Virus record (IMG/VR): IMGVR_UViG_2825527155_000001
DNA length: 64,000 bases
Reading direction: 5' to 3' (one strand)
Source: an uncultured virus (IMG/VR IMGVR_UViG_2825527155_000001)
Taxonomy: Duplodnaviria > Heunggongvirae > Uroviricota > Caudoviricetes
Both the position numbers and the translations under genes were made by a program. This document shows, piece after piece, positions 1 to 64,000 of this stretch; within the stretch, counting starts at the first letter, position 1; the number at the start of each line of letters is the position of its first letter. Under the pieces are notes generated by a model. It worked only from the letters and a program-made list of their open reading frames with translations. It had not been told where the DNA came from and did not search any database.

Positions 1-2127
1 TTATTTTACACTCCAGCTATTCATTGCTTTATTTGTGCCGCCTTGCCTGTTTGATTGAACGTTTTGCTGTTTAATCCAGTTTTGCGCGGCGCGTTGAAGG
101 GCTTTACCTAAATCCTGACCCTGTTTTGTACTTGATTGTACATTTCCATTTGTATTTCCTCCCTGATTATACACGTAAACCTGAATGCCGGAAACAGAAG
201 AAGAACCGACACCTGATGTTTTCGTGGCGCTTAGATTTGGCACGCTTGGTACTGGAAGTGAATTATAATCCATTGCTGATTCAGTGGCTGAAACTCCACT
301 TGAAGAACTACCAACACCAAGTAACCCGCCCATCCAATTACTAAACGGAGTAACAATAACATCCCTTACCATTACTTTTTCGATCATGATTAAAATATCT
401 TTTAAATAATTTTTCCATTCCGCCTCCCCTGTTGTGAAAAAATCAGTTAATGAATCGGTCATATAATCTAAGGATTTATCCCATACTTGCGCAACTTGCA
501 AAGCAACTTTATCAGATGTTTCTTGGTAACTTTTCATTCCTTTTTTAGCGCCAGCTAATACGGAATGAAGGTTATCCTCATAATTATTATATCCTTTTAG
601 GTTATCCTCTAAAGCATCGCCGCGCATTTTATTTATATCAGCAATTTGTTTTACAAATTCAGGAGATGAGATTGATTTATGTTGATGTTCTGCCATGATT
701 TTTAAGTTATCAATCATGTTATCAAACTGTTCGTTGATTTGTTCTTGCGTCTGCTCAAAATCATAAGCATCAGAAGATAAATCGCTAAAAGGTTGATTTT
801 TATTCGCCCACCTTTTATTTATAGACAAATCCATTGATTTAAATTGCTCATTAACTCTAGTGCTATAATCACTTAATTGTTGAGCATATCTTGCGGCATC
901 TGCGGCGGCTTTATTTGCGGCCCTTTGAGCAGCAGTTAAACCGTGATGACTAAAGGATGTATGATAGAAAGCGTTAAAATCATGGTATTCTTTTGTATCG
1001 CTTAAATCTTTTGATTTCGATGAATTTATTGAATTAGCAACATCCTTATGGTATTCATCAGTTTTTTTAATAATAAAATCTTTTCGTTGTCTCATCCCAT
1101 TTAATATATTCTGTTGAACCTGAACCCCAGCAGATGAATAGCCCATAGCACCCATACCCATATAAGATAAAGCATCATCCAACCATGTTGATTGTTTTAG
1201 CTCACCCTGTTTCCCCTGTGATTCGGTTACTTCATTTTGCATCCCCTGCAATAACCCAGCCATAATATCAGAACCAGCGGTTTTATAATTCCCAGATTCA
1301 ATATCTTTATTTACCTTATCAAGAAGACCGTCACCCATTTTATATAGTGCGGCATATCCTTTGGTTGCATCAGTTTGTGTTTCTGCAAGTATTTTCTCCA
1401 TCGCTTCAGTTTGCTTATCACCGAATTCCTGTTGATATTGAAGAAGAAGAGAACCATTCTTTTTCAAAAAATCAGGTGTTAGCCCAGCATTAAGCGCATT
1501 GGAAATAAACTCTTCTTTAGCTTCCCTTGAAGCATATTTAATAGTTTGTAGACCGTTAACAATATCATCAACTTTCCCTGAAAATAATGCATTAGCATTA
1601 CCGGATAATATTGATGATTGTTGTAAATCCCTTTGTGCTTGCGCGGCTTCCTGCATTGATTCTGTTAATTCTTCAATCCCTTCAATTAATCCGGTTACAC
1701 CCATAATGATTCCAGTGCCAGCAAGACCGCCCAATCCGGCAGCGCCCATAAATATACTCGCAGAACCGCGAAGATTAGTCCATCGCCCCGACATAGCCTC
1801 ATGAGACATTACGCCAAGCTCTCTTAATGCGCCGTGGTTTTCTTTAATTCCACTAATAAAATTAGTGAACCAGTTACCTCCAGTTTTTTTAGCGCTTTCT
1901 GCAATTTCAGCCTCCGCTCTAGCTAACTGGTCTTTTGTTTTAGATAGCAGACCAGAATAATAACCGCCAGCGTGCATGTTAATAGGCTTACTCATTTGGT
2001 CTGCTAATTTACTTGCGGCATCAGTAGCACCTTTAGCTGATTTAGCTAAATCATCTAAACTACCAGAAGCGGCGGTTATTTGTGATGTATCTACAGAAAA
2101 GCCTAATTCAGCATCTGTTCCAGACAT
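1..2127 (-). CDS. Phage tail tape measure protein, lambda gpH family
   Basis: 708 aa, Ala/Gly-rich helical protein; C-terminal segment GAKKGMKSYQE...MTDSLTDFFTTGEAEWKNYLKDIL resembles the lambda-family TMP C-terminal domain; RBS GAGG upstream. Confidence 0.75.
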   Translation of the reverse strand: MSGTDAELGFSVDTSQITAASGSLDDLAKSAKGATDAASKLADQMSKPINMHAGGYYSGLLSKTKDQLARAEAEIAESAKKTGGNWFTNFISGIKENHGALRELGVMSHEAMSGRWTNLRGSASIFMGAAGLGGLAGTGIIMGVTGLIEGIEELTESMQEAAQAQRDLQQSSILSGNANALFSGKVDDIVNGLQTIKYASREAKEEFISNALNAGLTPDFLKKNGSLLLQYQQEFGDKQTEAMEKILAETQTDATKGYAALYKMGDGLLDKVNKDIESGNYKTAGSDIMAGLLQGMQNEVTESQGKQGELKQSTWLDDALSYMGMGAMGYSSAGVQVQQNILNGMRQRKDFIIKKTDEYHKDVANSINSSKSKDLSDTKEYHDFNAFYHTSFSHHGLTAAQRAANKAAADAARYAQQLSDYSTRVNEQFKSMDLSINKRWANKNQPFSDLSSDAYDFEQTQEQINEQFDNMIDNLKIMAEHQHKSISSPEFVKQIADINKMRGDALEDNLKGYNNYEDNLHSVLAGAKKGMKSYQETSDKVALQVAQVWDKSLDYMTDSLTDFFTTGEAEWKNYLKDILIMIEKVMVRDVIVTPFSNWMGGLLGVGSSSSGVSATESAMDYNSLPVPSVPNLSATKTSGVGSSSVSGIQVYVYNQGGNTNGNVQSSTKQGQDLGKALQRAAQNWIKQQNVQSNRQGGTNKAMNSWSVK

Positions 2128-2154
2128 TTTATTTTACCTCTTTAATGTATATTG

Positions 2155-2213
2155 GTTCGCTTCGCTCACGCCCCTGCGGGGCTGGTGGGTAAAGAAAAGG
2201 AAGTTTTTAAACC
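2155..2213 (+). repeat. Satellite repeat copy 1 (GTTCGCTTCGCTCACGCCCCTGCGGGGCTGGTGGG...), contains Chi
   Basis: Near-identical to 5321 onward and to the reverse complement of the copy ending at 12438. Confidence 0.9.
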
Positions 2214-2307
2214 TTGTGTTAGAGTGATTTAATATGATGGGTTAAATTCCATTAACCCACACACTATTTGATTCTAAAGATAATTATGTATTTATACGTC
2301 CTGATAT

Positions 2308-2589
2308 TTAATGCCCCTGTCTAATTAACATTTCCCGTCTTTTCCTTTGCTGACTCTTTTTTAATTCTTCCAAGTCCGCCTTCTCAGCATCATAGTCATA
2401 AAATTTTTGCGTGGAATATTTTGAATCTCCTTTTAGTTTACTGTTTCTTTCTGCACAAACATAAGCGGCCTCCCTTCGGGTTGAGTATTTAAAAACAGGC
2501 TTGTTCTTCTTGTTGTAAAAAGAATTAGGGTCTAAAGGTTCGGACTTCTTATGGTATACGACCGTCCAAAAAACATAATCTGGGTTCAT
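2308..2589 (-). CDS. Hypothetical protein
   Basis: 93 aa ORF with AGG RBS, in an operon-like run toward the TMP. Confidence 0.6.
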   Translation of the reverse strand: MNPDYVFWTVVYHKKSEPLDPNSFYNKKNKPVFKYSTRREAAYVCAERNSKLKGDSKYSTQKFYDYDAEKADLEELKKSQQRKRREMLIRQGH

Positions 2590-2603
2590 CTTAATTAACC
2601 TTT

Positions 2604-2936
2604 TTACTTGGAGTTATTCTTAATCATCAATTTCTTGAGAATTTCATAACGGTTATCCTTTTCCGCTTCCACTTCATCGTTTTTACTGGCGATTTGCTCT
2701 TGTTTATAAATTTCAACATCAACCAAATCAAGCATTGTTCTAACTACGACTTTTCGCTTGTCATTTGATTTATTTAAAATGTTAATAAGTGAGCGGCGCT
2801 TGTCATTTGCCAGTGCCGTTGATGGAAATATCGACAAAGGCTTTAAATACGCATTACAGTACATAGTATCAGGGTTATCGCTATCCGTTTCAGGGTTGAT
2901 AACAAATACTCCATAACGCCTTTTATCAGTGTTCAT
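2604..2936 (-). CDS. Hypothetical protein
   Basis: 110 aa ORF with GGAG RBS. Confidence 0.65.
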   Translation of the reverse strand: MNTDKRRYGVFVINPETDSDNPDTMYCNAYLKPLSIFPSTALANDKRRSLINILNKSNDKRKVVVRTMLDLVDVEIYKQEQIASKNDEVEAEKDNRYEILKKLMIKNNSK

Positions 2937-3012
2937 TTTTAAACTCCGTTCTTAATACATGGGAGGCAACTGCCATGATAACGATAAGCGCAATAATCAT
3001 TTAGCATATCCT

Positions 3013-3210
3013 CTATAAAGCACAGTCTGGACTAGTAAGATAGTTACTTTCCTTTTTAATCATCCCTAAATAAATAGCGATAACATAATCTTTGCTGTAC
3101 ATTCCGGCCTCAGTTAGTTCGGCCTCGATTAATTTTAAATTTTCAACCTCGTCCTTTATCGGAAAGTTGTATGACATAGTGCTAAAAATTCTCTCACAAT
3201 TATTATTCAT
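3013..3210 (-). CDS. Hypothetical protein
   Basis: 65 aa ORF, GAGGTG RBS, translationally coupled to the upstream ORF. Confidence 0.55.
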   Translation of the reverse strand: MNNNCERIFSTMSYNFPIKDEVENLKLIEAELTEAGMYSKDYVIAIYLGMIKKESNYLTSPDCAL

Positions 3211-3410
3211 TTAATCACCTCGTTAATTTCTTTATCTAAACGACAAACCAACATTCTGATAATCGCATTTCTACTAAGATTTACTCCGTATTTATCCTTA
3301 TAATAAAGCTTATATTTTTCAATAATATTAAGCTCCTGCTCATCAATAGAGCATATAACACGTCGCATGGACATACATTCTTCCTCTTGTTCATTGAATG
3401 AAGCTATCAT
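3207..3410 (-). CDS. Small putative DNA-binding protein (ribbon-helix-helix-like)
   Basis: LSRNAIIRMLV helix motif; divergent from the 3483 ORF; start may be downstream. Confidence 0.45.
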   Translation of the reverse strand: MIASFNEQEEECMSMRRVICSIDEQELNIIEKYKLYYKDKYGVNLSRNAIIRMLVCRLDKEINEVIK

Positions 3411-3482
3411 AATATAATCACCACACCATCAACAAGCGTTTGATGATATATTTTTGATGAAACTAACCTAAAGGATCAAATA

Positions 3483-3842
3483 ATGATCAATACTGACGAT
3501 ACGTTACCTATAAGTAAAGAAGAAGCACTCTCACTAGTTAACAAAGCCGAAGCTAACCTATTGAAAGCAAAGGAAAGACTAGATTACCTCACCAGGAAAA
3601 CATATTTAATTCAATTAACCATAAATAATAAAATCTACTTTTTATGTAATGATGATTCTTTAACTGAAAAATTCGGGGGCGCAATTAAATTTAAAAGAAA
3701 ATGCGATGCACAACAAGAATTGATGTTTTATCTTGAAAGAATTGAAGCTGTAGGTAACCCAAAGATAAAAAGTGAAATCGTAATTGAAAAAGATCTGCTT
3801 AGAAATTTTATCTCACACACTGAGAAAAAAATTAACAATTAA
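3483..3842 (+). CDS. Hypothetical protein
   Basis: 119 aa ORF with AAGGA RBS. Confidence 0.6.
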   Translation: MINTDDTLPISKEEALSLVNKAEANLLKAKERLDYLTRKTYLIQLTINNKIYFLCNDDSLTEKFGGAIKFKRKCDAQQELMFYLERIEAVGNPKIKSEIVIEKDLLRNFISHTEKKINN

Positions 3843-3926
3843 TCCCATTCTAATTATCGGTTCCAGTAATTACTATGCTATCAGGGTGGTTTAATCTAAA
3901 TCACCCTATTTTTATGGATACACACA

Positions 3927-4343
3927 ATGATTAGTCTGAAAAATATCTTAGTTGGTTTGATAGCGTTTTTGTCTTTACTTTTATCTGGGTGCGCCCAGTT
4001 TAACAGGCCAAGTAACATTAAAATTCAAAATGGTGATTATGGATTGGCACCTACAGATGAAGATAAAGTTGAAATTAAAGATTTTATACGTAGCAATTTA
4101 ATTGACCCAAATTCAGCCATATTCAAAATTGACACCCCCAAAAAATACTGGCTAACTGATTATAAAGGAATCACACATTTTGGTTATTTTATTGGTGTAC
4201 TGGTTAACGCTAAAAATAGTTTTGGAGGATATACGGGATGGCAACCTGAAGGTATTTTCTATAAAAATGGTTCAATGACTGATGTGACAGGAATTGAAAT
4301 GTGCGACAACTGGGCATGTCAAGCTCACGGTTACGTGCAATAA
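3927..4343 (+). CDS. Putative lipoprotein
   Basis: Signal peptide with lipobox LLSGC. Confidence 0.75.
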   Translation: MISLKNILVGLIAFLSLLLSGCAQFNRPSNIKIQNGDYGLAPTDEDKVEIKDFIRSNLIDPNSAIFKIDTPKKYWLTDYKGITHFGYFIGVLVNAKNSFGGYTGWQPEGIFYKNGSMTDVTGIEMCDNWACQAHGYVQ

Positions 4344-4688
4344 CAATCCAGCCATCAGTAAGGGGCGCTCCGTGCGCCTCTATACGGCTTCATCCTGACA
4401 GGTCACCCAATCATACCCTCTCACCTCTTGCGCTTGCTGGCGGTATAGTTCCGGCGCAAATCTGAGGCATCCAGCATCATGCCTATATCCACCCAATGAC
4501 GAACACCAGTCACGCCATATATGTACAATTATCAACCAAAGAATTCACAGGAAGCATCAGGAGGCGATGGCGCACTAAGCCGTACAATCACCTTGCCTGA
4601 CAGACGTTGGGCCCGCTGTGATGGGCTGACGCCGAGCGATAGGAGCTATCGACCTGAAGCAACATTTTCGTCCGCTTCCATTTAAAAA

Positions 4689-4892
4689 TTACTCTTTCGA
4701 CAATTTACATGTTGACGAAACAATATACCCACCAATAAATAATAAAGCGCCGACAACGTTAAATTCAAACTGATTAAATAAAAGCCCAATATTCAGCGTT
4801 TCAGAAAACCCACTAGTGGTTTTCATTGTTGCCCCGTACATTACAAGAATTCCACCAGCAATAATAAACATATATGCGAAAAACACTTTCAT
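4689..4892 (-). CDS. Small membrane protein (2 TM)
   Basis: Two hydrophobic segments in 67 aa. Confidence 0.55.
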   Translation of the reverse strand: MKVFFAYMFIIAGGILVMYGATMKTTSGFSETLNIGLLFNQFEFNVVGALLFIGGYIVSSTCKLSKE

Positions 4893-5091
4893 TAAAATAT
4901 CTCAAATAATTTTAAAACTAAATTGTGTAGAATGTCACTAAAAATGCAATATGCCAAATGGCATAAACTATCAAGCCTTTTGGCTGTGATAAATTATGAA
5001 TTAAAAAGCTGAAACACAATGATAATTTTAGAAATTAATTTATAGCCGTTAATGGTGATAACATCCATTCCCTTTTACTGGAGTAACGAAA

Positions 5092-5304
5092 ATGACCAAA
5101 GCAGAAACCAAGCGCCATTTACATGGGGTTTACCTTGAATGGATTCAGGGAAATATGGATACCAGAGAAAAAGAATTATCTTTTCATGGATATATTTGCC
5201 ATCTCCCAGATTTTTCAACTTTTAGATTTGGTGCTGCCCGCGACTATCAACAAACAGCTATGTGGGTTAGAGAATGGAATGAGCAATTAGGAATTAACAG
5301 CTAA
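5092..5304 (+). CDS. Hypothetical protein
   Basis: 70 aa ORF with GGAG RBS. Confidence 0.6.
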   Translation: MTKAETKRHLHGVYLEWIQGNMDTREKELSFHGYICHLPDFSTFRFGAARDYQQTAMWVREWNEQLGINS

Positions 5305-5317
5305 TCATATTGAGCTC

Positions 5318-5432
5318 ATTGTTCGCTTCGCTCACGCCCCTGCGGGGCTGGTGGGGTAAAAAGAAAGTTGGTTTTGAACCCGCCTTTTCTCTACCTCACC
5401 ACGCCGTAGGCGGTGGAGCGAAGCGGAACAAT
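5318..5432 (+). repeat. Satellite repeat copy 2, bounded by inverted ATTGTTCGCTTCGCTC / GAGCGAAGCGGAACAAT
   Basis: Direct repeat of 2155-2213 and inverted repeat of 12355-12438. Confidence 0.9.
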
Positions 5433-5587
5433 GCTAATTAAGTTGGCCTGTGAAATTCGTATTTTCTAACTAGTACATAAATACAAATTAATTAATATCC
5501 ATTACGCACACGCGCGCGGCATACCCCACTACACAAGAAGTCAGTAAAACAAAATGCGCCCCTTAAATTAGAGACGCATTGATTTAT

Positions 5588-5839
5588 TTAAATAGGCTTT
5601 CGAATTACACGATTTTTCGGAGAGCCATCTTTTTCATAATATCTAGAAGGCCAAATTTCTTGAGGTGAAACGCCGATTGCATTTGCAATAATTAATTCAC
5701 CCCTAGGCCAGTCTCGATTTAATGCATTTAATAATGTCCCATCAGATAAACCATGTTCGCGAGATAATCCAGCCATACTTATTTTCTTTTTCTTTAATGC
5801 GGCAAGAATATCCGCCTTGTGCCAGTCTGTTTCCTGCAT
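5588..5839 (-). CDS. Ner/SfsB-family helix-turn-helix regulator
   Basis: DWHKADILAALKKK...LSREHGL...NAL...WPRGE.IIA.AIGVSPQEIWPSRY signature; ATG at 5839 preferred over the longer ORF-track start. Confidence 0.88.
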   Translation of the reverse strand: MQETDWHKADILAALKKKKISMAGLSREHGLSDGTLLNALNRDWPRGELIIANAIGVSPQEIWPSRYYEKDGSPKNRVIRKPI

Positions 5840-5851
5840 ACTTGCATCCCC

Positions 5852-5936
5852 GTGGTGACGATCACGACGAGGTTTGCAGTACCAGCAAACAAACAAAACT
5901 GGCGAGCCTTTCGACTCCCTCGCCGTGACCGCCATA
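5852..5936 (-). ncRNA. C4/CI-like antisense RNA (P1 C4 / P4 CI type)
   Basis: Multi-stem structure with a GAAA tetraloop hairpin; loops TTTTGTTTGTTTG and CTGCAAA are complementary to upstream CAAACAAACAAAA and TTTGCAG on the same strand (5977-6000). Confidence 0.7.
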
Positions 5937-6199
5937 ACTGACGTGCGCACGCGCATCGGCAATTGCTTGCCAATGGTTTTGTTTGTTTGGGGCTGCAAAT
6001 CCCCACCAGCGCCTTTTTCACGCTGGCACACTGAATTTACCACAAACAGAAATAAACGAAAAATACAGACGGTAAATGAATAATATTCCACCACTTCTTT
6101 TTTATAAAACACCCTTGCAAAGCCTGACGCCGCTGGATTCCTGCTAAAATTGATCACGCAATGAGCAATTAAATGTTAATTTTTTGTGTTAAATGTTAT

Positions 6200-6470
6200 C
6201 AAGACATTAAAGTCATAGGAAAGTCAGCGACTTTCTGACTCAACATTCCCAAGCGCCGCAAGGGTTAGATAGTAGTTTTATAGTAAGTCATAAAAGTCAT
6301 ATATCCCCATTAAAATCCTTATACCCCCCTTACCCCATATCCCCATGTTTTTACCCTGTTTTATACTGTGACTTTCTGACTTTTGATAAAATCGGCCTGA
6401 AACCCGCGCCATTACTGGGTTTTACGTGTCAAAACACGTCTGACTTTTCCATGACATATCATGACTCGTT
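6200..6470. other. Putative replication origin of the satellite
   Basis: Non-coding; clustered direct and inverted AAGTCA/TGACT motifs including GACTTTCTGACT at 6229 and 6370; lies downstream of the replication gene. Confidence 0.5.
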
Positions 6471-6701
6471 TGATTTTTAACCACTGAATGCGTGTAAGCG
6501 ATTCTGAGCGGTTTTGCGCTTGTCTAAGGTGATTGTATGGATTAGGTATCTTGATGGCGTCAGCGTGGCGCACGTTGAGGGATTTAGATGGGTATGATGC
6601 GGTCGATGAGGATTATCCAAGATGAGAAGGTGATATTTAATATGCAAATAAAAAACCCGCCATAATCGACGGGTTAAAAAAAGAAGTGGTGGAATATATT
6701 A

Positions 6702-8432
6702 TTATTCAAAATTTATCGTATTTCGCAATTTATAGCCATGTGATTTAAATACATCTTCAAATTCATTTAAAAATTCAGGCTTAACATAATAATATGTTTG
6801 CTTTCCTAAATCCTTTTTAATTTCCATTCTGTAAATATGACCATTTCTACACATTTTCATTAATGCTGCATCGCTTTCTTTATCATTATTAATAGATGAT
6901 TTGCGTTTTAACATTCGCTCCCTAATCCATTTCCCTGTTACACCGTCATAATTTTGTGCATTCCCTGATTTATCAGACTTGATTTCGTTAATCGCTTTAA
7001 TTACTTCACCCTGCAAACGCTCTATATTGCTATCTTTAATGCTATTTACGGCGCTGCTATATGAATAATCAAGACAAAATCTAACAAAATCATATGCGGC
7101 TTGAGCGTTATCGTATTCAATATGTGTACTGTTTATATTGCTTGTTACCTGAAATACAATTGCTACTCGTTTCGTTAATTCTGCAAGCCTTGCATAAACA
7201 CAACCGTATTTATCATCAGATAAAATCAAATCTTCTTCTATTTTTGTCACCGACTGAAAAAGTTTATCAACATTGACACCATCAATTAAAGTCTTGCAAT
7301 CATTAGATATGAACAAGCGACCGGACTCAACCGTATTAAAGCGCATATAAATACTGCTAACAAATTCACCCACATTTATTGGCATTGGTGAATTTTTTGG
7401 TTCTTTACGCTTTCCAATTGTCTTGGCTTCAATAACTACCATTCTATTTAAAAAACCCGTCCCAGCCTCACGGCTTGAAAATGCACTCCAGAATACATCC
7501 GGCGTTGACACGCCAAAAATAGATGGGCAAGCATTTTTAATTACACTGTTATTTTTATTATTATCACTATTTGCACTTTTTGCCTCCGGTGAATATCCAG
7601 AATTAAAAGCGGTGAACATTTTAAGGATTGCTCGTTGAATCTGTGTATCTGTCTGAGATGCTTTTGGCGACATAATGCGCGCAATTAAAAATCCTAATTC
7701 ATCTAACATGAATGTTTTTGCTGCATTTTCCGCAACTTCTTTAGACATACCCCCTTCAGATTTAAAATTATCTGCGCCTATTCTATTTTCGTCCCCAGAA
7801 TCTTGTAAGATTTTGGAAAATAAATCCATCGTCTGAGTTTTACCAACTGATGTCGGGGCTAAAACTGCAATATATAAATTACTCGTTAGCGTTCCCTTAT
7901 ATGACCATCTGCCAGAAATTAAAGAAGCCATTGACGCAACGGAAAACGCCAATGCTAATTCAGGGCAATATGTTCTAGTGTTTTCAATTTGCCAATCAAA
8001 CAAGCCAGTTAAAACAGGATTGTTATTTAATAGCTTATGATATGGTTTTACTTCGTCATAACTTGGCATTCCGTAATTATCATCAAGCGGGTTAATTATT
8101 AAATCACCTACCATCTTATCTAATTCCGTCTTAGGTGTATAATTATTAAAACAAGTGGTAGAATTTAATGTAACCGATGGGTATTTTTGTTCCACTACTT
8201 CGGGATCATCAAAATAACCGTGTCTTGCATAATATTCAAAATCCGCCATTAATTCATCGGGTGTTCGTTCACCAATAAATGAGTGCGACCCATCTTTGTA
8301 ATAAATAAAATCTGAATCACTACCAACAATAATTCTGCTTTCATCTTCTTGTCTAAAGCTTATTGAACCATCTGAATAATAAGTAGTGCCTACATCTTCA
8401 TCATGACAGACAACATAAATTTCCATACTCAT
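6702..8432 (-). CDS. DUF3987-like P-loop replication protein (helicase-like)
   Basis: Walker A-like APTSVGKT, Walker B FMLDELG, GFLNRM motif as in satellite primase-helicase C-terminal domains. Confidence 0.75.
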   Translation of the reverse strand: MSMEIYVVCHDEDVGTTYYSDGSISFRQEDESRIIVGSDSDFIYYKDGSHSFIGERTPDELMADFEYYARHGYFDDPEVVEQKYPSVTLNSTTCFNNYTPKTELDKMVGDLIINPLDDNYGMPSYDEVKPYHKLLNNNPVLTGLFDWQIENTRTYCPELALAFSVASMASLISGRWSYKGTLTSNLYIAVLAPTSVGKTQTMDLFSKILQDSGDENRIGADNFKSEGGMSKEVAENAAKTFMLDELGFLIARIMSPKASQTDTQIQRAILKMFTAFNSGYSPEAKSANSDNNKNNSVIKNACPSIFGVSTPDVFWSAFSSREAGTGFLNRMVVIEAKTIGKRKEPKNSPMPINVGEFVSSIYMRFNTVESGRLFISNDCKTLIDGVNVDKLFQSVTKIEEDLILSDDKYGCVYARLAELTKRVAIVFQVTSNINSTHIEYDNAQAAYDFVRFCLDYSYSSAVNSIKDSNIERLQGEVIKAINEIKSDKSGNAQNYDGVTGKWIRERMLKRKSSINNDKESDAALMKMCRNGHIYRMEIKKDLGKQTYYYVKPEFLNEFEDVFKSHGYKLRNTINFE

Positions 8433-8443
8433 TTTAACCCACC

Positions 8444-8686
8444 TTATTTCTTAAAGCGGTTAAAAAATTCTGTCACTTCTGATGCGCTAAAAAGAGCATA
8501 ACGACCATTACCAACGCCGTAATTTATCGGAAAATCATTAGTATCAATGCGGTAACGTCTTGCATAATGCCACTCAGTAGCGGTAATACCAACTAGCTTT
8601 TGCGCGGCTGATGGTGAAATTAAATCTTCTGGGCGTGTTGACAGTACTTTATTAACAGGAGTAATATTGGCGGCTGTGATGTTCAT
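8444..8686 (-). CDS. AlpA/excisionase-like DNA-binding protein
   Basis: HTH plus DFP...F..SEV..F pattern; GGAGG RBS before the ATG at 8686. Confidence 0.6.
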   Translation of the reverse strand: MNITAANITPVNKVLSTRPEDLISPSAAQKLVGITATEWHYARRYRIDTNDFPINYGVGNGRYALFSASEVTEFFNRFKK

Positions 8687-9052
8687 TCGATGAACCTCCA
8701 TAAAATATGTAGTTGATTGGTTTAAAAGCCCCTTAGAGTTGGCGCTCTTTGATAGGGGCTTTTTTGCGTCTGGTGATAAGTATACGCCGCTTTCTAAAAA
8801 GAAAATAGCCTTATATAACAATAAGTTACTGATATGAATTCATAACAATAGTCAGTGTTAACCTTGTATGTGGTTATTGATCGACTATATCTATCAAAAA
8901 TAGACGCGGCTTAATATGCGCCATTCTGAGCAGTTTTATTGCTTACTTGAAGGATTGCATTACCTACCATGAGAAAACGCCGCACAATGCGATACAGAAA
9001 GCCGATTTTTTGATCAAATCGTAAAAAATCCCCATTTAAGGGGATTAATTAA

Positions 9053-9520
9053 TTAATCTTTATTTGATATTCTATCGGCTATAATATTTCGTGGTCTATA
9101 ACTTAGGCTATTAATGCTTCTGCGTAACTCGATTATCTCACTTTCCATATCTTGTATTTTTTCTTTCATTTCCGCATCATCTGCGGTTTTTAAGACGGCA
9201 TTTTGAAATAAATCAACTAATGCTTTATGCGTTCTTTCTTCTTTTTCATCACTCTTTTTCATTCTTGAATATACAGTTTCTAAACATTCATAAATATCAT
9301 TTATCTTCTGTACATCATCCTTAAACCATCCTTTTACAAATGAATTAGAGGCGCTTACAGCGCGATTTTCTATATCTTCACAATATTCCTTAATTTCTGA
9401 AAGGTCTATGTGCTGCGGTTTCTGCGGCGTGGTATTTCGCATTTTAAAAAAGCAAATAGTATAACCAATAGCCGCGCCAATTAATGCGGGTATACCTAAA
9501 ATTAACAATGCATCATTCAT
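9053..9520 (-). CDS. Membrane-anchored coiled-coil protein
   Basis: N-terminal TM segment, charged helical tail, GGAG RBS. Confidence 0.65.
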   Translation of the reverse strand: MNDALLILGIPALIGAAIGYTICFFKMRNTTPQKPQHIDLSEIKEYCEDIENRAVSASNSFVKGWFKDDVQKINDIYECLETVYSRMKKSDEKEERTHKALVDLFQNAVLKTADDAEMKEKIQDMESEIIELRRSINSLSYRPRNIIADRISNKD

Positions 9521-10553
9521 TTATAAAAACTCCAAAAGATAATCATTAACGGGCAGGATCTTAGCGCCCCATAAATTCATTAGGCGCTTATAGTTAAGTG
9601 CCTGATATTCATAAAAGTTTTAAATATTATTTTACCTTTATGCACAACACCCCATTTAAAGCCGTGATTGCAAAGCGTCTGTAATGTGTCCTGTTTTTCC
9701 ACATCAGAATTAATATGATACGACATGATAAATTTATTTTTTGCGTAAGCGTGCCTAAATTCCACCACTTTTATTTTTACAGGCAAGTGCAAGCCTCACA
9801 CAAAAAACGTGGTGGAACATTTTTTGCTCACTGGTGTAACTGATGGTGTAGTAATCAGTTTTCCACCAGCGTTTTTACACTGGTGTAGGTGTCATATAGT
9901 TGACGAAAAATAAAAATTTAACCAATTTAAATTCATTATTTTTAATTGAAAAAATAAAACAGTATTAATTAATTATTGCTCTTTTAATTTCTATTTATCG
10001 AAATTGAATTTACATACAGTGGTTTGTTGTATGCTTTATGATCGACATGAACCATTAATGCTATTCATCATGATCCAACAAAAACATAAAAACACTTAGG
10101 AATGAATCTGATAGCTTATCTTAACAAAGGTCTCAGCACCAATGGAATCCACGCGCGACAAGGCTTACAGGCTTATTGTTGACATATTTTAAGGCGTTAA
10201 GTGCCATCAAAATATGCATTGCATTCATATCCTATTCTTATATCATTATGGCATTCAAACCAAGCTACAAAATAAATATATCACTAATGCTTAAATTAAA
10301 AGGTGCATCATCACAACTGGTACTATAAGAATCAATATACAATGAAATCAGCAGGAAACAATATGCTAAACCAATCAATTTAAAATTATTTTTAAGTACA
10401 AATGATAGTAATGTCGGGAAAGGAAGGATTCGATAAAAAGAGCATTCAGTGAAATGGTTCGCAAAGGCGTCATAGAAATGGATGGCAAAGCAATATCATT
10501 ACCAACACCGCCAGTACCAATAATGACATGTATTTAATTTTAGGAAAAATAAA

Positions 10554-10880
10554 ATGACCGACACAAATTACTTTGAAGAAAAATTGCGTTCAATGGCAAT
10601 TGAAAAATACACCAAAGAAAATAAGAAATTAATCGCCGCACAAATCAATGAGCAATCCCAGAAAGTACAACTTGCAGGGCTTGTATGTGGTAAGGATGCA
10701 ATTGCCCTTTCAGGCGTAACTTCCCCTATGTTCTATGCTGCAAAGCGTTTTAACCCAAAGGAATTTCCACAAGAAATTTACCATGAGACAGAGGGTTATA
10801 TCTGGTATCGAAAGCAAGACATTGTAGACTTTTTTGCAAAACATCCAGCAAGACGATATGGTAGTAAATATAATGGCTAA
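10554..10880 (+). CDS. AlpA/excisionase-like DNA-binding protein
   Basis: EFP...WYRKQDI.DF pattern; overlaps the primase start. Confidence 0.55.
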   Translation: MTDTNYFEEKLRSMAIEKYTKENKKLIAAQINEQSQKVQLAGLVCGKDAIALSGVTSPMFYAAKRFNPKEFPQEIYHETEGYIWYRKQDIVDFFAKHPARRYGSKYNG

Positions 10881-11871
10881 TTTCTTTACTGATTTAAATA
10901 ACTATATTAAACAAAATCCTATTGAATACATGCGTGATTTTGGTATTGAAATTCTGGAGAACAAGAGTCAACCATGCCCTATTTGTGGTGGGTCAGATAG
11001 ATTTAACTGGCGTAAAGCTGGTGACTATCCGCAGACAGGATATTGCCGAAAGGGATGTGGAATAAATGGCAGTAAGATATTACAGCCCCTTTATATAATA
11101 ACTCAAAAGACCAGCTTACCATATAAGGACATAGGCGCACGTATTGGATTTAATAAATCGGAAAAATGGACTAACCCGAATCATTTTTATATGCGCCCTA
11201 CGCCAAAACAGAAGAAACAGGAATTTAAACCTGCCGATTTAGATGATAAGAAACTTGAATTATTTACGCAAAGCATAAGCGAACACACGAAAAACGCCAC
11301 ATGGAAAGAATCACCTTACCTGCTAGCCAAAGGGATTAGAAAAATGATGTGGGTTGGCGGTCACGGTCAAACATTATTAGATTACTATCGCGCCGACAAT
11401 ACATTTTGCGCATTGCAACGACTGCCAGTAAGTGCCGATAAAACATTTATTAAAGATAGTCAATTGTCAGGAGCTTTTCACTGTGAGCGCAATCAGGATG
11501 GGAATATTGAAACAATATTTATTGGTGAAGGTTTTGGAACGGTTACGGCTTTTCAATACTCAATAAGTGAATTATATCCGGCATCATTATTTTTAACTGC
11601 CGGAAATAACAATAACTTACTGAACGTTGCCAAAGAAGCAAGAAGATATTACCCCAATGCTGATATATGCATTTTGACTGATAATGATAGTCATAAAGAT
11701 AGTACAGGCTTAAAAGCCACCGTAAAAACAATGTCGCAAGTAAATAAATGTTGGTGGGCTATGCCCGTAACTACTGGTGAGGATTGGTGTGATGTTTTTC
11801 AGCGCGGAAAAATTGCAGTGCGTGATGAGTTTCGAAGGGTTCTTACAGACCGCAAACCAACAATACAGTAA
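10873..11871 (+). CDS. DNA primase (Zn-binding + TOPRIM, P4 alpha/TraC-like)
   Basis: PCPICGGSDRF zinc motif; IGEGFGT and DND TOPRIM motifs; GEDWCD. Confidence 0.88.
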   Translation: MANFFTDLNNYIKQNPIEYMRDFGIEILENKSQPCPICGGSDRFNWRKAGDYPQTGYCRKGCGINGSKILQPLYIITQKTSLPYKDIGARIGFNKSEKWTNPNHFYMRPTPKQKKQEFKPADLDDKKLELFTQSISEHTKNATWKESPYLLAKGIRKMMWVGGHGQTLLDYYRADNTFCALQRLPVSADKTFIKDSQLSGAFHCERNQDGNIETIFIGEGFGTVTAFQYSISELYPASLFLTAGNNNNLLNVAKEARRYYPNADICILTDNDSHKDSTGLKATVKTMSQVNKCWWAMPVTTGEDWCDVFQRGKIAVRDEFRRVLTDRKPTIQ

Positions 11872-12322
11872 TAAATACAGATATTATAATTTTACTGATT
11901 TATTTTCTAAATTACACATTTATTGCTCGTTGCATGGGACTTATAAACGAATTGGTATATATCATATTTATGGTGATGAATGTCCGATTTGCCAGAACAA
12001 CAGGGAAAAAACTTATTTTAATTACATTATTCTTTGCGGAGGGATTATAAAGATCGGAAGGACAGCTAATGTTAATGCAAGATTAAGTGAACTGTCTTTC
12101 AGGCTAGGAATAGGATGTACGCTGTATTCACTATTTTCCTACCCTTCCAGACAAATAGCCTGCATTGCCGAAAAGAAAGCACATGAAATTTTAAAGCCTT
12201 ATCAAACATTACCTTTTAATTTAAAATTTGGCGGTTCATCAGAATTTTTTAATGTAGAACCATCAATAGCATTAAGCGCATTAGCATTTACAGGAGGGGA
12301 TATTATATATCAACATTATTAG
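11825..12322 (+). CDS. GIY-YIG/T5orf172-like nuclease with N-terminal Zn motif
   Basis: CSLHG...H...CPIC motif then IKIGRT..V..RL..L, E...H, GGSSEFF; start uncertain (11777 or 11825). Confidence 0.7.
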   Translation: MSFEGFLQTANQQYSNKYRYYNFTDLFSKLHIYCSLHGTYKRIGIYHIYGDECPICQNNREKTYFNYIILCGGIIKIGRTANVNARLSELSFRLGIGCTLYSLFSYPSRQIACIAEKKAHEILKPYQTLPFNLKFGGSSEFFNVEPSIALSALAFTGGDIIYQHY

Positions 12323-12354
12323 ATTAATGCCCCTTACGGGGCTGCGCTTCGCGC

Positions 12355-12438
12355 TGGTGAGGTAGAGAAAAAGCGGGTTCAAAACCAACCTTCTTTTTAC
12401 CCCACCAGCTCCGCAGGGGCGTGAGCGAAGCGAACAAT
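12355..12438 (-). repeat. Satellite repeat copy 3 (inverted)
   Basis: Reverse complement matches 5318-5401 with few mismatches. Confidence 0.9.
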
Positions 12439-12439
12439 A

Positions 12440-13792
12440 TTACTTCAACAATGCCAAGTTAATTTTATTAATAACTAAAAATAAATGTTCTATATCGTCT
12501 AAGTTTTTATTTTTAGCCAGATAAATTTTACGCCCCGTATCTTTAAAGGCGTGACCTGTTATCTGGTCAATATGTGTTGTATTTATATTTTCATATTTGC
12601 TTGCGCGTGTTTCGAATGAATGGCGGAAAGAGTGAAACGTTAAATTATCTTCTAACGCTTCTGGGATAATCTTTTTTATGGTTTTATTTACTTCTTTACC
12701 AAGTGTATCCTTAGTGAAATACTTGTAATCTTCATTCCTGCAAGTACGAAACAACGATAAATCTAACTTAAACCACTTAGGGAAATCACCAAGCGGAATA
12801 AGGCGTTCACTTGCTGAATTTTTTACCGCACCATGAATATAAATACCTTTGGGTGCGCCATTTGCATCACATAAAAAATCTTCCTTAGCTAAATCTTGTA
12901 GTTCAGCTATACGCGCTCCTGTAAACATACCTAATACAATTAGTTGTTGAACCAGACTTTCACCATCATCACCATAAGTCCTTCTCTTACTGTTGTTGCA
13001 ACTAAATCCCGCATGAATTAAATCAAGGATTCTATGACACTGTTCATTCGTGAAAGTCCCTCTCTTGTCATTATCTGAACGTTTATCTTTAAATTTAATA
13101 TCTATTGCTCTATTCTCATTTATTATCCCTTTTACTTGCAGCCATTTAAAAAACGCAATTATTTTACTAAGTCTAAGATTTACCGTTGCTTTTAATGTAT
13201 CTTCACTTTTACTTTTCCCTGCTTTTAATTTATCCTTGAAATATGTTTCTCGCATTTCAATAAAATCACCATGCGTCATTGAAGCTAAGTTTTTATCTAT
13301 TAAATAAAATGATAATTCATTATAAGTTGTTTGATTTGTTTCTTCCGTACCTTTTGTCCATTCACCAGAGCTAATTTTTTCTTTTTGATATTTAGGAAAC
13401 CAGTCCTTAAAAAATATCGCGTTATCTGTTTTCGCTTGATTAATAACGATAGTTTGCAATAAATCCCGCATGGTTATTTCTTCAGATTTTTCACAATCAA
13501 TAAGACTGAATATTAATTGTTTAATCTTGAATCGATATTCAGATATACTTTCTGCTTTTAGTTGTCGTTGCAAATTAAAACCAATTTTTACCATTTTTAA
13601 CATTTTTTGAGCGGTCATTAAATCTGTACATCTTTTCAACGAAACTATCACATCACTGTATTTTTTAGAGTGAATTTTCAGAATTTGCGAAGGAAGTTGT
13701 ACCCTGACGCTGTAAGTGTTTCCACGGCGTTTAAGTGATGGATTTGGAAGGGGAAATTTAGGTACAATTTTAGGTACATCGTTTTTCCGCAT
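12440..13792 (-). CDS. Tyrosine recombinase / integrase
   Basis: TGARIAE (R), VKN (K), FHSFRH (HxxR), ITGH and Y catalytic pattern. Confidence 0.93.
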   Translation of the reverse strand: MRKNDVPKIVPKFPLPNPSLKRRGNTYSVRVQLPSQILKIHSKKYSDVIVSLKRCTDLMTAQKMLKMVKIGFNLQRQLKAESISEYRFKIKQLIFSLIDCEKSEEITMRDLLQTIVINQAKTDNAIFFKDWFPKYQKEKISSGEWTKGTEETNQTTYNELSFYLIDKNLASMTHGDFIEMRETYFKDKLKAGKSKSEDTLKATVNLRLSKIIAFFKWLQVKGIINENRAIDIKFKDKRSDNDKRGTFTNEQCHRILDLIHAGFSCNNSKRRTYGDDGESLVQQLIVLGMFTGARIAELQDLAKEDFLCDANGAPKGIYIHGAVKNSASERLIPLGDFPKWFKLDLSLFRTCRNEDYKYFTKDTLGKEVNKTIKKIIPEALEDNLTFHSFRHSFETRASKYENINTTHIDQITGHAFKDTGRKIYLAKNKNLDDIEHLFLVINKINLALLK

Positions 13793-13898
13793 CTTTTCGC
13801 AGCCCTTTGATTTTTAATCTTTTTGACTGCACCCATTGCATACCGACGTAATTCACGGAAGAATGCGCACGACGGTTTATTAAACACAGTGGATTGAT

Positions 13899-14912
13899 AT
13901 GAAGGTACTGGTTACCGGCGCCACCAGCGGCTTAGGTCGAAACGCGGTTGAATTTTTGCGCAATAAAGGCATCAGCGTCAGAGCGACGGGTCGCAATGAA
14001 GCGATGGGCAAGCTGCTTGAAAAAATGGGCGCGGAGTTCGTCCATGCGGATTTAACCGAACTGGTCTCCTCGCAGGCTAAAGTGATGCTCGCCGGGATCG
14101 ACACGTTGTGGCACTGCTCCAGCTTTACCTCGCCCTGGGGAACCCAACAAGCTTTCGATCTGGCGAATGTTCGCGCCACCCGCCGCCTGGGAGAATGGGC
14201 GGTCGCCTGGGGCGTGCGCAATTTTATTCATATCTCCTCTCCCTCACTCTATTTTGATTACCACCATCACCGTGATATCAAAGAAGATTTCCGTCCGCAT
14301 CGGTTTGCCAATGAGTTCGCCCGCAGTAAAGCCGCCGGTGAAGAGGTGATTAATCTGCTGGCGCAGGCTAATCCGCAAACACGTTTTACGGTGTTGCGTC
14401 CGCAAAGCCTGTTTGGCCCGCACGATAAAGTATTTATCCCACGTCTGGCGCATATGATGCACCATTACGGTAGCGTCTTATTACCGCACGGGGGCAGCGC
14501 GCTGGTCGATATGACCTACTATGAAAATGCGATCCACGCCATGTGGCTGGCCAGCCAGCCGGGCTGCGATCATCTGCCTTCTGGCCGCGCTTATAACATC
14601 ACTAACGGCGAAAACCGCACCTTACGCAGCATCGTACAAAAGTTAATAGATGAACTGACTATCGACTGCCGCATTCGCTCTGTGCCTTACCCGATGCTGG
14701 ATATGATCGCCCGCAGTATGGAGCGCTTCGGCAAAAAATCCGCCAAAGAGCCCCCGCTAACGCATTACGGCGTGTCAAAACTGAATTTTGATTTTACGCT
14801 CGATACGACTCGCGCGCAGGAAGAGCTGGGCTACCAGCCCATCGTCACGCTGGACGAAGGCATTGAACGCACCGCCGCCTGGCTACGCGATCACGGAAAT
14901 TTACCGCGTTAA
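13899..14912 (+). CDS. ybjS: NAD(P)-dependent oxidoreductase/epimerase YbjS
   Basis: [11 protein letters not shown]ossmann motif; synteny with amiD and ybjQ. Confidence 0.9.
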
Positions 14913-15739
14913 TCCTGGCCGTACTTCTCCAGTAATGCTTCGGCAATCGCCTGCGTTTCGGCATCTGCGATACCGTTCCATTGCGCCGGACGGAAGTGCA
15001 TCTGGAACGCCATAATCACCCGCTGCTGCTCGCGTGTCGTCATATCGGCTTTGACTTCATAACCATAGCGCGAGAGTAACGCAAGCACCGTTGCGGTATC
15101 GACTGGCGTATACGGCGCGCGTCCAGCCAGATAAAACGCCACACGCTGGGCGTCAGGCCAGGCGCCAATCCCCTGCGCCGCCAGCTCGCGCCACGGGAAG
15201 CGCGGGCCGGGATCGTCTTTACGCTGCGGCGCGATATCCGCATGGGCCACCACATTCTGCGGTTTGATGTCATAGCGCGCGATAATGTCCTTCGCTAACG
15301 GAATCAATGCCTGAATTTGCGCGGATTCAAACGGCGCGAAAGATTTCACCCCGCCGGACATTCGCCAGCCGCGATTTTCCAGCTCAATGCCAATAGACGT
15401 ATCATTGAGACGCGTGGCGCCTCGCCAGAAACTGGCGCCCGCATGCCAGGCCTGATCCTGTTCCGGCACCAGTTGCCAGATGCGCGGTTTACCGCCATAT
15501 AATGGCGGGGTTGCGGGAATCAGGTAATGCGAACTGACGTTGCGACCCGTTAACGTCGCCAGCGAAACGTCAAAGTTTTCCGCCGTATAGTGAATCACCA
15601 GAACTTTAATGCGCGGATAGGCCGCCTGCGCCCGATGTCGGGTATCAAGCTGATATCCCTCTTTATCGATAATTCCTTTTTCGCTCGCGCAGCCTGTTAA
15701 CAGCAACGCGAGACCCACCAGCCACAGTAGCGCTCTCAT
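14909..15739 (-). CDS. amiD: N-acetylmuramoyl-L-alanine amidase lipoprotein AmiD
   Basis: Lipobox [31 protein letters not shown] amidase motifs. Confidence 0.93.
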
Positions 15740-16059
15740 CGGCGCGTTTTCACCGCCGTTCCGCTGACGCTGACCATCAGCATACTGCCATCCTTGCCGA
15801 CAGTTTCGTAATCAATATCGATGCCTACCACCGCATCGGCGCCCAACGCTTTAGCCTGCTCGCCAAGTTCCTGGAAAGCGATTTCACGCGCTTTACGCAG
15901 CTCTTTCTCATACGCGCCGGAACGTCCGCCGACGATATCCCGAATGCCGGCGAAAAAATCGCGGAAAATATTGGCGCCTAAAATGGCTTCGCCCGTCACC
16001 ACACCGCAATACTCCACGATGCTTTGTCCTTCCAGCGTTGGGGTTGTTGAAAACTGCAT
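15736..16059 (-). CDS. ybjQ: UPF0145 heavy-metal-binding domain protein YbjQ
   Basis: [29 protein letters not shown] signature. Confidence 0.93.
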
Positions 16060-16252
16060 AGTGAATCTCCCGGGTTAGCTAAGCACACGATCTCAAACGC
16101 ATTATCAAGCTGATACGCTATCATTGAAAGGACGTGATTGTATAATTTTCAAAATCACTAAAGATCGTCCAAGAGCACATGATTTTTCAGTGAGTTACAA
16201 AGGTTTCATTTCGGTACTATATAAACTTTACCGAATTTTATACGTTCTTTTT

Positions 16253-16290
16253 TGCCCCCAAAACCCCCTTTTTGCCCCACTGGTGCCCCA
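16253..16290. repeat. Three TGCCCC(C)A direct repeats, probable integrase arm-type sites
   Basis: Repeats at 16253, 16273 and 16284 near the prophage edge. Confidence 0.5.
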
Positions 16291-16342
16291 GACATTTCTC
16301 TTTTTTACATTGACACGGTGTAAATAACCAGATAGAAAATAA

Positions 16343-16358
16343 CTGTGTATACACCCAG
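16343..16358 (+). promoter_or_regulatory. LexA (SOS) box
   Basis: CTGTGTATACACCCAG = CTG-N10-CAG, directly upstream of a dinI-family gene. Confidence 0.75.
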
Positions 16359-16373
16359 CAAAAGGAATGCCTT

Positions 16374-16590
16374 ATGTTTGTGGAACTCGTTTACGACAAA
16401 CGCAATGTAGGGGGGTTACCCGCCGCAAAAAACATCATTCTTAACGAGCTGACTAGGCGTGTACACTGGATCTTTCCCGATGCAGGCTAACGCCTTAAAC
16501 GGCAATTACACTAAAACAGAGAAAAAGCGGCTAAACCGCATGCTGGAGGAAATGTCTGAAGAGGCTGATATGTGGCTAACTTCAGATTAA
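16374..16590 (+). pseudogene. DinI/MsgA-like protein, frameshifted by an internal deletion
   Basis: MFVELVYDKRNV...IILNELTRRVH.IFPDA then stop; C-terminal MQANALN...MLEEMSEEADMWL is in another frame. Confidence 0.8.
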
Positions 16591-16752
16591 GCGCTTTGAA
16601 ACTTCATATTATGCTAATACATTTCTTAATAGCCCAGATTTTAGTAAAATCTCAAACCAGTCGCAGCGCGCTCCTGCATACGGCGCGCTGCGGCTCTATA
16701 AATAGACCACTCACACCATTTTCACATCCAGCAAACAACCAGTATCAGCATA

Positions 16753-16840
16753 TTGACATTCACACAAAACCGTTGCCAGAGTACCCAAGCTAGTTATGAC
16801 AATGGCCAATATTCATACCGTTAGCATTTATTGTGACAAG
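16753..16840 (+). repeat. Array promoter unit (TTGACA-N10-ACCGTT-N2-CAGAGT), direct repeat of 18517-18600
   Basis: First 32 bp identical to 18517-18548; similarity continues about 50 bp further. Confidence 0.85.
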
Positions 16841-17012
16841 ATTTCCTCACAGTTTGGGAAACTTTTACAGTGAGAACGAAGATAGTTGTAGTTGGATTGC
16901 AGTTTCGTTATTATTTAATAAGTATTCATTTAAAAGCCTAATCTAAATCAAATTTTCTTATAAACATATTAATAAAATTAGTTAACGAAAGAAATCAGTA
17001 AAATTTCATATC

Positions 17013-18325
17013 ATGAGAAAACCAAGTTCCATATCAACAATCGCCTTTTTATTATTCATATTATTTGTTACGTTATTCATTGTTCTTCCTGATAAGAATC
17101 ATACATTTATAAAGCTTACCCCTAGTGTAAATCATCAAATTTTACTCGTCGCCTTATTTTTCATAAATATAATTATATCCATCTTCATGTTTATGTCATT
17201 CATCATAAATAAAAAAGATAATTCTGTCTTTCTTCTCGGCCTGTCATTTTTTAGTGGGTTAGTCTACTTCACTGAAACAATTTTCATTATACAAAAAACC
17301 GCAAATGAATTTACTGAAATACAAACAAACTCAGAGCGAATCGCTGTCTTCTATTTTTTCAGACAATTAAATTTTGTGCTATTATTATCCCTTGCTGTAT
17401 ATATATCAAATAACAAGCCTGATTTAAAAAACGCTTTCAAGGATAACATTACCCTTATTTTAGGTATAGTAACAACTATCAGCCTACCTTTAATCACATA
17501 TTATGTATGCAACTCTCAATATTATTTATTTCTCAAAAATAACTTTCTGATTAAAAACGAATTGGAATGGGAAATTGTATGTATAAAATCAGTCATTGCA
17601 TTATGGTCACTGCTGCTTTTATCTGTTACATTAAGAAAAGTAAAATTAGAACATAAGTTTTATACTTATATCTCTTTATTATGTCTCACCAGTATCTTAT
17701 GTAATATCATTTTACTTACATTTAATGAGGCTAAATATCCTGTATGGTTCATTAGTCGAGGGATAGAGGTAATGATGAAATTATTCATAGTTTCATTGAT
17801 GATGTTTGAAAGCCTTAAAAACCTAAGACATTCTAATATAATGGCTTTTAATGATGAACTAACAAACCTACATAACAGACGATACTTTTTCAAAGAATAT
17901 CATTCTTTACTTGAAGATAATAATATAAAACAAATATGCATAATTATTATCGATATTGATCATTTTAAAAAATAAATGACACCTGGGGACATAAAACAGG
18001 TGATATTGTTATTAAAAACACAGCCAACATCATAAAGGAGAATATTCGCCCTGACGATATTCTTGCTCGCTTAGGTGGTGAAGAGTTCATTATATTATTA
18101 TACAATTTGAATATTAGTGCAGCCAGAAAAATTGCAGAACGAATTAGGGAAAATGTTGAAGCCTCTGTAAATAATACAATTACAGTTCCAATAACCGTTA
18201 GTGTTGGTCTTTGTTTGTTACCAAAACTGGATTGTTTTCAGCTAGATATAATCTCCTTAGCAGATCAAGCTTTATACAAAGCCAAAAATTCCGGGCGAAA
18301 CCAAATATGTGTTTATCAGAAATAA
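17013..18325 (+). pseudogene. Membrane diguanylate cyclase (MASE4-like + GGDEF), frameshifted at an A6 run
   Basis: Multi-TM N-terminus; DELTNLHNRR, DIDHFKK then a -1 shift at 17967-17972 restores INDTWGH...RPDD...RLGGEEF...ADQALYKAKNSGRN. Confidence 0.85.
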
Positions 18326-18362
18326 TGGTATAAAAATTCACCCCCATAAAATTTTTCTTCTA

Positions 18363-18752
18363 TTGACATCTTACAGTTACCGTTATCAGTATCACCTGCG
18401 TCGGGTTCTCCATCATCCTGACGACACGGTGCAGTCCGGGATGCATTAATCCGCATCTGGCATAGGGTCCGGACTGCACCATCCTCGCAGTGGCATGCCC
18501 CCTTACAACCTCCCGTTTGACATTCACACAAAACCGTTGCCAGAGTACAGAAACTGGCTTTGGCTATGGTCAGCATTCATTTCGTTAGCGTTTGTTGTGT
18601 TGAAACTAAAAATCCCCGTTCCGCTCAGTCCGGGGATTTTTTTGCCTGCCATTGACACAAGGTGTTTACCGTTAGCAGTATTTTTCTGTTAGGTTGGTCA
18701 TGACACAATCCAGTTTCATTCGATATTAATTGATTTGCATCATCCTAACCTG
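18363..18752 (+). ncRNA. Promoter/hairpin array block 1 (promoters at 18363, 18517, 18652; hairpins H1, H2; terminator 18608-18643)
   Basis: Repeated motifs shared with the 20090 and 23270 blocks; RNA status inferred from stem covariation. Confidence 0.6.
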
Positions 18753-18797
18753 GTAGTCATGGCTCTGTTCTCAACCCACTGACATAAAGAAACTAAA

Positions 18798-20069
18798 ATG
18801 AATGATTCCATTTATAAAAAAATAAGATGGCAAATTATTGTAACCACGTTTTTAACATACACAGTAATGTATATATCCAGAAAGGCCTTTGCTGCCGCAG
18901 CCCCACTTTTAATGCATGATGTTGGGATGACTGCTGTGCAATTTGGGACAGCATCATCTATTTATTACATACTTTATGGCGTATCAAAATTTGGTTCTGG
19001 ATTACTGGCTGACAGAATTAATCCTCGGGTATTTTTGGCTCCGGTATTATTGGTCATTGCGATGATCAATGTTGGCATCGGTATGTGCAATAACGTTACT
19101 ATCCTGCTAACATTATATTGCTTTACTGCAATTGCTCAAGGATGTGGTTTCCCTCCCATAGCCAAGGCAATCAGCCAGTGGTACTCAAAATCAGAAAGAG
19201 GGGGATGGTATTCATTATGGAACACTTCGCACAATGTTGGCGGCGCGCTTGCACCGCTCATCGCATCAGCCGTTATTACTTATACTGGTAACTGGAGATA
19301 TGCTTTTTTCGTTCCAGCATTTATTACATTAGTACAAGCCATCATTTCCGCCATTTTCATGCGCGATAAACCAGAAAAATACGGGCTACCTAATGTTGGC
19401 GTTTGGAAAAATGACAAAAAACAGCTTGAGCTAAATAAACGTTCCGAAGCCGGACTTACCATTTGGAAAATGTTTTGCACTTATATTTTAAATAACCCAA
19501 TAATCTGGATAGCAATCTGTGGAGATTTATGTATATATGTTATTCGAACAGTAACCGATGACTGGGTAAGTGTCTACTTTGTAAAAGCATTGGGCTGGGA
19601 TTTAATTAAATCAAACTCACTTGTTGCATGGTTTGAAGTTGGGGGGATTTTAGGTGGATTAACATCAGGAATAATATCTGATAAGTTTTTTCATGCTGAC
19701 AGATGGGTAACCATTTTGATTTATACTATAGTTTTATTGCTTGGAATGGGAAGTGTAATTTTAACAATTAATATTCATTATTACTTGGTCGCTATATCTT
19801 TTTTTATTATTGGTGCCGGAATTTATGCCCCCCAGATGTTATTTGCATTAGGCGTCATTGAAGCATCACACACTGATGGGGCCGGTGCTGCAACAGGACT
19901 GAAAGGTGGTGTAACTTACGTTGGAGCAGCACTCGCTGGGGCACCTATCGCTATGATCCAAAAATATTACTCATGGGATGGTGTTTTTGGACTACTCGGG
20001 ATAATCGCAGTAATATTGATTATACTGACTGCTAGCCTCATTCTTATAGAAAAAAGAATCCGGAATTGA
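18798..20069 (+). CDS. MFS transporter, UhpC/GlpT/PgtP organophosphate family
   Basis: YISRK, ERGGWYSLWNTSHNVGG, RDKPEKYGLP motifs; about 12 TM segments. Confidence 0.88.
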   Translation: MNDSIYKKIRWQIIVTTFLTYTVMYISRKAFAAAAPLLMHDVGMTAVQFGTASSIYYILYGVSKFGSGLLADRINPRVFLAPVLLVIAMINVGIGMCNNVTILLTLYCFTAIAQGCGFPPIAKAISQWYSKSERGGWYSLWNTSHNVGGALAPLIASAVITYTGNWRYAFFVPAFITLVQAIISAIFMRDKPEKYGLPNVGVWKNDKKQLELNKRSEAGLTIWKMFCTYILNNPIIWIAICGDLCIYVIRTVTDDWVSVYFVKALGWDLIKSNSLVAWFEVGGILGGLTSGIISDKFFHADRWVTILIYTIVLLLGMGSVILTINIHYYLVAISFFIIGAGIYAPQMLFALGVIEASHTDGAGAATGLKGGVTYVGAALAGAPIAMIQKYYSWDGVFGLLGIIAVILIILTASLILIEKRIRN

Positions 20070-20089
20070 TCTCATTTTTTCGCTAGGCA

Positions 20090-20690
20090 TTGACATCTTA
20101 CAGTTACCGTTATCAAAATCAGTTGCGTCAGGTTTTCCATCAGCTTGGCATGGTGCAGTCCGGGGATGCATTAATCCGCATATGGCATAGGGTCCGGACT
20201 GCACCAACTCTATGGTGGTGTTTCTGTCCTTTATCATCCTCTGTGATAGTGGTACTGGCGCTCCGGGTACAGAAATACCACCACCCTCCCTGTTGGTTTA
20301 GTGGTCCGACTGAATGCGGATTTCCTCGTTGTCATGCTGAAGTATTAATGTTCCTTTGCTGTATATTTTTACGTTGTTTCCGCCACTGGTTGGCGGTTTT
20401 TTTTACCCGTCATTGACACCAGGTATTTACCGTTGGCAGTATTCGTTGTGTCAGGTTCATATGCTATGTCCTGGCATGATGCAGTCCAATGGCGCAGGGA
20501 TTTGAACCAGGGATGGACGGACTGCATCACCACCAATGATGGTGTTTCTGTCTTTATCATCCTCTGTGATAGTGGTGTAAGTGCTCCGGGTACAGAAACA
20601 TCACTGGCCTAACTGTTTTAATGGTGCCGATTGATTGCAAGAAATTTTTGTTGTCAAAATAACTAGTCGCTGAATTAACATTCCTTTGTC
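20090..20690 (+). ncRNA. Promoter/hairpin array block 2 (H1-H2-H3, terminator-ended unit, H1-H2-H3, degenerate promoter)
   Basis: Promoter motifs at 20090, 20413 and 20631; hairpins 20152-20205, 20213-20283, 20477-20529, 20540-20603; terminator 20380-20404. Confidence 0.65.
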
Positions 20691-20712
20691 AATACTGCTT
20701 ATGGTTTATAAA

Positions 20713-22254
20713 ATGAAACAAAAACAACATGGCGTTATACTTATCATGATACTGATGATAATTACATATCTTATTAATAAAGTTGTGTTTGACAAAGACT
20801 CCTCTATTCCATTTCTTTCCACCTTGTCTTTTTTATTAATTTCTTTTTATTTATTAAGATGTAGAAACCTGACGCCACGCATTATTGGTTGCATTCTCAT
20901 TTTTTTACTGTCATCCGAGATTTCTTATTTCATCGTTTTCAGGGAACAGATATCTTTTGATATTATCAGCTCTATTGTGGAAACAAATCTTATCGAAACA
21001 AAAGGAATATTTTTAAGTGATGGTGTTAAAATTTTAGGAATAACGATTTTATTAACCTTAGTTATTACTTACGGGGTAAATAGATTTTATAAAAATCAGT
21101 TTTTTTTCAAATGGATTCCGAAAGCTGTAATTCTCTTATACACACTAGTTGCAATCCTTATAGTTAAGAATTTTTTACCGGAAAAAGATTATATTAAAGC
21201 GGGTATACAAGAATCACGCTCTACAATAGGCAAGCTGATTAAAAGTTACTTCCCCACCGTTATAGGTGACGTGGCATATTTTGCCAGTACAATGCTATTA
21301 AATGACCGCTATTCTAACACATCAATAATACCAGACTTCAACAAAGCTATAATCGGCAAAGAAGACAACGGTACTAATACTATTGTTATCGTAATGGGAG
21401 AATCTTCGCTATTTTCAAGGTACAGTATTTACGGGTATCCTAAGCCGACAAATCCAGAGTTACAAAAAATATTCACATACTCCCAATCATGCCTTGTCAA
21501 AAACGTTCATTCCAGTGCCCCTGATACGAGAGATTCTCTTGCAATGACATTCTCATTCAGTACACCAGAAAGCGATACCAACCTATTCAAGAATAAATCC
21601 ATTATAGAAATGGCAAAAGCTAATGGGTATAAAACCTGGTGGATTGGTTCTCAGGAACTTGAGGGATTATTCAGCTCAAAATATGGGTTTATTGCAAGGA
21701 AAAGCGACATTGTCAGACTGACAAATGGACATGATGAACATCTGGTACCAATGCTGACTGACGCGCTGGAAGATACGTCTGCCCCTAAAAAATTTATAAT
21801 AGTTCACCTGCTTGGCAACCATAAGCCTTACCATAACTACGATGCAGAAGATAAGGAAGCATTACCCGGAGCTGAAGAATACGATTTAACTATTCATAAA
21901 ACAGACAGAGTTGTTTCTTCATTATTCAATGATGTAGCAAAACACAGCGATAACTATATATTCCTCTATACCTCAGATCACGGAGAAGTGGTAAATAAAG
22001 GCCATGGACTTATGAAAGGCAAGGATCAATGGTACATACCTTTTCTGTACAAATCTACCAATAACAAATTTGGTTGTTCGTTCATTGAACAATTCAGAAA
22101 CAAGGATGGATGGCTGAGTAGTCTTATGAATAAATATATCCTTTCACGTCTCATTGGTTATACGCTTGATAAAAAAATTGTTAATAGCGAAATGAATAAC
22201 GACAGAGTGAAGGCAGCAAATGAAAAATCTGTCTTATTTAAAGATACAGAGTAA
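20713..22254 (+). CDS. Phosphoethanolamine transferase (sulfatase/alkaline phosphatase superfamily, OpgE/CptA-like)
   Basis: N-terminal TM segments; VIVMGES, catalytic Thr region PDTRDS, HLLGNH, YTSDHGE; start could be 20701. Confidence 0.85.
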   Translation: MKQKQHGVILIMILMIITYLINKVVFDKDSSIPFLSTLSFLLISFYLLRCRNLTPRIIGCILIFLLSSEISYFIVFREQISFDIISSIVETNLIETKGIFLSDGVKILGITILLTLVITYGVNRFYKNQFFFKWIPKAVILLYTLVAILIVKNFLPEKDYIKAGIQESRSTIGKLIKSYFPTVIGDVAYFASTMLLNDRYSNTSIIPDFNKAIIGKEDNGTNTIVIVMGESSLFSRYSIYGYPKPTNPELQKIFTYSQSCLVKNVHSSAPDTRDSLAMTFSFSTPESDTNLFKNKSIIEMAKANGYKTWWIGSQELEGLFSSKYGFIARKSDIVRLTNGHDEHLVPMLTDALEDTSAPKKFIIVHLLGNHKPYHNYDAEDKEALPGAEEYDLTIHKTDRVVSSLFNDVAKHSDNYIFLYTSDHGEVVNKGHGLMKGKDQWYIPFLYKSTNNKFGCSFIEQFRNKDGWLSSLMNKYILSRLIGYTLDKKIVNSEMNNDRVKAANEKSVLFKDTE

Positions 22255-22276
22255 AAAATAAATTTTTCAGTTCTTA

Positions 22277-22310
22277 AAAGCCCGTCGTAATCTACATGCC
22301 GGGCTTTTTT
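22277..22310. terminator. Bidirectional intrinsic terminator
   Basis: AAAAGCCCG-N15-CGGGCTTTTTT between convergent genes. Confidence 0.7.
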
Positions 22311-22324
22311 ATAAATTAAAATAT

Positions 22325-23179
22325 TTATTTGTGCAGACATAACATTTTCATCCTGTGAGAAAAGGTACGAATCGTTCGCTTTCCCTTGCATTTGAATAAG
22401 TCAAACCACTTGTTTTTACCCAGATAGTTTAACTTGATCATGTCAGGCCTGTAATAATAACACATCAGAAATATTCCCTGATCATCATCCACAATATTCT
22501 CTCTCAACACCTTCTTTTGGCAATGCCACACCAGTCGGTAAAGTTCTTGCCACTTTTCCAGCGTTCCGATCAGAACGCCACCGATGATATACACATGGTT
22601 ACCTAACATACAGTTGTACACTGATTCCAGTGTTTCAAGTTTAAGCCCTCTTCTGATCGTAAAAAAATGCATTTTTTCCTTATTGAAGGGCCAGGACCAC
22701 TTTTTTATTCCACTAGTGGTATCAGAATCTCTACAATATCCAAAATCAATCCAGGCAGCCATATCGTCTTTGATCAACCTCTGCCTGATAGCCTGATTTA
22801 CAAAGTATGTTTTCAGATTACAGAGTAAAACGTAATCAGCCGACAGATATTCTGGATTCCCCCGCTGCTCTACGGGTGTTCGGAGCTTAAACGCTACATC
22901 CGACTGTACAGAAGCGATCCGGCGCCTGATATGACGAAATTTCTTATTGAAATTTAATGTAACAATTGTTGTTGGTTTTCCTCTCCGGATTTCCTCAATT
23001 CTGGGTTTGAGATCGGGTGAAGTAAAAATAACCATCTCATTTTCGAGTTCAGCAAGATTGAAAAACCAAGCCATATATTCATCAGTAGTCCGCTCAATAC
23101 GGGGGGCAAACCCATTTTGCGATGTCCATTGACTTCTGCCTATATCAAAATAAGCAGTTACAATCGTTATTGTGGTCAT
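22325..23179 (-). CDS. HtrL/YibB-family (WlaTC-like) glycosyltransferase-like protein
   Basis: TIVTAYFDIGR, AWIDFGYCR, DDDQG motifs. Confidence 0.8.
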   Translation of the reverse strand: MTTITIVTAYFDIGRSQWTSQNGFAPRIERTTDEYMAWFFNLAELENEMVIFTSPDLKPRIEEIRRGKPTTIVTLNFNKKFRHIRRRIASVQSDVAFKLRTPVEQRGNPEYLSADYVLLCNLKTYFVNQAIRQRLIKDDMAAWIDFGYCRDSDTTSGIKKWSWPFNKEKMHFFTIRRGLKLETLESVYNCMLGNHVYIIGGVLIGTLEKWQELYRLVWHCQKKVLRENIVDDDQGIFLMCYYYRPDMIKLNYLGKNKWFDLFKCKGKRTIRTFSHRMKMLCLHK

Positions 23180-23269
23180 ACCTCTTTAAAAAGACCTGTA
23201 AATTTAAAACAATAGCACATACTAACATGCAAAATGATTAATATAAATCCTTTGTAAAATTGATAAGAA

Positions 23270-23834
23270 TATTAGTTGTGTCAGGTTCTCCACCAACCTG
23301 GCTTGGTGGTGTTTCTGGTTCCCTTGCCGTCCTCTGTAAACAATGGTGCGCTCCGGGTGCAGAAACACCACCGCCACTACTGTGTGTGATTGACTAAGGT
23401 TGTTACCCGTTGTCAGACTGATCGATTAGTATTCCCTTGCTTTATACTCTTACGTTGTTTCCGCCGTTGGTTGGCGGATTTTTTTTGCCTGTTATTGACA
23501 CCCGGTGTTTACCGTTAGCAGTATTAGCCCTGTCAGGTTGACCATTATCCTGACACGATGCAGTCCGGTTGTGCTGAGGGTTTTAGTGTGACAGGGACGG
23601 ACTGCATCAACCCAATGGTGGTGTTTCTGCCTTTATCCTGCTCCTTATACAGATGGTTCCATTATTAGTGCGAGCGCAGAAATACCACCGCCAACAAGCC
23701 TTTTTCCGCAGGCTTGTAATCAACGAATCACCGTTGTTAAGCTCCTTTTGCATGTTTCAGACTTACGTCCGAAATTTTGCAGCATGTGTTTCAACTGATG
23801 CAGGCAGGTAAGGCAGTTTTGAAACACTTTTTTT
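23270..23834 (+). ncRNA. Promoter/hairpin array block 3 (H1-H3, terminator-ended unit, H1-H2-H3, further unit with terminator)
   Basis: Promoter motifs at 23390, 23495 and 23714; hairpins 23305-23372, 23531-23555, 23557-23608, 23617-23689; terminators 23461-23486 and 23786-23834. Confidence 0.65.
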
Positions 23835-23895
23835 GGCTGCTATGTGCTTCGACGGCTTTCCTGTATTGGCTACGTTGAAGCGCTTTTTTTTGTTG

Positions 23896-24468
23896 TCAGG
23901 CTACAGGGGCCTCCGGCCATTCAGGTTTTGACGTATCAACACGGTTTACCAGAACACGGTATTTCTTCCACGCATTAAGCCGGGCTTTTTCTTCGTCTGT
24001 CGCTTCTTCCAGGTCAACTGCATCCTGAAGGGGGGCTATTTTATCTGTCGCCAGTTGCAGAAGTCGTTTTTTAGTCTCCTCCGCTTCACGAAGCCGGGCG
24101 GCTTTTTCTGCCTCTTCGTCTTTCACCCATTTTGTACCGTCCCATTTTTCATACTGACCGTCCGGGGAAATGGTCGTCACGTTTTCCGGTAATGGCCCCA
24201 GTTCAGAAATCCAGACCGCCTCCCCGGTATCCGTTCTGTATACCGTCTGCCCCCGGTGGTCTTCGACGACGTTCCAGGTGTTTTTTTCGCTGTCAAACAC
24301 CGCGACACTTCCTGCCGGGATTTCCGGTGGCTCAATATCCGTACAGTGAGCCGGTAATCCGGTGTGCGGTGGGATATACGCATCGCCCGCGCCAATAAAT
24401 TCGTTAGTATCTGAACGCAGATTATAAATTTTAATTGTCTGCGCTTTATCGCTCATTTTAAACGTCAT
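23896..24468 (-). CDS. tfa: Tail fibre assembly protein (Tfa)
   Basis: [13 protein letters not shown]...[10 protein letters not shown]...[19 protein letters not shown], lambda Tfa family. Confidence 0.92.
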
Positions 24469-24482
24469 TTTTTCACTCCGGA

Positions 24483-25292
24483 TTAAACGAGAGAATGCGC
24501 GTGCGAGCATTCTGTATGAAGTGGATGCCCGTGTGCGCCGATTTCTACACCGTGAGCGTGAGCACCGATACGGATATCAGACTGATGGCGCGGGCTGATG
24601 CAGACGCCGCCTGATTTTTTGCAATACGTTCTGTAATCACCAAAACCGATATATTCCGTTCTGGCGTTCGGACAAAGCGTCTGTGGACAGTATGCCGTTG
24701 TGCTGAATACAGCATTCTGGCGGTCGCTGGCGTATTGCCAGTTAATTTCCGTGGCACAGTTAATAAAACCATCCCACGCCAGCCTCATTTGCCGGGCGAC
24801 GCTTTCAGGGGGAACCTGACCACATCCGGCCCCCATGGCAGGGAACACAACTGATTTTATTTTTTTATATTCCGCCACACTTTTATTGTGCTGAAATATT
24901 GCCAGTAACGCCGCCCGTGTTGCGTTATAAACCGCGTCAGTACCGTCAATAATCAACGGAACGCGCATCGTCGGGGCGTGAATCAGCCACGGATGTTCGC
25001 CGTCACCGGTCTCAGTGATAAAGGCTGTGCCGACAGGCTGCTCTCCGAGATATTCCTGAATAATATATTTCTGAACGCGTCTTTGTAACTGAGTGCCGAA
25101 ATATGTCGTTATAGCGGCATCCACGCCACCATCCATCAGGCCAAAGCTGTTGGCTGCGCTGACCATACAATCAAATTCCGGTATGGTTTCAAACGGTTCG
25201 GGGATAATTTCCACATTGTCGGTATTCTGAAAATAACATTCAAATGCCGCCGCCATTGCAGGTTCAGGAGCGGATAAAATTAATTTAATCAT
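24483..25292 (-). CDS. Macro-domain (ADP-ribose binding/hydrolase) protein
   Basis: [32 protein letters not shown] macrodomain motifs. Confidence 0.88.
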
Positions 25293-27097
25293 GCCAGCCT
25301 CACTATGTAGTTAAATGCAATGTTTTTAACTGTGGTTTCCGCATTACCGTCGGCGTCCACAATAACGACGTGGCCGTGTGGACCGATATACATGGTGTGC
25401 TCGTGTCCTCCGATATAAACTGTATGCGCATGGTCGCCAGCGGCCTGTGTCCAGGCACCATTTCCAGGCTGAAATGAGGTGTGATTTGAATCTCCCCAGT
25501 ATGAGTTGATATAACCGCCGAATTCGTGGGCGTGACCGCCGCCAGAACTGGAACTTTTCGTGCCATAGTCAAATGACGAGGTGCTCTTCGTTCCGAGATC
25601 CGTATCCTGTGCCCGCGCGGTGTGCGTGTGAGATTTGTTGCCGTCCTGTTCCTGTGACAATACCGCGCGACCGCTGGCCGGTTTGCCCTTAATCATCCAG
25701 CCGCGCATATCCGGAATAACACCATCCGGGTACGCCATCGCCAGTAGCGGATAAGCAGACTTATCAAACGTCTGCCCTTGCATCAGAACGTAACCTGCCG
25801 GAGTAGCATCAGATGGCCATGCAATCGCCGCCCCTACTGGATGCGAATCCGGAGGTGGGTTTAATGTGGTGTACAGCATTGCCCATTCGGACCACTCAGC
25901 ATCGGCGGTATCCCGATGGCTGCGAATATATGCGGGCGCTGGCGCACCATTTGTCCCGCTCCAGCCAATGAGGATTTCCCCATCACCGGTTCCGGTCAGA
26001 CGCAAAATATTCCCGTATTCCGTTGGATAGCCGTTGTTGTAGACCTCGCCCATGATGAGGCCGTTATCGCCGCCTCTTGTCGTGCCAGTCAGTACCGGAA
26101 GCGCACCACGTGATACCAGTCTGTTCGCTGCGACAGCCGTACCTGATGCAGGAAGCGCTCCGATATTTTGTACAAACATCGACTTATTCGGGATATCCGC
26201 GCCATTGGCGGCCTTATCCATTTTTCCGGCAAGCGCATTAGTCATTGTGGCTGCAAAGTTAGGATCATCACCTAACGCTGCAGCCAGCTCATTAAGAGTA
26301 TCCAGCGCCCCTGGAGATGAGTCGACAAGAGCTGCAATAGCCGATCTGACAAATGCCGTTGTTGCAAGTTGGGTGTCATTAGAACTCTGATCAGCAGTTG
26401 GAGCTGTAGGTTTCCCTGTGAAATTAGGGCTGTCCAGCTTAGCGTAAGCAAGCAGAACCTGTTTTATAAACGCGGTAGTCGCTATCTTTTGTGAATTATC
26501 AGATTCAGCGGTCGTTGGCGCTGTAGGCGTTCCTGTAAGGTTTGGGCTATCTAAATTTGCTTTCTTATCCAGCTCACCTTTCAGGCGCTTCGCCGAGACA
26601 GCAATAGCAGGGTCCAGACCCTCCCCAACCTCTTCAGCAGTCGCAAATCGGGAAACCCCAACAACGCTTTCTGATGCCGGAGGGTTAATAAATACAACAT
26701 CCCCAAATGTAATATTCGCAGTATCAATTGACTTAAAGGTTATATCACTGGATATCAACATAACTGTTGATGCTGATTTATTTATTATCGGTTCTGCCCT
26801 TGAGTAAACCGCAAATAATGTACCTTTATCAGTATACAACCCTACTGTATGTACAACATATTCATCTTTAGTATCATCTTTCGCTGTCACATGGATTGTA
26901 TCCGGTGATATCACCGCCCCACCGATACTTGCTATTCGTTTAATTTCATCATGAATATCAGTTTGTTCTGGTGAGGTGATATAATAACTGGAACCTATTC
27001 CAACTGATTTTATTTCAACCTTCCCGGTCCCGGTATTCGAGGCATTAATAATTGCCTGACGCCCGGCGTCAGTTATTGTGAATATTAATTTATCCAT
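25289..27097 (-). CDS. Tail fibre protein
   Basis: P2 gpH-like N-terminus, SPNxTGxPTAPT repeats, collar domain, His-rich C-terminus ending [12 protein letters not shown]. Confidence 0.93.
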
Positions 27098-27151
27098 TTT
27101 AGTCCGTCATTAAATATCTATAGAAAAGACAAATATTAAAGAAGTGAATTA

Positions 27152-27733
27152 TTAACCCTCTCCAGTCAACCGGACATACGAGACAGACTGAAGACCACCA
27201 GCAATACCGATACCGCCTGAAATATTAGCCACCTGTGAGAATGAATATAATGTTCTGGCTGACTTAGCGTATTTTATGCTCCTTATTACATCATCAAGCA
27301 TCTCCTTCGAAGGTACAGCACCATCAAAGGAGTTAATTGAAGCAACAACAGAAGCCGTGTATGGTTCTCCACGAGGCGACTGTTCGAACCACTCCTTGAT
27401 ATCAACGACACCGCCAAGACTGCTGACAACGTCTTCAACGGCCGCTCTGGTCCCTTTTATGCGCTTAGTCCTGATAATGGATTTAAAAACAGAGCGTTTG
27501 AGAGAAACAGGCCAGTTATCCCGCCATGTGTCAGAGTTCCACTGCCATGCAAGATGGTCGAGAACCGCAGATTCAAGACCATCAATTAGCCCATATATAG
27601 TGGTTTTAGGGATTAATTTATTAATTGCATGTAGTTCGTCATCGATAGCTTTTGACATAGCTATCACATCAGGGTTTTGAGCTAAATTCTGAGGTAATAC
27701 ATCCAGCAAACTAATGTCTGAGATATCAACCAT
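27152..27733 (-). CDS. Phage tail protein I (P2 gpI-like)
   Basis: LDHLAWQW...KGTRAAV motif; position after baseplate J. Confidence 0.85.
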   Translation of the reverse strand: MVDISDISLLDVLPQNLAQNPDVIAMSKAIDDELHAINKLIPKTTIYGLIDGLESAVLDHLAWQWNSDTWRDNWPVSLKRSVFKSIIRTKRIKGTRAAVEDVVSSLGGVVDIKEWFEQSPRGEPYTASVVASINSFDGAVPSKEMLDDVIRSIKYAKSARTLYSFSQVANISGGIGIAGGLQSVSYVRLTGEG

Positions 27734-28850
27734 CTTCTAACCCTTCATATGTACATTCTATATTTCTTTCTCTTGCCGCCTGAATTTCACTAATTACAGT
27801 AAATACCGGACTGGTTATTTCAAGGCGTTTAGCCCCTGCATTTTTAAATCTCGATATTATTTCATCAGGGTTAATATCTCGCCCCATAACAGAACGCTGC
27901 CACAACTTATATTCTTCAAGTGCCTTACTGACTTCACTTTGAATTAAAGTAGCCCTGCTTTTATCATCTGTACTTATCCAGTATTTTATCGAAATATCAT
28001 AATCAACCTTGTCTGGCTTTTTGGGTATCACATGATCAGTAAACGGTCTGATATTAGTGGCGGAAAGAACATTACCTATCTGCTCCAGAAGCTCATCAGA
28101 TGGAATGTCACCGTTCTTAAGCAGACAACGAATCTCAACAGTTCCGGCCGCAGGCGTATAAACATTCACATCTTTGATGTTCTGGTTAGCGGTTCTTGTC
28201 CAGTATTTATAGGAATCCTCGGGCCCTGCCGTCGAAAGTTTTTCCGGTGACAGCTGAATGCGCTCAGCATAGTTATCATCATCCTCCTGATCAGCTCCAG
28301 AATTCGATTCCGTCAGATTACTGACGCTGGCCACATAGGGGAGAGGCGTTATCAGTGCATTAATCTGGCCGGGTAAAAAACCATTACCTGAAACACCAGG
28401 CATCAGGGCATGTCCTGAGACTGTCCCACTCAGTGAACCTGGCGGGATTTCAGTTAAAACATCAGTCTGAAAAATAACATTATTCCCGGTCGTAATCTGT
28501 GTACCTGCCGGGATGGTATAAGCTCCCGTCAATACTGTTGATAGCCTGAATTCAAACGTAGTGAGGGCCGACTGAGCCTCAAGCCTTGGAGTATCTGTCA
28601 TATAACCAAGATGATCGAGACTACTTTCTGTAGCATATGACAGCAGGTTTTGCTTTGCCGAATAATCAATTGCCTTACGTTGCTGAACGATAACCGAACA
28701 CAGCGACTGAATAAAAAGGCGTCGCGGATCTGCTGGCGCCAGTGTTTCACCTGTGATTGCCTCGAATCCTTTTATAGCCCGGGTAATGATTTGTGACGGA
28801 TCTGAGTCAGCAAAGGTAATATCGGGTAATCCCCCGCGAGGTAAATTCAT
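27726..28850 (-). CDS. Baseplate J/gp47 family protein
   Basis: LDHLG, GADQEDDDNYAERI, STAGP motifs. Confidence 0.9.
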   Translation of the reverse strand: MNLPRGGLPDITFADSDPSQIITRAIKGFEAITGETLAPADPRRLFIQSLCSVIVQQRKAIDYSAKQNLLSYATESSLDHLGYMTDTPRLEAQSALTTFEFRLSTVLTGAYTIPAGTQITTGNNVIFQTDVLTEIPPGSLSGTVSGHALMPGVSGNGFLPGQINALITPLPYVASVSNLTESNSGADQEDDDNYAERIQLSPEKLSTAGPEDSYKYWTRTANQNIKDVNVYTPAAGTVEIRCLLKNGDIPSDELLEQIGNVLSATNIRPFTDHVIPKKPDKVDYDISIKYWISTDDKSRATLIQSEVSKALEEYKLWQRSVMGRDINPDEIISRFKNAGAKRLEITSPVFTVISEIQAARERNIECTYEGLEDG

Positions 28851-29170
28851 CCTTTGACTCCTATAACCAGTTTCGGCCGTATAACGCCATCTGAAGCATT
28901 CGCCTTGTCAAAACTGACTGAATGGATAATCGCGCGAGGTTCAAACTCACTGACTTTCTGAATAATCTCTCGCGTGGCCATAGCAATAAAAACAGGTGTC
29001 TGGCTATCCACCAGACCGGACGTGACCCCCAGTTTTCGTGAATAGGGGACCGTACCAGTCTGAGTGACCAGAATTGTCGAGACATTCTGCAGAACTTCTT
29101 CAACAACAGTTTGTGGCGCCCAGTTAATACGATACGAAGACGCTGATACTGGCCAGGTGTCTTTGCTCAT
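28847..29170 (-). CDS. Baseplate wedge GpW/gp25-like protein
   Basis: T..GTVPYSRKLG...FEPRA motif. Confidence 0.8.
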   Translation of the reverse strand: MSKDTWPVSASSYRINWAPQTVVEEVLQNVSTILVTQTGTVPYSRKLGVTSGLVDSQTPVFIAMATREIIQKVSEFEPRAIIHSVSFDKANASDGVIRPKLVIGVKG

Positions 29171-29634
29171 AATAATTTTCCTAATGCACCTTTAGTTTTA
29201 GATTCAACATCACCCGCAATATCTACCAACGCTTCGGCGAGCGAGGCCTGACCCGACTCCAGTAGTTTGATACCCACGTTTATCACCCGGGGGTTTCCTG
29301 TCGGGCCAAAATATGTCCAGCCTTCATCAATGTCAGAAATCACAAAATTACCGAAATACTGGATACCAATGACAACCGGGTTAACCTCCTGTGCGCTATG
29401 CATAACTCGCAGTAATGACAACGCAGCCAGCGGCACTACACCAAGCGTTGTATCGAGGCGCATGGTAAAGCTAACCTCATCCAGATCCGGTCCAATATCT
29501 TCCAGAACCGGTTTGAGGCCGATAACTTCATGACGTGCCAGGCGGCGCTTTGATGAACGCTTAAAATTGGCGAACGTATTCACCACCATTGAGGACGCCA
29601 CAAACGGCATTGAGCCATACATGCCAACAATCAT
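29167..29634 (-). CDS. Phage tail protein (P2 GpU-like)
   Basis: RHEVIGLKPVLEDIGP motif; synteny. Confidence 0.8.
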   Translation of the reverse strand: MIVGMYGSMPFVASSMVVNTFANFKRSSKRRLARHEVIGLKPVLEDIGPDLDEVSFTMRLDTTLGVVPLAALSLLRVMHSAQEVNPVVIGIQYFGNFVISDIDEGWTYFGPTGNPRVINVGIKLLESGQASLAEALVDIAGDVESKTKGALGKLL

Positions 29635-30251
29635 GCTTTTGCCTCCGTTGTCGGTGAATGCTCCCCTTGTGCATCATGGTGGTGTTTCTTAACGCCAATA
29701 CCGTCCACCACAACATCGCCTTTGGTAACCTTAATTTCCCCCTGAATATCCGCAGCATTTCCACCATCAGAGCTACCTTTCAGGCCACCAAGATAGGTAA
29801 GCAGACCTTTCACTGTGGCATTACCCGTTATGATGGTTTCCGGCGCATCAATCGTGACGGTTCCTGTGGCTTTAACCGTCACATCACCAACAGCATCGAC
29901 CAGCAATGAATTTGATTCCCTGTCATTCTCAATACGGGTTCCATTCCTGAATCTGATAACGCGCTTGTTTACGGTGTTTGCAGGAGGGGTATGCGTTTCA
30001 TCGTAAAAGCTGCCAAGGATAAAACCCTGCTGCGGTCCAACGGGAAAAAACAGGCATAAAACCTGCTCACCAACATCAGGCATCCAGTAATCAGCATTCT
30101 CATCCGTATTTTTCACAATGACCTGCAAACTGGCTGAGGTCACATTGTCCTGATCATCAAAAGTGACTCTGACCGTCACTCTTTTTTCATCAATATCAGA
30201 CACCACACCAACCCGGATAAGCTGGCGAATCAATGTTTCTAAATCGTTCAT
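29631..30251 (-). CDS. Baseplate assembly protein V (spike)
   Basis: WMPDVGEQVLCL OB fold; C-terminal HxH. Confidence 0.88.
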   Translation of the reverse strand: MNDLETLIRQLIRVGVVSDIDEKRVTVRVTFDDQDNVTSASLQVIVKNTDENADYWMPDVGEQVLCLFFPVGPQQGFILGSFYDETHTPPANTVNKRVIRFRNGTRIENDRESNSLLVDAVGDVTVKATGTVTIDAPETIITGNATVKGLLTYLGGLKGSSDGGNAADIQGEIKVTKGDVVVDGIGVKKHHHDAQGEHSPTTEAKA

Positions 30252-31253
30252 TCAGTATCCTTCAATGACTCTACGAATATCGGCCGATGTGGTATACCCA
30301 CCGTTACTAATGGCATGAGTTGCTTTTGAAACCAGATACTTACCAGAAAATTTACCAAACCCGGCTAAATTGAGCGTGACGCCTGCAATAAGTCGGGTAT
30401 CACCAGGCAACACCAAAGAACCGGTATTCTGATATCGGTTTTTTAATCTCAACGCCGCTTTCGCTTTACGCTTCGCCTCATCGAGGTTTGCGACCAGTTT
30501 TCTGATTTTGAGGTTGGCGCCATCTTCAACAGAAGGATCTTCCCAGGTATACGCCAGTGATTTTCTTTTTTTAGGTACCCGATATTTGCAGGTGCAGCTC
30601 TTATACAAATCAGAAGATTGAGCACTGAAGGAATAACGAATAATTTCATCAACACCCAGCGTCAGGGTTGCTATTGGCTCTTTTTCCTCAAACATTTCCT
30701 GAGCAAATATCACAAGCTGACTATCCGTAACTTTTAAGGACACGCCTTCATCCTGACAAAGACGATGGAGAAACTTTAAGTCGCTTTCCTCCATCTGGTC
30801 TTCACGTTCGTAATATGGATTACTGCCCTCATCGATAAGAAACATCAGCTCAAGGTTGGCCAGCTTCGCTATTGATGTAGCGATATCCCTGAGCGTAGTT
30901 TTCTCCCAGGCGTTGCTTTTCAAATCACGGCGTACACCAGCGGCTACGGGTACAGATACCGCGCTAACCTCAACAACAGAAGGAGGGCCAGACGATGTGA
31001 TACCATCAACCTGAAAACTGCCACACTCCAGCGCTATCTGATTGAATGGCTTAAAGACAAGACGAATAAAGTCCCCTTTTTCAGGTGACCAGTCGCCAGA
31101 CCATTTCCCGTCGTCGTTCTTCAGCGTAATAGCGATGTCATCAACCTGTCCGTCCTCATTATCGGTATACGATATTGAGAGAATGTCAGGCTGCATGTCA
31201 GCCGTGATATCCATATTCTGGTAAATCACGTCAAAAAGAGTTTTACGTAACAC
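30252..31253 (-). CDS. Late control/baseplate hub GpD-like protein
   Basis: YTDNEDGQVD, QMEESDLKFLHRL motifs. Confidence 0.85.
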   Translation of the reverse strand: MLRKTLFDVIYQNMDITADMQPDILSISYTDNEDGQVDDIAITLKNDDGKWSGDWSPEKGDFIRLVFKPFNQIALECGSFQVDGITSSGPPSVVEVSAVSVPVAAGVRRDLKSNAWEKTTLRDIATSIAKLANLELMFLIDEGSNPYYEREDQMEESDLKFLHRLCQDEGVSLKVTDSQLVIFAQEMFEEKEPIATLTLGVDEIIRYSFSAQSSDLYKSCTCKYRVPKKRKSLAYTWEDPSVEDGANLKIRKLVANLDEAKRKAKAALRLKNRYQNTGSLVLPGDTRLIAGVTLNLAGFGKFSGKYLVSKATHAISNGGYTTSADIRRVIEGY

Positions 31254-31461
31254 TGTTTCGCTTCCACGGTGGCAGGTTATTCACGGTTGCCGGCTTTGCA
31301 GGTGCATCAGGAACAGTCAGGATGACTCCGGCAGAAAAAAGCACCGTTAAACGGTGCATTGGGTTGGCATCAACAAGCAGATAAGACAGATATTCATTTC
31401 CATATAGTCTGGCGGCAATGCTGTCCCAGGCATCGCCCTGTATGGTCCTGTAATTATCCAA
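31243..31461 (-). CDS. Tail protein X (LysM-like)
   Basis: YRTIQGDAWDSIA...ANP...LPPW. Confidence 0.88.
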   Translation of the reverse strand: MDNYRTIQGDAWDSIAARLYGNEYLSYLLVDANPMHRLTVLFSAGVILTVPDAPAKPATVNNLPPWKRNSVT

Positions 31462-33910
31462 AGCTTAACCTCCGACTCTGAAAAAGGTGGGCGCTCATTT
31501 TCTTCTCAAAATCTGAGTAACCCGCGTCCAGCGCCCTCTGTACAGCCGCTTCTGTTTCCTTTGGTGAACCAGGGGGAAGATTAATCACTGGTGCGTATGT
31601 AATCCCACCAGGCGGTATGACGGCGCCCCCGGAGGCTCCCGAGCGAGATGACAGGCCTCCTGCAACTGATATTCCATGAGGAGAAAAGCGGGTCTGCCCG
31701 AACTTACCTGAAATTGCAGTCTGGAGGCTGTTACTCCCGTTAACTCCAGAGGCCAGCGTGGCCATTATTGCGCCACCGGATTTAGTCAGTTGAGAGAATG
31801 GCCCGCGCTTTGCGTCAGAAAATGGCAGGTACTCACGAACGGTCGCAAAAACACCCTTCACCTCATCAACCAGAGCACTAGCTTTCGATTTAATACCGGT
31901 GATCAGGGTTTCAATAATTTTAGCCCCGGAGTCGCTCCAGTTGATGGTGTTAAGTATGTCAGCCCCCGCTTTGAAGGCCTGTACCAGCCAGCCAACAGGC
32001 GTAAAATTCATGAATACAAATTTCAGTCCTTCAAGAGCCTTAACGCCATATTCCCTGATTGTTGGCCACACCTTTACCGCACAGGCCTTGATCTTGTCCC
32101 AGTTCTGATAGAGCAAAACCCCGGCCGCAACGAGAGCCGATATAGCCAGCTGTATCCAGCCAAAAGGAGTCATTTTTGTTGCTACAGACAGCGCCAGCAT
32201 CGCCACACGACAGGCAATAACCGCGGTTCTCATTGCCAGTAACGCCCCGGCCGTCAATACAATCTGCGATACCAGATTGGGGTTATTTGCGACAAACTCA
32301 CTGACTTTAGTAAGCAATGGCACCAGGACACCAAGCGCCGCGTTTAATGCTGGTTGTAGAGCCTGACCAAAACTCAGTGCGGCATTACTGGCCTGAATGC
32401 GGAGCTGCTTTAAACGCTCCGCATTATCTTTGGTGATATTCGCAAAATCGCGATCAACAACAGCACCACCAGCACCAAGAGAGGTTTCCTTAATCCGTCG
32501 GTATTCTTCCCAGTTCTGGATCATTGGCCGGACAAAGTTCTGCACCTGCATATCACCAAAAAGCTCACCCAGTAATTTCTGATCGCCATTTTTGGTCATT
32601 TTGATGACAGACTTCATTGCCGCTTCAAACGGGTTCTGTCCTTTCTTTTGTGCGGAAGTAACGATTTTGTACATATCAACGCCAAAGTTCTTTTGAGCCT
32701 TCTTCAGCGTTTCAGGCGAAAGGATTTTCGCCATAAAGTTATTCATGTTGTTGGCGGCTTCATCAGAGGTTGATGCCCCCTTACGGGCTATCTGTAGTGC
32801 AGCCCCCATTGTTGCTGCTGCCTCATTCCCTCCCATTTTCAGGGCCTGGAACTGGGCGCCAAGAACAGGAAGATTTTTGGCCATATCCTTAAATTCGAAG
32901 TTCCCCTCTTTACCCGCCTGAACCAGAATCCCCATAGCTGTTTTCATTTGAGAGGGATCGATTTTAAGAGCATCGCTGAGTGTAAAGGATGCTTTGGAAA
33001 CATCGAGTATGTCTGAGCCGGTTGCAGTCGCAGTACGCCCTATTGTCAGAAGGTTAGCCTGAGCTTCTTTGTAATCCTGACCAGCTGCAACCAGGAAGCC
33101 CTGAGCCGCCTGAATATCAGACGCAAACTGGTTTGTCGCAGCCCCGGTGACAAGCATCGCCTGGCCCATAGCCTGAACCTCAGCTGGCTTCATATCTGCT
33201 GTCAGGCCGATCATTTTGTTCTCACGGTTAAAATTAGCCGTGTTATTGGCCGCAGCAAATACCCCGGCAGCTACAGCTGTAGTCTGTACACCGGATCTGA
33301 CTAACTGGCCTTTGGCTTCTCCGAGCTGTTCCATTTTCAGCTCGCGGCGTTTCTCCAGCGACCGGTTGAGTTCATCCTGAGCCCGTTTTGCATCCAGAAT
33401 AGTAGTCCTGGCCTGAGCCAGTGCTGTTTTATAGCGGATTACCTGCTCTACGCTGCGAGACTGAGCTTCACGATTGCGATCAATGCTGAGTTTCAGCTCT
33501 TTTTCACGAGCTGTCAGCCCCTTAGCTGATGTATCAGCCCCACCGTAGGCGTTTTTCAGCGAAGCGAGTTCGTCACGCTGTGAACGTAACGATGTGCGTA
33601 AATTTGATGACTGAGTTTTTGCCCTTTCAAACTCCCGGATCATCGCCCGGGTTGGGTTCCCGGTATTACTTATCTGCCGCTGCAGCTCTTCCACGCGAGC
33701 GGCCGCTTTATGGTATTCAAGCGCCGTCTGCCCAACCCTGGCTTTCATCGCCTGAAGCTTTTGAACCTCGCCCTGGTCTTTTCTGAGATCGGTTAACTCA
33801 GAGTTAAGTTTCGCCACTGCCTGATGAGCAACGTTAAAACTCTTTGGGAGAGAGGCGGCAACTTTGCCGCCTATTTCAAAAGCCAGCTGAAAGTTCTTAT
33901 TACTGGCCAT
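31454..33910 (-). CDS. Tail tape measure protein
   Basis: 818 aa helical protein with TMP core and LYQNWDKIK motif. Confidence 0.9.
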   Translation of the reverse strand: MASNKNFQLAFEIGGKVAASLPKSFNVAHQAVAKLNSELTDLRKDQGEVQKLQAMKARVGQTALEYHKAAARVEELQRQISNTGNPTRAMIREFERAKTQSSNLRTSLRSQRDELASLKNAYGGADTSAKGLTAREKELKLSIDRNREAQSRSVEQVIRYKTALAQARTTILDAKRAQDELNRSLEKRRELKMEQLGEAKGQLVRSGVQTTAVAAGVFAAANNTANFNRENKMIGLTADMKPAEVQAMGQAMLVTGAATNQFASDIQAAQGFLVAAGQDYKEAQANLLTIGRTATATGSDILDVSKASFTLSDALKIDPSQMKTAMGILVQAGKEGNFEFKDMAKNLPVLGAQFQALKMGGNEAAATMGAALQIARKGASTSDEAANNMNNFMAKILSPETLKKAQKNFGVDMYKIVTSAQKKGQNPFEAAMKSVIKMTKNGDQKLLGELFGDMQVQNFVRPMIQNWEEYRRIKETSLGAGGAVVDRDFANITKDNAERLKQLRIQASNAALSFGQALQPALNAALGVLVPLLTKVSEFVANNPNLVSQIVLTAGALLAMRTAVIACRVAMLALSVATKMTPFGWIQLAISALVAAGVLLYQNWDKIKACAVKVWPTIREYGVKALEGLKFVFMNFTPVGWLVQAFKAGADILNTINWSDSGAKIIETLITGIKSKASALVDEVKGVFATVREYLPFSDAKRGPFSQLTKSGGAIMATLASGVNGSNSLQTAISGKFGQTRFSPHGISVAGGLSSRSGASGGAVIPPGGITYAPVINLPPGSPKETEAAVQRALDAGYSDFEKKMSAHLFQSRRLSFG

Positions 33911-34080
33911 TATTTATTATCCTCATTAAACAGCTCAATCCAGGCGATAAGGCGACTCAGCCGAAGCGAGAGCCAGTATGAAATCGGTGTGAATTGTTCT
34001 GATTGAGAGAGGGAACGAGCGGCCCTCATGACTTGCTTATCCATTGGGGTGCGTGGATCGAACCCTACGCCAGCAAAAAA
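33910..34080 (-). CDS. -1 frameshift extension of the tail assembly chaperone (gpGT / E-E' type)
   Basis: TTTTTTG slippery site at 34074-34080; the -1 frame stays open (FAGVGFDPRT...WIELFNEDNK) to a TAA overlapping the TMP ATG. Confidence 0.75.
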   Translation of the reverse strand, partial: FFAGVGFDPRTPMDKQVMRAARSLSQSEQFTPISYWLSLRLSRLIAWIELFNEDNK

Positions 34081-34346
34081 CTTTGTACCCTCTGGCAGAT
34101 TTTCACGAAGTCACGCGCTGGCAAGCCGTTAATATACTCAACCGGACGATCCAGACAGCGAGCAGCTAACGCAGCCTGGACTTTATTATCTAATGCAGCT
34201 GAAGCAGAAACATGCCCCTGAGCCTGTAATACGTCAGTCACTTCTAAAATATCCGCCCCCTTCAACTCGTCCAGGTTAAGAACTATTTTTGACGTTGGTT
34301 CATAATCTTCAAAACGATACTCTTTACTTAATTCAATAATTTCCAT
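34065..34346 (-). CDS. Tail assembly chaperone
   Basis: Between tube and TMP; LPARDF motif. Confidence 0.82.
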   Translation of the reverse strand: MEIIELSKEYRFEDYEPTSKIVLNLDELKGADILEVTDVLQAQGHVSASAALDNKVQAALAARCLDRPVEYINGLPARDFVKICQRVQSFLLA

Positions 34347-34355
34347 CTTATCCCC

Positions 34356-34877
34356 TTAGAGCCCTAAATCATCACGAACAGTCTGAAGGATATCTTCGCC
34401 ATTAAAGATGCAGATATAGTTCAACTTATCTATTTCAAGAACTTCCTTTCCGTTAATAAATAATTTGAGATACAGAACCTCAAATTCATTTTCAGTATCA
34501 GTCGCTTTTGATACCTGTAACGAACCAAGATCTAATTTCTTAGGATTCAGCTTCATTGAAGCGCGGATTGGTACGGTTTTATATTTACCGGTTCCCGCAT
34601 CGTAGACCTGCTGACTCCCCCTGAAATCCACCTGATGCGATGAAGAAAGAAACAGGTTTGTACCATCAGCTGTTAATGTTCGCCATTTCAGCGAAACACT
34701 CATTGATTTGAAGTGTCCGAGCGTCCCGGTTTCAATTTCACCTGCAATTCCGGCACCTGAAACTGTTTCTGTCATCATTTCAATGGACGGTAATTTAGCA
34801 TCAGCTATGCCAATAATACGGCTACCTTCACCATAAACGGTGAAGTTAATTAAACGTTCTGGAATTTGATTACTCAA
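34356..34877 (-). CDS. Major tail tube protein (P2 FII-like)
   Basis: LP.I....SGAGIAGE; EIDKLNYI motifs. Confidence 0.88.
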   Translation of the reverse strand: MSNQIPERLINFTVYGEGSRIIGIADAKLPSIEMMTETVSGAGIAGEIETGTLGHFKSMSVSLKWRTLTADGTNLFLSSSHQVDFRGSQQVYDAGTGKYKTVPIRASMKLNPKKLDLGSLQVSKATDTENEFEVLYLKLFINGKEVLEIDKLNYICIFNGEDILQTVRDDLGL

Positions 34878-34889
34878 AACAACCCCCTG

Positions 34890-36359
34890 TTAATTAGCTG
34901 AGCCAAACAGATTCAATAAATAGTCGGGGTTATATTCCATAATAAACTCTATATCTCGCGCCGGAGAGTATGGAGTAAATTTCACATGGAATTTAACGAT
35001 CCCATCCATCAACGCCGTCGTCGGATTTTCAGCCTGATTAAATTCGACCTTACCGCCAGCAATGTCCTGATTCCCGGTAAGACCGTTAAACCAGATATTA
35101 GCGCTGGTAACGACTGACTCAATCAGTCGTCGGTTAGCAGGGTCATCTATTTTTGACCAGTATGTCAAAATTAGCGTATTCCCTGTCCAGTTAAACATTC
35201 GGCGCCCGACACGAAACGCGTCTTTCGGGTCTGTATTTTTTGGATAAATTGCGGTGCGGTTTCCCCAGGATTTCCAGCCATCAAAATTAAGGCTGGTTAC
35301 GATCCCCTGACCGTTCAGATAGTTGGCCTGACTGTTATTCAACCAAACCTCTGAGCCATCTTTACGGACAGCACCATCCATTTGCAATGTGATATTCGAC
35401 GGAGAACGTGAAGGAACATCACCGTTTTTACTGTCCATCAGACATGTTGCAGCTGCCAGATGAGTGGAGTGGTAATAAATGGTGTCTCCCAGCTTCACCA
35501 TCGGCCAACATACAGTCTGGTTCGCGGCGAGCTGGTTATTGTTCTGCTTCCATTCCGGTACCGCTGAGTAATCACTGATTATCGCCGTATCGGTTGGGGC
35601 GTCAGTTAACGCTTCAGCTTTAAACAGCTCGCTTATCATCGCGGATTTAGTCGCCATTAACTGGCCAACTTCACTGTCCGTACTAAATCCAGGCGCAATC
35701 ACCTGGCCGGGAACCAGTTTAAAGCGCGGGTAAACGTCAGCAAGCAGCTCAAGGCCGGTACTTAACTTAGTGTTAAGATCAACACCGCCGATAATGTCAT
35801 CTTTGGTCACTGCATCAGGATCAAGGTGTGTATAACTTACGGTTAGCGCTGCATCTTTATCCTTGATAGCCCCACCAGTGATTGCGGTAATGACCGTATA
35901 CCCATCGTCATCAAGAGCAAGAATATAGTCGGTATCAACAACAAGAACGGCCGCATCGGGCGCAGCACTTTTTACAACAACAGAGTCGTAGAGAACCCCA
36001 TCCTTAGCCAGCGTTGCCTTACCGCCTGAAAGTTTGACGGCTTCATCGACAACGTCTGCTTTGTGTTTTGTCGGGTCCAGTACATTGATAAACACAACCG
36101 GAGCCACGCCATAGATACCAAAAGCGACCTTAATCACTTCGCTCAAAGTATATTTTTCAAAGTTAGTGCTGAAACCTATCTTTGAAACGGCTTCGGCATA
36201 GGTGTATGCAATAACCGGTTTATTAACCGCAGATGATGGATTATCAAGCTGGTTTACCGGAGAAGTACCAAACGCAACAATTAACCCCGCACTAACGTTT
36301 ACTGGAGGTGTAATTGAAGTAGGTATTTCAGATGTATAAATACCGTGACGGTAGCCCAT
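34890..36359 (-). CDS. Tail sheath protein
   Basis: YRHGIY, SPSN, WGNRT sheath motifs. Confidence 0.9.
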   Translation of the reverse strand: MGYRHGIYTSEIPTSITPPVNVSAGLIVAFGTSPVNQLDNPSSAVNKPVIAYTYAEAVSKIGFSTNFEKYTLSEVIKVAFGIYGVAPVVFINVLDPTKHKADVVDEAVKLSGGKATLAKDGVLYDSVVVKSAAPDAAVLVVDTDYILALDDDGYTVITAITGGAIKDKDAALTVSYTHLDPDAVTKDDIIGGVDLNTKLSTGLELLADVYPRFKLVPGQVIAPGFSTDSEVGQLMATKSAMISELFKAEALTDAPTDTAIISDYSAVPEWKQNNNQLAANQTVCWPMVKLGDTIYYHSTHLAAATCLMDSKNGDVPSRSPSNITLQMDGAVRKDGSEVWLNNSQANYLNGQGIVTSLNFDGWKSWGNRTAIYPKNTDPKDAFRVGRRMFNWTGNTLILTYWSKIDDPANRRLIESVVTSANIWFNGLTGNQDIAGGKVEFNQAENPTTALMDGIVKFHVKFTPYSPARDIEFIMEYNPDYLLNLFGSAN

Positions 36360-36658
36360 TAATTAATCTCCTTCATCGCTGCAAAAACACGCGAATACAT
36401 CACAGCTTCAACACTGGTTTTATCGCTAAGCCGCTTTTCTGCATCAGCAAAATCAGCAGTAGTAACAAAGAGTTGTTTAGCACCAGGAATAACGCTTATC
36501 AGCTTTTCACACTCCACCGACAAACCATTCCGATATATTCTGTGCTTCAGCAATGAAATTTGAGGAATTGTTGGCCCGATATAAATTAATGTCGGGATAT
36601 TTTCTTTTTTTGGCGTAGCCGCGCCCGCCGCTTTCGCGGTTTTTTTCTCAGTAGTCAT
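36359..36658 (-). CDS. Hypothetical virion-region protein
   Basis: Translationally coupled ORF in the late operon. Confidence 0.7.
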   Translation of the reverse strand: MTTEKKTAKAAGAATPKKENIPTLIYIGPTIPQISLLKHRIYRNGLSVECEKLISVIPGAKQLFVTTADFADAEKRLSDKTSVEAVMYSRVFAAMKEIN

Positions 36659-37143
36659 TAGAGATCGTCCTGAAATTGAGTATTTTGAGGTTTAATTACT
36701 GACCAGGAACCAATCGCCTCCATTACCCAAAAAGGATATGGCTGATCATCGAACAACTTCCAGTGGATATCGTTCTGAAATTCATACTGCATATCCAGAA
36801 CAGGTTTTTCCTGAAAATCCTTAGCCATTCGGCCAAGAACAATCATTAACCATTCATATCCGGTTGGATCTTCACAAAAACCACCCAGCAGGAATTTCAC
36901 CCGAACAGTATCCATGTCAGGCTGCATTCCCCCTTCTGTGGGACGGATTATAATGTGAGGAAACTCTGGAGGTTTATTTGGGTCTGGGGCTGATTTTGGC
37001 GGTAAAAAACCTTTGAAGATAGTGGGAACATACAACTTAACGTCTGTATCCCTCTCATCCTCTGAAGGCCCCTGTATCAACAGGTTAGGGCAAATCTCTT
37101 TCTCTAACCGACTTTTTATTGCATCAATCAACAGATTGCTCAA
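36658..37143 (-). CDS. Putative tail terminator/completion protein
   Basis: Size and position before sheath. Confidence 0.55.
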   Translation of the reverse strand: MSNLLIDAIKSRLEKEICPNLLIQGPSEDERDTDVKLYVPTIFKGFLPPKSAPDPNKPPEFPHIIIRPTEGGMQPDMDTVRVKFLLGGFCEDPTGYEWLMIVLGRMAKDFQEKPVLDMQYEFQNDIHWKLFDDQPYPFWVMEAIGSWSVIKPQNTQFQDDL

Positions 37144-37484
37144 ATTGGCATACCTCTGTTCGTATTGATAGTCAGAGTTATTTCTAACACCCCTGAATTA
37201 TCTGCGGCCTCATTCACAACATAGCTACGACCGTTAATAACCATTAATTGGTCCTTAACAGGAACGTGAGCAAAATCATTACGCGAAGCAAATAGCGTTA
37301 TTTGCCCCTGATTTACACCCTCAGCAAACTCAGCATATGAGCGCTTATTACGTTCGTGAACGAGGTCTGTATCCAGAACGGCAAGGATGTCCTTGCCGTC
37401 AAGGTTGTAGATGTCAGCAAACTCTTTCTCATTCATAAATACCGCAGAAATATCCTGCGCCATTATCTCTTTAAAAGAGTTCAT
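37140..37484 (-). CDS. Putative head-tail joining protein
   Basis: SFKEIMAQDISAVFMNEKEFA motif; position after capsid. Confidence 0.65.
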   Translation of the reverse strand: MNSFKEIMAQDISAVFMNEKEFADIYNLDGKDILAVLDTDLVHERNKRSYAEFAEGVNQGQITLFASRNDFAHVPVKDQLMVINGRSYVVNEAADNSGVLEITLTINTNRGMPI

Positions 37485-37490
37485 CGAATG

Positions 37491-37946
37491 TTACGCCTTT
37501 GATTTTTTTTCCTTCGCAGAAGCCTTAGCCTGGTCCTTTTCTGGCTTTATGCCTTCCTCTGCAACGCTATCGGAATAATTGGTGTTATCTCCACCAGAAA
37601 CACCTGTACTGATATTCGTGTTAGCGATATCTGTATCGATCTCGCTAACATTGAAAATACAAGTGCCAGCCTCTTCCGCACTGATTAGCCCCTCATCAAC
37701 AGCATCATTTACTGCAGCAGCATAACCATGCCGATAACCCCGCTTGAATGCCATTTCAAACGCTTCAGCGGCGTGCTCAGCGTTTTTTCCGTTATCAGTG
37801 AGGGGTTCGTCGCCATCAGTCGCTTTAGCGTGACCTGAAGCGATTAGCTCAGCAATTTTTGATTCTGGCAAAACCCCATCAAGCAAACGGCCCGCTTTAA
37901 GCGAGCCGTATTGACGGGTATCGATGTTTTTAACTAAACGGGCCAT
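37491..37946 (-). CDS. Hypothetical protein (after capsid, FI-like position)
   Basis: 151 aa ORF directly after the capsid gene. Confidence 0.6.
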   Translation of the reverse strand: MARLVKNIDTRQYGSLKAGRLLDGVLPESKIAELIASGHAKATDGDEPLTDNGKNAEHAAEAFEMAFKRGYRHGYAAAVNDAVDEGLISAEEAGTCIFNVSEIDTDIANTNISTGVSGGDNTNYSDSVAEEGIKPEKDQAKASAKEKKSKA

Positions 37947-38990
37947 TTACACCACCTTAGCAACCAGATAAGCATCCGCCACGCCGGGGTTAGGCAACGG
38001 CGCGGACTTCATCGCGACAAAACGCCCTTCTGGTTTTCGGCTTACCCAGGTATCGGGAACACGAGGTGATTCCACCAGCGTGAAGCTTTTTTCCGCTTCA
38101 TCGGCCAGTACAACCGCCCCATAGAGCATTTCACCGCGTCCCGGCGCACCGAGAAGAATTTTATCTTCAGGTACCAACGGTTCTGTTTTTCCGCTTACGT
38201 CGTTGTAAACCAGTTCATCGTAGCCATAGAAATCAACGCCTTCGATGGTACCGTAAAATGTAACGCCCTCTTCCAGATCTTTAGGCTCAATCTTACCTAA
38301 CTCCTTACGGCGGTTATCCAGGTACTTACTGATAGCTTCGTTTGCAACGAAGGCATCAACAACTTTAGCCCCCATGACTGCAACGCGCGGGGTAAAACCA
38401 GATGTTAATGACACCCTACGCTTCCAGTTGCGCACATTGACCAGTGGATCAGATGCAGCCGATGTCCAGAGGTCATCACCAGTCAGTTCAAGATACGGTT
38501 TATCAGCATCATTATCCGGCCAGAAATATACTGTTTCTTCTACGCCAGTACCGACGATTTCAACCATACCGCTGAAAAGAACCTGAGAACACATCCATTC
38601 TTCGCGACGGTTGACCATATCATCCAGTTCAACCAGATCTTTACCTAATTGCTCAGCGGCGCGTTCCTGTGGCGATTTAGAGTTATAGATATTCTCACCT
38701 GGCAGGCGATTAAGAAGATGCTCTGCAGTAGTAACCAGGTCAGGTGCAACGAGCGGTGGCCGTAACGTTTTTGTTTCAAAACCGTGGCGCTCAACCGTTT
38801 TTGATCCGTACCCTTTACCAACAAATGGCGCCATAGTGCGACCACCGCGAACAAAGTCGAGATCCACTTTTTCAGTGTTGAAGGTCGAAATACCAGGGAA
38901 AAATGTACGCAGAAGGAAGCGGCGTGGTTCAAAGTTCTGTATGACCGGCTCCAACATCGTGCGACGTTCAAAAATATCAATATTTGGCAT
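37947..38990 (-). CDS. Major capsid protein (lambda gpE family)
   Basis: MAPFV, RREEWMC, SAPLP motifs. Confidence 0.92.
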   Translation of the reverse strand: MPNIDIFERRTMLEPVIQNFEPRRFLLRTFFPGISTFNTEKVDLDFVRGGRTMAPFVGKGYGSKTVERHGFETKTLRPPLVAPDLVTTAEHLLNRLPGENIYNSKSPQERAAEQLGKDLVELDDMVNRREEWMCSQVLFSGMVEIVGTGVEETVYFWPDNDADKPYLELTGDDLWTSAASDPLVNVRNWKRRVSLTSGFTPRVAVMGAKVVDAFVANEAISKYLDNRRKELGKIEPKDLEEGVTFYGTIEGVDFYGYDELVYNDVSGKTEPLVPEDKILLGAPGRGEMLYGAVVLADEAEKSFTLVESPRVPDTWVSRKPEGRFVAMKSAPLPNPGVADAYLVAKVV

Positions 38991-39005
38991 GTTTATTCAG
39001 CTCCT

Positions 39006-39392
39006 TCAGGCCACAGGGTTAGGCATAGCATCGTTGAGGAATAAACCGACCTTACGGCAGGCCAGATATACATCAGCAACCTTTACACCAGCTGGCAGAA
39101 TCACTTTGCGACTATTGAATACTCCGGTCGCCCACGCAGTTCCACGACATGCTTTTTTAGAAGCATCGATACGATGCTGTGCAATACAGAAAGGCAATTT
39201 TTCTTCCGCATTCGCACTGGTCAGGTCAATCGCTGCAACCGTAACTACGTTGGTTGCGGGATCAATACTGACGAAGGAAAGCAACGTGCCGCGCTCAATA
39301 ACACCGCTGGCTACATTGATATTGACTGGTACAGCTGGCATGGCGCCAGATATAACCAGGTTGTCTGGTTCATGAGTAAAAGTTTCCTGCAT
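39006..39392 (-). CDS. Head decoration protein (gpD-like)
   Basis: ERGTLL...GVFN motif; between protease and capsid. Confidence 0.78.
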   Translation of the reverse strand: MQETFTHEPDNLVISGAMPAVPVNINVASGVIERGTLLSFVSIDPATNVVTVAAIDLTSANAEEKLPFCIAQHRIDASKKACRGTAWATGVFNSRKVILPAGVKVADVYLACRKVGLFLNDAMPNPVA

Positions 39393-39402
39393 GTCCTACC
39401 CC

Positions 39403-40467
39403 TCAACGCTTGTTACGATTTTGAAATGCCGAACCAATGCTGTTTTTCACTGCTTCAACCTCTTGCTCACCCTTATTCTGTGGTGCCAGGGTATCAACGG
39501 CTTTTTTCAGCGGATCGGCATCATCCATTCTGTTCTGCAGATACGCGGCATTACGGCCGCGCTCCGCGTTCATAATTTCCAGAGCCAATGCTTCAGCAGA
39601 TACTCCTGTTTCGAATTTGGCTTTGTTGACCAATTCGTCATGCCCGGGAATAACTGAATCCTCAATTTGCTTAATTCGCTCACGTTCGGCCTTCACACCG
39701 TCATCTTTACCTGCATTGAATACCTGGTTATATAAATCAGGATGTTTGTTTTTCAGGGTTTCGAGATCCACGATCTCCTCCTCGTTATGCGCGGTCGGCA
39801 CCGCAGATTGTTTGTTATCTGGTACTGTTAATTTGGCGAGTGAATCAGGCAGGTGAGCAAAGCGGGAAGCGTCAAAGCTCATACCATTCAGGGAGAAAAC
39901 GCCGTTGTTAAGAGATGCGGCCAGGCGCATTGGCTGTTCCACTTCATCGGCAAAGCCCAGCTCAACAGCTTCATCGGCACTGAACCAGGTTTCGGCGTCC
40001 ATCAACTCAATAAGTTTTTCGTCAGAAAGCCCCGTTTTTTCACGATAAGCGGCCAGGATGCTATTTCTGACTTTATCCATCATTTCAGCGATGCTACGAA
40101 GCTCTTCTGAGTCACCAGCGGCAAGCGTCCACGGGTTATGGATCATCATCATTGCGTTAGCCGGTATGATGATTTTATCCCCGGCCATCGCAATGATGGT
40201 TGCGGCCGATGCAGCTATACCATCGATATAGACGGTGACATTAGCCGGGTGACGCTTCAGGGAAGAGAGTATCGCTTGCGCGGTAAAAACTGAGCCGCCA
40301 TAGCTGTTGATGCGGACAACAATGGTTTTAGCCGTGACGTCCTTCAGTTGCTTAACGACTTCAGCGGAAGAAATATCATCCCATTCCCCGATATAGCCGT
40401 AGAGTTGCATTTCAGCCGGGGTATCATCTTCCCCCGCTGAGTTTTTGATATTCCACCAGTTAGACAT
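39403..40467 (-). CDS. Head maturation protease, ClpP-like
   Basis: INSYGG, DGIAASAAT, MIHNP, ETW motifs. Confidence 0.92.
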   Translation of the reverse strand: MSNWWNIKNSAGEDDTPAEMQLYGYIGEWDDISSAEVVKQLKDVTAKTIVVRINSYGGSVFTAQAILSSLKRHPANVTVYIDGIAASAATIIAMAGDKIIIPANAMMMIHNPWTLAAGDSEELRSIAEMMDKVRNSILAAYREKTGLSDEKLIELMDAETWFSADEAVELGFADEVEQPMRLAASLNNGVFSLNGMSFDASRFAHLPDSLAKLTVPDNKQSAVPTAHNEEEIVDLETLKNKHPDLYNQVFNAGKDDGVKAERERIKQIEDSVIPGHDELVNKAKFETGVSAEALALEIMNAERGRNAAYLQNRMDDADPLKKAVDTLAPQNKGEQEVEAVKNSIGSAFQNRNKR

Positions 40468-42022
40468 TTAGTTCCTCTTCATCAGGTTTTTCAGGTACAT
40501 CAGGCGTACCAGCCAGCTTCAGATCTCGTCGCGTAGCTTCTTCTCTTCCGCTAATCTGCGCGGCCTCTTCCCAGTTCAAACCGGACATTTCAGCGGCTTC
40601 TTTCTCTCGTGTAGAGAACGTTTCTTCTACACGCATTTTCGCCGCCTTCACTTCCTTCAGAGGATCGAGCTGTCCCTGAGATGGGCCATACCACTGAGCA
40701 CCACACCAGGCCGCCTTATATTCAGGCCCATAAAAAAAGCCGGGTGCGATAACCCGGCCTTTCGCCACTGCTTCTGATAACCATTCCTCATAAATGGGCT
40801 GGCAGAACGACAACACCATCCACTCTCGCCGCATCCTGAACATCTTCCAGGCTTCCAGAAGAGCTGCACGACTAGCGCTATAGCTGGCTGTGAAGTGTTT
40901 AACCAGCAGTTCGTATGGCAATTCAAGCGCAGCACCAATCTGGCGGCAAATAGCCACGACAAAACCATCAAATGCAGTGTTAGGTCGCCCAGGATTAGCT
41001 GTGTCTACTGACTCCCCATCACCAAGGCTAATTACAGATCCAGACCCCATTTCGATCGTATTTTCATCGTGATTATCGATCTGCTCATATTGAGGAATAC
41101 CAGCCTCACCTATTGGCCCTTCAGGAGCCTCCGTTTTAACGAATACAGTAAATAACCCAGAAACAACCGCAGCGACCAGCTCCGCATCTGTGTAGCGACC
41201 CAACTGCTTCAGCGCTTCAATAACTGGAGCCAAAACAGGAACACCGCGCCGCTGTCCAGGCCGCTCCCAATCCTGCATGACATGGAGAACATTACGTCGC
41301 CCCGTTTTCTTGCCATAAGCCGGTATTCGTTCCCACTTCCTCTGGACAAAGCTGGATGTACTCGCGGGGTGGTGCTTAGCAATCCAGTACGCAACCGGAT
41401 CGCCGTATTCACCCAGTTCAATACCGCCATACATATCAGGGATAACAGTGGTATCGGGATTACAAACGCGATCACCTTCTATGAGGTAAACGCACAAATC
41501 ATAGATAACCCCTTTCCGTTTTATTACAGGAAGCGTGGCAAACACATCACCAGACGACAACGCCGATATCTGGACCAGTGATTGAAGCTGACCAAATGTA
41601 CACATTCTTGATGCGTCACAGTTCACTGAATCAGCCCACAGACGGAACTCACGCTCCGTATTCTTTTCCCATAATCTCGCTTCTTCCGGTGACAAGCCCA
41701 GAAACTCAGCATCGATGTTAGCGTTGAGCTTTAGCCCTGAACCAACAACATTGGTTCGGATCGTTTTTATGGCTCCTGTCGCAAGAGGATTACCCATAAA
41801 AAGATCACGCGAACGTTCCCGCAATATATTCAGTGGCTTAACGATATCGTCATCCGGCGAGCCAGCTCGACTAAACCAGCCGCGCATTGATTTCTTATGC
41901 GTACTTGCACCGTGGCGGTCGTAACCTAAATTATTAATGGCTTCCAGTTTCTTCCTTGCCACAGCCCTGTTTAGCGCTCTTTGAGGTGAAAACGGTGCAA
42001 TGACCTTATCCAGAATGTTCAT
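40460..42022 (-). CDS. Portal protein, lambda family
   Basis: RERSRDL, ERPGQRRGVP, SYSASRAALLE, DPLKE motifs. Confidence 0.93.
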   Translation of the reverse strand: MNILDKVIAPFSPQRALNRAVARKKLEAINNLGYDRHGASTHKKSMRGWFSRAGSPDDDIVKPLNILRERSRDLFMGNPLATGAIKTIRTNVVGSGLKLNANIDAEFLGLSPEEARLWEKNTEREFRLWADSVNCDASRMCTFGQLQSLVQISALSSGDVFATLPVIKRKGVIYDLCVYLIEGDRVCNPDTTVIPDMYGGIELGEYGDPVAYWIAKHHPASTSSFVQRKWERIPAYGKKTGRRNVLHVMQDWERPGQRRGVPVLAPVIEALKQLGRYTDAELVAAVVSGLFTVFVKTEAPEGPIGEAGIPQYEQIDNHDENTIEMGSGSVISLGDGESVDTANPGRPNTAFDGFVVAICRQIGAALELPYELLVKHFTASYSASRAALLEAWKMFRMRREWMVLSFCQPIYEEWLSEAVAKGRVIAPGFFYGPEYKAAWCGAQWYGPSQGQLDPLKEVKAAKMRVEETFSTREKEAAEMSGLNWEEAAQISGREEATRRDLKLAGTPDVPEKPDEEELNV

Positions 42023-42258
42023 AAATCTCTCACTACAACGCGTTTAACACGCGGTCCGCGGCGAGTACCGGCAGTCATCCGCTCGACCTCATTACGCCAG
42101 AAGTCAAGCTGCTCTCTCACTTCTGAAAGATCCGCTCTGTTTAACTGCCTTGTTCCCAACTTATAGGACTGTCCACCGATTGCGATAGCCCGGTATGCCT
42201 CTTTCCAGACCGACAGCATTTCTTGAGCTTCAGTTAGCGAAATGGCCTCATAACTCAT
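42019..42258 (-). CDS. Head-tail adaptor gpW-like protein
   Basis: GQSYKLGTRQLNRADL; between terL and portal. Confidence 0.75.
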   Translation of the reverse strand: MSYEAISLTEAQEMLSVWKEAYRAIAIGGQSYKLGTRQLNRADLSEVREQLDFWRNEVERMTAGTRRGPRVKRVVVRDL

Positions 42259-42269
42259 TGATATTTCTC

Positions 42270-44129
42270 CTATGCGGTAACTCCGCGACTTCTGACTCGT
42301 CGCCGTTTTTTTTGCGTGCTTTGCTGTTGCTGTTGAACATAGACGTTTCCTCGTTGTTCCTGCCCGGCAAGCCAGTCAAAGTTGGGGTTTAGTATTTCCA
42401 TCGCCGCAGACGCATAGTTACGGCAGTCGAGTGGCTCATTTCGGTTGTAAATCTTTTCCCATTTCTCTTTTGTCTGACCATTTTTGTATTCAAAGACCTT
42501 CTTCTCTGAGAGCAAACCTTTGAAGTATTCAGTGTCATACCCTCGTTCTGAATCGACCGGGAAGTGCATATAACCGGGGCCTGGGTCGTGAAGTTTGATG
42601 CGAGCGATAATAGTGCCTTTCCCATCATCCACGCCGAGACTGAACAGCATTGCACCAATGCGGTTGTTATTATTCGGTTTGCCAATGAATGGCAGCCCCA
42701 CACCGCCGCGCCCCTTAATTGAGTAAATTCGGCGAGATTCGCGCGGTTTTGTGAACCGGTAAGTTTCTGTTGTGAAGTGACCGCCGGAGTCAACACATGC
42801 AGCGGCTATCGACAGGCGCTGGCCGTCACGGAATTGCCACGACCGGAGAAGAAACTCATCCAGCTGCTGCCAGACAGCAGATTGAGCAGGATCCCCCATG
42901 AATATTTTGTATTCAATCCCCCAGGATTCTTTGCCTTTCCCCCATCCCACAACTTCAGCGGCCAGATAACTATCCTGCACATCAACACCCGCGGTCAGAA
43001 GCAATACGCCGTCAGGTAAAAAATCCTCATACCGAACACGACGCTGCAGAAGATACTCATGGTCAATTTCTTCTTTCGCGTCCTCTTTCCACGGTTCACC
43101 CAACTTCAGGTTGATGAATTCCATTAAGCCGTTTTTATCGCGGTTTTTTGTCGCTTCGGCGAACTCAGCTACGAGCTCAGACAATGCTACCCACGGAGAA
43201 TAAAGACTGCTGATATGGAACCCAACAATACCTTTTATTTCGGGGTGCTCCGGGATCCAGACCCCTTTAGCCAGCCAGTCAACATCTGGCTTCCCTGGTC
43301 CACGGATAACATCGCCGCACTCACGACATTCGTAGCGAGCCGTTTCAGGCAACGCTTCCCCCATGTCGTTCTTATCCCATTTCACTTGCGACCATTTCAG
43401 TACCTGCATAGCCCCGCAGCAGGGGCAAGGCACTTGGTAATAACGCTGATCCGAGAGCTTGAACCACTTATGAATGTTGCTCGTTTTCTCTAACACAGGG
43501 GTAGAAACAAACACTTTTTTGCGGTTATGGAAGTTTGTCGTTCGTTGAATACCCAGCTTTAATGGATCGCCTTCCTGCGTCACACCGTAACGGTCGATTT
43601 CATCAGCTAACAATATTCGAACTGGACGAGAAGCAAGACCAGCTGGCGAGTTAGCGCCAACCAGCGCCACATACCCTCCCGCATAGTGTTTCATACGGAT
43701 CGTAGTGCTGGACTTTTTAGCCGCGCCACGACCTTCTTTCCCTTCACGGAGCTTATTCTTTAATCCCGGAGAATACTTAAAGGTGGGATCGATACGCTCT
43801 TTCGAAAAGGCTTCAGCTGCTTCAACTGTCGGGTAAATCATCAGCTGTGGTGAGGGTTCCTGATCGGTAAAATACCCCATCACGTTGAGCTGCATTTCTG
43901 ACTTACCAATCTGCGAACTACACTGCATGACTACCGTTTCAGTATCAGCATCGCCAATAACATCCATCGGTTCACGCAGGTAAGGTACTCGACTGGTGCG
44001 CCACGGCCCCGGCTCGGGAGAAGTTCCCGGCGCCACATGACGATATTTATCGGCCCACTCAGAAACGGTTAGCCGTGATTTTGGGCGAAGCGCACGGAAA
44101 AACGCGGTGCTCCATACTGTTTCGCCCAT
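42270..44129 (-). CDS. Terminase large subunit (lambda gpA family)
   Basis: SSQIGKSE, DEIDRY, STP, GVDVQ, VDSGG, RNEPLDC motifs. Confidence 0.95.
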   Translation of the reverse strand: MGETVWSTAFFRALRPKSRLTVSEWADKYRHVAPGTSPEPGPWRTSRVPYLREPMDVIGDADTETVVMQCSSQIGKSEMQLNVMGYFTDQEPSPQLMIYPTVEAAEAFSKERIDPTFKYSPGLKNKLREGKEGRGAAKKSSTTIRMKHYAGGYVALVGANSPAGLASRPVRILLADEIDRYGVTQEGDPLKLGIQRTTNFHNRKKVFVSTPVLEKTSNIHKWFKLSDQRYYQVPCPCCGAMQVLKWSQVKWDKNDMGEALPETARYECRECGDVIRGPGKPDVDWLAKGVWIPEHPEIKGIVGFHISSLYSPWVALSELVAEFAEATKNRDKNGLMEFINLKLGEPWKEDAKEEIDHEYLLQRRVRYEDFLPDGVLLLTAGVDVQDSYLAAEVVGWGKGKESWGIEYKIFMGDPAQSAVWQQLDEFLLRSWQFRDGQRLSIAAACVDSGGHFTTETYRFTKPRESRRIYSIKGRGGVGLPFIGKPNNNNRIGAMLFSLGVDDGKGTIIARIKLHDPGPGYMHFPVDSERGYDTEYFKGLLSEKKVFEYKNGQTKEKWEKIYNRNEPLDCRNYASAAMEILNPNFDWLAGQEQRGNVYVQQQQQSTQKKRRRVRSRGVTA

Positions 44130-44134
44130 GCGGT

Positions 44135-44689
44135 TTATTCTTCCTGCTTAATAAATCGGGATTCCTGAAGCGCCTGAAGCGCAAAATTAATCTCATCCTC
44201 AATGATGCGTTCAATCTCCCTTGCCGTTTTTCCCTCACAGCGCGGGGCGGCACGGGGAGCAATACTAAACAACCGACTTCTCAACTCGTTTGCAGCGAGA
44301 AAAGCATCATCAGCAACGGTATCTTTAGCTATAAGCGATCCTTCTTTTTCTTCGTACTCCAGCTTTTTTAATTTCGCCTGATAAACCTTTTCTGCGGTCT
44401 TGGCCTTATTGAACTGTGCAGCGACGGCAGTCGAACCACCAGCTAATCCAGCATCATCACCGGGTAGTTCAGGCTCGGTTGATCTGTGGCCTTTTTTACC
44501 GTTAATGGCTGAGGCTTCCCGGCCAACCTGTTTACTCGCCTCATACGCAGTACTGGCTGTATCAAAATCCAGTTTTCCGCTTTTCAGTACAGGTATCCGG
44601 CCAGACGCACATAACTTTGTGACCATCGCCGGAGAGATGCCTTTTCGCCTCGCAAATTCTGACTTACTGACGATGGACATCACTGGCAC
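44135..44689 (-). CDS. Terminase small subunit
   Basis: N-terminal HTH (SKSEFARRKGIS) plus coiled coil, upstream of terL. Confidence 0.8.
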   Translation of the reverse strand: MPVMSIVSKSEFARRKGISPAMVTKLCASGRIPVLKSGKLDFDTASTAYEASKQVGREASAINGKKGHRSTEPELPGDDAGLAGGSTAVAAQFNKAKTAEKVYQAKLKKLEYEEKEGSLIAKDTVADDAFLAANELRSRLFSIAPRAAPRCEGKTAREIERIIEDEINFALQALQESRFIKQEE

Positions 44690-45270
44690 CTGTCAGCGAG
44701 GTATTTAACAAACCCTTCATGGGTCTCATGCGCATCGTGGTACTGGCGGTATACATCCAGTAACAGCGCAATCTCTGTATCAGTTGCCGGGATACGGTCT
44801 TTATCAATGGTGAGATACTTAATCTGAACGATCGGCGGTGCGTCATCTTCCTCAGATGGGGGAGGCTCAACATTTAACATATCGTCAATCTCAGAATCGC
44901 TAAATCCGAGTAACTCAATGTCAAAATCGCTATCAACCAGCTCACTGACTTCTTCGGCAAGCAGCTGCATATCCCATCCGGCATTTAATGCCAGCTTGTT
45001 ATCAGCAATGCGATAGGCTTTTTTTTGCTTTGGTGTAAGACCCGTTAGCCTGATGACAGGTATCTTCTCTATCTCCAGAACTTCAGCAGCAGTCAGACGT
45101 CCATGCCCCGCAATAATTTCATTGTCCTCGTCGATCAGCACCGGGTTCGTAAATCCAAACTCCCGGATGCTGTTGACGATTTGATCCACCTGCTCATCAG
45201 AGTGAGTTCGTGAATTTTTAGCGTAACGAAGCAGTTTGCCACGCGGCAAATATTCGATTTTTAGCATCAT
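44680..45270 (-). CDS. ParB/Srx N-terminal domain protein
   Basis: NSRTHS, SIREFGFTNPVL, IIAGHGRL, IADNKL motifs. Confidence 0.88.
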   Translation of the reverse strand: MMLKIEYLPRGKLLRYAKNSRTHSDEQVDQIVNSIREFGFTNPVLIDEDNEIIAGHGRLTAAEVLEIEKIPVIRLTGLTPKQKKAYRIADNKLALNAGWDMQLLAEEVSELVDSDFDIELLGFSDSEIDDMLNVEPPPSEEDDAPPIVQIKYLTIDKDRIPATDTEIALLLDVYRQYHDAHETHEGFVKYLADRCQ

Positions 45271-45289
45271 TTTTTCACCACGATTGTCA

Positions 45290-45713
45290 GTCGGTAAAAG
45301 AAAACCGAGTAACCCAATGAAAACAAAAAGGAAATTACAGAATCTTTTTACCCGTAGAGGGTAAAAGAAAACAACATAATTGTCTGATTTTATTGCATTT
45401 TAATGGATAAAAAGGATCTAAATCGATGCAATGAGTAAAAAAATAGATATAACAGACTGAAAATAAAGAGCTTTGTTTAATCTTTTGTTTTTAAGGTTAA
45501 AAAAACAGATGTAACTCGATGATATTTAAGATAAATAACCATCTTCTTTTTACCATTAGCAAACCAGCTAAAAACACTATTTTCCTTCTATAAATCAATC
45601 AGATAATTCAATTCTTTTTACCGATCACTTTTAACCTAACTTTTCCGGCGTTCAGCTAGTCGATTCTCGGGGTTCGAATGACCCGCATTCAACGCTCCTG
45701 CCCAGAAGGACCC
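45290..45713 (-). other. Putative cos region
   Basis: cosQ-like GGGTCCT at 45707-45713 (minus strand), dyad at 45668-45685, then repeated GGTAAAA(A)GA motifs toward the terminase genes. Confidence 0.5.
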
Positions 45714-45793
45714 AAAGGAGCTGGCAGGTGATCACACAGGCTGTCCGCCAGCTCCTCAGAGTCAGCCGCAGCACGTCGCACACGTGGCGAATA

Positions 45794-46510
45794 TTAGTCG
45801 AACTTCTTAGCGAGTAACTCATCAATAGCCTTTGCAATCTCCTTAGTGAAGGCCGCTTCACCTGCCCGCAGAGCAACACCGTGCCAGTCAAGCCGCTGCG
45901 AATAGTTGGGCTTCTGTATGAACGTTAAGATCAACGACGGTCGACGCCCCACACGCAGCCACACGCCAGGCTGTAATGGGTTACTCGTACCAGGACGAAT
46001 AACAAAGAACTCCGTAGGCTTGCCCTGACGGCGGTTCTGATGCACATCGCGCTGTACACGCAGACTGGACAGCACTTGCTGCAGTTGCCCCCGGTTAATA
46101 TTCCCGTATTTGTCCCGCTTTGCGCCGGGACCAGGGGCAACCTGCCAGCCGTTCGGCAGATAACCACCAGCCCTCAATGCACCTTCAGAGCGCTTATACT
46201 GGCGCTCTCCCCCCTCAATCTGCGGCGTTAACGTAGTTGGCGCAGGTGTACCGCCCCACTCACGAGCATAAACAACAGCTTTGGGATCGCTTTTTTTAGC
46301 GGCCAGAATATACGTTGAGTTCAAAATCCACGGTGTCGGGTTGTCAAACACACGGCTGATTTCATCCTTTAGCGCCAACTGCGCCGCCTTAGCCGTTCTG
46401 GTTGCCGTAAGTGCCATCGCAAACGGTATTTCACGTTCTTCCAGACGCATGAGCTGGCGCTGAACATCCTGAGCGTCAAAATCTAACTTAACTTCAATCT
46501 TGTCAGCCAC
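45794..46510 (-). CDS. Conserved phage protein (possible neck/morphogenesis)
   Basis: GTG start with G-rich RBS; long ORF before cos. Confidence 0.65.
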   Translation of the reverse strand: MADKIEVKLDFDAQDVQRQLMRLEEREIPFAMALTATRTAKAAQLALKDEISRVFDNPTPWILNSTYILAAKKSDPKAVVYAREWGGTPAPTTLTPQIEGGERQYKRSEGALRAGGYLPNGWQVAPGPGAKRDKYGNINRGQLQQVLSSLRVQRDVHQNRRQGKPTEFFVIRPGTSNPLQPGVWLRVGRRPSLILTFIQKPNYSQRLDWHGVALRAGEAAFTKEIAKAIDELLAKKFD

Positions 46511-46563
46511 CAGCGCCCCCTGCTTAATCATATGGTCAACGAAGTACAGACGCCTTTTAGCAC

Positions 46564-46722
46564 TCACGGCCTGAGACTCATGTTATCTTTGAGAATGTCG
46601 AGTACGTCCGTCTGGTCTGTCTTAACGAGACGATTCAGGATGTATGTCGCATTTATGCCAATCAGATCATTGCGTTGCGCTTTAAGCTCAGCAATTCTGG
46701 ATTGGATGTCAGGTTTTGCCAT
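46564..46722 (-). pseudogene. Fragment of a second, unrelated terminase small subunit
   Basis: MAKPDIQSRIAELKAQRNDLIGINATYILNRLV...DVLDILKD resembles the middle of pac-type TerS proteins. Confidence 0.55.
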
Positions 46723-46785
46723 GATTATGTTCCCTGTGATTAACCATTATCGCAGCCCCTCACTGAAGGGCTGCTGTAATGCCTG

Positions 46786-47079
46786 TTACTCAGTAACGAC
46801 CGCCCCTTCCGGCAATTCCACACCAGCAAACACCGGACATCCCGGATGACACTCATCTTCGACCGCCATCAGTTGTGATTCTGAATACCAGCGCTCAGTT
46901 GCGCATTTATCGGCAGCCTGATAATAAACCAGATACTGATCCTCGCCATTAAGGTACTGAGCCCGGGCCTGCACCTCACCCCATTCATCACTGATGCGCA
47001 GATTTACCAGTTGACCCAGCGAAAATTTAAACGCCTTTTCCGCCGGAAAAATTGCACAGCCGTTTTTACATTCTTTCAT
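46786..47079 (-). CDS. Hypothetical phage protein
   Basis: FKFSLGQLV...YQAADK...W..E..L; GGGGA RBS. Confidence 0.65.
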   Translation of the reverse strand: MKECKNGCAIFPAEKAFKFSLGQLVNLRISDEWGEVQARAQYLNGEDQYLVYYQAADKCATERWYSESQLMAVEDECHPGCPVFAGVELPEGAVVTE

Positions 47080-47505
47080 TACATCTTCCCCTGGTCGCAT
47101 GACCAACATTAATTGACAACACCTGATTTCAGGTGTCACTGTACGCAGCACAACAAGAAGTACTGTCAAATCGTTATTTGCCTGTCGATGAAATCACGCA
47201 AGCCCGAACAACATCGACAGGCTTTTTTTATTTACAGTGCGTACCGGGACATTTCTGCAAATTATCCGGCGCTTTGATTTGTTCCGTATGAATAAGGTTT
47301 TTCAGCCAGTGGGTTATTTTCATGAGGTGTACCAGTTTTTAGCGTCTGGTTACATTTCTGGCATATACAAAGACTGCCAGCACTCAGTACGATTGAGGTG
47401 TAGAGCTGTAGTACACAAATATCCGCGGATAAATCATCCGTCTTACGCATTACAGGAACTCTCTTCCCCCGCAGGTAAGCTCCCTTCCCTCCTGTGGGGA
47501 TTTTT

Positions 47506-47961
47506 TTATCTGCACTGTGTCCTGACGTACGCCTGCAAATATCTCAGCTTTTCCTGGTCACTGATAATTCCGGCCCTGATATCAAGAACGTTTTGTTCAG
47601 CATCAGCAGAGAGTTCGACGGTGGCTCCATTGCCCACGCCGCCGGTGGTTGCGGTTTTATCTTTACCGGACACGGGACATTTGCTCCTGACGTACATCCG
47701 GCGAGCACCAGTGGCAAGCTGGTGACGAAGAACATCATTTTCAGATTCGGCAGCATTCAGCGCCTCCGTGTGTGTTTTATCCAGTTTCGCCAGCGCCGTG
47801 TGACGCTGTTCCATATCCATAATCGTCGCGGCCTGCTGACGGGTTACACGGTATGTGGCGCGGTAATCGTCGCGCCAGCTGACTGCTTTCCGGTAATAAT
47901 GGTCAGCGGTCCAGCCAGCAACACCAAGGGCGGCAATTAAGCCAACCGTAAAGTAGTTCAT
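47506..47961 (-). CDS. Rz-like i-spanin
   Basis: N-terminal TM, coiled coil, LRYLQAYVRTQC terminus. Confidence 0.88.
   Translation of the reverse strand: MNYFTVGLIAALGVAGWTADHYYRKAVSWRDDYRATYRVTRQQAATIMDMEQRHTALAKLDKTHTEALNAAESENDVLRHQLATGARRMYVRSKCPVSGKDKTATTGGVGNGATVELSADAEQNVLDIRAGIISDQEKLRYLQAYVRTQCR
47544..47738 (-). CDS. Rz1-like o-spanin lipoprotein, embedded in Rz
   Basis: Lipobox LAGC, Pro-rich PQPPAAWAM. Confidence 0.8.
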   Translation of the reverse strand: MMFFVTSLPLVLAGCTSGANVPCPVKIKPQPPAAWAMEPPSNSLLMLNKTFLISGPELSVTRKS

Positions 47962-48474
47962 ATCACCACCAGCGGATAGCCTGAATAAAATAAGCAACCG
48001 CCGCAAGGTCAGCCGAAAATGCAACCATTAATGCACACAGCAGAATAAGGCGTTCTGTTGTTTTATCCATTTCGCTGTTGTTATCCATTCAACACCCCGA
48101 TAAGTTGTGCGACGCCCGGCAATACTTCAGCTATTCCCCAAAGTAATCCAACCACCACAACAGCGTAAAACATTCGTCTGAGAACAGGGCTTTGTTCAAA
48201 AAGCTTTAATGCTTCCACAATCCAGTCTCCTCCGCTATGCGCGGTGAAATTCACATGTAAAAAAGCCCCGCAGATGCAGGGCATTAAGTTTTATTCTCTT
48301 TGAATGTGTGTTTTTGACTGATTTTGTGCTTTCCGGACGCCCGGCGCCATGTCATTTTTTAGTGAAATACTCTATAAAATGATAATGCCTGCGAATATAA
48401 GCCAGCCCCAGCCATCATTCCCACTGATCGCAACGGCTGCCGCCATCAGAAAACATAATGCCGATACATCACGC

Positions 48475-49005
48475 TTACTCACGGTCAATCCCCCAGCACG
48501 CCAGCAATGATTCCTGGTCACGGCGTTCAACCTGCCCGTAGCAACCGTGAGCCATACCTTTGGTTTTCCGGCAGTCCTGACCGTGGTCATATACCCAGCG
48601 CCGGATTTGTGCGCAGGCCGCCAGCCGGTGTCCGGCATTCAGTTCCCGCAAAAAGGTGCTGTGTTCGCATTTTTCCAGTCCAATGTTCCACGCACAGAAT
48701 GACGCAATGCCCGCCTTCTGTGGCGGCGTCAGCGACACTTTGACTATCCGGTCGATTAACGCCAGGGCCTTTTGCTCCTGCTCACGGTCAAGCCGGTCAC
48801 ACTGCACCGGTGTCAGCACCATGCCTTTCCGGACGGGTTTACCGTCAACGTGCGTCAGCCCCTTGCAGATTGTCCAGACGCCACCTGCATCACGATAAGC
48901 GTGCGTTCTGTCGCCTTCTTCCTCGTGCAAAAACTGATTCAGCAACGTCAGCGAACTGGCCCCGCCAATAATCAGCGCCATCATGGTTTTGCTCAGGCGG
49001 TTCAT
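48475..49005 (-). CDS. Endolysin (GH24 lysozyme, SAR-type)
   Basis: Hydrophobic N-terminus; EG-x8-D-x5-T triad (EGDRTHAYRDAGGVWT). Confidence 0.92.
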   Translation of the reverse strand: MNRLSKTMMALIIGGASSLTLLNQFLHEEEGDRTHAYRDAGGVWTICKGLTHVDGKPVRKGMVLTPVQCDRLDREQEQKALALIDRIVKVSLTPPQKAGIASFCAWNIGLEKCEHSTFLRELNAGHRLAACAQIRRWVYDHGQDCRKTKGMAHGCYGQVERRDQESLLACWGIDRE

Positions 49006-49007
49006 GG

Positions 49008-49247
49008 CTATTTACCCAGATAACGGTTTATCTTGCTGGCGCGGTTTTCATCCCACCCCATATCACGTAGCTGACGTAACGTTTTTCGCCGGTAATACCA
49101 GTTCAGAAAAAATGTGGCCACACCCAGCACAATACCGGCCAGCATCGCCGCCTTGTTCCACTGCGCCTGTGTGTAGCGGTCGAGCAATCCGACCAGAAAA
49201 GAGGACACCGAAAAGCTGTAGCTGGCCACCGTGGTCGCCCTTTGCAT
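49008..49247 (-). CDS. Holin (phage 21 S-like pinholin)
   Basis: Two TM segments, basic tail LNWYYRRK, upstream of the endolysin. Confidence 0.85.
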   Translation of the reverse strand: MQRATTVASYSFSVSSFLVGLLDRYTQAQWNKAAMLAGIVLGVATFFLNWYYRRKTLRQLRDMGWDENRASKINRYLGK

Positions 49248-49928
49248 AGACGAACTCCTGAAAATAAAAAGCCCGGCAGCAACCAGTGCGCAGGGTAAGA
49301 GCGCGGTGGGTGTTACTGTCAGGCTTTGGGATTATGGACATAAAAAAGCCCCGACAAAATCGGGGCAAGGGAGTCATGTTGAAAACGATGAATTACCTGT
49401 GATGGAGTTGCGGTGCCGGGTGCCTCCCGGTAAGTACATGGACGACCAGCCAGTAACCTGCGTGAGTTCAACCGCTTTTTCCGCATTAAACGAAATGGTC
49501 GGTTTACGCCCCTCCGCTCAGGGGGATTCACCGCAACAGAACCGATGCTATTAACGGCAACTCCACTGAGTCAATATATGCCCTGTAACGCTGGGCCACC
49601 AGTACGGCATGTTATGTCCATCAGTTGGGTTCATACGTTGTATATCCGCACCTCTGCAATCGGTGCACCGTATGTTGTAAGGAAACAGGCTTCACGGGCT
49701 GGATTTATCAACAAAGCACGTAGTGAGTGATACCCGTGAGCCTGAATACGAAAAAGGCCACACAAATGCGCAGCCTTTATAACGAGAGTTTTATTATTCG
49801 AAGGCACTCCATCCAACAAACCACCCACGGTTATCAGGACTTTAACGGAGTGCTTTTGGATAAGCGCTGAACCCAAAGGTCAGTATTTTTACACAGCAAT
49901 TTTGCAAAAAGCAGCGCCCATTCAAAAA

Positions 49929-50003
49929 TGGAGCGGTCAGCGGGAATCGAACCTGCATCATCAGCCTGGAAGGCTGGGGTAATAGCCATTATACGATGAC
50001 TGC
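49929..50003 (-). tRNA. tRNA-Gly(TCC), glyT-like, with stem mismatches
   Basis: Cloverleaf with CCA end; A-C mismatches in the acceptor, anticodon and T stems. Confidence 0.75.
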
Positions 50004-50007
50004 ATTA

Positions 50008-50083
<76 letters not shown>

Positions 50084-50085
50084 AT

Positions 50086-50229
50086 TGGTCCGCCACCGGG
50101 GCCTCGAACTACAACATCCAGTTGCCGCTCTTCCCGATGAGCTAGTGGCGGCTAATGACCCTTGCTGTACTTGAACCGGCTTCAGAGCGAGTATGAGTCC
50201 CACGCTCTAACCAACCGAGCTAAAAGCAA
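50086..50229 (-). pseudogene. Two decayed tRNA-like remnants (one with a CAT anticodon loop)
   Basis: TAGCTC D-arm starts and GTTCGA/GTTCAA T-loops, but stems are broken. Confidence 0.5.
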
Positions 50230-50379
50230 GGATGCAGATAATACACAGGCCAAATTAGCCACGCAAACGCAAAGGTAAAAATCAGACATTTCCCTGAGTA
50301 CAAGCTCATTTAAAATGATGTTGATCACAAAATGCGTACGCACTTTAAGTCATGTTAAACAATGAATTAGGAATAAGAG

Positions 50380-50943
50380 GTGTCTATGCAGATTTCTGGG
50401 CTGAAAGAACTTCATAAAGACATGAGACGAAATAGTGTTACTCGGACACAGTTTCAGTACATACACAATCAGGTAGCTTTTGATGTACTGTTTTTCACAG
50501 ATAGCTCCCCGTACAAGCTTCTTTTCGGGGCTATAGGAGAAAAGTGTTGTTTCGTAGTAAACGGCAAACCAGGCTATTCAATCGATCCCTTCTTACAACC
50601 CAAGTCTACATATAGCGACTTATGTCGTGTTTTAGGTATTGAGTTCGATTCCGAAAAACCTTTCAGTACCGCGAAATTCTTTCGTCATTTTGCTGAAGCA
50701 GTTCCACATACAATAACAACGACCAAAGAACCGAAGACGCCACTAAACACTCAAGCAAACCTTAACGATGACGGAGATAAAATTTTCTTCAGTCATTGGC
50801 GCAGTAACGGCGACAGCAGCCATGTAACTGGTGCTAACCTTGAAAAAACGCAAAAAGCATTTGGAATCGAGATCGCAAATTTCTGCCTAGAGCGGAATAT
50901 CAGCAGCTGCTGGACTGTTACTGAGAAGAGAAAACCAGAGTAA
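50380..50943 (+). CDS. Moron protein (DUF6037-like)
   Basis: Antisense to the late transcript; family call from recalled N-terminal pattern GLKELHKDMR...F. Confidence 0.6.
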   Translation: MSMQISGLKELHKDMRRNSVTRTQFQYIHNQVAFDVLFFTDSSPYKLLFGAIGEKCCFVVNGKPGYSIDPFLQPKSTYSDLCRVLGIEFDSEKPFSTAKFFRHFAEAVPHTITTTKEPKTPLNTQANLNDDGDKIFFSHWRSNGDSSHVTGANLEKTQKAFGIEIANFCLERNISSCWTVTEKRKPE

Positions 50944-50949
50944 TACTGA

Positions 50950-51016
50950 ACAATGTAAGCTATGTGACGTAGTAACCACTCTTAACAGCTTACACACTTT
51001 TTTGCGTACGCGTTAG
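50950..51016 (-). promoter_or_regulatory. Putative late promoter pR'/qut region
   Basis: AACGCGTACGCAAAAA...CTGTTAAGAGTGGTTAC motif, as I recall it downstream of this Q family. Confidence 0.5.
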
Positions 51017-51077
51017 AACTTCTGTAAAATCATCATATTCTGGTTAATAGACTACCCAAAACTCTTGAGGGATTATA

Positions 51078-52637
51078 ATGTTTGGTAAAATCAATCTAAC
51101 ATCCAAAGCAATATCATCATTATTATTAGATACAAAAAACCCAAGACTTAGTGGCTACAGAAAACAAGGAAAGTTAAAAACTGAAAAAGACATAATAAAT
51201 GTCATGATTTCTAACTATGCAATCAAAGAGTTAATTGCATCTATTTTAACGAATGGTTACCATCCAGATGAAGTATTATTTTCAATTCCTTGTGAAAATG
51301 GAAGCAATAAGAGAATTATAGTTGAAGGAAACAGAAGACTAACAGCCTGCAAGATATTAAAAAACCCTGACATTTTAAAAAACACCACGCACTCACATTT
51401 GATATCAAAAATTAAAAATCATAAAAACTATGAAGCCGCAGTTGAAACCATAAAGAAACTCAATATTATTGAACTAAAAGATCGTGCTGCAGCACGAACA
51501 TATATTGCGTCAAAACATACGAAAGAATCAATAAGAAGATGGAGTGTATATACACAAGGAGCATATTACATTGACCTTCTAAATGAATTCAAAACCATTA
51601 ATGATGTGCGTGCATCAATTAATAATACAGTTCCTATGTCCAGGGTGAAAAGCGTCATACTTTTCTCCAGGATAACCGATAAAATACTTGAAATCGAGAC
51701 TCTCACTCAACAAGAGAAAGACTTAATTCTTTCTGATATTGATAACGCCAAAGTAGAAGCAATTTTAAGACTAATCCAACGCTCTGAATTTAGAGAAAAA
51801 ATTGGAATAATCAGCCTTAATTCTTTTGGCGAGTTAATCACCAAGAAAATATCACCGACAGCATTTAAGTTTATACTTGCCCAAATGGCAAGAGATGCAC
51901 ACTTTACAAAAGAACTCACAACTCGACAAGAAAATGATGAAAAAACCAAACATTATATTGACAGACTAATTAAGATCGCTGAAAAATTCGCACCTTGCGA
52001 AGATGATGATAGTGATTTTTCAGAAGATGAGTTGAACCTTGACCTTTCAGATGATGGTGATGAGACGACCGAAACAAACCTTCTTGATGTCGATTCAAAA
52101 GATGGAGTAAAAGAAAAAAATGAGATGACTCCTTCTCAATCTCCTGTAAGAAAAAATAAACAAAATGTTTATCTCTTAAATAAAAAAACAGCATTCACAA
52201 ACTATCACCAAAAAATAGATGATTTAATAGAAGAAGCAAAAAGACTTCACTCAATCAGATTCAAGCATAGCGCAATGTTGCTGAGTAGAACACTTATACA
52301 AGTTATATTATCACACTTGATAAAACAATCACCCATGCATGAAGAATATAAAAAAACCAGTAAATACAAATACCTAGATTTAGATTCTTTGTTAGATTTC
52401 TTTAGCAAAAATTTTGCTAAAATATTCCCTAGTGAAGAAAACACTCCTGATGCGAAACTTATCAAACAAACAATCGCAAGCTATAAAGATTCAGGAAAAA
52501 TAATCGCTAACCTAACAACACATCACGACTTACACATACTAACAGACCAAGAAATCATTCATATACAAGGAAAACTACAGATTTTTGTTGATTACTTTAT
52601 CAACAAAATACAATGTGTCCATGAAAGCAATGATTAA
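51078..52637 (+). CDS. ParB-like N-terminal domain protein with possible HEPN-like C-terminus (candidate defence effector)
   Basis: LLDTKNPRL, VEGNRRLTACK; C-terminal LLSRTLIQ...ANLTTH; low GC. Confidence 0.7.
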   Translation: MFGKINLTSKAISSLLLDTKNPRLSGYRKQGKLKTEKDIINVMISNYAIKELIASILTNGYHPDEVLFSIPCENGSNKRIIVEGNRRLTACKILKNPDILKNTTHSHLISKIKNHKNYEAAVETIKKLNIIELKDRAAARTYIASKHTKESIRRWSVYTQGAYYIDLLNEFKTINDVRASINNTVPMSRVKSVILFSRITDKILEIETLTQQEKDLILSDIDNAKVEAILRLIQRSEFREKIGIISLNSFGELITKKISPTAFKFILAQMARDAHFTKELTTRQENDEKTKHYIDRLIKIAEKFAPCEDDDSDFSEDELNLDLSDDGDETTETNLLDVDSKDGVKEKNEMTPSQSPVRKNKQNVYLLNKKTAFTNYHQKIDDLIEEAKRLHSIRFKHSAMLLSRTLIQVILSHLIKQSPMHEEYKKTSKYKYLDLDSLLDFFSKNFAKIFPSEENTPDAKLIKQTIASYKDSGKIIANLTTHHDLHILTDQEIIHIQGKLQIFVDYFINKIQCVHESND

Positions 52638-52674
52638 GTATAATGCATTCGAGAAGTCACTAGGGATACAGTAA

Positions 52675-53640
52675 ATGCGAACGTACGAATTCGAATACAT
52701 AAAAAACATTAAAAAACAACTGGTTACAAAGATACCGGGGTCATCTACAATACCTTCAGGTATTTCTCCTTTCCGCTATCCTGGTGGCAAAGCAAAGCTG
52801 TCTAGTTTCATTGCTCTATTTGTTGTGACAAACAAATTAGAAGGATGCACTCTTGTTGAACCTTTTTGTGGTGGCGCGGGAGGTACCCTTCCACTATTAC
52901 ATGCCGGATTAATTGATCGACTGGTTCTCAACGATCTAAATCCTGGTGTATATAGCTTCTGGCTATCGCTAACCAAAAACACAAATGCATTAATAAACAT
53001 GATTGAAAATGAGCCAGTAACCATTGATGCTTGGCAACATTGGAGGGAGGTTTATTACTCAGAAGACCCCAAAAAACATACAACATTAGAAAAAGGTTTT
53101 GCAACTTTTTTCCTAAATAGAACAAATCGTTCTGGAATGCTACACGCGGGGCCTATTGGAGGACAAAAACAATCCAATTCAGATTATAAATTAGATTGTC
53201 GTTTTACTAAAAAAACATTAATACAGCGCATTGAAAGATTAGCTGTTTTATCTAATAAAATCTCTGTAAGTCAAAAGGACGCTTGTAACTCAATTCACAA
53301 CATTTCTTCAGATAGTTTTATATATGCAGATCCTCCATATGTTAAAGAGGGACGCAATATATATAGTGACTTTTGCTTCTCTGATGAAGATCATCGGCGA
53401 TTTTCATCAAAATTAAAAAGAAGCAAAGCTCATTGGTTATTGTCTTATGATGACCATCCCTTGATACATGAATTATATGAAAAAGCCGGAATTAACATCA
53501 TTGAATTAAGTTACGCCATAAATAAGGCTAAAATCGGAAGAGAGCTACTGATTGCATCAACAAACTCAAGACAACCGTCTTTTAATTTGATTGATACAGA
53601 AACTGTAACCATTATTGATAATATTTTAATAGCCAACTAA
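52675..53640 (+). CDS. DNA adenine methyltransferase (D12/Dam class)
   Basis: SPFRYPGGK, EPFCGGAG, NDLN, YADPPY, LSYD motifs. Confidence 0.92.
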   Translation: MRTYEFEYIKNIKKQLVTKIPGSSTIPSGISPFRYPGGKAKLSSFIALFVVTNKLEGCTLVEPFCGGAGGTLPLLHAGLIDRLVLNDLNPGVYSFWLSLTKNTNALINMIENEPVTIDAWQHWREVYYSEDPKKHTTLEKGFATFFLNRTNRSGMLHAGPIGGQKQSNSDYKLDCRFTKKTLIQRIERLAVLSNKISVSQKDACNSIHNISSDSFIYADPPYVKEGRNIYSDFCFSDEDHRRFSSKLKRSKAHWLLSYDDHPLIHELYEKAGINIIELSYAINKAKIGRELLIASTNSRQPSFNLIDTETVTIIDNILIAN

Positions 53641-53660
53641 GAGGGCTACGCCCTCTTCTT

Positions 53661-54005
53661 TTAGGCTAATATTGTTAATATCCCTTCAATAAAACCTAGC
53701 GCAGTCTGCAACTCCTTCCTTATCGTACCATCCGAGCACTTCCGCTTCTTCGCAATGGTCCGCAAAGAGATGCCAACAACGAAATGAGCTATGATCAACT
53801 CATATTCTTCCGGCTTATATTTCCGCAGGCGTGCCACACATCCATCAATCATGATACCTTCATCATCATCACATTGCAGGCGTGACTTTTTGCCATACGG
53901 TAGAAGCCCCTTAAATCCAGCCGCGATTGGCTGCCAGTCGACCCCACTACTATCTGCAGCAGCCCAGGCCCCCCAACGGTCCATAACATCATACATATCA
54001 CGCAT
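53661..54005 (-). CDS. Antitermination protein Q
   Basis: RWGAWAA...CDDDEG...GISLRTIAKKRKCSDG family pattern. Confidence 0.88.
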   Translation of the reverse strand: MRDMYDVMDRWGAWAAADSSGVDWQPIAAGFKGLLPYGKKSRLQCDDDEGIMIDGCVARLRKYKPEEYELIIAHFVVGISLRTIAKKRKCSDGTIRKELQTALGFIEGILTILA

Positions 54006-54976
54006 TACACCGCCGCCTTTTGTTTTTTCGTAAAGACCAGCTCACGGACCTGATCGCCGTTCATGAGCATGTCGTTAAAATCCCCGTTATCCGGGTAGTA
54101 GATGCTGATTTTTTCCAGGTCATTTTTTGCCAGTAAGTTGGCATGGGCGCATTCTGTGGCCGCAGCCAAACCGGTGGCACTGTTTTCGTCACGGTCAGCA
54201 AAAATAATGAGGTGCTTAACGCCAGCCGGAACGCGGAATTTCTTCATGAAGTTGGCCGTCATGGTTGCCCAGGTATTTACGTTATAAATCTGGTGCGCAG
54301 ACAGGGCTGTTTCGATGCCTTCGGCGATGCCAAGTGTGCTGGCGACCGGGAACATACGGATCGCTACTGAACGAGTGTGATCAAGATAATTGTCTTCCTG
54401 CAGGGATTTGAGACGCTTTGCACTAGCACCAATATCTGCCTTTTTAGCTCCGTCAAGCAATGTCTGATGCAGATAGCACAGTTCCCCTTTATCATCGGTG
54501 GCAAGAGCATAGAGAGCATGATAAATCCTGCCTGCATGTCGCTGCTTTTCGCAGAACCGAATCGCCTCAGAGGGTAATTTGTTGATCCCGCGCTGGCGCA
54601 GATACCCTTCCCCGTTAGTACCGCGCAAGGGCTGCAACGTCGCGAATTTACTGATAGCGCACTGGCGCAATTTCGCCGCCGAACTGTTGACCGGGATTTT
54701 CACCCGCTGGTAATCATTTCCGATCAGACGGTCTATTTCCCCGCAAACCTCGTTAAATGGCTTCCCCTGTGTCAGGGTGACAAGCTTCATACCATCGCCG
54801 CTACCACATACACAGATCCATGTCCCGGCACCGTCGCGGTCGTCAATGCGGAACTTGCCACGTGCACCGCATACCGGGCACTCGCCCCTGTAGTGATTTT
54901 TTCCGGTTATTGGCGGCAGGTTGAAATGCTCTAAAATTTCAGGCCAGCGGCCTTTCGCCGCTTCTGCTGTTTTCAC
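54005..54976 (-). CDS. DNA primase (Zn finger + TOPRIM)
   Basis: CPVCG...CVC, IAEGIETALS, FADRD, GDFND. Confidence 0.88.
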   Translation of the reverse strand: MKTAEAAKGRWPEILEHFNLPPITGKNHYRGECPVCGARGKFRIDDRDGAGTWICVCGSGDGMKLVTLTQGKPFNEVCGEIDRLIGNDYQRVKIPVNSSAAKLRQCAISKFATLQPLRGTNGEGYLRQRGINKLPSEAIRFCEKQRHAGRIYHALYALATDDKGELCYLHQTLLDGAKKADIGASAKRLKSLQEDNYLDHTRSVAIRMFPVASTLGIAEGIETALSAHQIYNVNTWATMTANFMKKFRVPAGVKHLIIFADRDENSATGLAAATECAHANLLAKNDLEKISIYYPDNGDFNDMLMNGDQVRELVFTKKQKAAV

Positions 54977-56604
54977 GCGGTTCTTCTCCCAAGCATACTG
55001 CGAATATTCTCTACCTGGCGTTTTGCACTTATTACCTTGTGGGTAATGTCTGAGTCGGGAATGGGGCTGGCAGTTTCAGCTGATGCGGCCGCCTTCCCCT
55101 TTCCTTTTGCATATCTGATAAGTTTGTGTCTGATGTAGTTGCTTACCTCTGGGGTAATTTCCATCGGGAAGTCACTCAGGTCATTCGGCCATTCACCGAA
55201 CTTTTCCCGGAAGGTGTGAGCGCACCAGCCATCACTGACGGGCTTTTTCCCCTGCGATACGCGCTGGCGCTGATAAAACTTGATCTGACTCCACCAGGCC
55301 TGTTTCTGTGCCTTTGTGGATTGGTGCTGGTTTTTACCCAGCTTTTTGAGTTTGCGGCCGGTGTCAGTATCGACGTCCTCACCGCCCAGCGGCTTATGTC
55401 CGCATTTCGGGCATACGTACACACCAGCGGGTTTCATGTAGTGGCATTGAGAACATTCGTGCGGCAGCTTTTCGTCCCGTTCCTCAGCTGCGCGGCGCAC
55501 ACTTTCCTCCATGCCGTCAGACTTACCGGGGAGATCGTCATACTCGATAGAATCCGGATAACCAAGGCGGTGCACAGTGCCGCTGTGATCGAAGATGAGG
55601 CAGGACTCTTTACCCGGTGCAGTGCGCAGGCCACGCCCGAGCGCCTGCAACCAGCGAATTTCGCTTTTTGTTGGTCTGGCGTAGATGATGCAGCGAACGT
55701 CACTGTCGAATCCGGCAACCAACACGCCCACGCTGACGATGATTTTCGTGGCGCCAGTTTCAAAACGATGGATGATAGTCTGACGTTCTTCTGTTGGCGT
55801 GTCGGCGGTCATGACCTCAGCATTCACGCCAGCCTGGTTAAACTGAATAGTCAGAAAATTGGCATGGGCTACGTTCACGCAGAACGCAATTGTCGGCAGG
55901 TCACGTCCGTTCTCCAGCCAGTTCTGGACAATATCGCCCACCAGCGTAGAGCCACACATGATTTCAGCCAACTGCGTTTCGTTGTAATCGTTGCCGTACT
56001 CAAGCGAAGACTTGGTTTTTACGCCTTTCAGATCCGGCTTTGTTGGCGCGTAAAATTCGTATTTACTCAGATCGCCACGCTGGATCAGCTCGCCGATGGT
56101 AGTCGGCTTAATCAGTCGGTCATAGTATTTGCCCAGGAACGGGGAAAATGGCGTACCCGACAGGCCAATCACTTTTACGCCTTTGCCGCGCAGGCGTTCG
56201 ATGTCCTTCAGGATGCGTTTTTTACGCAGGTGAGCTTCGTCGATAATCAGCAGATCGATATTGTCAGGAAACACACGGCGAATCAGAGTGTCGGCGCTGG
56301 CAATCTGGATTTTCCGGTCCGGATCGTAGTTGGGGTGATCCGCCCAGATATAACCGATGTCATCCCCCGGTAATCCGTACTCCACGAAACGATTAGCCGT
56401 CTGACCAATCAGGATGGTGTACGGCGCACAAAACAGAACACGCATACCACGGCTGACGAACCCGGCAACGATGAAGGCTGCTAACCCCGTTTTGCCGCTG
56501 CCAGTGGGCGCATACACCATGAAAGTATTATGCGACTTCCAGTCACGGCGCAGCATGTTCAGCGCGCGTTCCTGTGCAAAATTCGGCGTGATCGTCAGCT
56601 GCAT
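54973..56604 (-). CDS. SF2 DEAD/DEAH-box helicase
   Basis: APTGSGKT, DEAH, SGTP, QALGRGLR, C-terminal Zn finger. Confidence 0.92.
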   Translation of the reverse strand: MQLTITPNFAQERALNMLRRDWKSHNTFMVYAPTGSGKTGLAAFIVAGFVSRGMRVLFCAPYTILIGQTANRFVEYGLPGDDIGYIWADHPNYDPDRKIQIASADTLIRRVFPDNIDLLIIDEAHLRKKRILKDIERLRGKGVKVIGLSGTPFSPFLGKYYDRLIKPTTIGELIQRGDLSKYEFYAPTKPDLKGVKTKSSLEYGNDYNETQLAEIMCGSTLVGDIVQNWLENGRDLPTIAFCVNVAHANFLTIQFNQAGVNAEVMTADTPTEERQTIIHRFETGATKIIVSVGVLVAGFDSDVRCIIYARPTKSEIRWLQALGRGLRTAPGKESCLIFDHSGTVHRLGYPDSIEYDDLPGKSDGMEESVRRAAEERDEKLPHECSQCHYMKPAGVYVCPKCGHKPLGGEDVDTDTGRKLKKLGKNQHQSTKAQKQAWWSQIKFYQRQRVSQGKKPVSDGWCAHTFREKFGEWPNDLSDFPMEITPEVSNYIRHKLIRYAKGKGKAAASAETASPIPDSDITHKVISAKRQVENIRSMLGRRTA

Positions 56605-57026
56605 TGTGCGGACCCCGCGGTAATGAGATAATAATTTTGTGATGTGGTTTTCATGGATTCCCCCTCACATGGCTGGTGGCCTCCCCAAAGGCTGCCAGCC
56701 TCCCTTCTGATTCAGCTCCCCTGAAAAATCACTCTTCCAGAAAGAACCATTACGTTTTCAGTGCCTGACCTTTATGTACTATCTTGCTGATACAGGCGTT
56801 TTTATTACTGCCCTACTACAGAGATCTACTTAACCTATGGATCTCTCCTGTTGGAAAAGGCGCTATTCCTTCCCCTACACCCAATCCCCCCTTACCCCCC
56901 TTTCCCTCTTCCCCATAAAAATGTACTACTTTACTAGTGCGCATGATGGTATTGGTCAGTTGGTTGCCAACCTGAACAGGCACCTTTAAGCCTGTTTCTG
57001 TTCGGGTACCTTTAAACCCGAAACAA

Positions 57027-57320
57027 TCAGGATCGCAATCGCGATCCTGCCAGGGGCGGTTGAGTCGTGTACCCCTGAATTGCTCGTCCGTATGTTTCAA
57101 CGAACCTGCGAAGCCTCACGTTGGCCTCATGCCTTGCCCGGTTCTCCTTGCGGTATGACACGAGTTCAGCATCAAATGTGATTTCGTAAACCTCGCCATA
57201 CTTCAGCGCGACTTTACGCCGCAGTGACTGAGGTAAACCCAGTAACTGCTGTTGAATCCATGCAGCGTCTGCCTGGCTGTAAAGCGATGGCATTTCAACC
57301 TGCACATAGTCCGGGCACAC
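57027..57320 (-). CDS. Hypothetical phage protein
   Basis: GGAGGTG RBS, in the early operon. Confidence 0.65.
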   Translation of the reverse strand: MCPDYVQVEMPSLYSQADAAWIQQQLLGLPQSLRRKVALKYGEVYEITFDAELVSYRKENRARHEANVRLRRFVETYGRAIQGYTTQPPLAGSRLRS

Positions 57321-57331
57321 ATCACCTCCGG

Positions 57332-57588
57332 TTAAAACAGACTGCTCTGGCCCTTACGGCGCGTTTGCTTCTTTCCCGCGCCACGTTCCGCCAGGGTTGT
57401 CTGACCAGGTGCCCACTGTCGTGCACGAAAAAGACAGTCAGCGAACATGCTTCCCTTTCGACTGGCCTGTGAGCTGCGTCGGTAGTAATCAACACCATGC
57501 ACAGCCCCCGCCTGGCGATTTCCGCCGGAAACCCTTCATCCACCAGCGCATCGGTGATGTGTTTTGCTATGAAATCTGTCGGATTCAC
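57332..57588 (-). pseudogene. Phage hypothetical gene with an apparent 1-nt deletion in a G5 run (57505-57509)
   Basis: GTG start with GGAGG RBS; adding one G gives ...HGVDYYRRSSQASRKGSMFADCL...SLF and a stop just before the next gene. Confidence 0.5.
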
Positions 57589-57668
57589 TGTGACACCTCC
57601 GTTGGTGCCGAACCTTCCCCCGGTGATACTCTCGGTTTTCCACAACTAAGAACCGAAGGAGGTTCGAC

Positions 57669-58136
57669 ATGACTTTAAAATCAGTTCACAAACAGCTAAA
57701 AGAGCATCTTTATGCTCTGTATTCGGTTTTACCTGCGTCCGCGAAAGCACTTGAACTTCGAAATCGAACTAGTTGTCGCGCTATTGCCTTGACTTTTCTT
57801 CACCAGGCAATCATGGATTACAAACGCAGCCATGCACTGCTAGGCTTATCTTCCCGGGAAGCAATCATTCACATGCTTTACGAGGATGCAGGGCTTACAA
57901 TTACTGACCTGGAACAAATTCAGCCTTCGCTTGTACTGAAAATTATCGATCCTCGTCTTGCCCAAATAGACGCCAGTGCTTCTCCTGATTTTTCTGCAAC
58001 GGTTCAAGAAATGGCTCAATGGCTTGAAGGCAACTCCGAATGGATTTCGAGGTCTCATGAAGCAACTTCAGATCTTCCTGAATTAAAATGGTCAGATCTT
58101 CCGGGCGAGTTGTTTCCACTAACTCCAGGTAAGTAA
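57669..58136 (+). CDS. Hypothetical phage-associated protein, antisense to the early operon
   Basis: AAGGAGG RBS, 155 aa. Confidence 0.65.
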   Translation: MTLKSVHKQLKEHLYALYSVLPASAKALELRNRTSCRAIALTFLHQAIMDYKRSHALLGLSSREAIIHMLYEDAGLTITDLEQIQPSLVLKIIDPRLAQIDASASPDFSATVQEMAQWLEGNSEWISRSHEATSDLPELKWSDLPGELFPLTPGK

Positions 58137-58348
58137 TTTTCCTCGACATATCGTCAAGTACATCTCGTAAACCGTCAGCTAAGGAAGGCTGACGTTTTAT
58201 GGCATACCGTAAGGGTCCACCGTAATTCATCTCTTCAGCCGCTTCCGCTAACTCCTTGAGGCAACGATTTATTTGACGATCAGTCATTCCAGTCGCACTA
58301 ATTTTGATTTTGTTATCCATATTTCCTCCCGCTGTCTACTGTGACATG

Positions 58349-58594
58349 TCACGCCTCCGGTTGGTTACTTTGCCCATCTTCTGTGTGCGCCAGGCTTGGG
58401 TGTGTATATGGAATGTTCGGATCCAGGTGGCAAAGAATGGCAACATCCTCAGGTACGCCTCGCGTTTTCCACTTGCCAACCGCCTGACCACTTCTCGGCT
58501 TCCCTTTTCTTGGGAAACGGCGCCCGATTGCGGCATTTGAGTCATATACCGCCAACAAGGTTTTATATAGGTTCACGGTCATCCTCGTAATCAA
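58349..58594 (-). CDS. Cro-like repressor
   Basis: Divergent from cI; SGQAVGKWK.RGVP HTH; start may be downstream. Confidence 0.7.
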   Translation of the reverse strand: MITRMTVNLYKTLLAVYDSNAAIGRRFPRKGKPRSGQAVGKWKTRGVPEDVAILCHLDPNIPYTHPSLAHTEDGQSNQPEA

Positions 58595-58682
58595 TGTTTC
58601 GAAAAATGATAAACAACCGAAACCTATATTACAATCATTTTTGATATATTCCTTTCGACACTTTCATATCGGAGGTTTTGTG

Positions 58683-59336
58683 ATGGCAAGTACATTTGGC
58701 GAAAGACTGTTGGCGCGTAGAAATGAGTTGGGGTTATCACAAGATGACTTAGCTAAGAAGACTGGCGTATCAAGGGTGACTATCAGCAAAATAGAGCTTG
58801 GTGACTCACAAGATACAAGGTCTGCCAACTTATTCAGAATAGCGGAAGCGCTGAAATGCTCACCACGCTGGTTGCTTGACGGCACCGAAGAGGAAAGTGC
58901 CGCAATTGATAAAAATGTTACCAACCCCAAGATTAACCACCACACAAGCTACCGTTATCCCAAACTAACTTGGGTAAGTGCCGGTCCCTGGAATTGTGAA
59001 GACTACCCATGCTATCCCGATGATTGGATTGGAAGTGATGTGAATGCTGGAGAAAACGGTTTCTGGCTTGATGTTCGTGGTGACTCCATGACATCTCCGG
59101 GGGATTTTTCTATTTTTGAAGGTATGGAAATTTTAGTTAGTCCCGAACAAGAAGTTCACTCAGGGAAATATGTAGTTGCCAGACTGAAAGACTCAGGAGA
59201 GGCAACACTTAAGCAATACGTTGAAGATGCAGGTCAGCGGTTCCTTAAGCCACTGAACCCGCGATACCCAATAATACCGATAAATGGGAACTGTGAAATC
59301 GTTGGTGTCGTGGTCGAAATGAGAATGAAGGTCTAG
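58683..59336 (+). CDS. cI: CI-like repressor (HTH + S24 peptidase)
   Basis: Xre HTH, VSAG cleavage site, GDSM and TLK catalytic dyad. Confidence 0.92.
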   Translation: MASTFGERLLARRNELGLSQDDLAKKTGVSRVTISKIELGDSQDTRSANLFRIAEALKCSPRWLLDGTEEESAAIDKNVTNPKINHHTSYRYPKLTWVSAGPWNCEDYPCYPDDWIGSDVNAGENGFWLDVRGDSMTSPGDFSIFEGMEILVSPEQEVHSGKYVVARLKDSGEATLKQYVEDAGQRFLKPLNPRYPIIPINGNCEIVGVVVEMRMKV

Positions 59337-59423
59337 CTCGAAACTTTTCTTGCGGGATGTATTGACTCTTTATAAATTCGCTCGTAATCTTTATTTCGAA
59401 ACGCAGGTTACGAGGAATTGATT

Positions 59424-60083
59424 ATGTCAACTGCATCACTGAATGCGATAAAACAAATTGAAACACTCCAGGTAGAGGCCCTGGAGTCATGCTCCAATAG
59501 CGCCAAGAAGGTTTTACTTGAAATCGCTATCGAAAAAACACAAGCACTTAAAGAAATCATTAACAATCAGCCTCTATTTTCCCCCTACACTGCGGGATTG
59601 ACCATCGGCGACCGCATCCAGCTCGCCCGCGAGAGCCTCGGCATGAGTCATGACGACCTTGCGGAGAAGCTCGATATTCACCCTGGCGGTGTTTTAGCTT
59701 GGGAGGACGGTGACGACCAGCCGATGGCTGGCATGGTCATCCCACTCGCAAACGCCCTCAAATGCGATCCGATGTGGCTGCTGACGGGGGAGAGTCGTCA
59801 CGAATCCTCCGGTTGCGCAGAAACGCCACAGGCTCCCGTAAAAGTCACGCAGGGTGTGGATATGCATGGTATCGGTAAGCGCATCCGGAAAGCACGTGTT
59901 GATAAGCGCATGTACACCGAAGAACTTGAGAACGCCATTAGCGCGGATGAGGGCGAGGTATTCCGCTGGGAAACCGAAAAGACCGTACCACCCGCTCTGT
60001 ATATCGACAAACTGGCTAAAGTGCTTGATGTCAGTGTGACCTGGTTGCTGACAGGGAAAGAAGTAGAGGTGTCCCATGGATAA
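59424..60083 (+). CDS. Tandem Xre-HTH protein
   Basis: Two HTH domains, each ending WLLTG. Confidence 0.85.
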   Translation: MSTASLNAIKQIETLQVEALESCSNSAKKVLLEIAIEKTQALKEIINNQPLFSPYTAGLTIGDRIQLARESLGMSHDDLAEKLDIHPGGVLAWEDGDDQPMAGMVIPLANALKCDPMWLLTGESRHESSGCAETPQAPVKVTQGVDMHGIGKRIRKARVDKRMYTEELENAISADEGEVFRWETEKTVPPALYIDKLAKVLDVSVTWLLTGKEVEVSHG

Positions 60084-60261
60084 TTACGAAGGCATTTGTC
60101 TGAAGCCTGATTCATTTGCGGTAAATATTCATCACTTATTGCGTGCAATACTGGTATTGCATATGTCCAGTAATCACGAAACAAATACACTCGGCAGCGA
60201 GATTCTGGACTTTGCATGTGAATATGCAAAAGCTGCTGCCGAAAAAAAATTAGCGCAATAA
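60076..60261 (+). CDS. Hypothetical protein
   Basis: GAGG RBS, coupled ORF. Confidence 0.55.
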   Translation: MDNYEGICLKPDSFAVNIHHLLRAILVLHMSSNHETNTLGSEILDFACEYAKAAAEKKLAQ

Positions 60262-60337
60262 CAATAAATACCCCCTGAACGTTTATTACGGTTTTATCGC
60301 CGGGGTATTGCTCAATCTGAATTTAATGGAGAATAAA

Positions 60338-60661
60338 ATGAAAGATATCGTTATCAGCAATGAAGTTAAACAGAGAATAGAACAATTGATGAAACAGCTT
60401 CACACTTTGTGTGCGGATAACAATGTACCAATGGTAGCCAGCGTTGTTCTTGGACGCACGGAAACAAATGAAGGCATAAACATCAACAAAGCGGTATCCA
60501 CTTTTATTGATAGCTGGACAGGTGCATTTGACTCAACCTTAGTCGCAGCGATTGAGATTCTCCAGCTTAACAGGGTTCCACCCTCTGCAATCGAAATTCT
60601 TTCCACTCTACGAAAGAACATTGAGCAGAACAGAAAAACTCCAGGTAAAAATTTTCACTAA
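60338..60661 (+). CDS. Hypothetical protein
   Basis: GGAG RBS; start approximate. Confidence 0.6.
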   Translation: MKDIVISNEVKQRIEQLMKQLHTLCADNNVPMVASVVLGRTETNEGININKAVSTFIDSWTGAFDSTLVAAIEILQLNRVPPSAIEILSTLRKNIEQNRKTPGKNFH

Positions 60662-60795
60662 TTAACTCGGGCGTAAATCATGTCACATGTTAGAGATAAA
60701 GCCGCATATAAAACAGCAAGACTATTTGTCTCTTACGGCAACAGCTACCTGCATATTGCCAGGCTTTTTCTGCGCAAAGCATACGAAAGGTAAAT

Positions 60796-61005
60796 ATGTG
60801 GAACCCGAAAGAAAATGACAACATTGAAGACACGGCGCTCTCCGCCAGAAGTCTTAATGAACTACTGGACCTGATGCATATCAGCTTTAAAAAAATGAAC
60901 CCTCTCCAGACTGAGAGACTTTTGGGGCTTGCTCTCAATATCTCATCAGATATTTCTGTCTGGATGGATGAAGAGGAGAAGCACCGTGAAAAACAACACA
61001 ATTGA
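60796..61005 (+). CDS. Hypothetical protein
   Basis: ORF in the early leftward-type operon. Confidence 0.55.
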   Translation: MWNPKENDNIEDTALSARSLNELLDLMHISFKKMNPLQTERLLGLALNISSDISVWMDEEEKHREKQHN

Positions 61006-61342
61006 AATTTACCGTCGTCGAATTGCTATTGCAGCACTGGAGAGAATGAAACGCAAGACAGGCGCTCATCGTCTTACCGTTTCAATGCCAGATGACAATA
61101 TCCAGTTTATTGATATTGACGAAGAAGCGATGCTGCAACTATTACAGTTTTTCGAAAAACAGGCGCGAAATGAATTTGCAGCAGAAGCAGAAACGTTTCT
61201 TCGCCAGACGTATATAAAAAGTGTCGATATTAATGGACACACAGAATATCTGACCGAAACAGGGAAGATGATTGTTGACGAGATTTTTGCGGAATTAATT
61301 AAACACGCAAAAGAGAAATATGCTAACAGAGGAATTAACTGA
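60986..61342 (+). CDS. Hypothetical protein
   Basis: GAGGAG RBS before GTG; start approximate. Confidence 0.55.
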   Translation: MKNNTIEIYRRRIAIAALERMKRKTGAHRLTVSMPDDNIQFIDIDEEAMLQLLQFFEKQARNEFAAEAETFLRQTYIKSVDINGHTEYLTETGKMIVDEIFAELIKHAKEKYANRGIN

Positions 61343-61539
61343 TGACTAATCCCCCCTCTATTACGCACAAAAAAATGCAGGTGGTTATGACGATTGAAAA
61401 CGGTCAGGTAATTAACATCCGTAATGTTCGCGATAACGAACTGATTGCCAGCATGGACACCTTCTTCTGGATGGCGAAGAAAGCCGGTTACAAGGTTATC
61501 CCACCAGCAGACGAAACAGCACAGGAGCAAAACGCATGA
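61342..61539 (+). CDS. Hypothetical protein
   Basis: Coupled ORF with GAGG RBS. Confidence 0.6.
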   Translation: MTNPPSITHKKMQVVMTIENGQVINIRNVRDNELIASMDTFFWMAKKAGYKVIPPADETAQEQNA

Positions 61540-61943
61540 TCGATAACCGCACCGCCAGCGCAATTGACCTGGCACTACAGAAGTACGACACGCCAGTCGG
61601 ACCGCTGTTCGTCTCAGTACGCCATGGACGCCATAAAAAATGCTTCAGCCGGGATACAGCAATCCGTCACCTGGCGTTTTTTATGACAACCAAAGCTTTC
61701 GGGCGTTCTGGTTTCATTCAGCGTCAACCTGATGTGCGGGTAATCCATCCGGAATACGGTGAGACCTGGCAACGCGGTGCCGTCACACGCGAATACCTGA
61801 TAGCCCACCAGCGCTGCGTTCGCCGTCTGCGCCACATTCTGGCCCGTAAACGTGAAATGGAAAAGTGGTGCCAAAAATGGGACTCAATGCACGACCGCTT
61901 TGTGAAAGAGGTTGACAAGCTACAGGCCAGTAAACCGTTTTGA
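61536..61943 (+). CDS. Conserved phage hypothetical protein
   Basis: AGGAG RBS, coupled ORF. Confidence 0.7.
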   Translation: MIDNRTASAIDLALQKYDTPVGPLFVSVRHGRHKKCFSRDTAIRHLAFFMTTKAFGRSGFIQRQPDVRVIHPEYGETWQRGAVTREYLIAHQRCVRRLRHILARKREMEKWCQKWDSMHDRFVKEVDKLQASKPF

Positions 61944-61954
61944 GGAAAAATCAG

Positions 61955-62704
61955 ATGAACACTGTAACCATCAATAACAAACAACTTCCGGCAGTCGAAT
62001 ATCGCGGTCAGCGAGTTGTGACATTCGCAATGATTGATGAAGTGCATAACCGACCACAGGACACTGCCCGCGCAGCGTTCAACCGTAATCGCGAGCATTT
62101 TATTGCTGGTGTGGATTACGAAGAATTAGGTTCGGACGTAATACGTACGGACCTCCCAGAAGGAACTTTTTCGAAATTTGCACCTTCCGGAATTGTTATT
62201 TTTGAGTCTGGCTATCTAATGCTGACGAAGCCATTTAACGATCCGCTGTCCTGGCAGGTTCAGCGCGAGCTGATCAATAGCTACTTCCGCACTCGCGCGC
62301 CGCTGACGGAAATCGAAATGATCGCAGCAATGGCCGCCGACGCCGTTCGCCAGCAGAAACGCCTGAATCAAGTCGAAGTACGGATCGAGACAGTAACCGA
62401 AGCCGTCGAGAACATCAAACGCGGAAATATGCGCGCCGGATATGTCGGCTATCGCCAAGTGGTCGCCAAAAGCGGAATGACTGACGCGAAGTGTCGGAAT
62501 CTGGTTAACGCTTACCGCATCCCCACCGATACGCATGAATTTATGACACCTGACGGCCTTTTGTCCCGCCGGGCTATCGTTGAACTTGAGCCGTTCATGG
62601 AAGCCTTTCATCAGATGATGTCAGAAGCTGAACCACGCGGCACACGCTGGTATCACCCGAAGATGGGCCTTTTCCAGGCTATTGGCTGGGAGGGTAAAGC
62701 ATGA
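61955..62704 (+). CDS. ORF6N-domain antirepressor-like protein
   Basis: EYRGQRVVTFAMIDEVH, ESGYLMLTKPFND, WQVQRELINSYF. Confidence 0.85.
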   Translation: MNTVTINNKQLPAVEYRGQRVVTFAMIDEVHNRPQDTARAAFNRNREHFIAGVDYEELGSDVIRTDLPEGTFSKFAPSGIVIFESGYLMLTKPFNDPLSWQVQRELINSYFRTRAPLTEIEMIAAMAADAVRQQKRLNQVEVRIETVTEAVENIKRGNMRAGYVGYRQVVAKSGMTDAKCRNLVNAYRIPTDTHEFMTPDGLLSRRAIVELEPFMEAFHQMMSEAEPRGTRWYHPKMGLFQAIGWEGKA

Positions 62705-62958
62705 AAATCGAATACCAGGCTGGCGGTACAACAAGTCGACTGATAATCACCAGCAGCTTACTTCAGTGTCGCAGCCATCTGTTGGTCGTTGATGAACTTC
62801 TGTTCTACTTTCCGCGAATGAAAGTTACGCAGCACGGTTTTTTCCTCATCACAACCATCCTTGAGGGAGAGCACGCTCACGCAATGCGCGCAAGGGCAAT
62901 AGCGGCGAGGATAATGGAAGAAAGACAAATTCGAGGGAAAAAACAATGGCGGATATGA
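62701..62958 (+). CDS. Hypothetical protein
   Basis: Coupled ORF. Confidence 0.55.
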   Translation: MKIEYQAGGTTSRLIITSSLLQCRSHLLVVDELLFYFPRMKVTQHGFFLITTILEGEHAHAMRARAIAARIMEERQIRGKKQWRI

Positions 62959-63200
62959 CCATATTTGAATATCTCCAGGATCATCCTGACTCCACCAGTA
63001 GCGAAATCGCCAAAGCCTTAAACAAAAAAACATCAGCCGTCGCCAGCACATTATCACACCTCCGTGCTACCGGGCGGGTTGTGAAATCAAGTCGCCCCAA
63101 TAGCGACACCCCAGTTTACCGGGTGAATGAGCTGCCATTTGGATGCAGTAACAGATTAACCATGATGTTTAACCATCTGCTACGGGAAGTACGGCGATGA
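62946..63200 (+). CDS. Winged-helix DNA-binding protein
   Basis: IFEYL..HP..TSSEIA..L wHTH; PFGCSN tail. Confidence 0.7.
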   Translation: MADMTIFEYLQDHPDSTSSEIAKALNKKTSAVASTLSHLRATGRVVKSSRPNSDTPVYRVNELPFGCSNRLTMMFNHLLREVRR

Positions 63201-63526
63201 ACGAACATTCAGGCATTCCGGACTTTGTGTCCGAACCCCGGATGGACATATCTGATTCGATTTATTACCGGCATTACAGGGTCACCCGCCACGCAGCAGA
63301 ACGCTATCTGGAACGAATTGGCGGGGACGTCGGAAATATGCTCCTCGACCTTGATGGCGCGGTACTGTTTGAATCCTGCCGCAAAAGAACGCCACACAAA
63401 CTGCGCGTATCAGTTATCAGGTGTGAACAAGAAGGCGGTTATGCGCTCATTAACGGAAAGGCCATTTTTCTGGTTAAACCTGACAACCGGAGACACACCA
63501 TTGTGACCACATTACGCATGGAGTAA
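63197..63526 (+). CDS. Hypothetical protein
   Basis: Coupled ORF; TRHAAERYLERI motif. Confidence 0.6.
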   Translation: MNEHSGIPDFVSEPRMDISDSIYYRHYRVTRHAAERYLERIGGDVGNMLLDLDGAVLFESCRKRTPHKLRVSVIRCEQEGGYALINGKAIFLVKPDNRRHTIVTTLRME

Positions 63527-63529
63527 ACG

Positions 63530-63676
63530 ATGCATAAATCATTTGAACTATGGGTTCGTCGGCAGTACGGAAGCCGCTATGACCTGACGCGTGACGACTA
63601 CGGATTCTACTGCCGGGAAGTGGTTAAACGAATGAATGAAGTGTGGCGCTACTGCCATGGTTTTGATGTGGTGTGA
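63530..63676 (+). CDS. Small phage protein (48 aa)
   Basis: GGAG RBS; MHKSFELWVRRQYGSRYDLTRD. Confidence 0.55.
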   Translation: MHKSFELWVRRQYGSRYDLTRDDYGFYCREVVKRMNEVWRYCHGFDVV

Positions 63677-63683
63677 GGTGAGC

Positions 63684-63926
63684 ATGCAGACAATCATCTA
63701 CCAAATAGTCCCCAACGAGTGGGTCACTGAAAAATTATTGATTGCGGCTACCGGATTAAAACCCGGGACAATACTACGCGCCCGTAAAGAGTCGTGGTTG
63801 CTCGGTCGCGAGTACAAGCACGTGGCCCCTAACGGACATCCGAAGCCCACCAGCGAGTGTATGTACTACATTCCGGAGATTAATCGCTGGATAAAAAACC
63901 AGCCTGATCCGAACTTCGATCTTTGA
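63684..63926 (+). CDS. xis: Excisionase
   Basis: PNEWVTEKLLIAATGLKPGTI..AR..SW..GREY; directly upstream of int. Confidence 0.85.
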   Translation: MQTIIYQIVPNEWVTEKLLIAATGLKPGTILRARKESWLLGREYKHVAPNGHPKPTSECMYYIPEINRWIKNQPDPNFDL

Positions 63927-63978
63927 CTTAATCTGATGAGGCGGTAATCTGATGAAGCTCTTGGACGCAGGAGGAATT

Positions 63979-64000
63979 ATGGCTAAACCAGCCTATCCAA
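63979..64000 (+). CDS. Integrase, 5' end only (truncated by window)
   Basis: AGGAGG RBS, MAKPAYP, position after xis. Confidence 0.6.

What the first reader, a model, noticed from the sequence alone, without database searches (positions are those of the whole stretch)
16753..23834. Prophage-borne array of modular structured RNAs interleaved with cargo genes
Seen: the intergenic DNA at 16753-16840, 18363-18752, 20090-20690 and 23270-23834 is built from a few reusable parts, all on the + strand and antisense to the late operon. The parts are a promoter motif, hairpin H1 (GTCAGG..CCTGAC; at 18400, 18688, 20127, 20450, 23280, 23532), hairpin H2 (GRTGCAGTCC..GGACTGCAYC; 4 copies), hairpin H3 (GGTGTTTCTG..CAGAAAYAYC; 4 copies) and intrinsic terminators. 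Units occur as H1-H2, H1-H2-H3, H1-H3 or H1 alone. Stems show compensatory changes (GGTGCAG/CTGCACC vs GATGCAG/CTGCATC; GTCAGG/CCTGAC vs GTTAGG/CCTAAC). Their G-U pairs work only on the + strand, and the loops vary. Inference: an expanded, diversifying family of phage small RNAs with a constant scaffold and variable loops, possibly guide-like, antisense or protein-decoy RNAs. I cannot match it to a named RNA family, and no Cas, reverse transcriptase or transposase gene is adjacent.
Basis: partly seen in the sequence, partly recalled or inferred. Interest (0 to 1): 0.92.

Follow-up and report, generated by a model that had tools for sequence, protein, structure and literature searches.

The report
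Prophage small-RNA gene family flanking cargo
The repeated blocks are real copies of an unnamed family of structured small-RNA genes at the far end of a Salmonella prophage, some of which now drive captured surface-modifying cargo genes; it is a new member of a known kind of element, and its function is untested.

Summary
The intergenic DNA at 16753-23834 consists of + strand units. Each has a promoter (TTGACA-N10-ACCGTT-NN-CAGTAT), a 5' hairpin H1, long hairpins H2 and H3, an AU-rich tail and an intrinsic terminator. Stems keep pairing through compensatory and G-U changes that work only on the + strand. Neither Rfam nor the E2348/69 PasA/B/C loci match.

The array lies beyond the end of the late operon, between the tail-fibre assembly gene and host ybjQ, and converges on that operon without overlapping it.

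The three + strand cargo genes are a broken MASE4-GGDEF gene, an MFS transporter and a sulfatase-family gene. Each sits directly behind a unit that lacks its terminator, so units act as promoter and leader donors. The other units are free-standing genes for RNAs of about 95-300 nt.

Two new links emerged. The array promoter recurs at the prophage's own STnc100 gene, between Q and the lysis genes. Distant H2 relatives occupy that same tRNA-to-holin slot, or sit before a transporter gene, in E. coli prophages and plasmids (440 of 5,426 genomes), unannotated.

My best reading is paralogous "late-leader-type" prophage sRNAs. I found no support for a guide-like role. There are no expression data, and the function is inferred.

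The parts
16753..16840 (+). Type-2 unit T2a: promoter TTGACATTCACACAAAACCGTTGCCAGAGTAC plus about 50 nt of conserved leader. It has no terminator and runs into the MASE4-GGDEF cargo.
   Evidence: 82% identical to 18517-18599. Promoter motif. Not significantly structured, z = -0.1.
17013..18325 (+). AT-rich cargo 1: a MASE4-GGDEF diguanylate-cyclase gene, broken into two frames (17013-17975 and 18107-18325).
   Evidence: Pfam MASE4 2.5e-29 and GGDEF halves in two ORFs. GC 0.26-0.34.
18363..18516 (+). Unit U1: promoter, H1 (18400-18422) and H2 (18428-18480). It has no H3 and no terminator of its own, and runs into T2b.
   Evidence: R1 48.5 bits. R2 78.4 bits. Fold z = -2.2.
18517..18645 (+). Type-2 unit T2b: promoter, U-rich stretch and a strong terminator (about 18608-18645). 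This is a free-standing sRNA-like gene of about 95 nt.
   Evidence: Fold z = -1.5. A copy exists in G002.
18652..18797 (+). Unit U2: promoter, H1 5' arm, decayed H2 and a closing helix GTTAGG/CCTAAC. It serves as the 5' leader of the MFS gene.
   Evidence: Alignment A1. Fold z = -0.85. Promoter motif.
18798..20069 (+). Cargo 2: MFS transporter.
   Evidence: Pfam MFS_1 1.1e-46.
20090..20405 (+). Unit U3: promoter, H1, H2, H3, AU-rich tail and terminator (20380-20396 plus T8). This is a free-standing RNA gene of about 285 nt.
   Evidence: R1 162.6 bits. Fold z = -3.1. Terminator.
20413..20713 (+). Unit U4: promoter, H1, H2 (loop type B), H3 and tail. It has no terminator and serves as the roughly 265-nt leader of the sulfatase-family gene.
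   Evidence: R1 151.9 bits. 87% identical to the free-standing G002b unit.
20714..22254 (+). Cargo 3: sulfatase-family membrane enzyme (phosphoethanolamine-transferase-like architecture). A hairpin terminator follows at 22276-22310.
   Evidence: Pfam Sulfatase 5.4e-31, ORF listed from 20686. Terminator read.
22325..23179 (-). Cargo 4: HtrL/YibB-family gene, on the opposite strand. Its insertion has cut the -35 region of unit U5.
   Evidence: Pfam HtrL_YibB 1.4e-76. Sequence.
23270..23486 (+). Unit U5: remnant -10, H1, H3 (H2 deleted), tail and terminator (23460-23478 plus T8).
   Evidence: R1 69.5 bits. Tail 81% identical to U3. Terminator.
23495..23830 (+). Unit U6: promoter, H1, H2 (loop type C), H3, three small hairpins and a terminator (about 23788-23826). 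This is an RNA gene of about 300 nt facing the 3' end of the tail-fibre assembly gene. It is the most widely shared version (G003, Salmonella plasmids).
   Evidence: R1 160.1 bits. Fold z = -4.85. Plasmid and G003 copies.
23896..24510 (-). Tail-fibre assembly gene, the last gene of the late operon, convergent with the array.
   Evidence: Pfam Caudo_TAP 2.4e-40, PHROG 105.
49336..49574 (-). STnc100 sRNA gene of the same prophage, between the tRNAs and the holin. Its promoter, TTGACT-N10-GCCGTT-AA-TAGCAT, has the array's architecture.
   Evidence: Rfam RF02076 74.5 bits. Motif hit at 49553-49574. Alignment A4.
53661..54005 (-). Q-type late antiterminator gene of the prophage.
   Evidence: Pfam Phage_antitermQ 1.2e-45.

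Best explanation
The blocks are paralogous, independently transcribed non-coding RNA genes on the + strand.

Anatomy. Each has a sigma-70-type promoter (TTGACA, 18-nt spacer with a fixed ACCGTT, CAGTAT). The transcript starts with a short 5' hairpin (H1). A 12-bp H2 and a 13-14-bp H3 follow, each with a large irregular loop, then an AU-rich tail and an intrinsic terminator with a 7-8 U run. Predicted RNAs are about 95-300 nt.

Kinship. The units belong to the same kind of element as the short 'late-leader' RNAs that lambdoid prophages make between Q/tRNAs and the lysis genes, the slot held by STnc100/PasD. They share this prophage's STnc100 promoter. Their H2 hairpin has distant homologues in that slot in E. 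coli prophages.

Position and cargo capture. In this prophage the genes sit at the distal end, after the tail-fibre genes. AT-rich lysogenic-conversion genes have been captured inside or behind units, replacing the terminator. The unit's promoter and structured leader then drive the cargo. Recombination and deletion among units produced the H1-H2, H1-H3 and H1-H2-H3 mosaics.

Function. In the lysogen the free-standing units should give stable small RNAs. By analogy with STnc100/PasD these most likely act in trans as Hfq-type base-pairing regulators.

Shown versus inferred. Shown: the anatomy, strand-specific structural conservation, the promoter sharing, the cargo arrangement and the relatives. 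Inferred: transcription, promoter strength and the trans-acting role.
For: Repeats and motif statistics:
-. The motif TTGAC-N9-TTRCCGTT gives 6 hits: 5 array promoters plus the STnc100 promoter, against 0.00 expected.

Structure:
- RNAalifold finds 47 pairs.
- On 11 model-aligned copies 89.1% of cells pair, against 85.1% shuffled and 33-50% in slid registers. 12 pairs have changes on both sides, and 0 of 500 shuffles reach that.
- The H2 helix over 14 sequences has 160 of 168 cells paired. Pairs 1, 2, 7, 9, 10 and 11 change on both sides. There are 20 G-U against 3 A-C.
- The S. bongori plasmid copy keeps H3 through G-C to A-U and U-A to C-G. It keeps the terminator stem through AA/UU to GG/CC (by reading).

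Terminators.

Cargo:
- 3 of 3 + strand cargo genes lie directly behind a unit that lacks a terminator.
- Cargo GC is 0.25-0.42, against 0.47-0.53 in the units.
- U4, which is fused to cargo, is 87% identical to a free-standing unit with a terminator in G002.

Relatives in the late-leader slot:
- L321 has tRNA, the RNA with a CCGCC..GGCGG-T7 terminator, then holins.
- E. coli loci have tRNA-Thr/Gly, the RNA, then holin/lysis genes. On plasmids the order is tRNA, the RNA, then a DMT transporter.

Precedent: STnc100/PasD are Hfq-associated prophage sRNAs near Q and the holin (bioRxiv 10.64898/2026.05.13.724894, sections 12, 15 and 17 read; PMC8550237, passages read).
Against: - There are no expression data. 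No RNA run was listed as holding the stretch, and 4 laid runs gave 0 reads, which is no test.
- The -10 hexamer is weak (3 of 6), and the consensus scan lists only one of the promoters.
- The complement of U3 also folds better than shuffles.
- Type-2 units and U2 are not significantly structured.
- The sequences are paralogues and the alignments were fitted to the model, so the shuffle counts are not probabilities.
- Copies on two S. enterica plasmids carry uncompensated changes (L094: 4 A-C and 5 other of 47 pairs). This shows the element can decay.
- Full units are rare: 2 of 79 loci with a related tail-fibre assembly gene. None were found in the phage collection or in 5,426 E. coli genomes by blastn.
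- No target and no Hfq binding has been shown.
Confidence: 0.5

Rival explanations
1. The units are portable late-promoter cassettes of the lambda PR'/qut plus tR' kind. In the lysogen they make a short terminated RNA. On induction the prophage's Q protein loads at the shared promoter element and RNA polymerase reads through the unit terminators into the cargo, or collides with late transcription leaving the prophage.
For: - The array promoters share the -35, the spacing, the spacer element (AGTT-R-CCGTTA) and the first transcribed bases (GTTGCG) with the promoter of STnc100. That gene lies between Q and the lysis genes of this prophage.
- The layout of promoter, roughly 200-300-nt RNA, terminator, then gene(s) mirrors a late leader.
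- H2 relatives sit in the tRNA-to-holin slot.
- In lambda the Q-binding element lies in the PR' spacer (recalled, not from a call).
Against: - Of 80 loci whose Q is at least 87% identical, only 1 has the promoter motif, and that one is the same prophage. The motif is therefore not a conserved Q-binding element of this Q family.
- It is not shown that the STnc100 promoter is the late promoter.
- The array points towards the late operon, so read-through would make antisense RNA to the tail genes.
- Three cargo genes have no terminator to read through.
Confidence: 0.15
2. The units are mostly non-functional leftovers. They are duplicated pieces of a promoter and leader that were carried along when morons were shuffled by recombination between prophages, and they have no RNA-level function of their own.
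For: - Forms are mosaic and truncated (U1, U2, U5). G002b is a hybrid of a U4-like 5' part and a U3-like 3' part.
- Copies on plasmids have decayed.
- Distribution is narrow.
- U2 and the type-2 units lack significant structure.
Against: - Stem changes are biased to those that keep + strand pairing: 29 G-U against 9 A-C, and 20 against 3 in H2.
- Double compensatory changes link Salmonella and E. coli versions that are otherwise barely alignable.
- Loop subtypes A and B co-occur in the same order in two prophages with unrelated tail-fibre assembly genes.
Confidence: 0.15
3. The units are cis-acting leader RNAs that protect or license expression of AT-rich foreign cargo. Two routes are possible. 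A put-like RNA could bind RNA polymerase and suppress Rho-dependent or intrinsic termination. Alternatively, the 5' hairpin could simply stabilise the mRNA.
For: - H1 and H2 start at the predicted 5' end, as putL lies just downstream of PL and has two stem-loops (PMC9378689, passages read).
- Cargo is AT-rich.
- Units precede 3 of 3 + strand cargo genes, an acetyltransferase in G003 and a DMT transporter on E. coli plasmids.
Against: - At least half of the units have no gene behind them and end in strong terminators.
- The G003 cargo has its own TATAAT promoter after the unit's terminator (by reading).
- The size and shape differ from the roughly 70-nt put RNA.
- No put sequence was compared.
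Confidence: 0.1
4. One reading: a diversifying array of guide-like or decoy RNAs with a constant scaffold and programmable loops, for example for defence or counter-defence.
For: - The H2 loops fall into four unrelated sequence types on a conserved stem.
- The location is a prophage cargo hot-spot.
Against: - No effector gene (Cas, reverse transcriptase, nuclease, transposase) lies nearby.
- No complementarity beyond chance to the 64-kb window was found.
- Loop types are shared between prophages rather than unique.
- Conserved G-rich motifs sit inside the 'variable' loops (CUGGCAGGG).
Confidence: 0.03

Closest known systems
STnc100 (Rfam RF02076) / PasD, and StxS (the last recalled from memory): short RNAs made in lysogens from the region between Q and the lysis genes of lambdoid prophages, acting as Hfq-bound sRNAs
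   Same: - The layout is the same: a presumably constitutive promoter, a structured RNA of about 100-300 nt and an intrinsic terminator with a U-run, carried on a prophage.
- The window's own STnc100 has the array's promoter architecture.
- H2-type relatives occupy the same tRNA-to-holin slot.
- There is an association with LPS-modifying cargo. The preprint reports LpxR near PasD (section 15).
   Different: - Beyond the promoter and first bases there is no sequence or covariance-model similarity. Rfam STnc100 does not hit the units.
- The units sit at the other end of the prophage.
- They are present in up to 8 copies and are interleaved with cargo.
- Neither expression nor Hfq binding has been shown.
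PasA, PasB, PasC sRNAs of EPEC E2348/69 (PMC8550237; bioRxiv 10.64898/2026.05.13.724894)
   Same: They are multi-copy, prophage-borne sRNA families whose variants were generated by recombination, and they lie next to phage structural or lysis genes.
   Different: - Models R1 and R2 find nothing at the PasA, PasB or PasC loci; the best score is 9.5 bits.
- blastn of the units finds nothing in 5,426 E. coli genomes.
- Pas sRNAs are reported as restricted to Escherichia and Shigella.
Phage morons (promoter plus gene plus terminator inserted between phage genes; definition recalled from memory)
   Same: The sulfatase-family gene with the U4 promoter and the 22276-22310 terminator fits the definition. 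So do the MFS and GGDEF genes with their unit promoters. Their location after the tail-fibre genes and their AT-rich composition also fit.
   Different: All the morons here use copies of one promoter and leader family, which also exists as free-standing RNA genes.
HK022 put RNA (PMC9378689)
   Same: It is a promoter-proximal pair of stem-loops in a nascent phage transcript, and terminators lie downstream.
   Different: - put RNA is about 70 nt and acts only in cis on RNA polymerase.
- The units are longer and have a third hairpin and their own terminators.
Lambda PR'-6S RNA-tR' / qut module (recalled from memory)
   Same: It is a strong promoter whose short transcript ends at a terminator ahead of the genes, and it has a conserved element in the promoter spacer.
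   Different: - The array is not downstream of Q.
- It is convergent with the late operon.
- The spacer element is absent from 79 of 80 loci with a near-identical Q.

Membership tests
Any Rfam 15 family | Covariance-model score at or above the family's gathering threshold | tested here: not met
   At gathering thresholds the window has 4 hits, none in 16753-23834. At E up to 5 there are 5 weak hits in 16500-24100, none over a unit; IS009 lies inside the tail-fibre assembly gene. L321 and L335 have no sRNA family over the H2-type RNA.
STnc100 / PasD late-leader sRNAs | Sequence and structure match to RF02076 | tested here: not met
   RF02076 hits only 49336-49569. It does not hit the units, even at E up to 5.
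STnc100 / PasD late-leader sRNAs | Position between Q/tRNAs and the holin | tested here: not met
   The array units lie after the tail-fibre assembly gene. The feature is met only by the distant H2-type relatives.
STnc100 / PasD late-leader sRNAs | Shared promoter | tested here: met
   TTGAC-N9-TTRCCGTT has 6 hits: 5 array promoters and the STnc100 promoter at 49553-49574 (-), against 0.00 expected. Alignment A4.
Pas sRNAs (PasA/B/C) | Sequence or model similarity to the E2348/69 genes | tested here: not met
   R1 and R2 on L377-L379 give a best score of 9.5 bits, not over the sRNA. blastn finds no match in E. coli genomes. Coordinates were taken from table S3 of PMC8550237.
Hfq-dependent base-pairing sRNA | Intrinsic terminator with a U-run of at least 6, preceded by an AU-rich single-stranded stretch | tested here: met
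   U3, U5, T2b and U6 have terminators with 7-8 U. Folds show AU-rich unpaired tails.
Hfq-dependent base-pairing sRNA | Expression, Hfq binding, defined targets | not testable with these tools
   No RNA run holds the locus. The host genome is not held.
Lambda-type qut / PR' module | Q-binding element tied to the resident Q | tested here: inconclusive
   The spacer element is shared with the STnc100 promoter. It is present in only 1 of 80 loci with Q at least 87% identical.
HK022 put RNA | About 70 nt, two stem-loops next to the promoter; binds the RNA polymerase beta' zinc domain; suppresses downstream terminators | not tested
   Only the general layout was compared with the description in PMC9378689. 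No put sequence was fetched.
Integron attC / cassette array | IntI integrase and promoterless cassettes bounded by attC hairpins | tested here: not met
   There is no integron integrase. The nearest integrase (12440-13792) lies beyond the host genes ybjS/amiD/ybjQ. The units carry promoters and terminators.
Small-protein gene (YncL-like moron next to tfa, from earlier findings) | Conserved small ORF with a family match | tested here: not met
   6 small ORFs of U5 and U6 have no NCBIfam match at E up to 10. The 33-codon frame at 23777-23878 is not kept in the S. bongori copy, where the changes instead preserve the terminator stem (by reading).

The most novel reading that the evidence does not exclude
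The units are a mobile 'late-leader' control cassette, made of a shared promoter/qut-like element, a structured RNA and a terminator, that lambdoid prophages re-use outside the late region. In the lysogen each copy would release a distinct small regulator: the same scaffold with four different H2 loops. On induction the resident Q protein would read through the cassettes. That would switch surface-modifying cargo on, or block late transcription from running out of the prophage. The E. coli H2-type RNA, present in 8% of genomes and unannotated, would be the ancestral member of this unrecognised RNA family.
Probability: 0.15. Interest if true: 0.7.

Novelty: new member of a known kind. Interest (0 to 1): 0.45.

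Why it matters
Prophage-borne small RNAs such as STnc100/PasD and AgvB connect mobile elements to host regulation, but only a few families are known. This finding adds one more.

- It has structural covariation that spans Salmonella and E. coli.
- It is absent from Rfam.
- A distant relative sits unannotated in 440 of 5,426 complete E. coli genomes.

The Salmonella array also shows how one promoter and leader module can be re-used to express several captured genes: an MFS transporter, a sulfatase-family enzyme, a diguanylate cyclase, and an acetyltransferase in a relative. This bears on how prophages assemble lysogenic-conversion loci.

The promoter link to the STnc100 gene gives a directly testable question: are moron promoters derived from, and co-regulated with, the late-leader promoter?

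Tried and rejected
Searches for relatives:
- blastn of U3+U4 and of U5+U6 found no match in the phage collection or in E. coli genomes. T2a found none in plasmids.
- The promoter pattern in GTDB species genomes gave 12 stretches, all in unrelated taxa. I judged them chance from the organism names and did not scan them.
- The promoter pattern in metagenomes gave 0 stretches. The H3 pattern gave 13 stretches, in which R1 found only a 10.4-bit hit in L078.
- In viral contigs the H3 pattern gave 36 stretches. Only 4 loci (L012, L013, L034, L037, from G004, G002 and G003) carried further unit motifs.
- The promoter pattern gave 20 stretches in viral contigs, 5 of them from those same three contigs. 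The others were not scanned.
The 79 scanned with R1 gave no hit.
- The type-2 promoter string gave 3 stretches.
- R1's 19.6-bit hit in L305 lies in an iteron-like repeat and I rejected it.

Expression:
- No RNA holder was listed.
- Four 'same species label' RNA runs laid 0 reads, which is no test.

Other ideas tested or considered:
- Antisense targets. blastn-short of all units against the window found nothing beyond chance.
- Coding potential. Small frames (MVVFL... at the H3 5' arm, the 22-aa frame in the U3 tail, the 33-aa frame in the U6 tail) lack Shine-Dalgarno sequences. They are not frame-conserved between copies (by reading) and have no NCBIfam match.
- CsrA sponge, anti-Shine-Dalgarno mimic and loop-loop kissing between GGGAUG and CAUCC motifs. 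I considered these from the sequences only, could not test them, and do not claim them.
- tRNA-like fragment in the U4 H2 loop (GGATTTGAACC). I noted it and treated it as possibly chance.
- Integron-like cassette array. Rejected, because there is no IntI and the units have promoters and terminators.

Literature and earlier findings:
- Four unit strings searched in full text returned only unrelated papers.
- A keyword search found no description of such an array.
- Earlier findings of this scan had none for this genome or sequence.
- Supplements of the bioRxiv Pas preprint (its sequence alignments) could not be seen and might bear on whether the E. coli H2-type RNA has a name.

Not possible:
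- Searches of relatives or the genus with the genome search, because the window's assembly is not held.

Full report
**What is there**

The 7-kb stretch was read directly and the repeats were checked.

Eight + strand units are present. Six are "type 1":

| Unit | Coordinates |
|---|---|
| U1 | 18363-18516 |
| U2 | 18652-18797 |
| U3 | 20090-20405 |
| U4 | 20413-20713 |
| U5 | 23270-23486 |
| U6 | 23495-23830 |

Two are "type 2": T2a (16753-16840) and T2b (18517-18645).

All except U5 begin with TTGACA-N10-ACCGTT. With at most 1 mismatch that motif occurs 7 times in the window, all here, against 0.36 expected. U5 has lost its -35 region to the neighbouring HtrL gene.

A full unit, from the 5' end, contains:
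- H1, a 6-7-bp stem;
- H2, a 12-bp stem with a loop of about 30 nt;
- H3, a 13-14-bp stem with a branched loop;
- an AU-rich tail;
- an intrinsic terminator.

The scan lists terminators at 20380-20396, 23460-23478 and 18619-18635. U6 ends at a longer hairpin plus T7, about 23788-23826.

The consensus promoter scan lists only the 20090 promoter, because CAGTAT matches TATAAT at 3 of 6 positions. Promoter activity is therefore inferred from conservation and position, not shown.

**Structure and strand**

U3 and U6 fold better than shuffles, z = -3.1 and -4.85. The complement of U3 does too, z = -3.7.

The strand is decided by substitutions.
- RNAalifold on six full units gives 47 pairs.
- A covariance model built from them (R1) aligned 11 copies. 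In that alignment 89.1% of cells pair, against 85.1% after shuffling and 33-50% in slid registers. Twelve pairs change on both sides, and 0 of 500 shuffles reach that.
- Wobble pairs outnumber A-C mismatches by 46 to 24 over all rows, and by 29 to 9 in the five intact units.

The rows are paralogues and the alignment is model-fitted, so these figures are support and not probabilities.

U2 and the type-2 units are not significantly structured: z = -0.85, -1.5 and -0.1.

**Where it sits**

The prophage has lambdoid regulation and a contractile tail. On the - strand it carries, in order:
- a Q antiterminator (53661-54005);
- two tRNAs (49932-50083);
- STnc100 (49336-49569);
- holin, lysozyme and Rz;
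- terminase, portal and capsid genes;
- sheath, tube and baseplate genes;
- the tail fibre gene;
- a macro-domain protein;
- the tail-fibre assembly gene (23896-24510).

A CI-like repressor gene (58641-59336) lies on the + strand, upstream of Q.

On the other side of the array, 13832-16132 is host DNA. It encodes ybjS, amiD and ybjQ and is 80% identical to E. coli.

The array is therefore the distal cargo end of the prophage. It converges on the late operon but does not overlap it.

The cargo is AT-rich, GC 0.25-0.42, against 0.47-0.53 in the units. It comprises:
- a MASE4-GGDEF gene split into two frames;
- an MFS transporter;
- a sulfatase-family membrane enzyme;
- an HtrL/YibB gene on the - strand.

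Each of the three + strand cargo genes follows a unit that has no terminator: T2a, U2 and U4. The remaining units end in terminators.

**Relatives**

Full units are rare.

*Where full units were found*
- Pattern scans and R1 found them only in three places: a near-identical provirus (G001/G004), a second provirus (G002, 84-87% identical) and a third (G003).
  - In G002 there are two units and a type-2 unit, with no cargo, next to an unrelated tail-fibre assembly gene.
  - In G003 there is one unit upstream of a hexapeptide acetyltransferase gene, next to a 92%-identical tail-fibre assembly gene.
- Three Salmonella plasmids also carry copies.
  - Two S. enterica copies carry uncompensated changes.
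  - The S. bongori copy is diverged (25.8 bits). It keeps H3 and the terminator through double changes.

*How rare they are*
- Of 79 loci with a related tail-fibre assembly gene, 2 have units.
- The phage collection and 5,426 E. coli genomes have none by blastn.

U4, which is fused to cargo here, is the counterpart of a free-standing G002 unit that has a terminator. The free-standing RNA gene therefore looks like the older state and cargo fusion the derived one.

**Links to the late region**

*Shared promoter.* The promoter of this prophage's STnc100 gene is TTGACT-N10-GCCGTT-AA-TAGCAT, followed by ..GTTGCG. This is the same architecture as the array promoters. TTGAC-N9-TTRCCGTT has 6 hits in the window: 5 array promoters plus this one, against 0.00 expected.

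*H2-type relatives.* Among 80 loci with a Q protein at least 87% identical, R1 gave a weak hit in L335. blastn then found its relative in L321.

These RNAs lie between the tRNAs and the holins. Their terminator is like that of U3 and U5. Their H2 hairpin keeps 12 of 12 pairs, with three double compensatory changes relative to the array units.

A second model (R2) found no further members among the 80 loci.

The L321-type RNA occurs in 440 of 5,426 complete E. coli genomes and in two phage records, unannotated. Five diverse E. coli copies were fetched.
- Three lie after tRNA genes and before lysis or other cargo genes.
- Two lie on plasmids, between a tRNA-like gene and a DMT transporter gene.

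Over 14 forward-strand sequences, 7 of the Salmonella type and 7 of the E. coli type:
- the H2 helix has 140 Watson-Crick and 20 G-U cells out of 168;
- it has 3 A-C cells;
- both-side changes occur at pairs 1, 2, 7, 9, 10 and 11.

This is the strongest evidence that H2 is a selected RNA structure.

**Comparison with known families**

- Rfam gives no match over the units or over the L321-type RNA.
- The PasA, PasB and PasC loci of E2348/69 do not match R1 or R2. Coordinates came from table S3 of PMC8550237.
- STnc100/PasD are described as Hfq-associated prophage sRNAs near Q and the holin/lysozyme genes (preprint 10.64898/2026.05.13.724894, sections 12, 15 and 17 read; PMC8550237, passages read).
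- The units resemble that kind in layout, and here also in promoter, but they are not members by sequence or model.
- HK022 put RNA (PMC9378689, passages read) was compared only by description.

**Mechanism**

I favour, at about 0.5, paralogous late-leader-type sRNA genes that also serve as promoter and leader donors for captured cargo. The free RNAs would act in trans.

The late-cassette rival (Q-dependent read-through, 0.15) is attractive because of the shared promoter. It is weakened by two facts. Only 1 of 80 loci with a near-identical Q has the promoter motif. The array also points into the late operon.

The other rivals are non-functional relics (0.15), a cis antitermination or stabilising leader (0.1) and guide-like RNAs (0.03).

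**Limits**

- There are no expression data.
- The host genome is not held.
- Few independent full-length homologues are available.
- Promoter strength, RNA ends, partners and targets are all inferred.

Noticed in passing
window 49336-49574 (-): The STnc100 gene of this prophage carries a promoter of the same architecture as the array promoters. In 7 other loci with the STnc100 core, the sequence upstream of the core is different in each. The promoter therefore looks like a swappable module.
   Followed up: partly
L321 8866-9160; L335 5270-5490; L380-L384: An unannotated structured RNA of about 300 nt lies between phage tRNA genes and the holin in 440 of 5,426 complete E. coli genomes. On two plasmids it sits directly before a DMT transporter gene. 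It has no Rfam match. Its 3' part contains a GGGAGGCACCCG stretch like that in STnc100.
   Followed up: partly
window 5851-5939 (-) and 2600-13800: A C4 antisense RNA (RF01695, 65.8 bits) lies beside an HTH_35 protein, a DUF3987/primase-like gene and an integrase (12440-13792) that abuts host ybjS. This is a separate satellite-like or prophage-remnant element on the other side of the 2.3-kb host segment.
   Followed up: no
window 50380-53640 (+): Three genes (DUF6037, an unknown 519-aa protein and a D12 adenine methylase) are inserted on the opposite strand between Q and the tRNAs. At the same place L321 has a KwaB-like (Kiwa) gene and a methylase, which suggests a defence or cargo hot-spot.
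   Followed up: no
window 17013-18325 (+): The MASE4-GGDEF cargo gene is interrupted. The GGDEF domain is split between the ORF that ends at 17975 and a second frame at 18107-18325.
   Followed up: no
window 24483-25292 (-): A macro-domain protein gene sits between the tail fibre and tail-fibre assembly genes, as annotated in Gifsy-1 and the SEN phages.
   Followed up: no
L094 and L095 (S. enterica plasmids): The U6-type unit and a fragment of the tail-fibre assembly gene have been carried onto conjugative IncF-type plasmids. They lie among IS elements, about 4 kb from a cluster annotated as cytolethal distending toxin B family. The RNA copy there shows uncompensated stem changes.
   Followed up: partly
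window 23777-23878 (+): A 33-codon frame with a hydrophobic C-terminus spans the U6 terminator. It is longer (ATG start) in G003 and the plasmids, but out of frame in the S. bongori copy. It has no NCBIfam match and is probably not a gene.
   Followed up: yes
window 20490-20510 (+): The H2 loop of U4, and of G002b, contains GGCGCAGGGATTTGAACC. This resembles the reverse complement of a tRNA T-arm and acceptor end. It may be a relic of an att site or may be chance.
   Followed up: no
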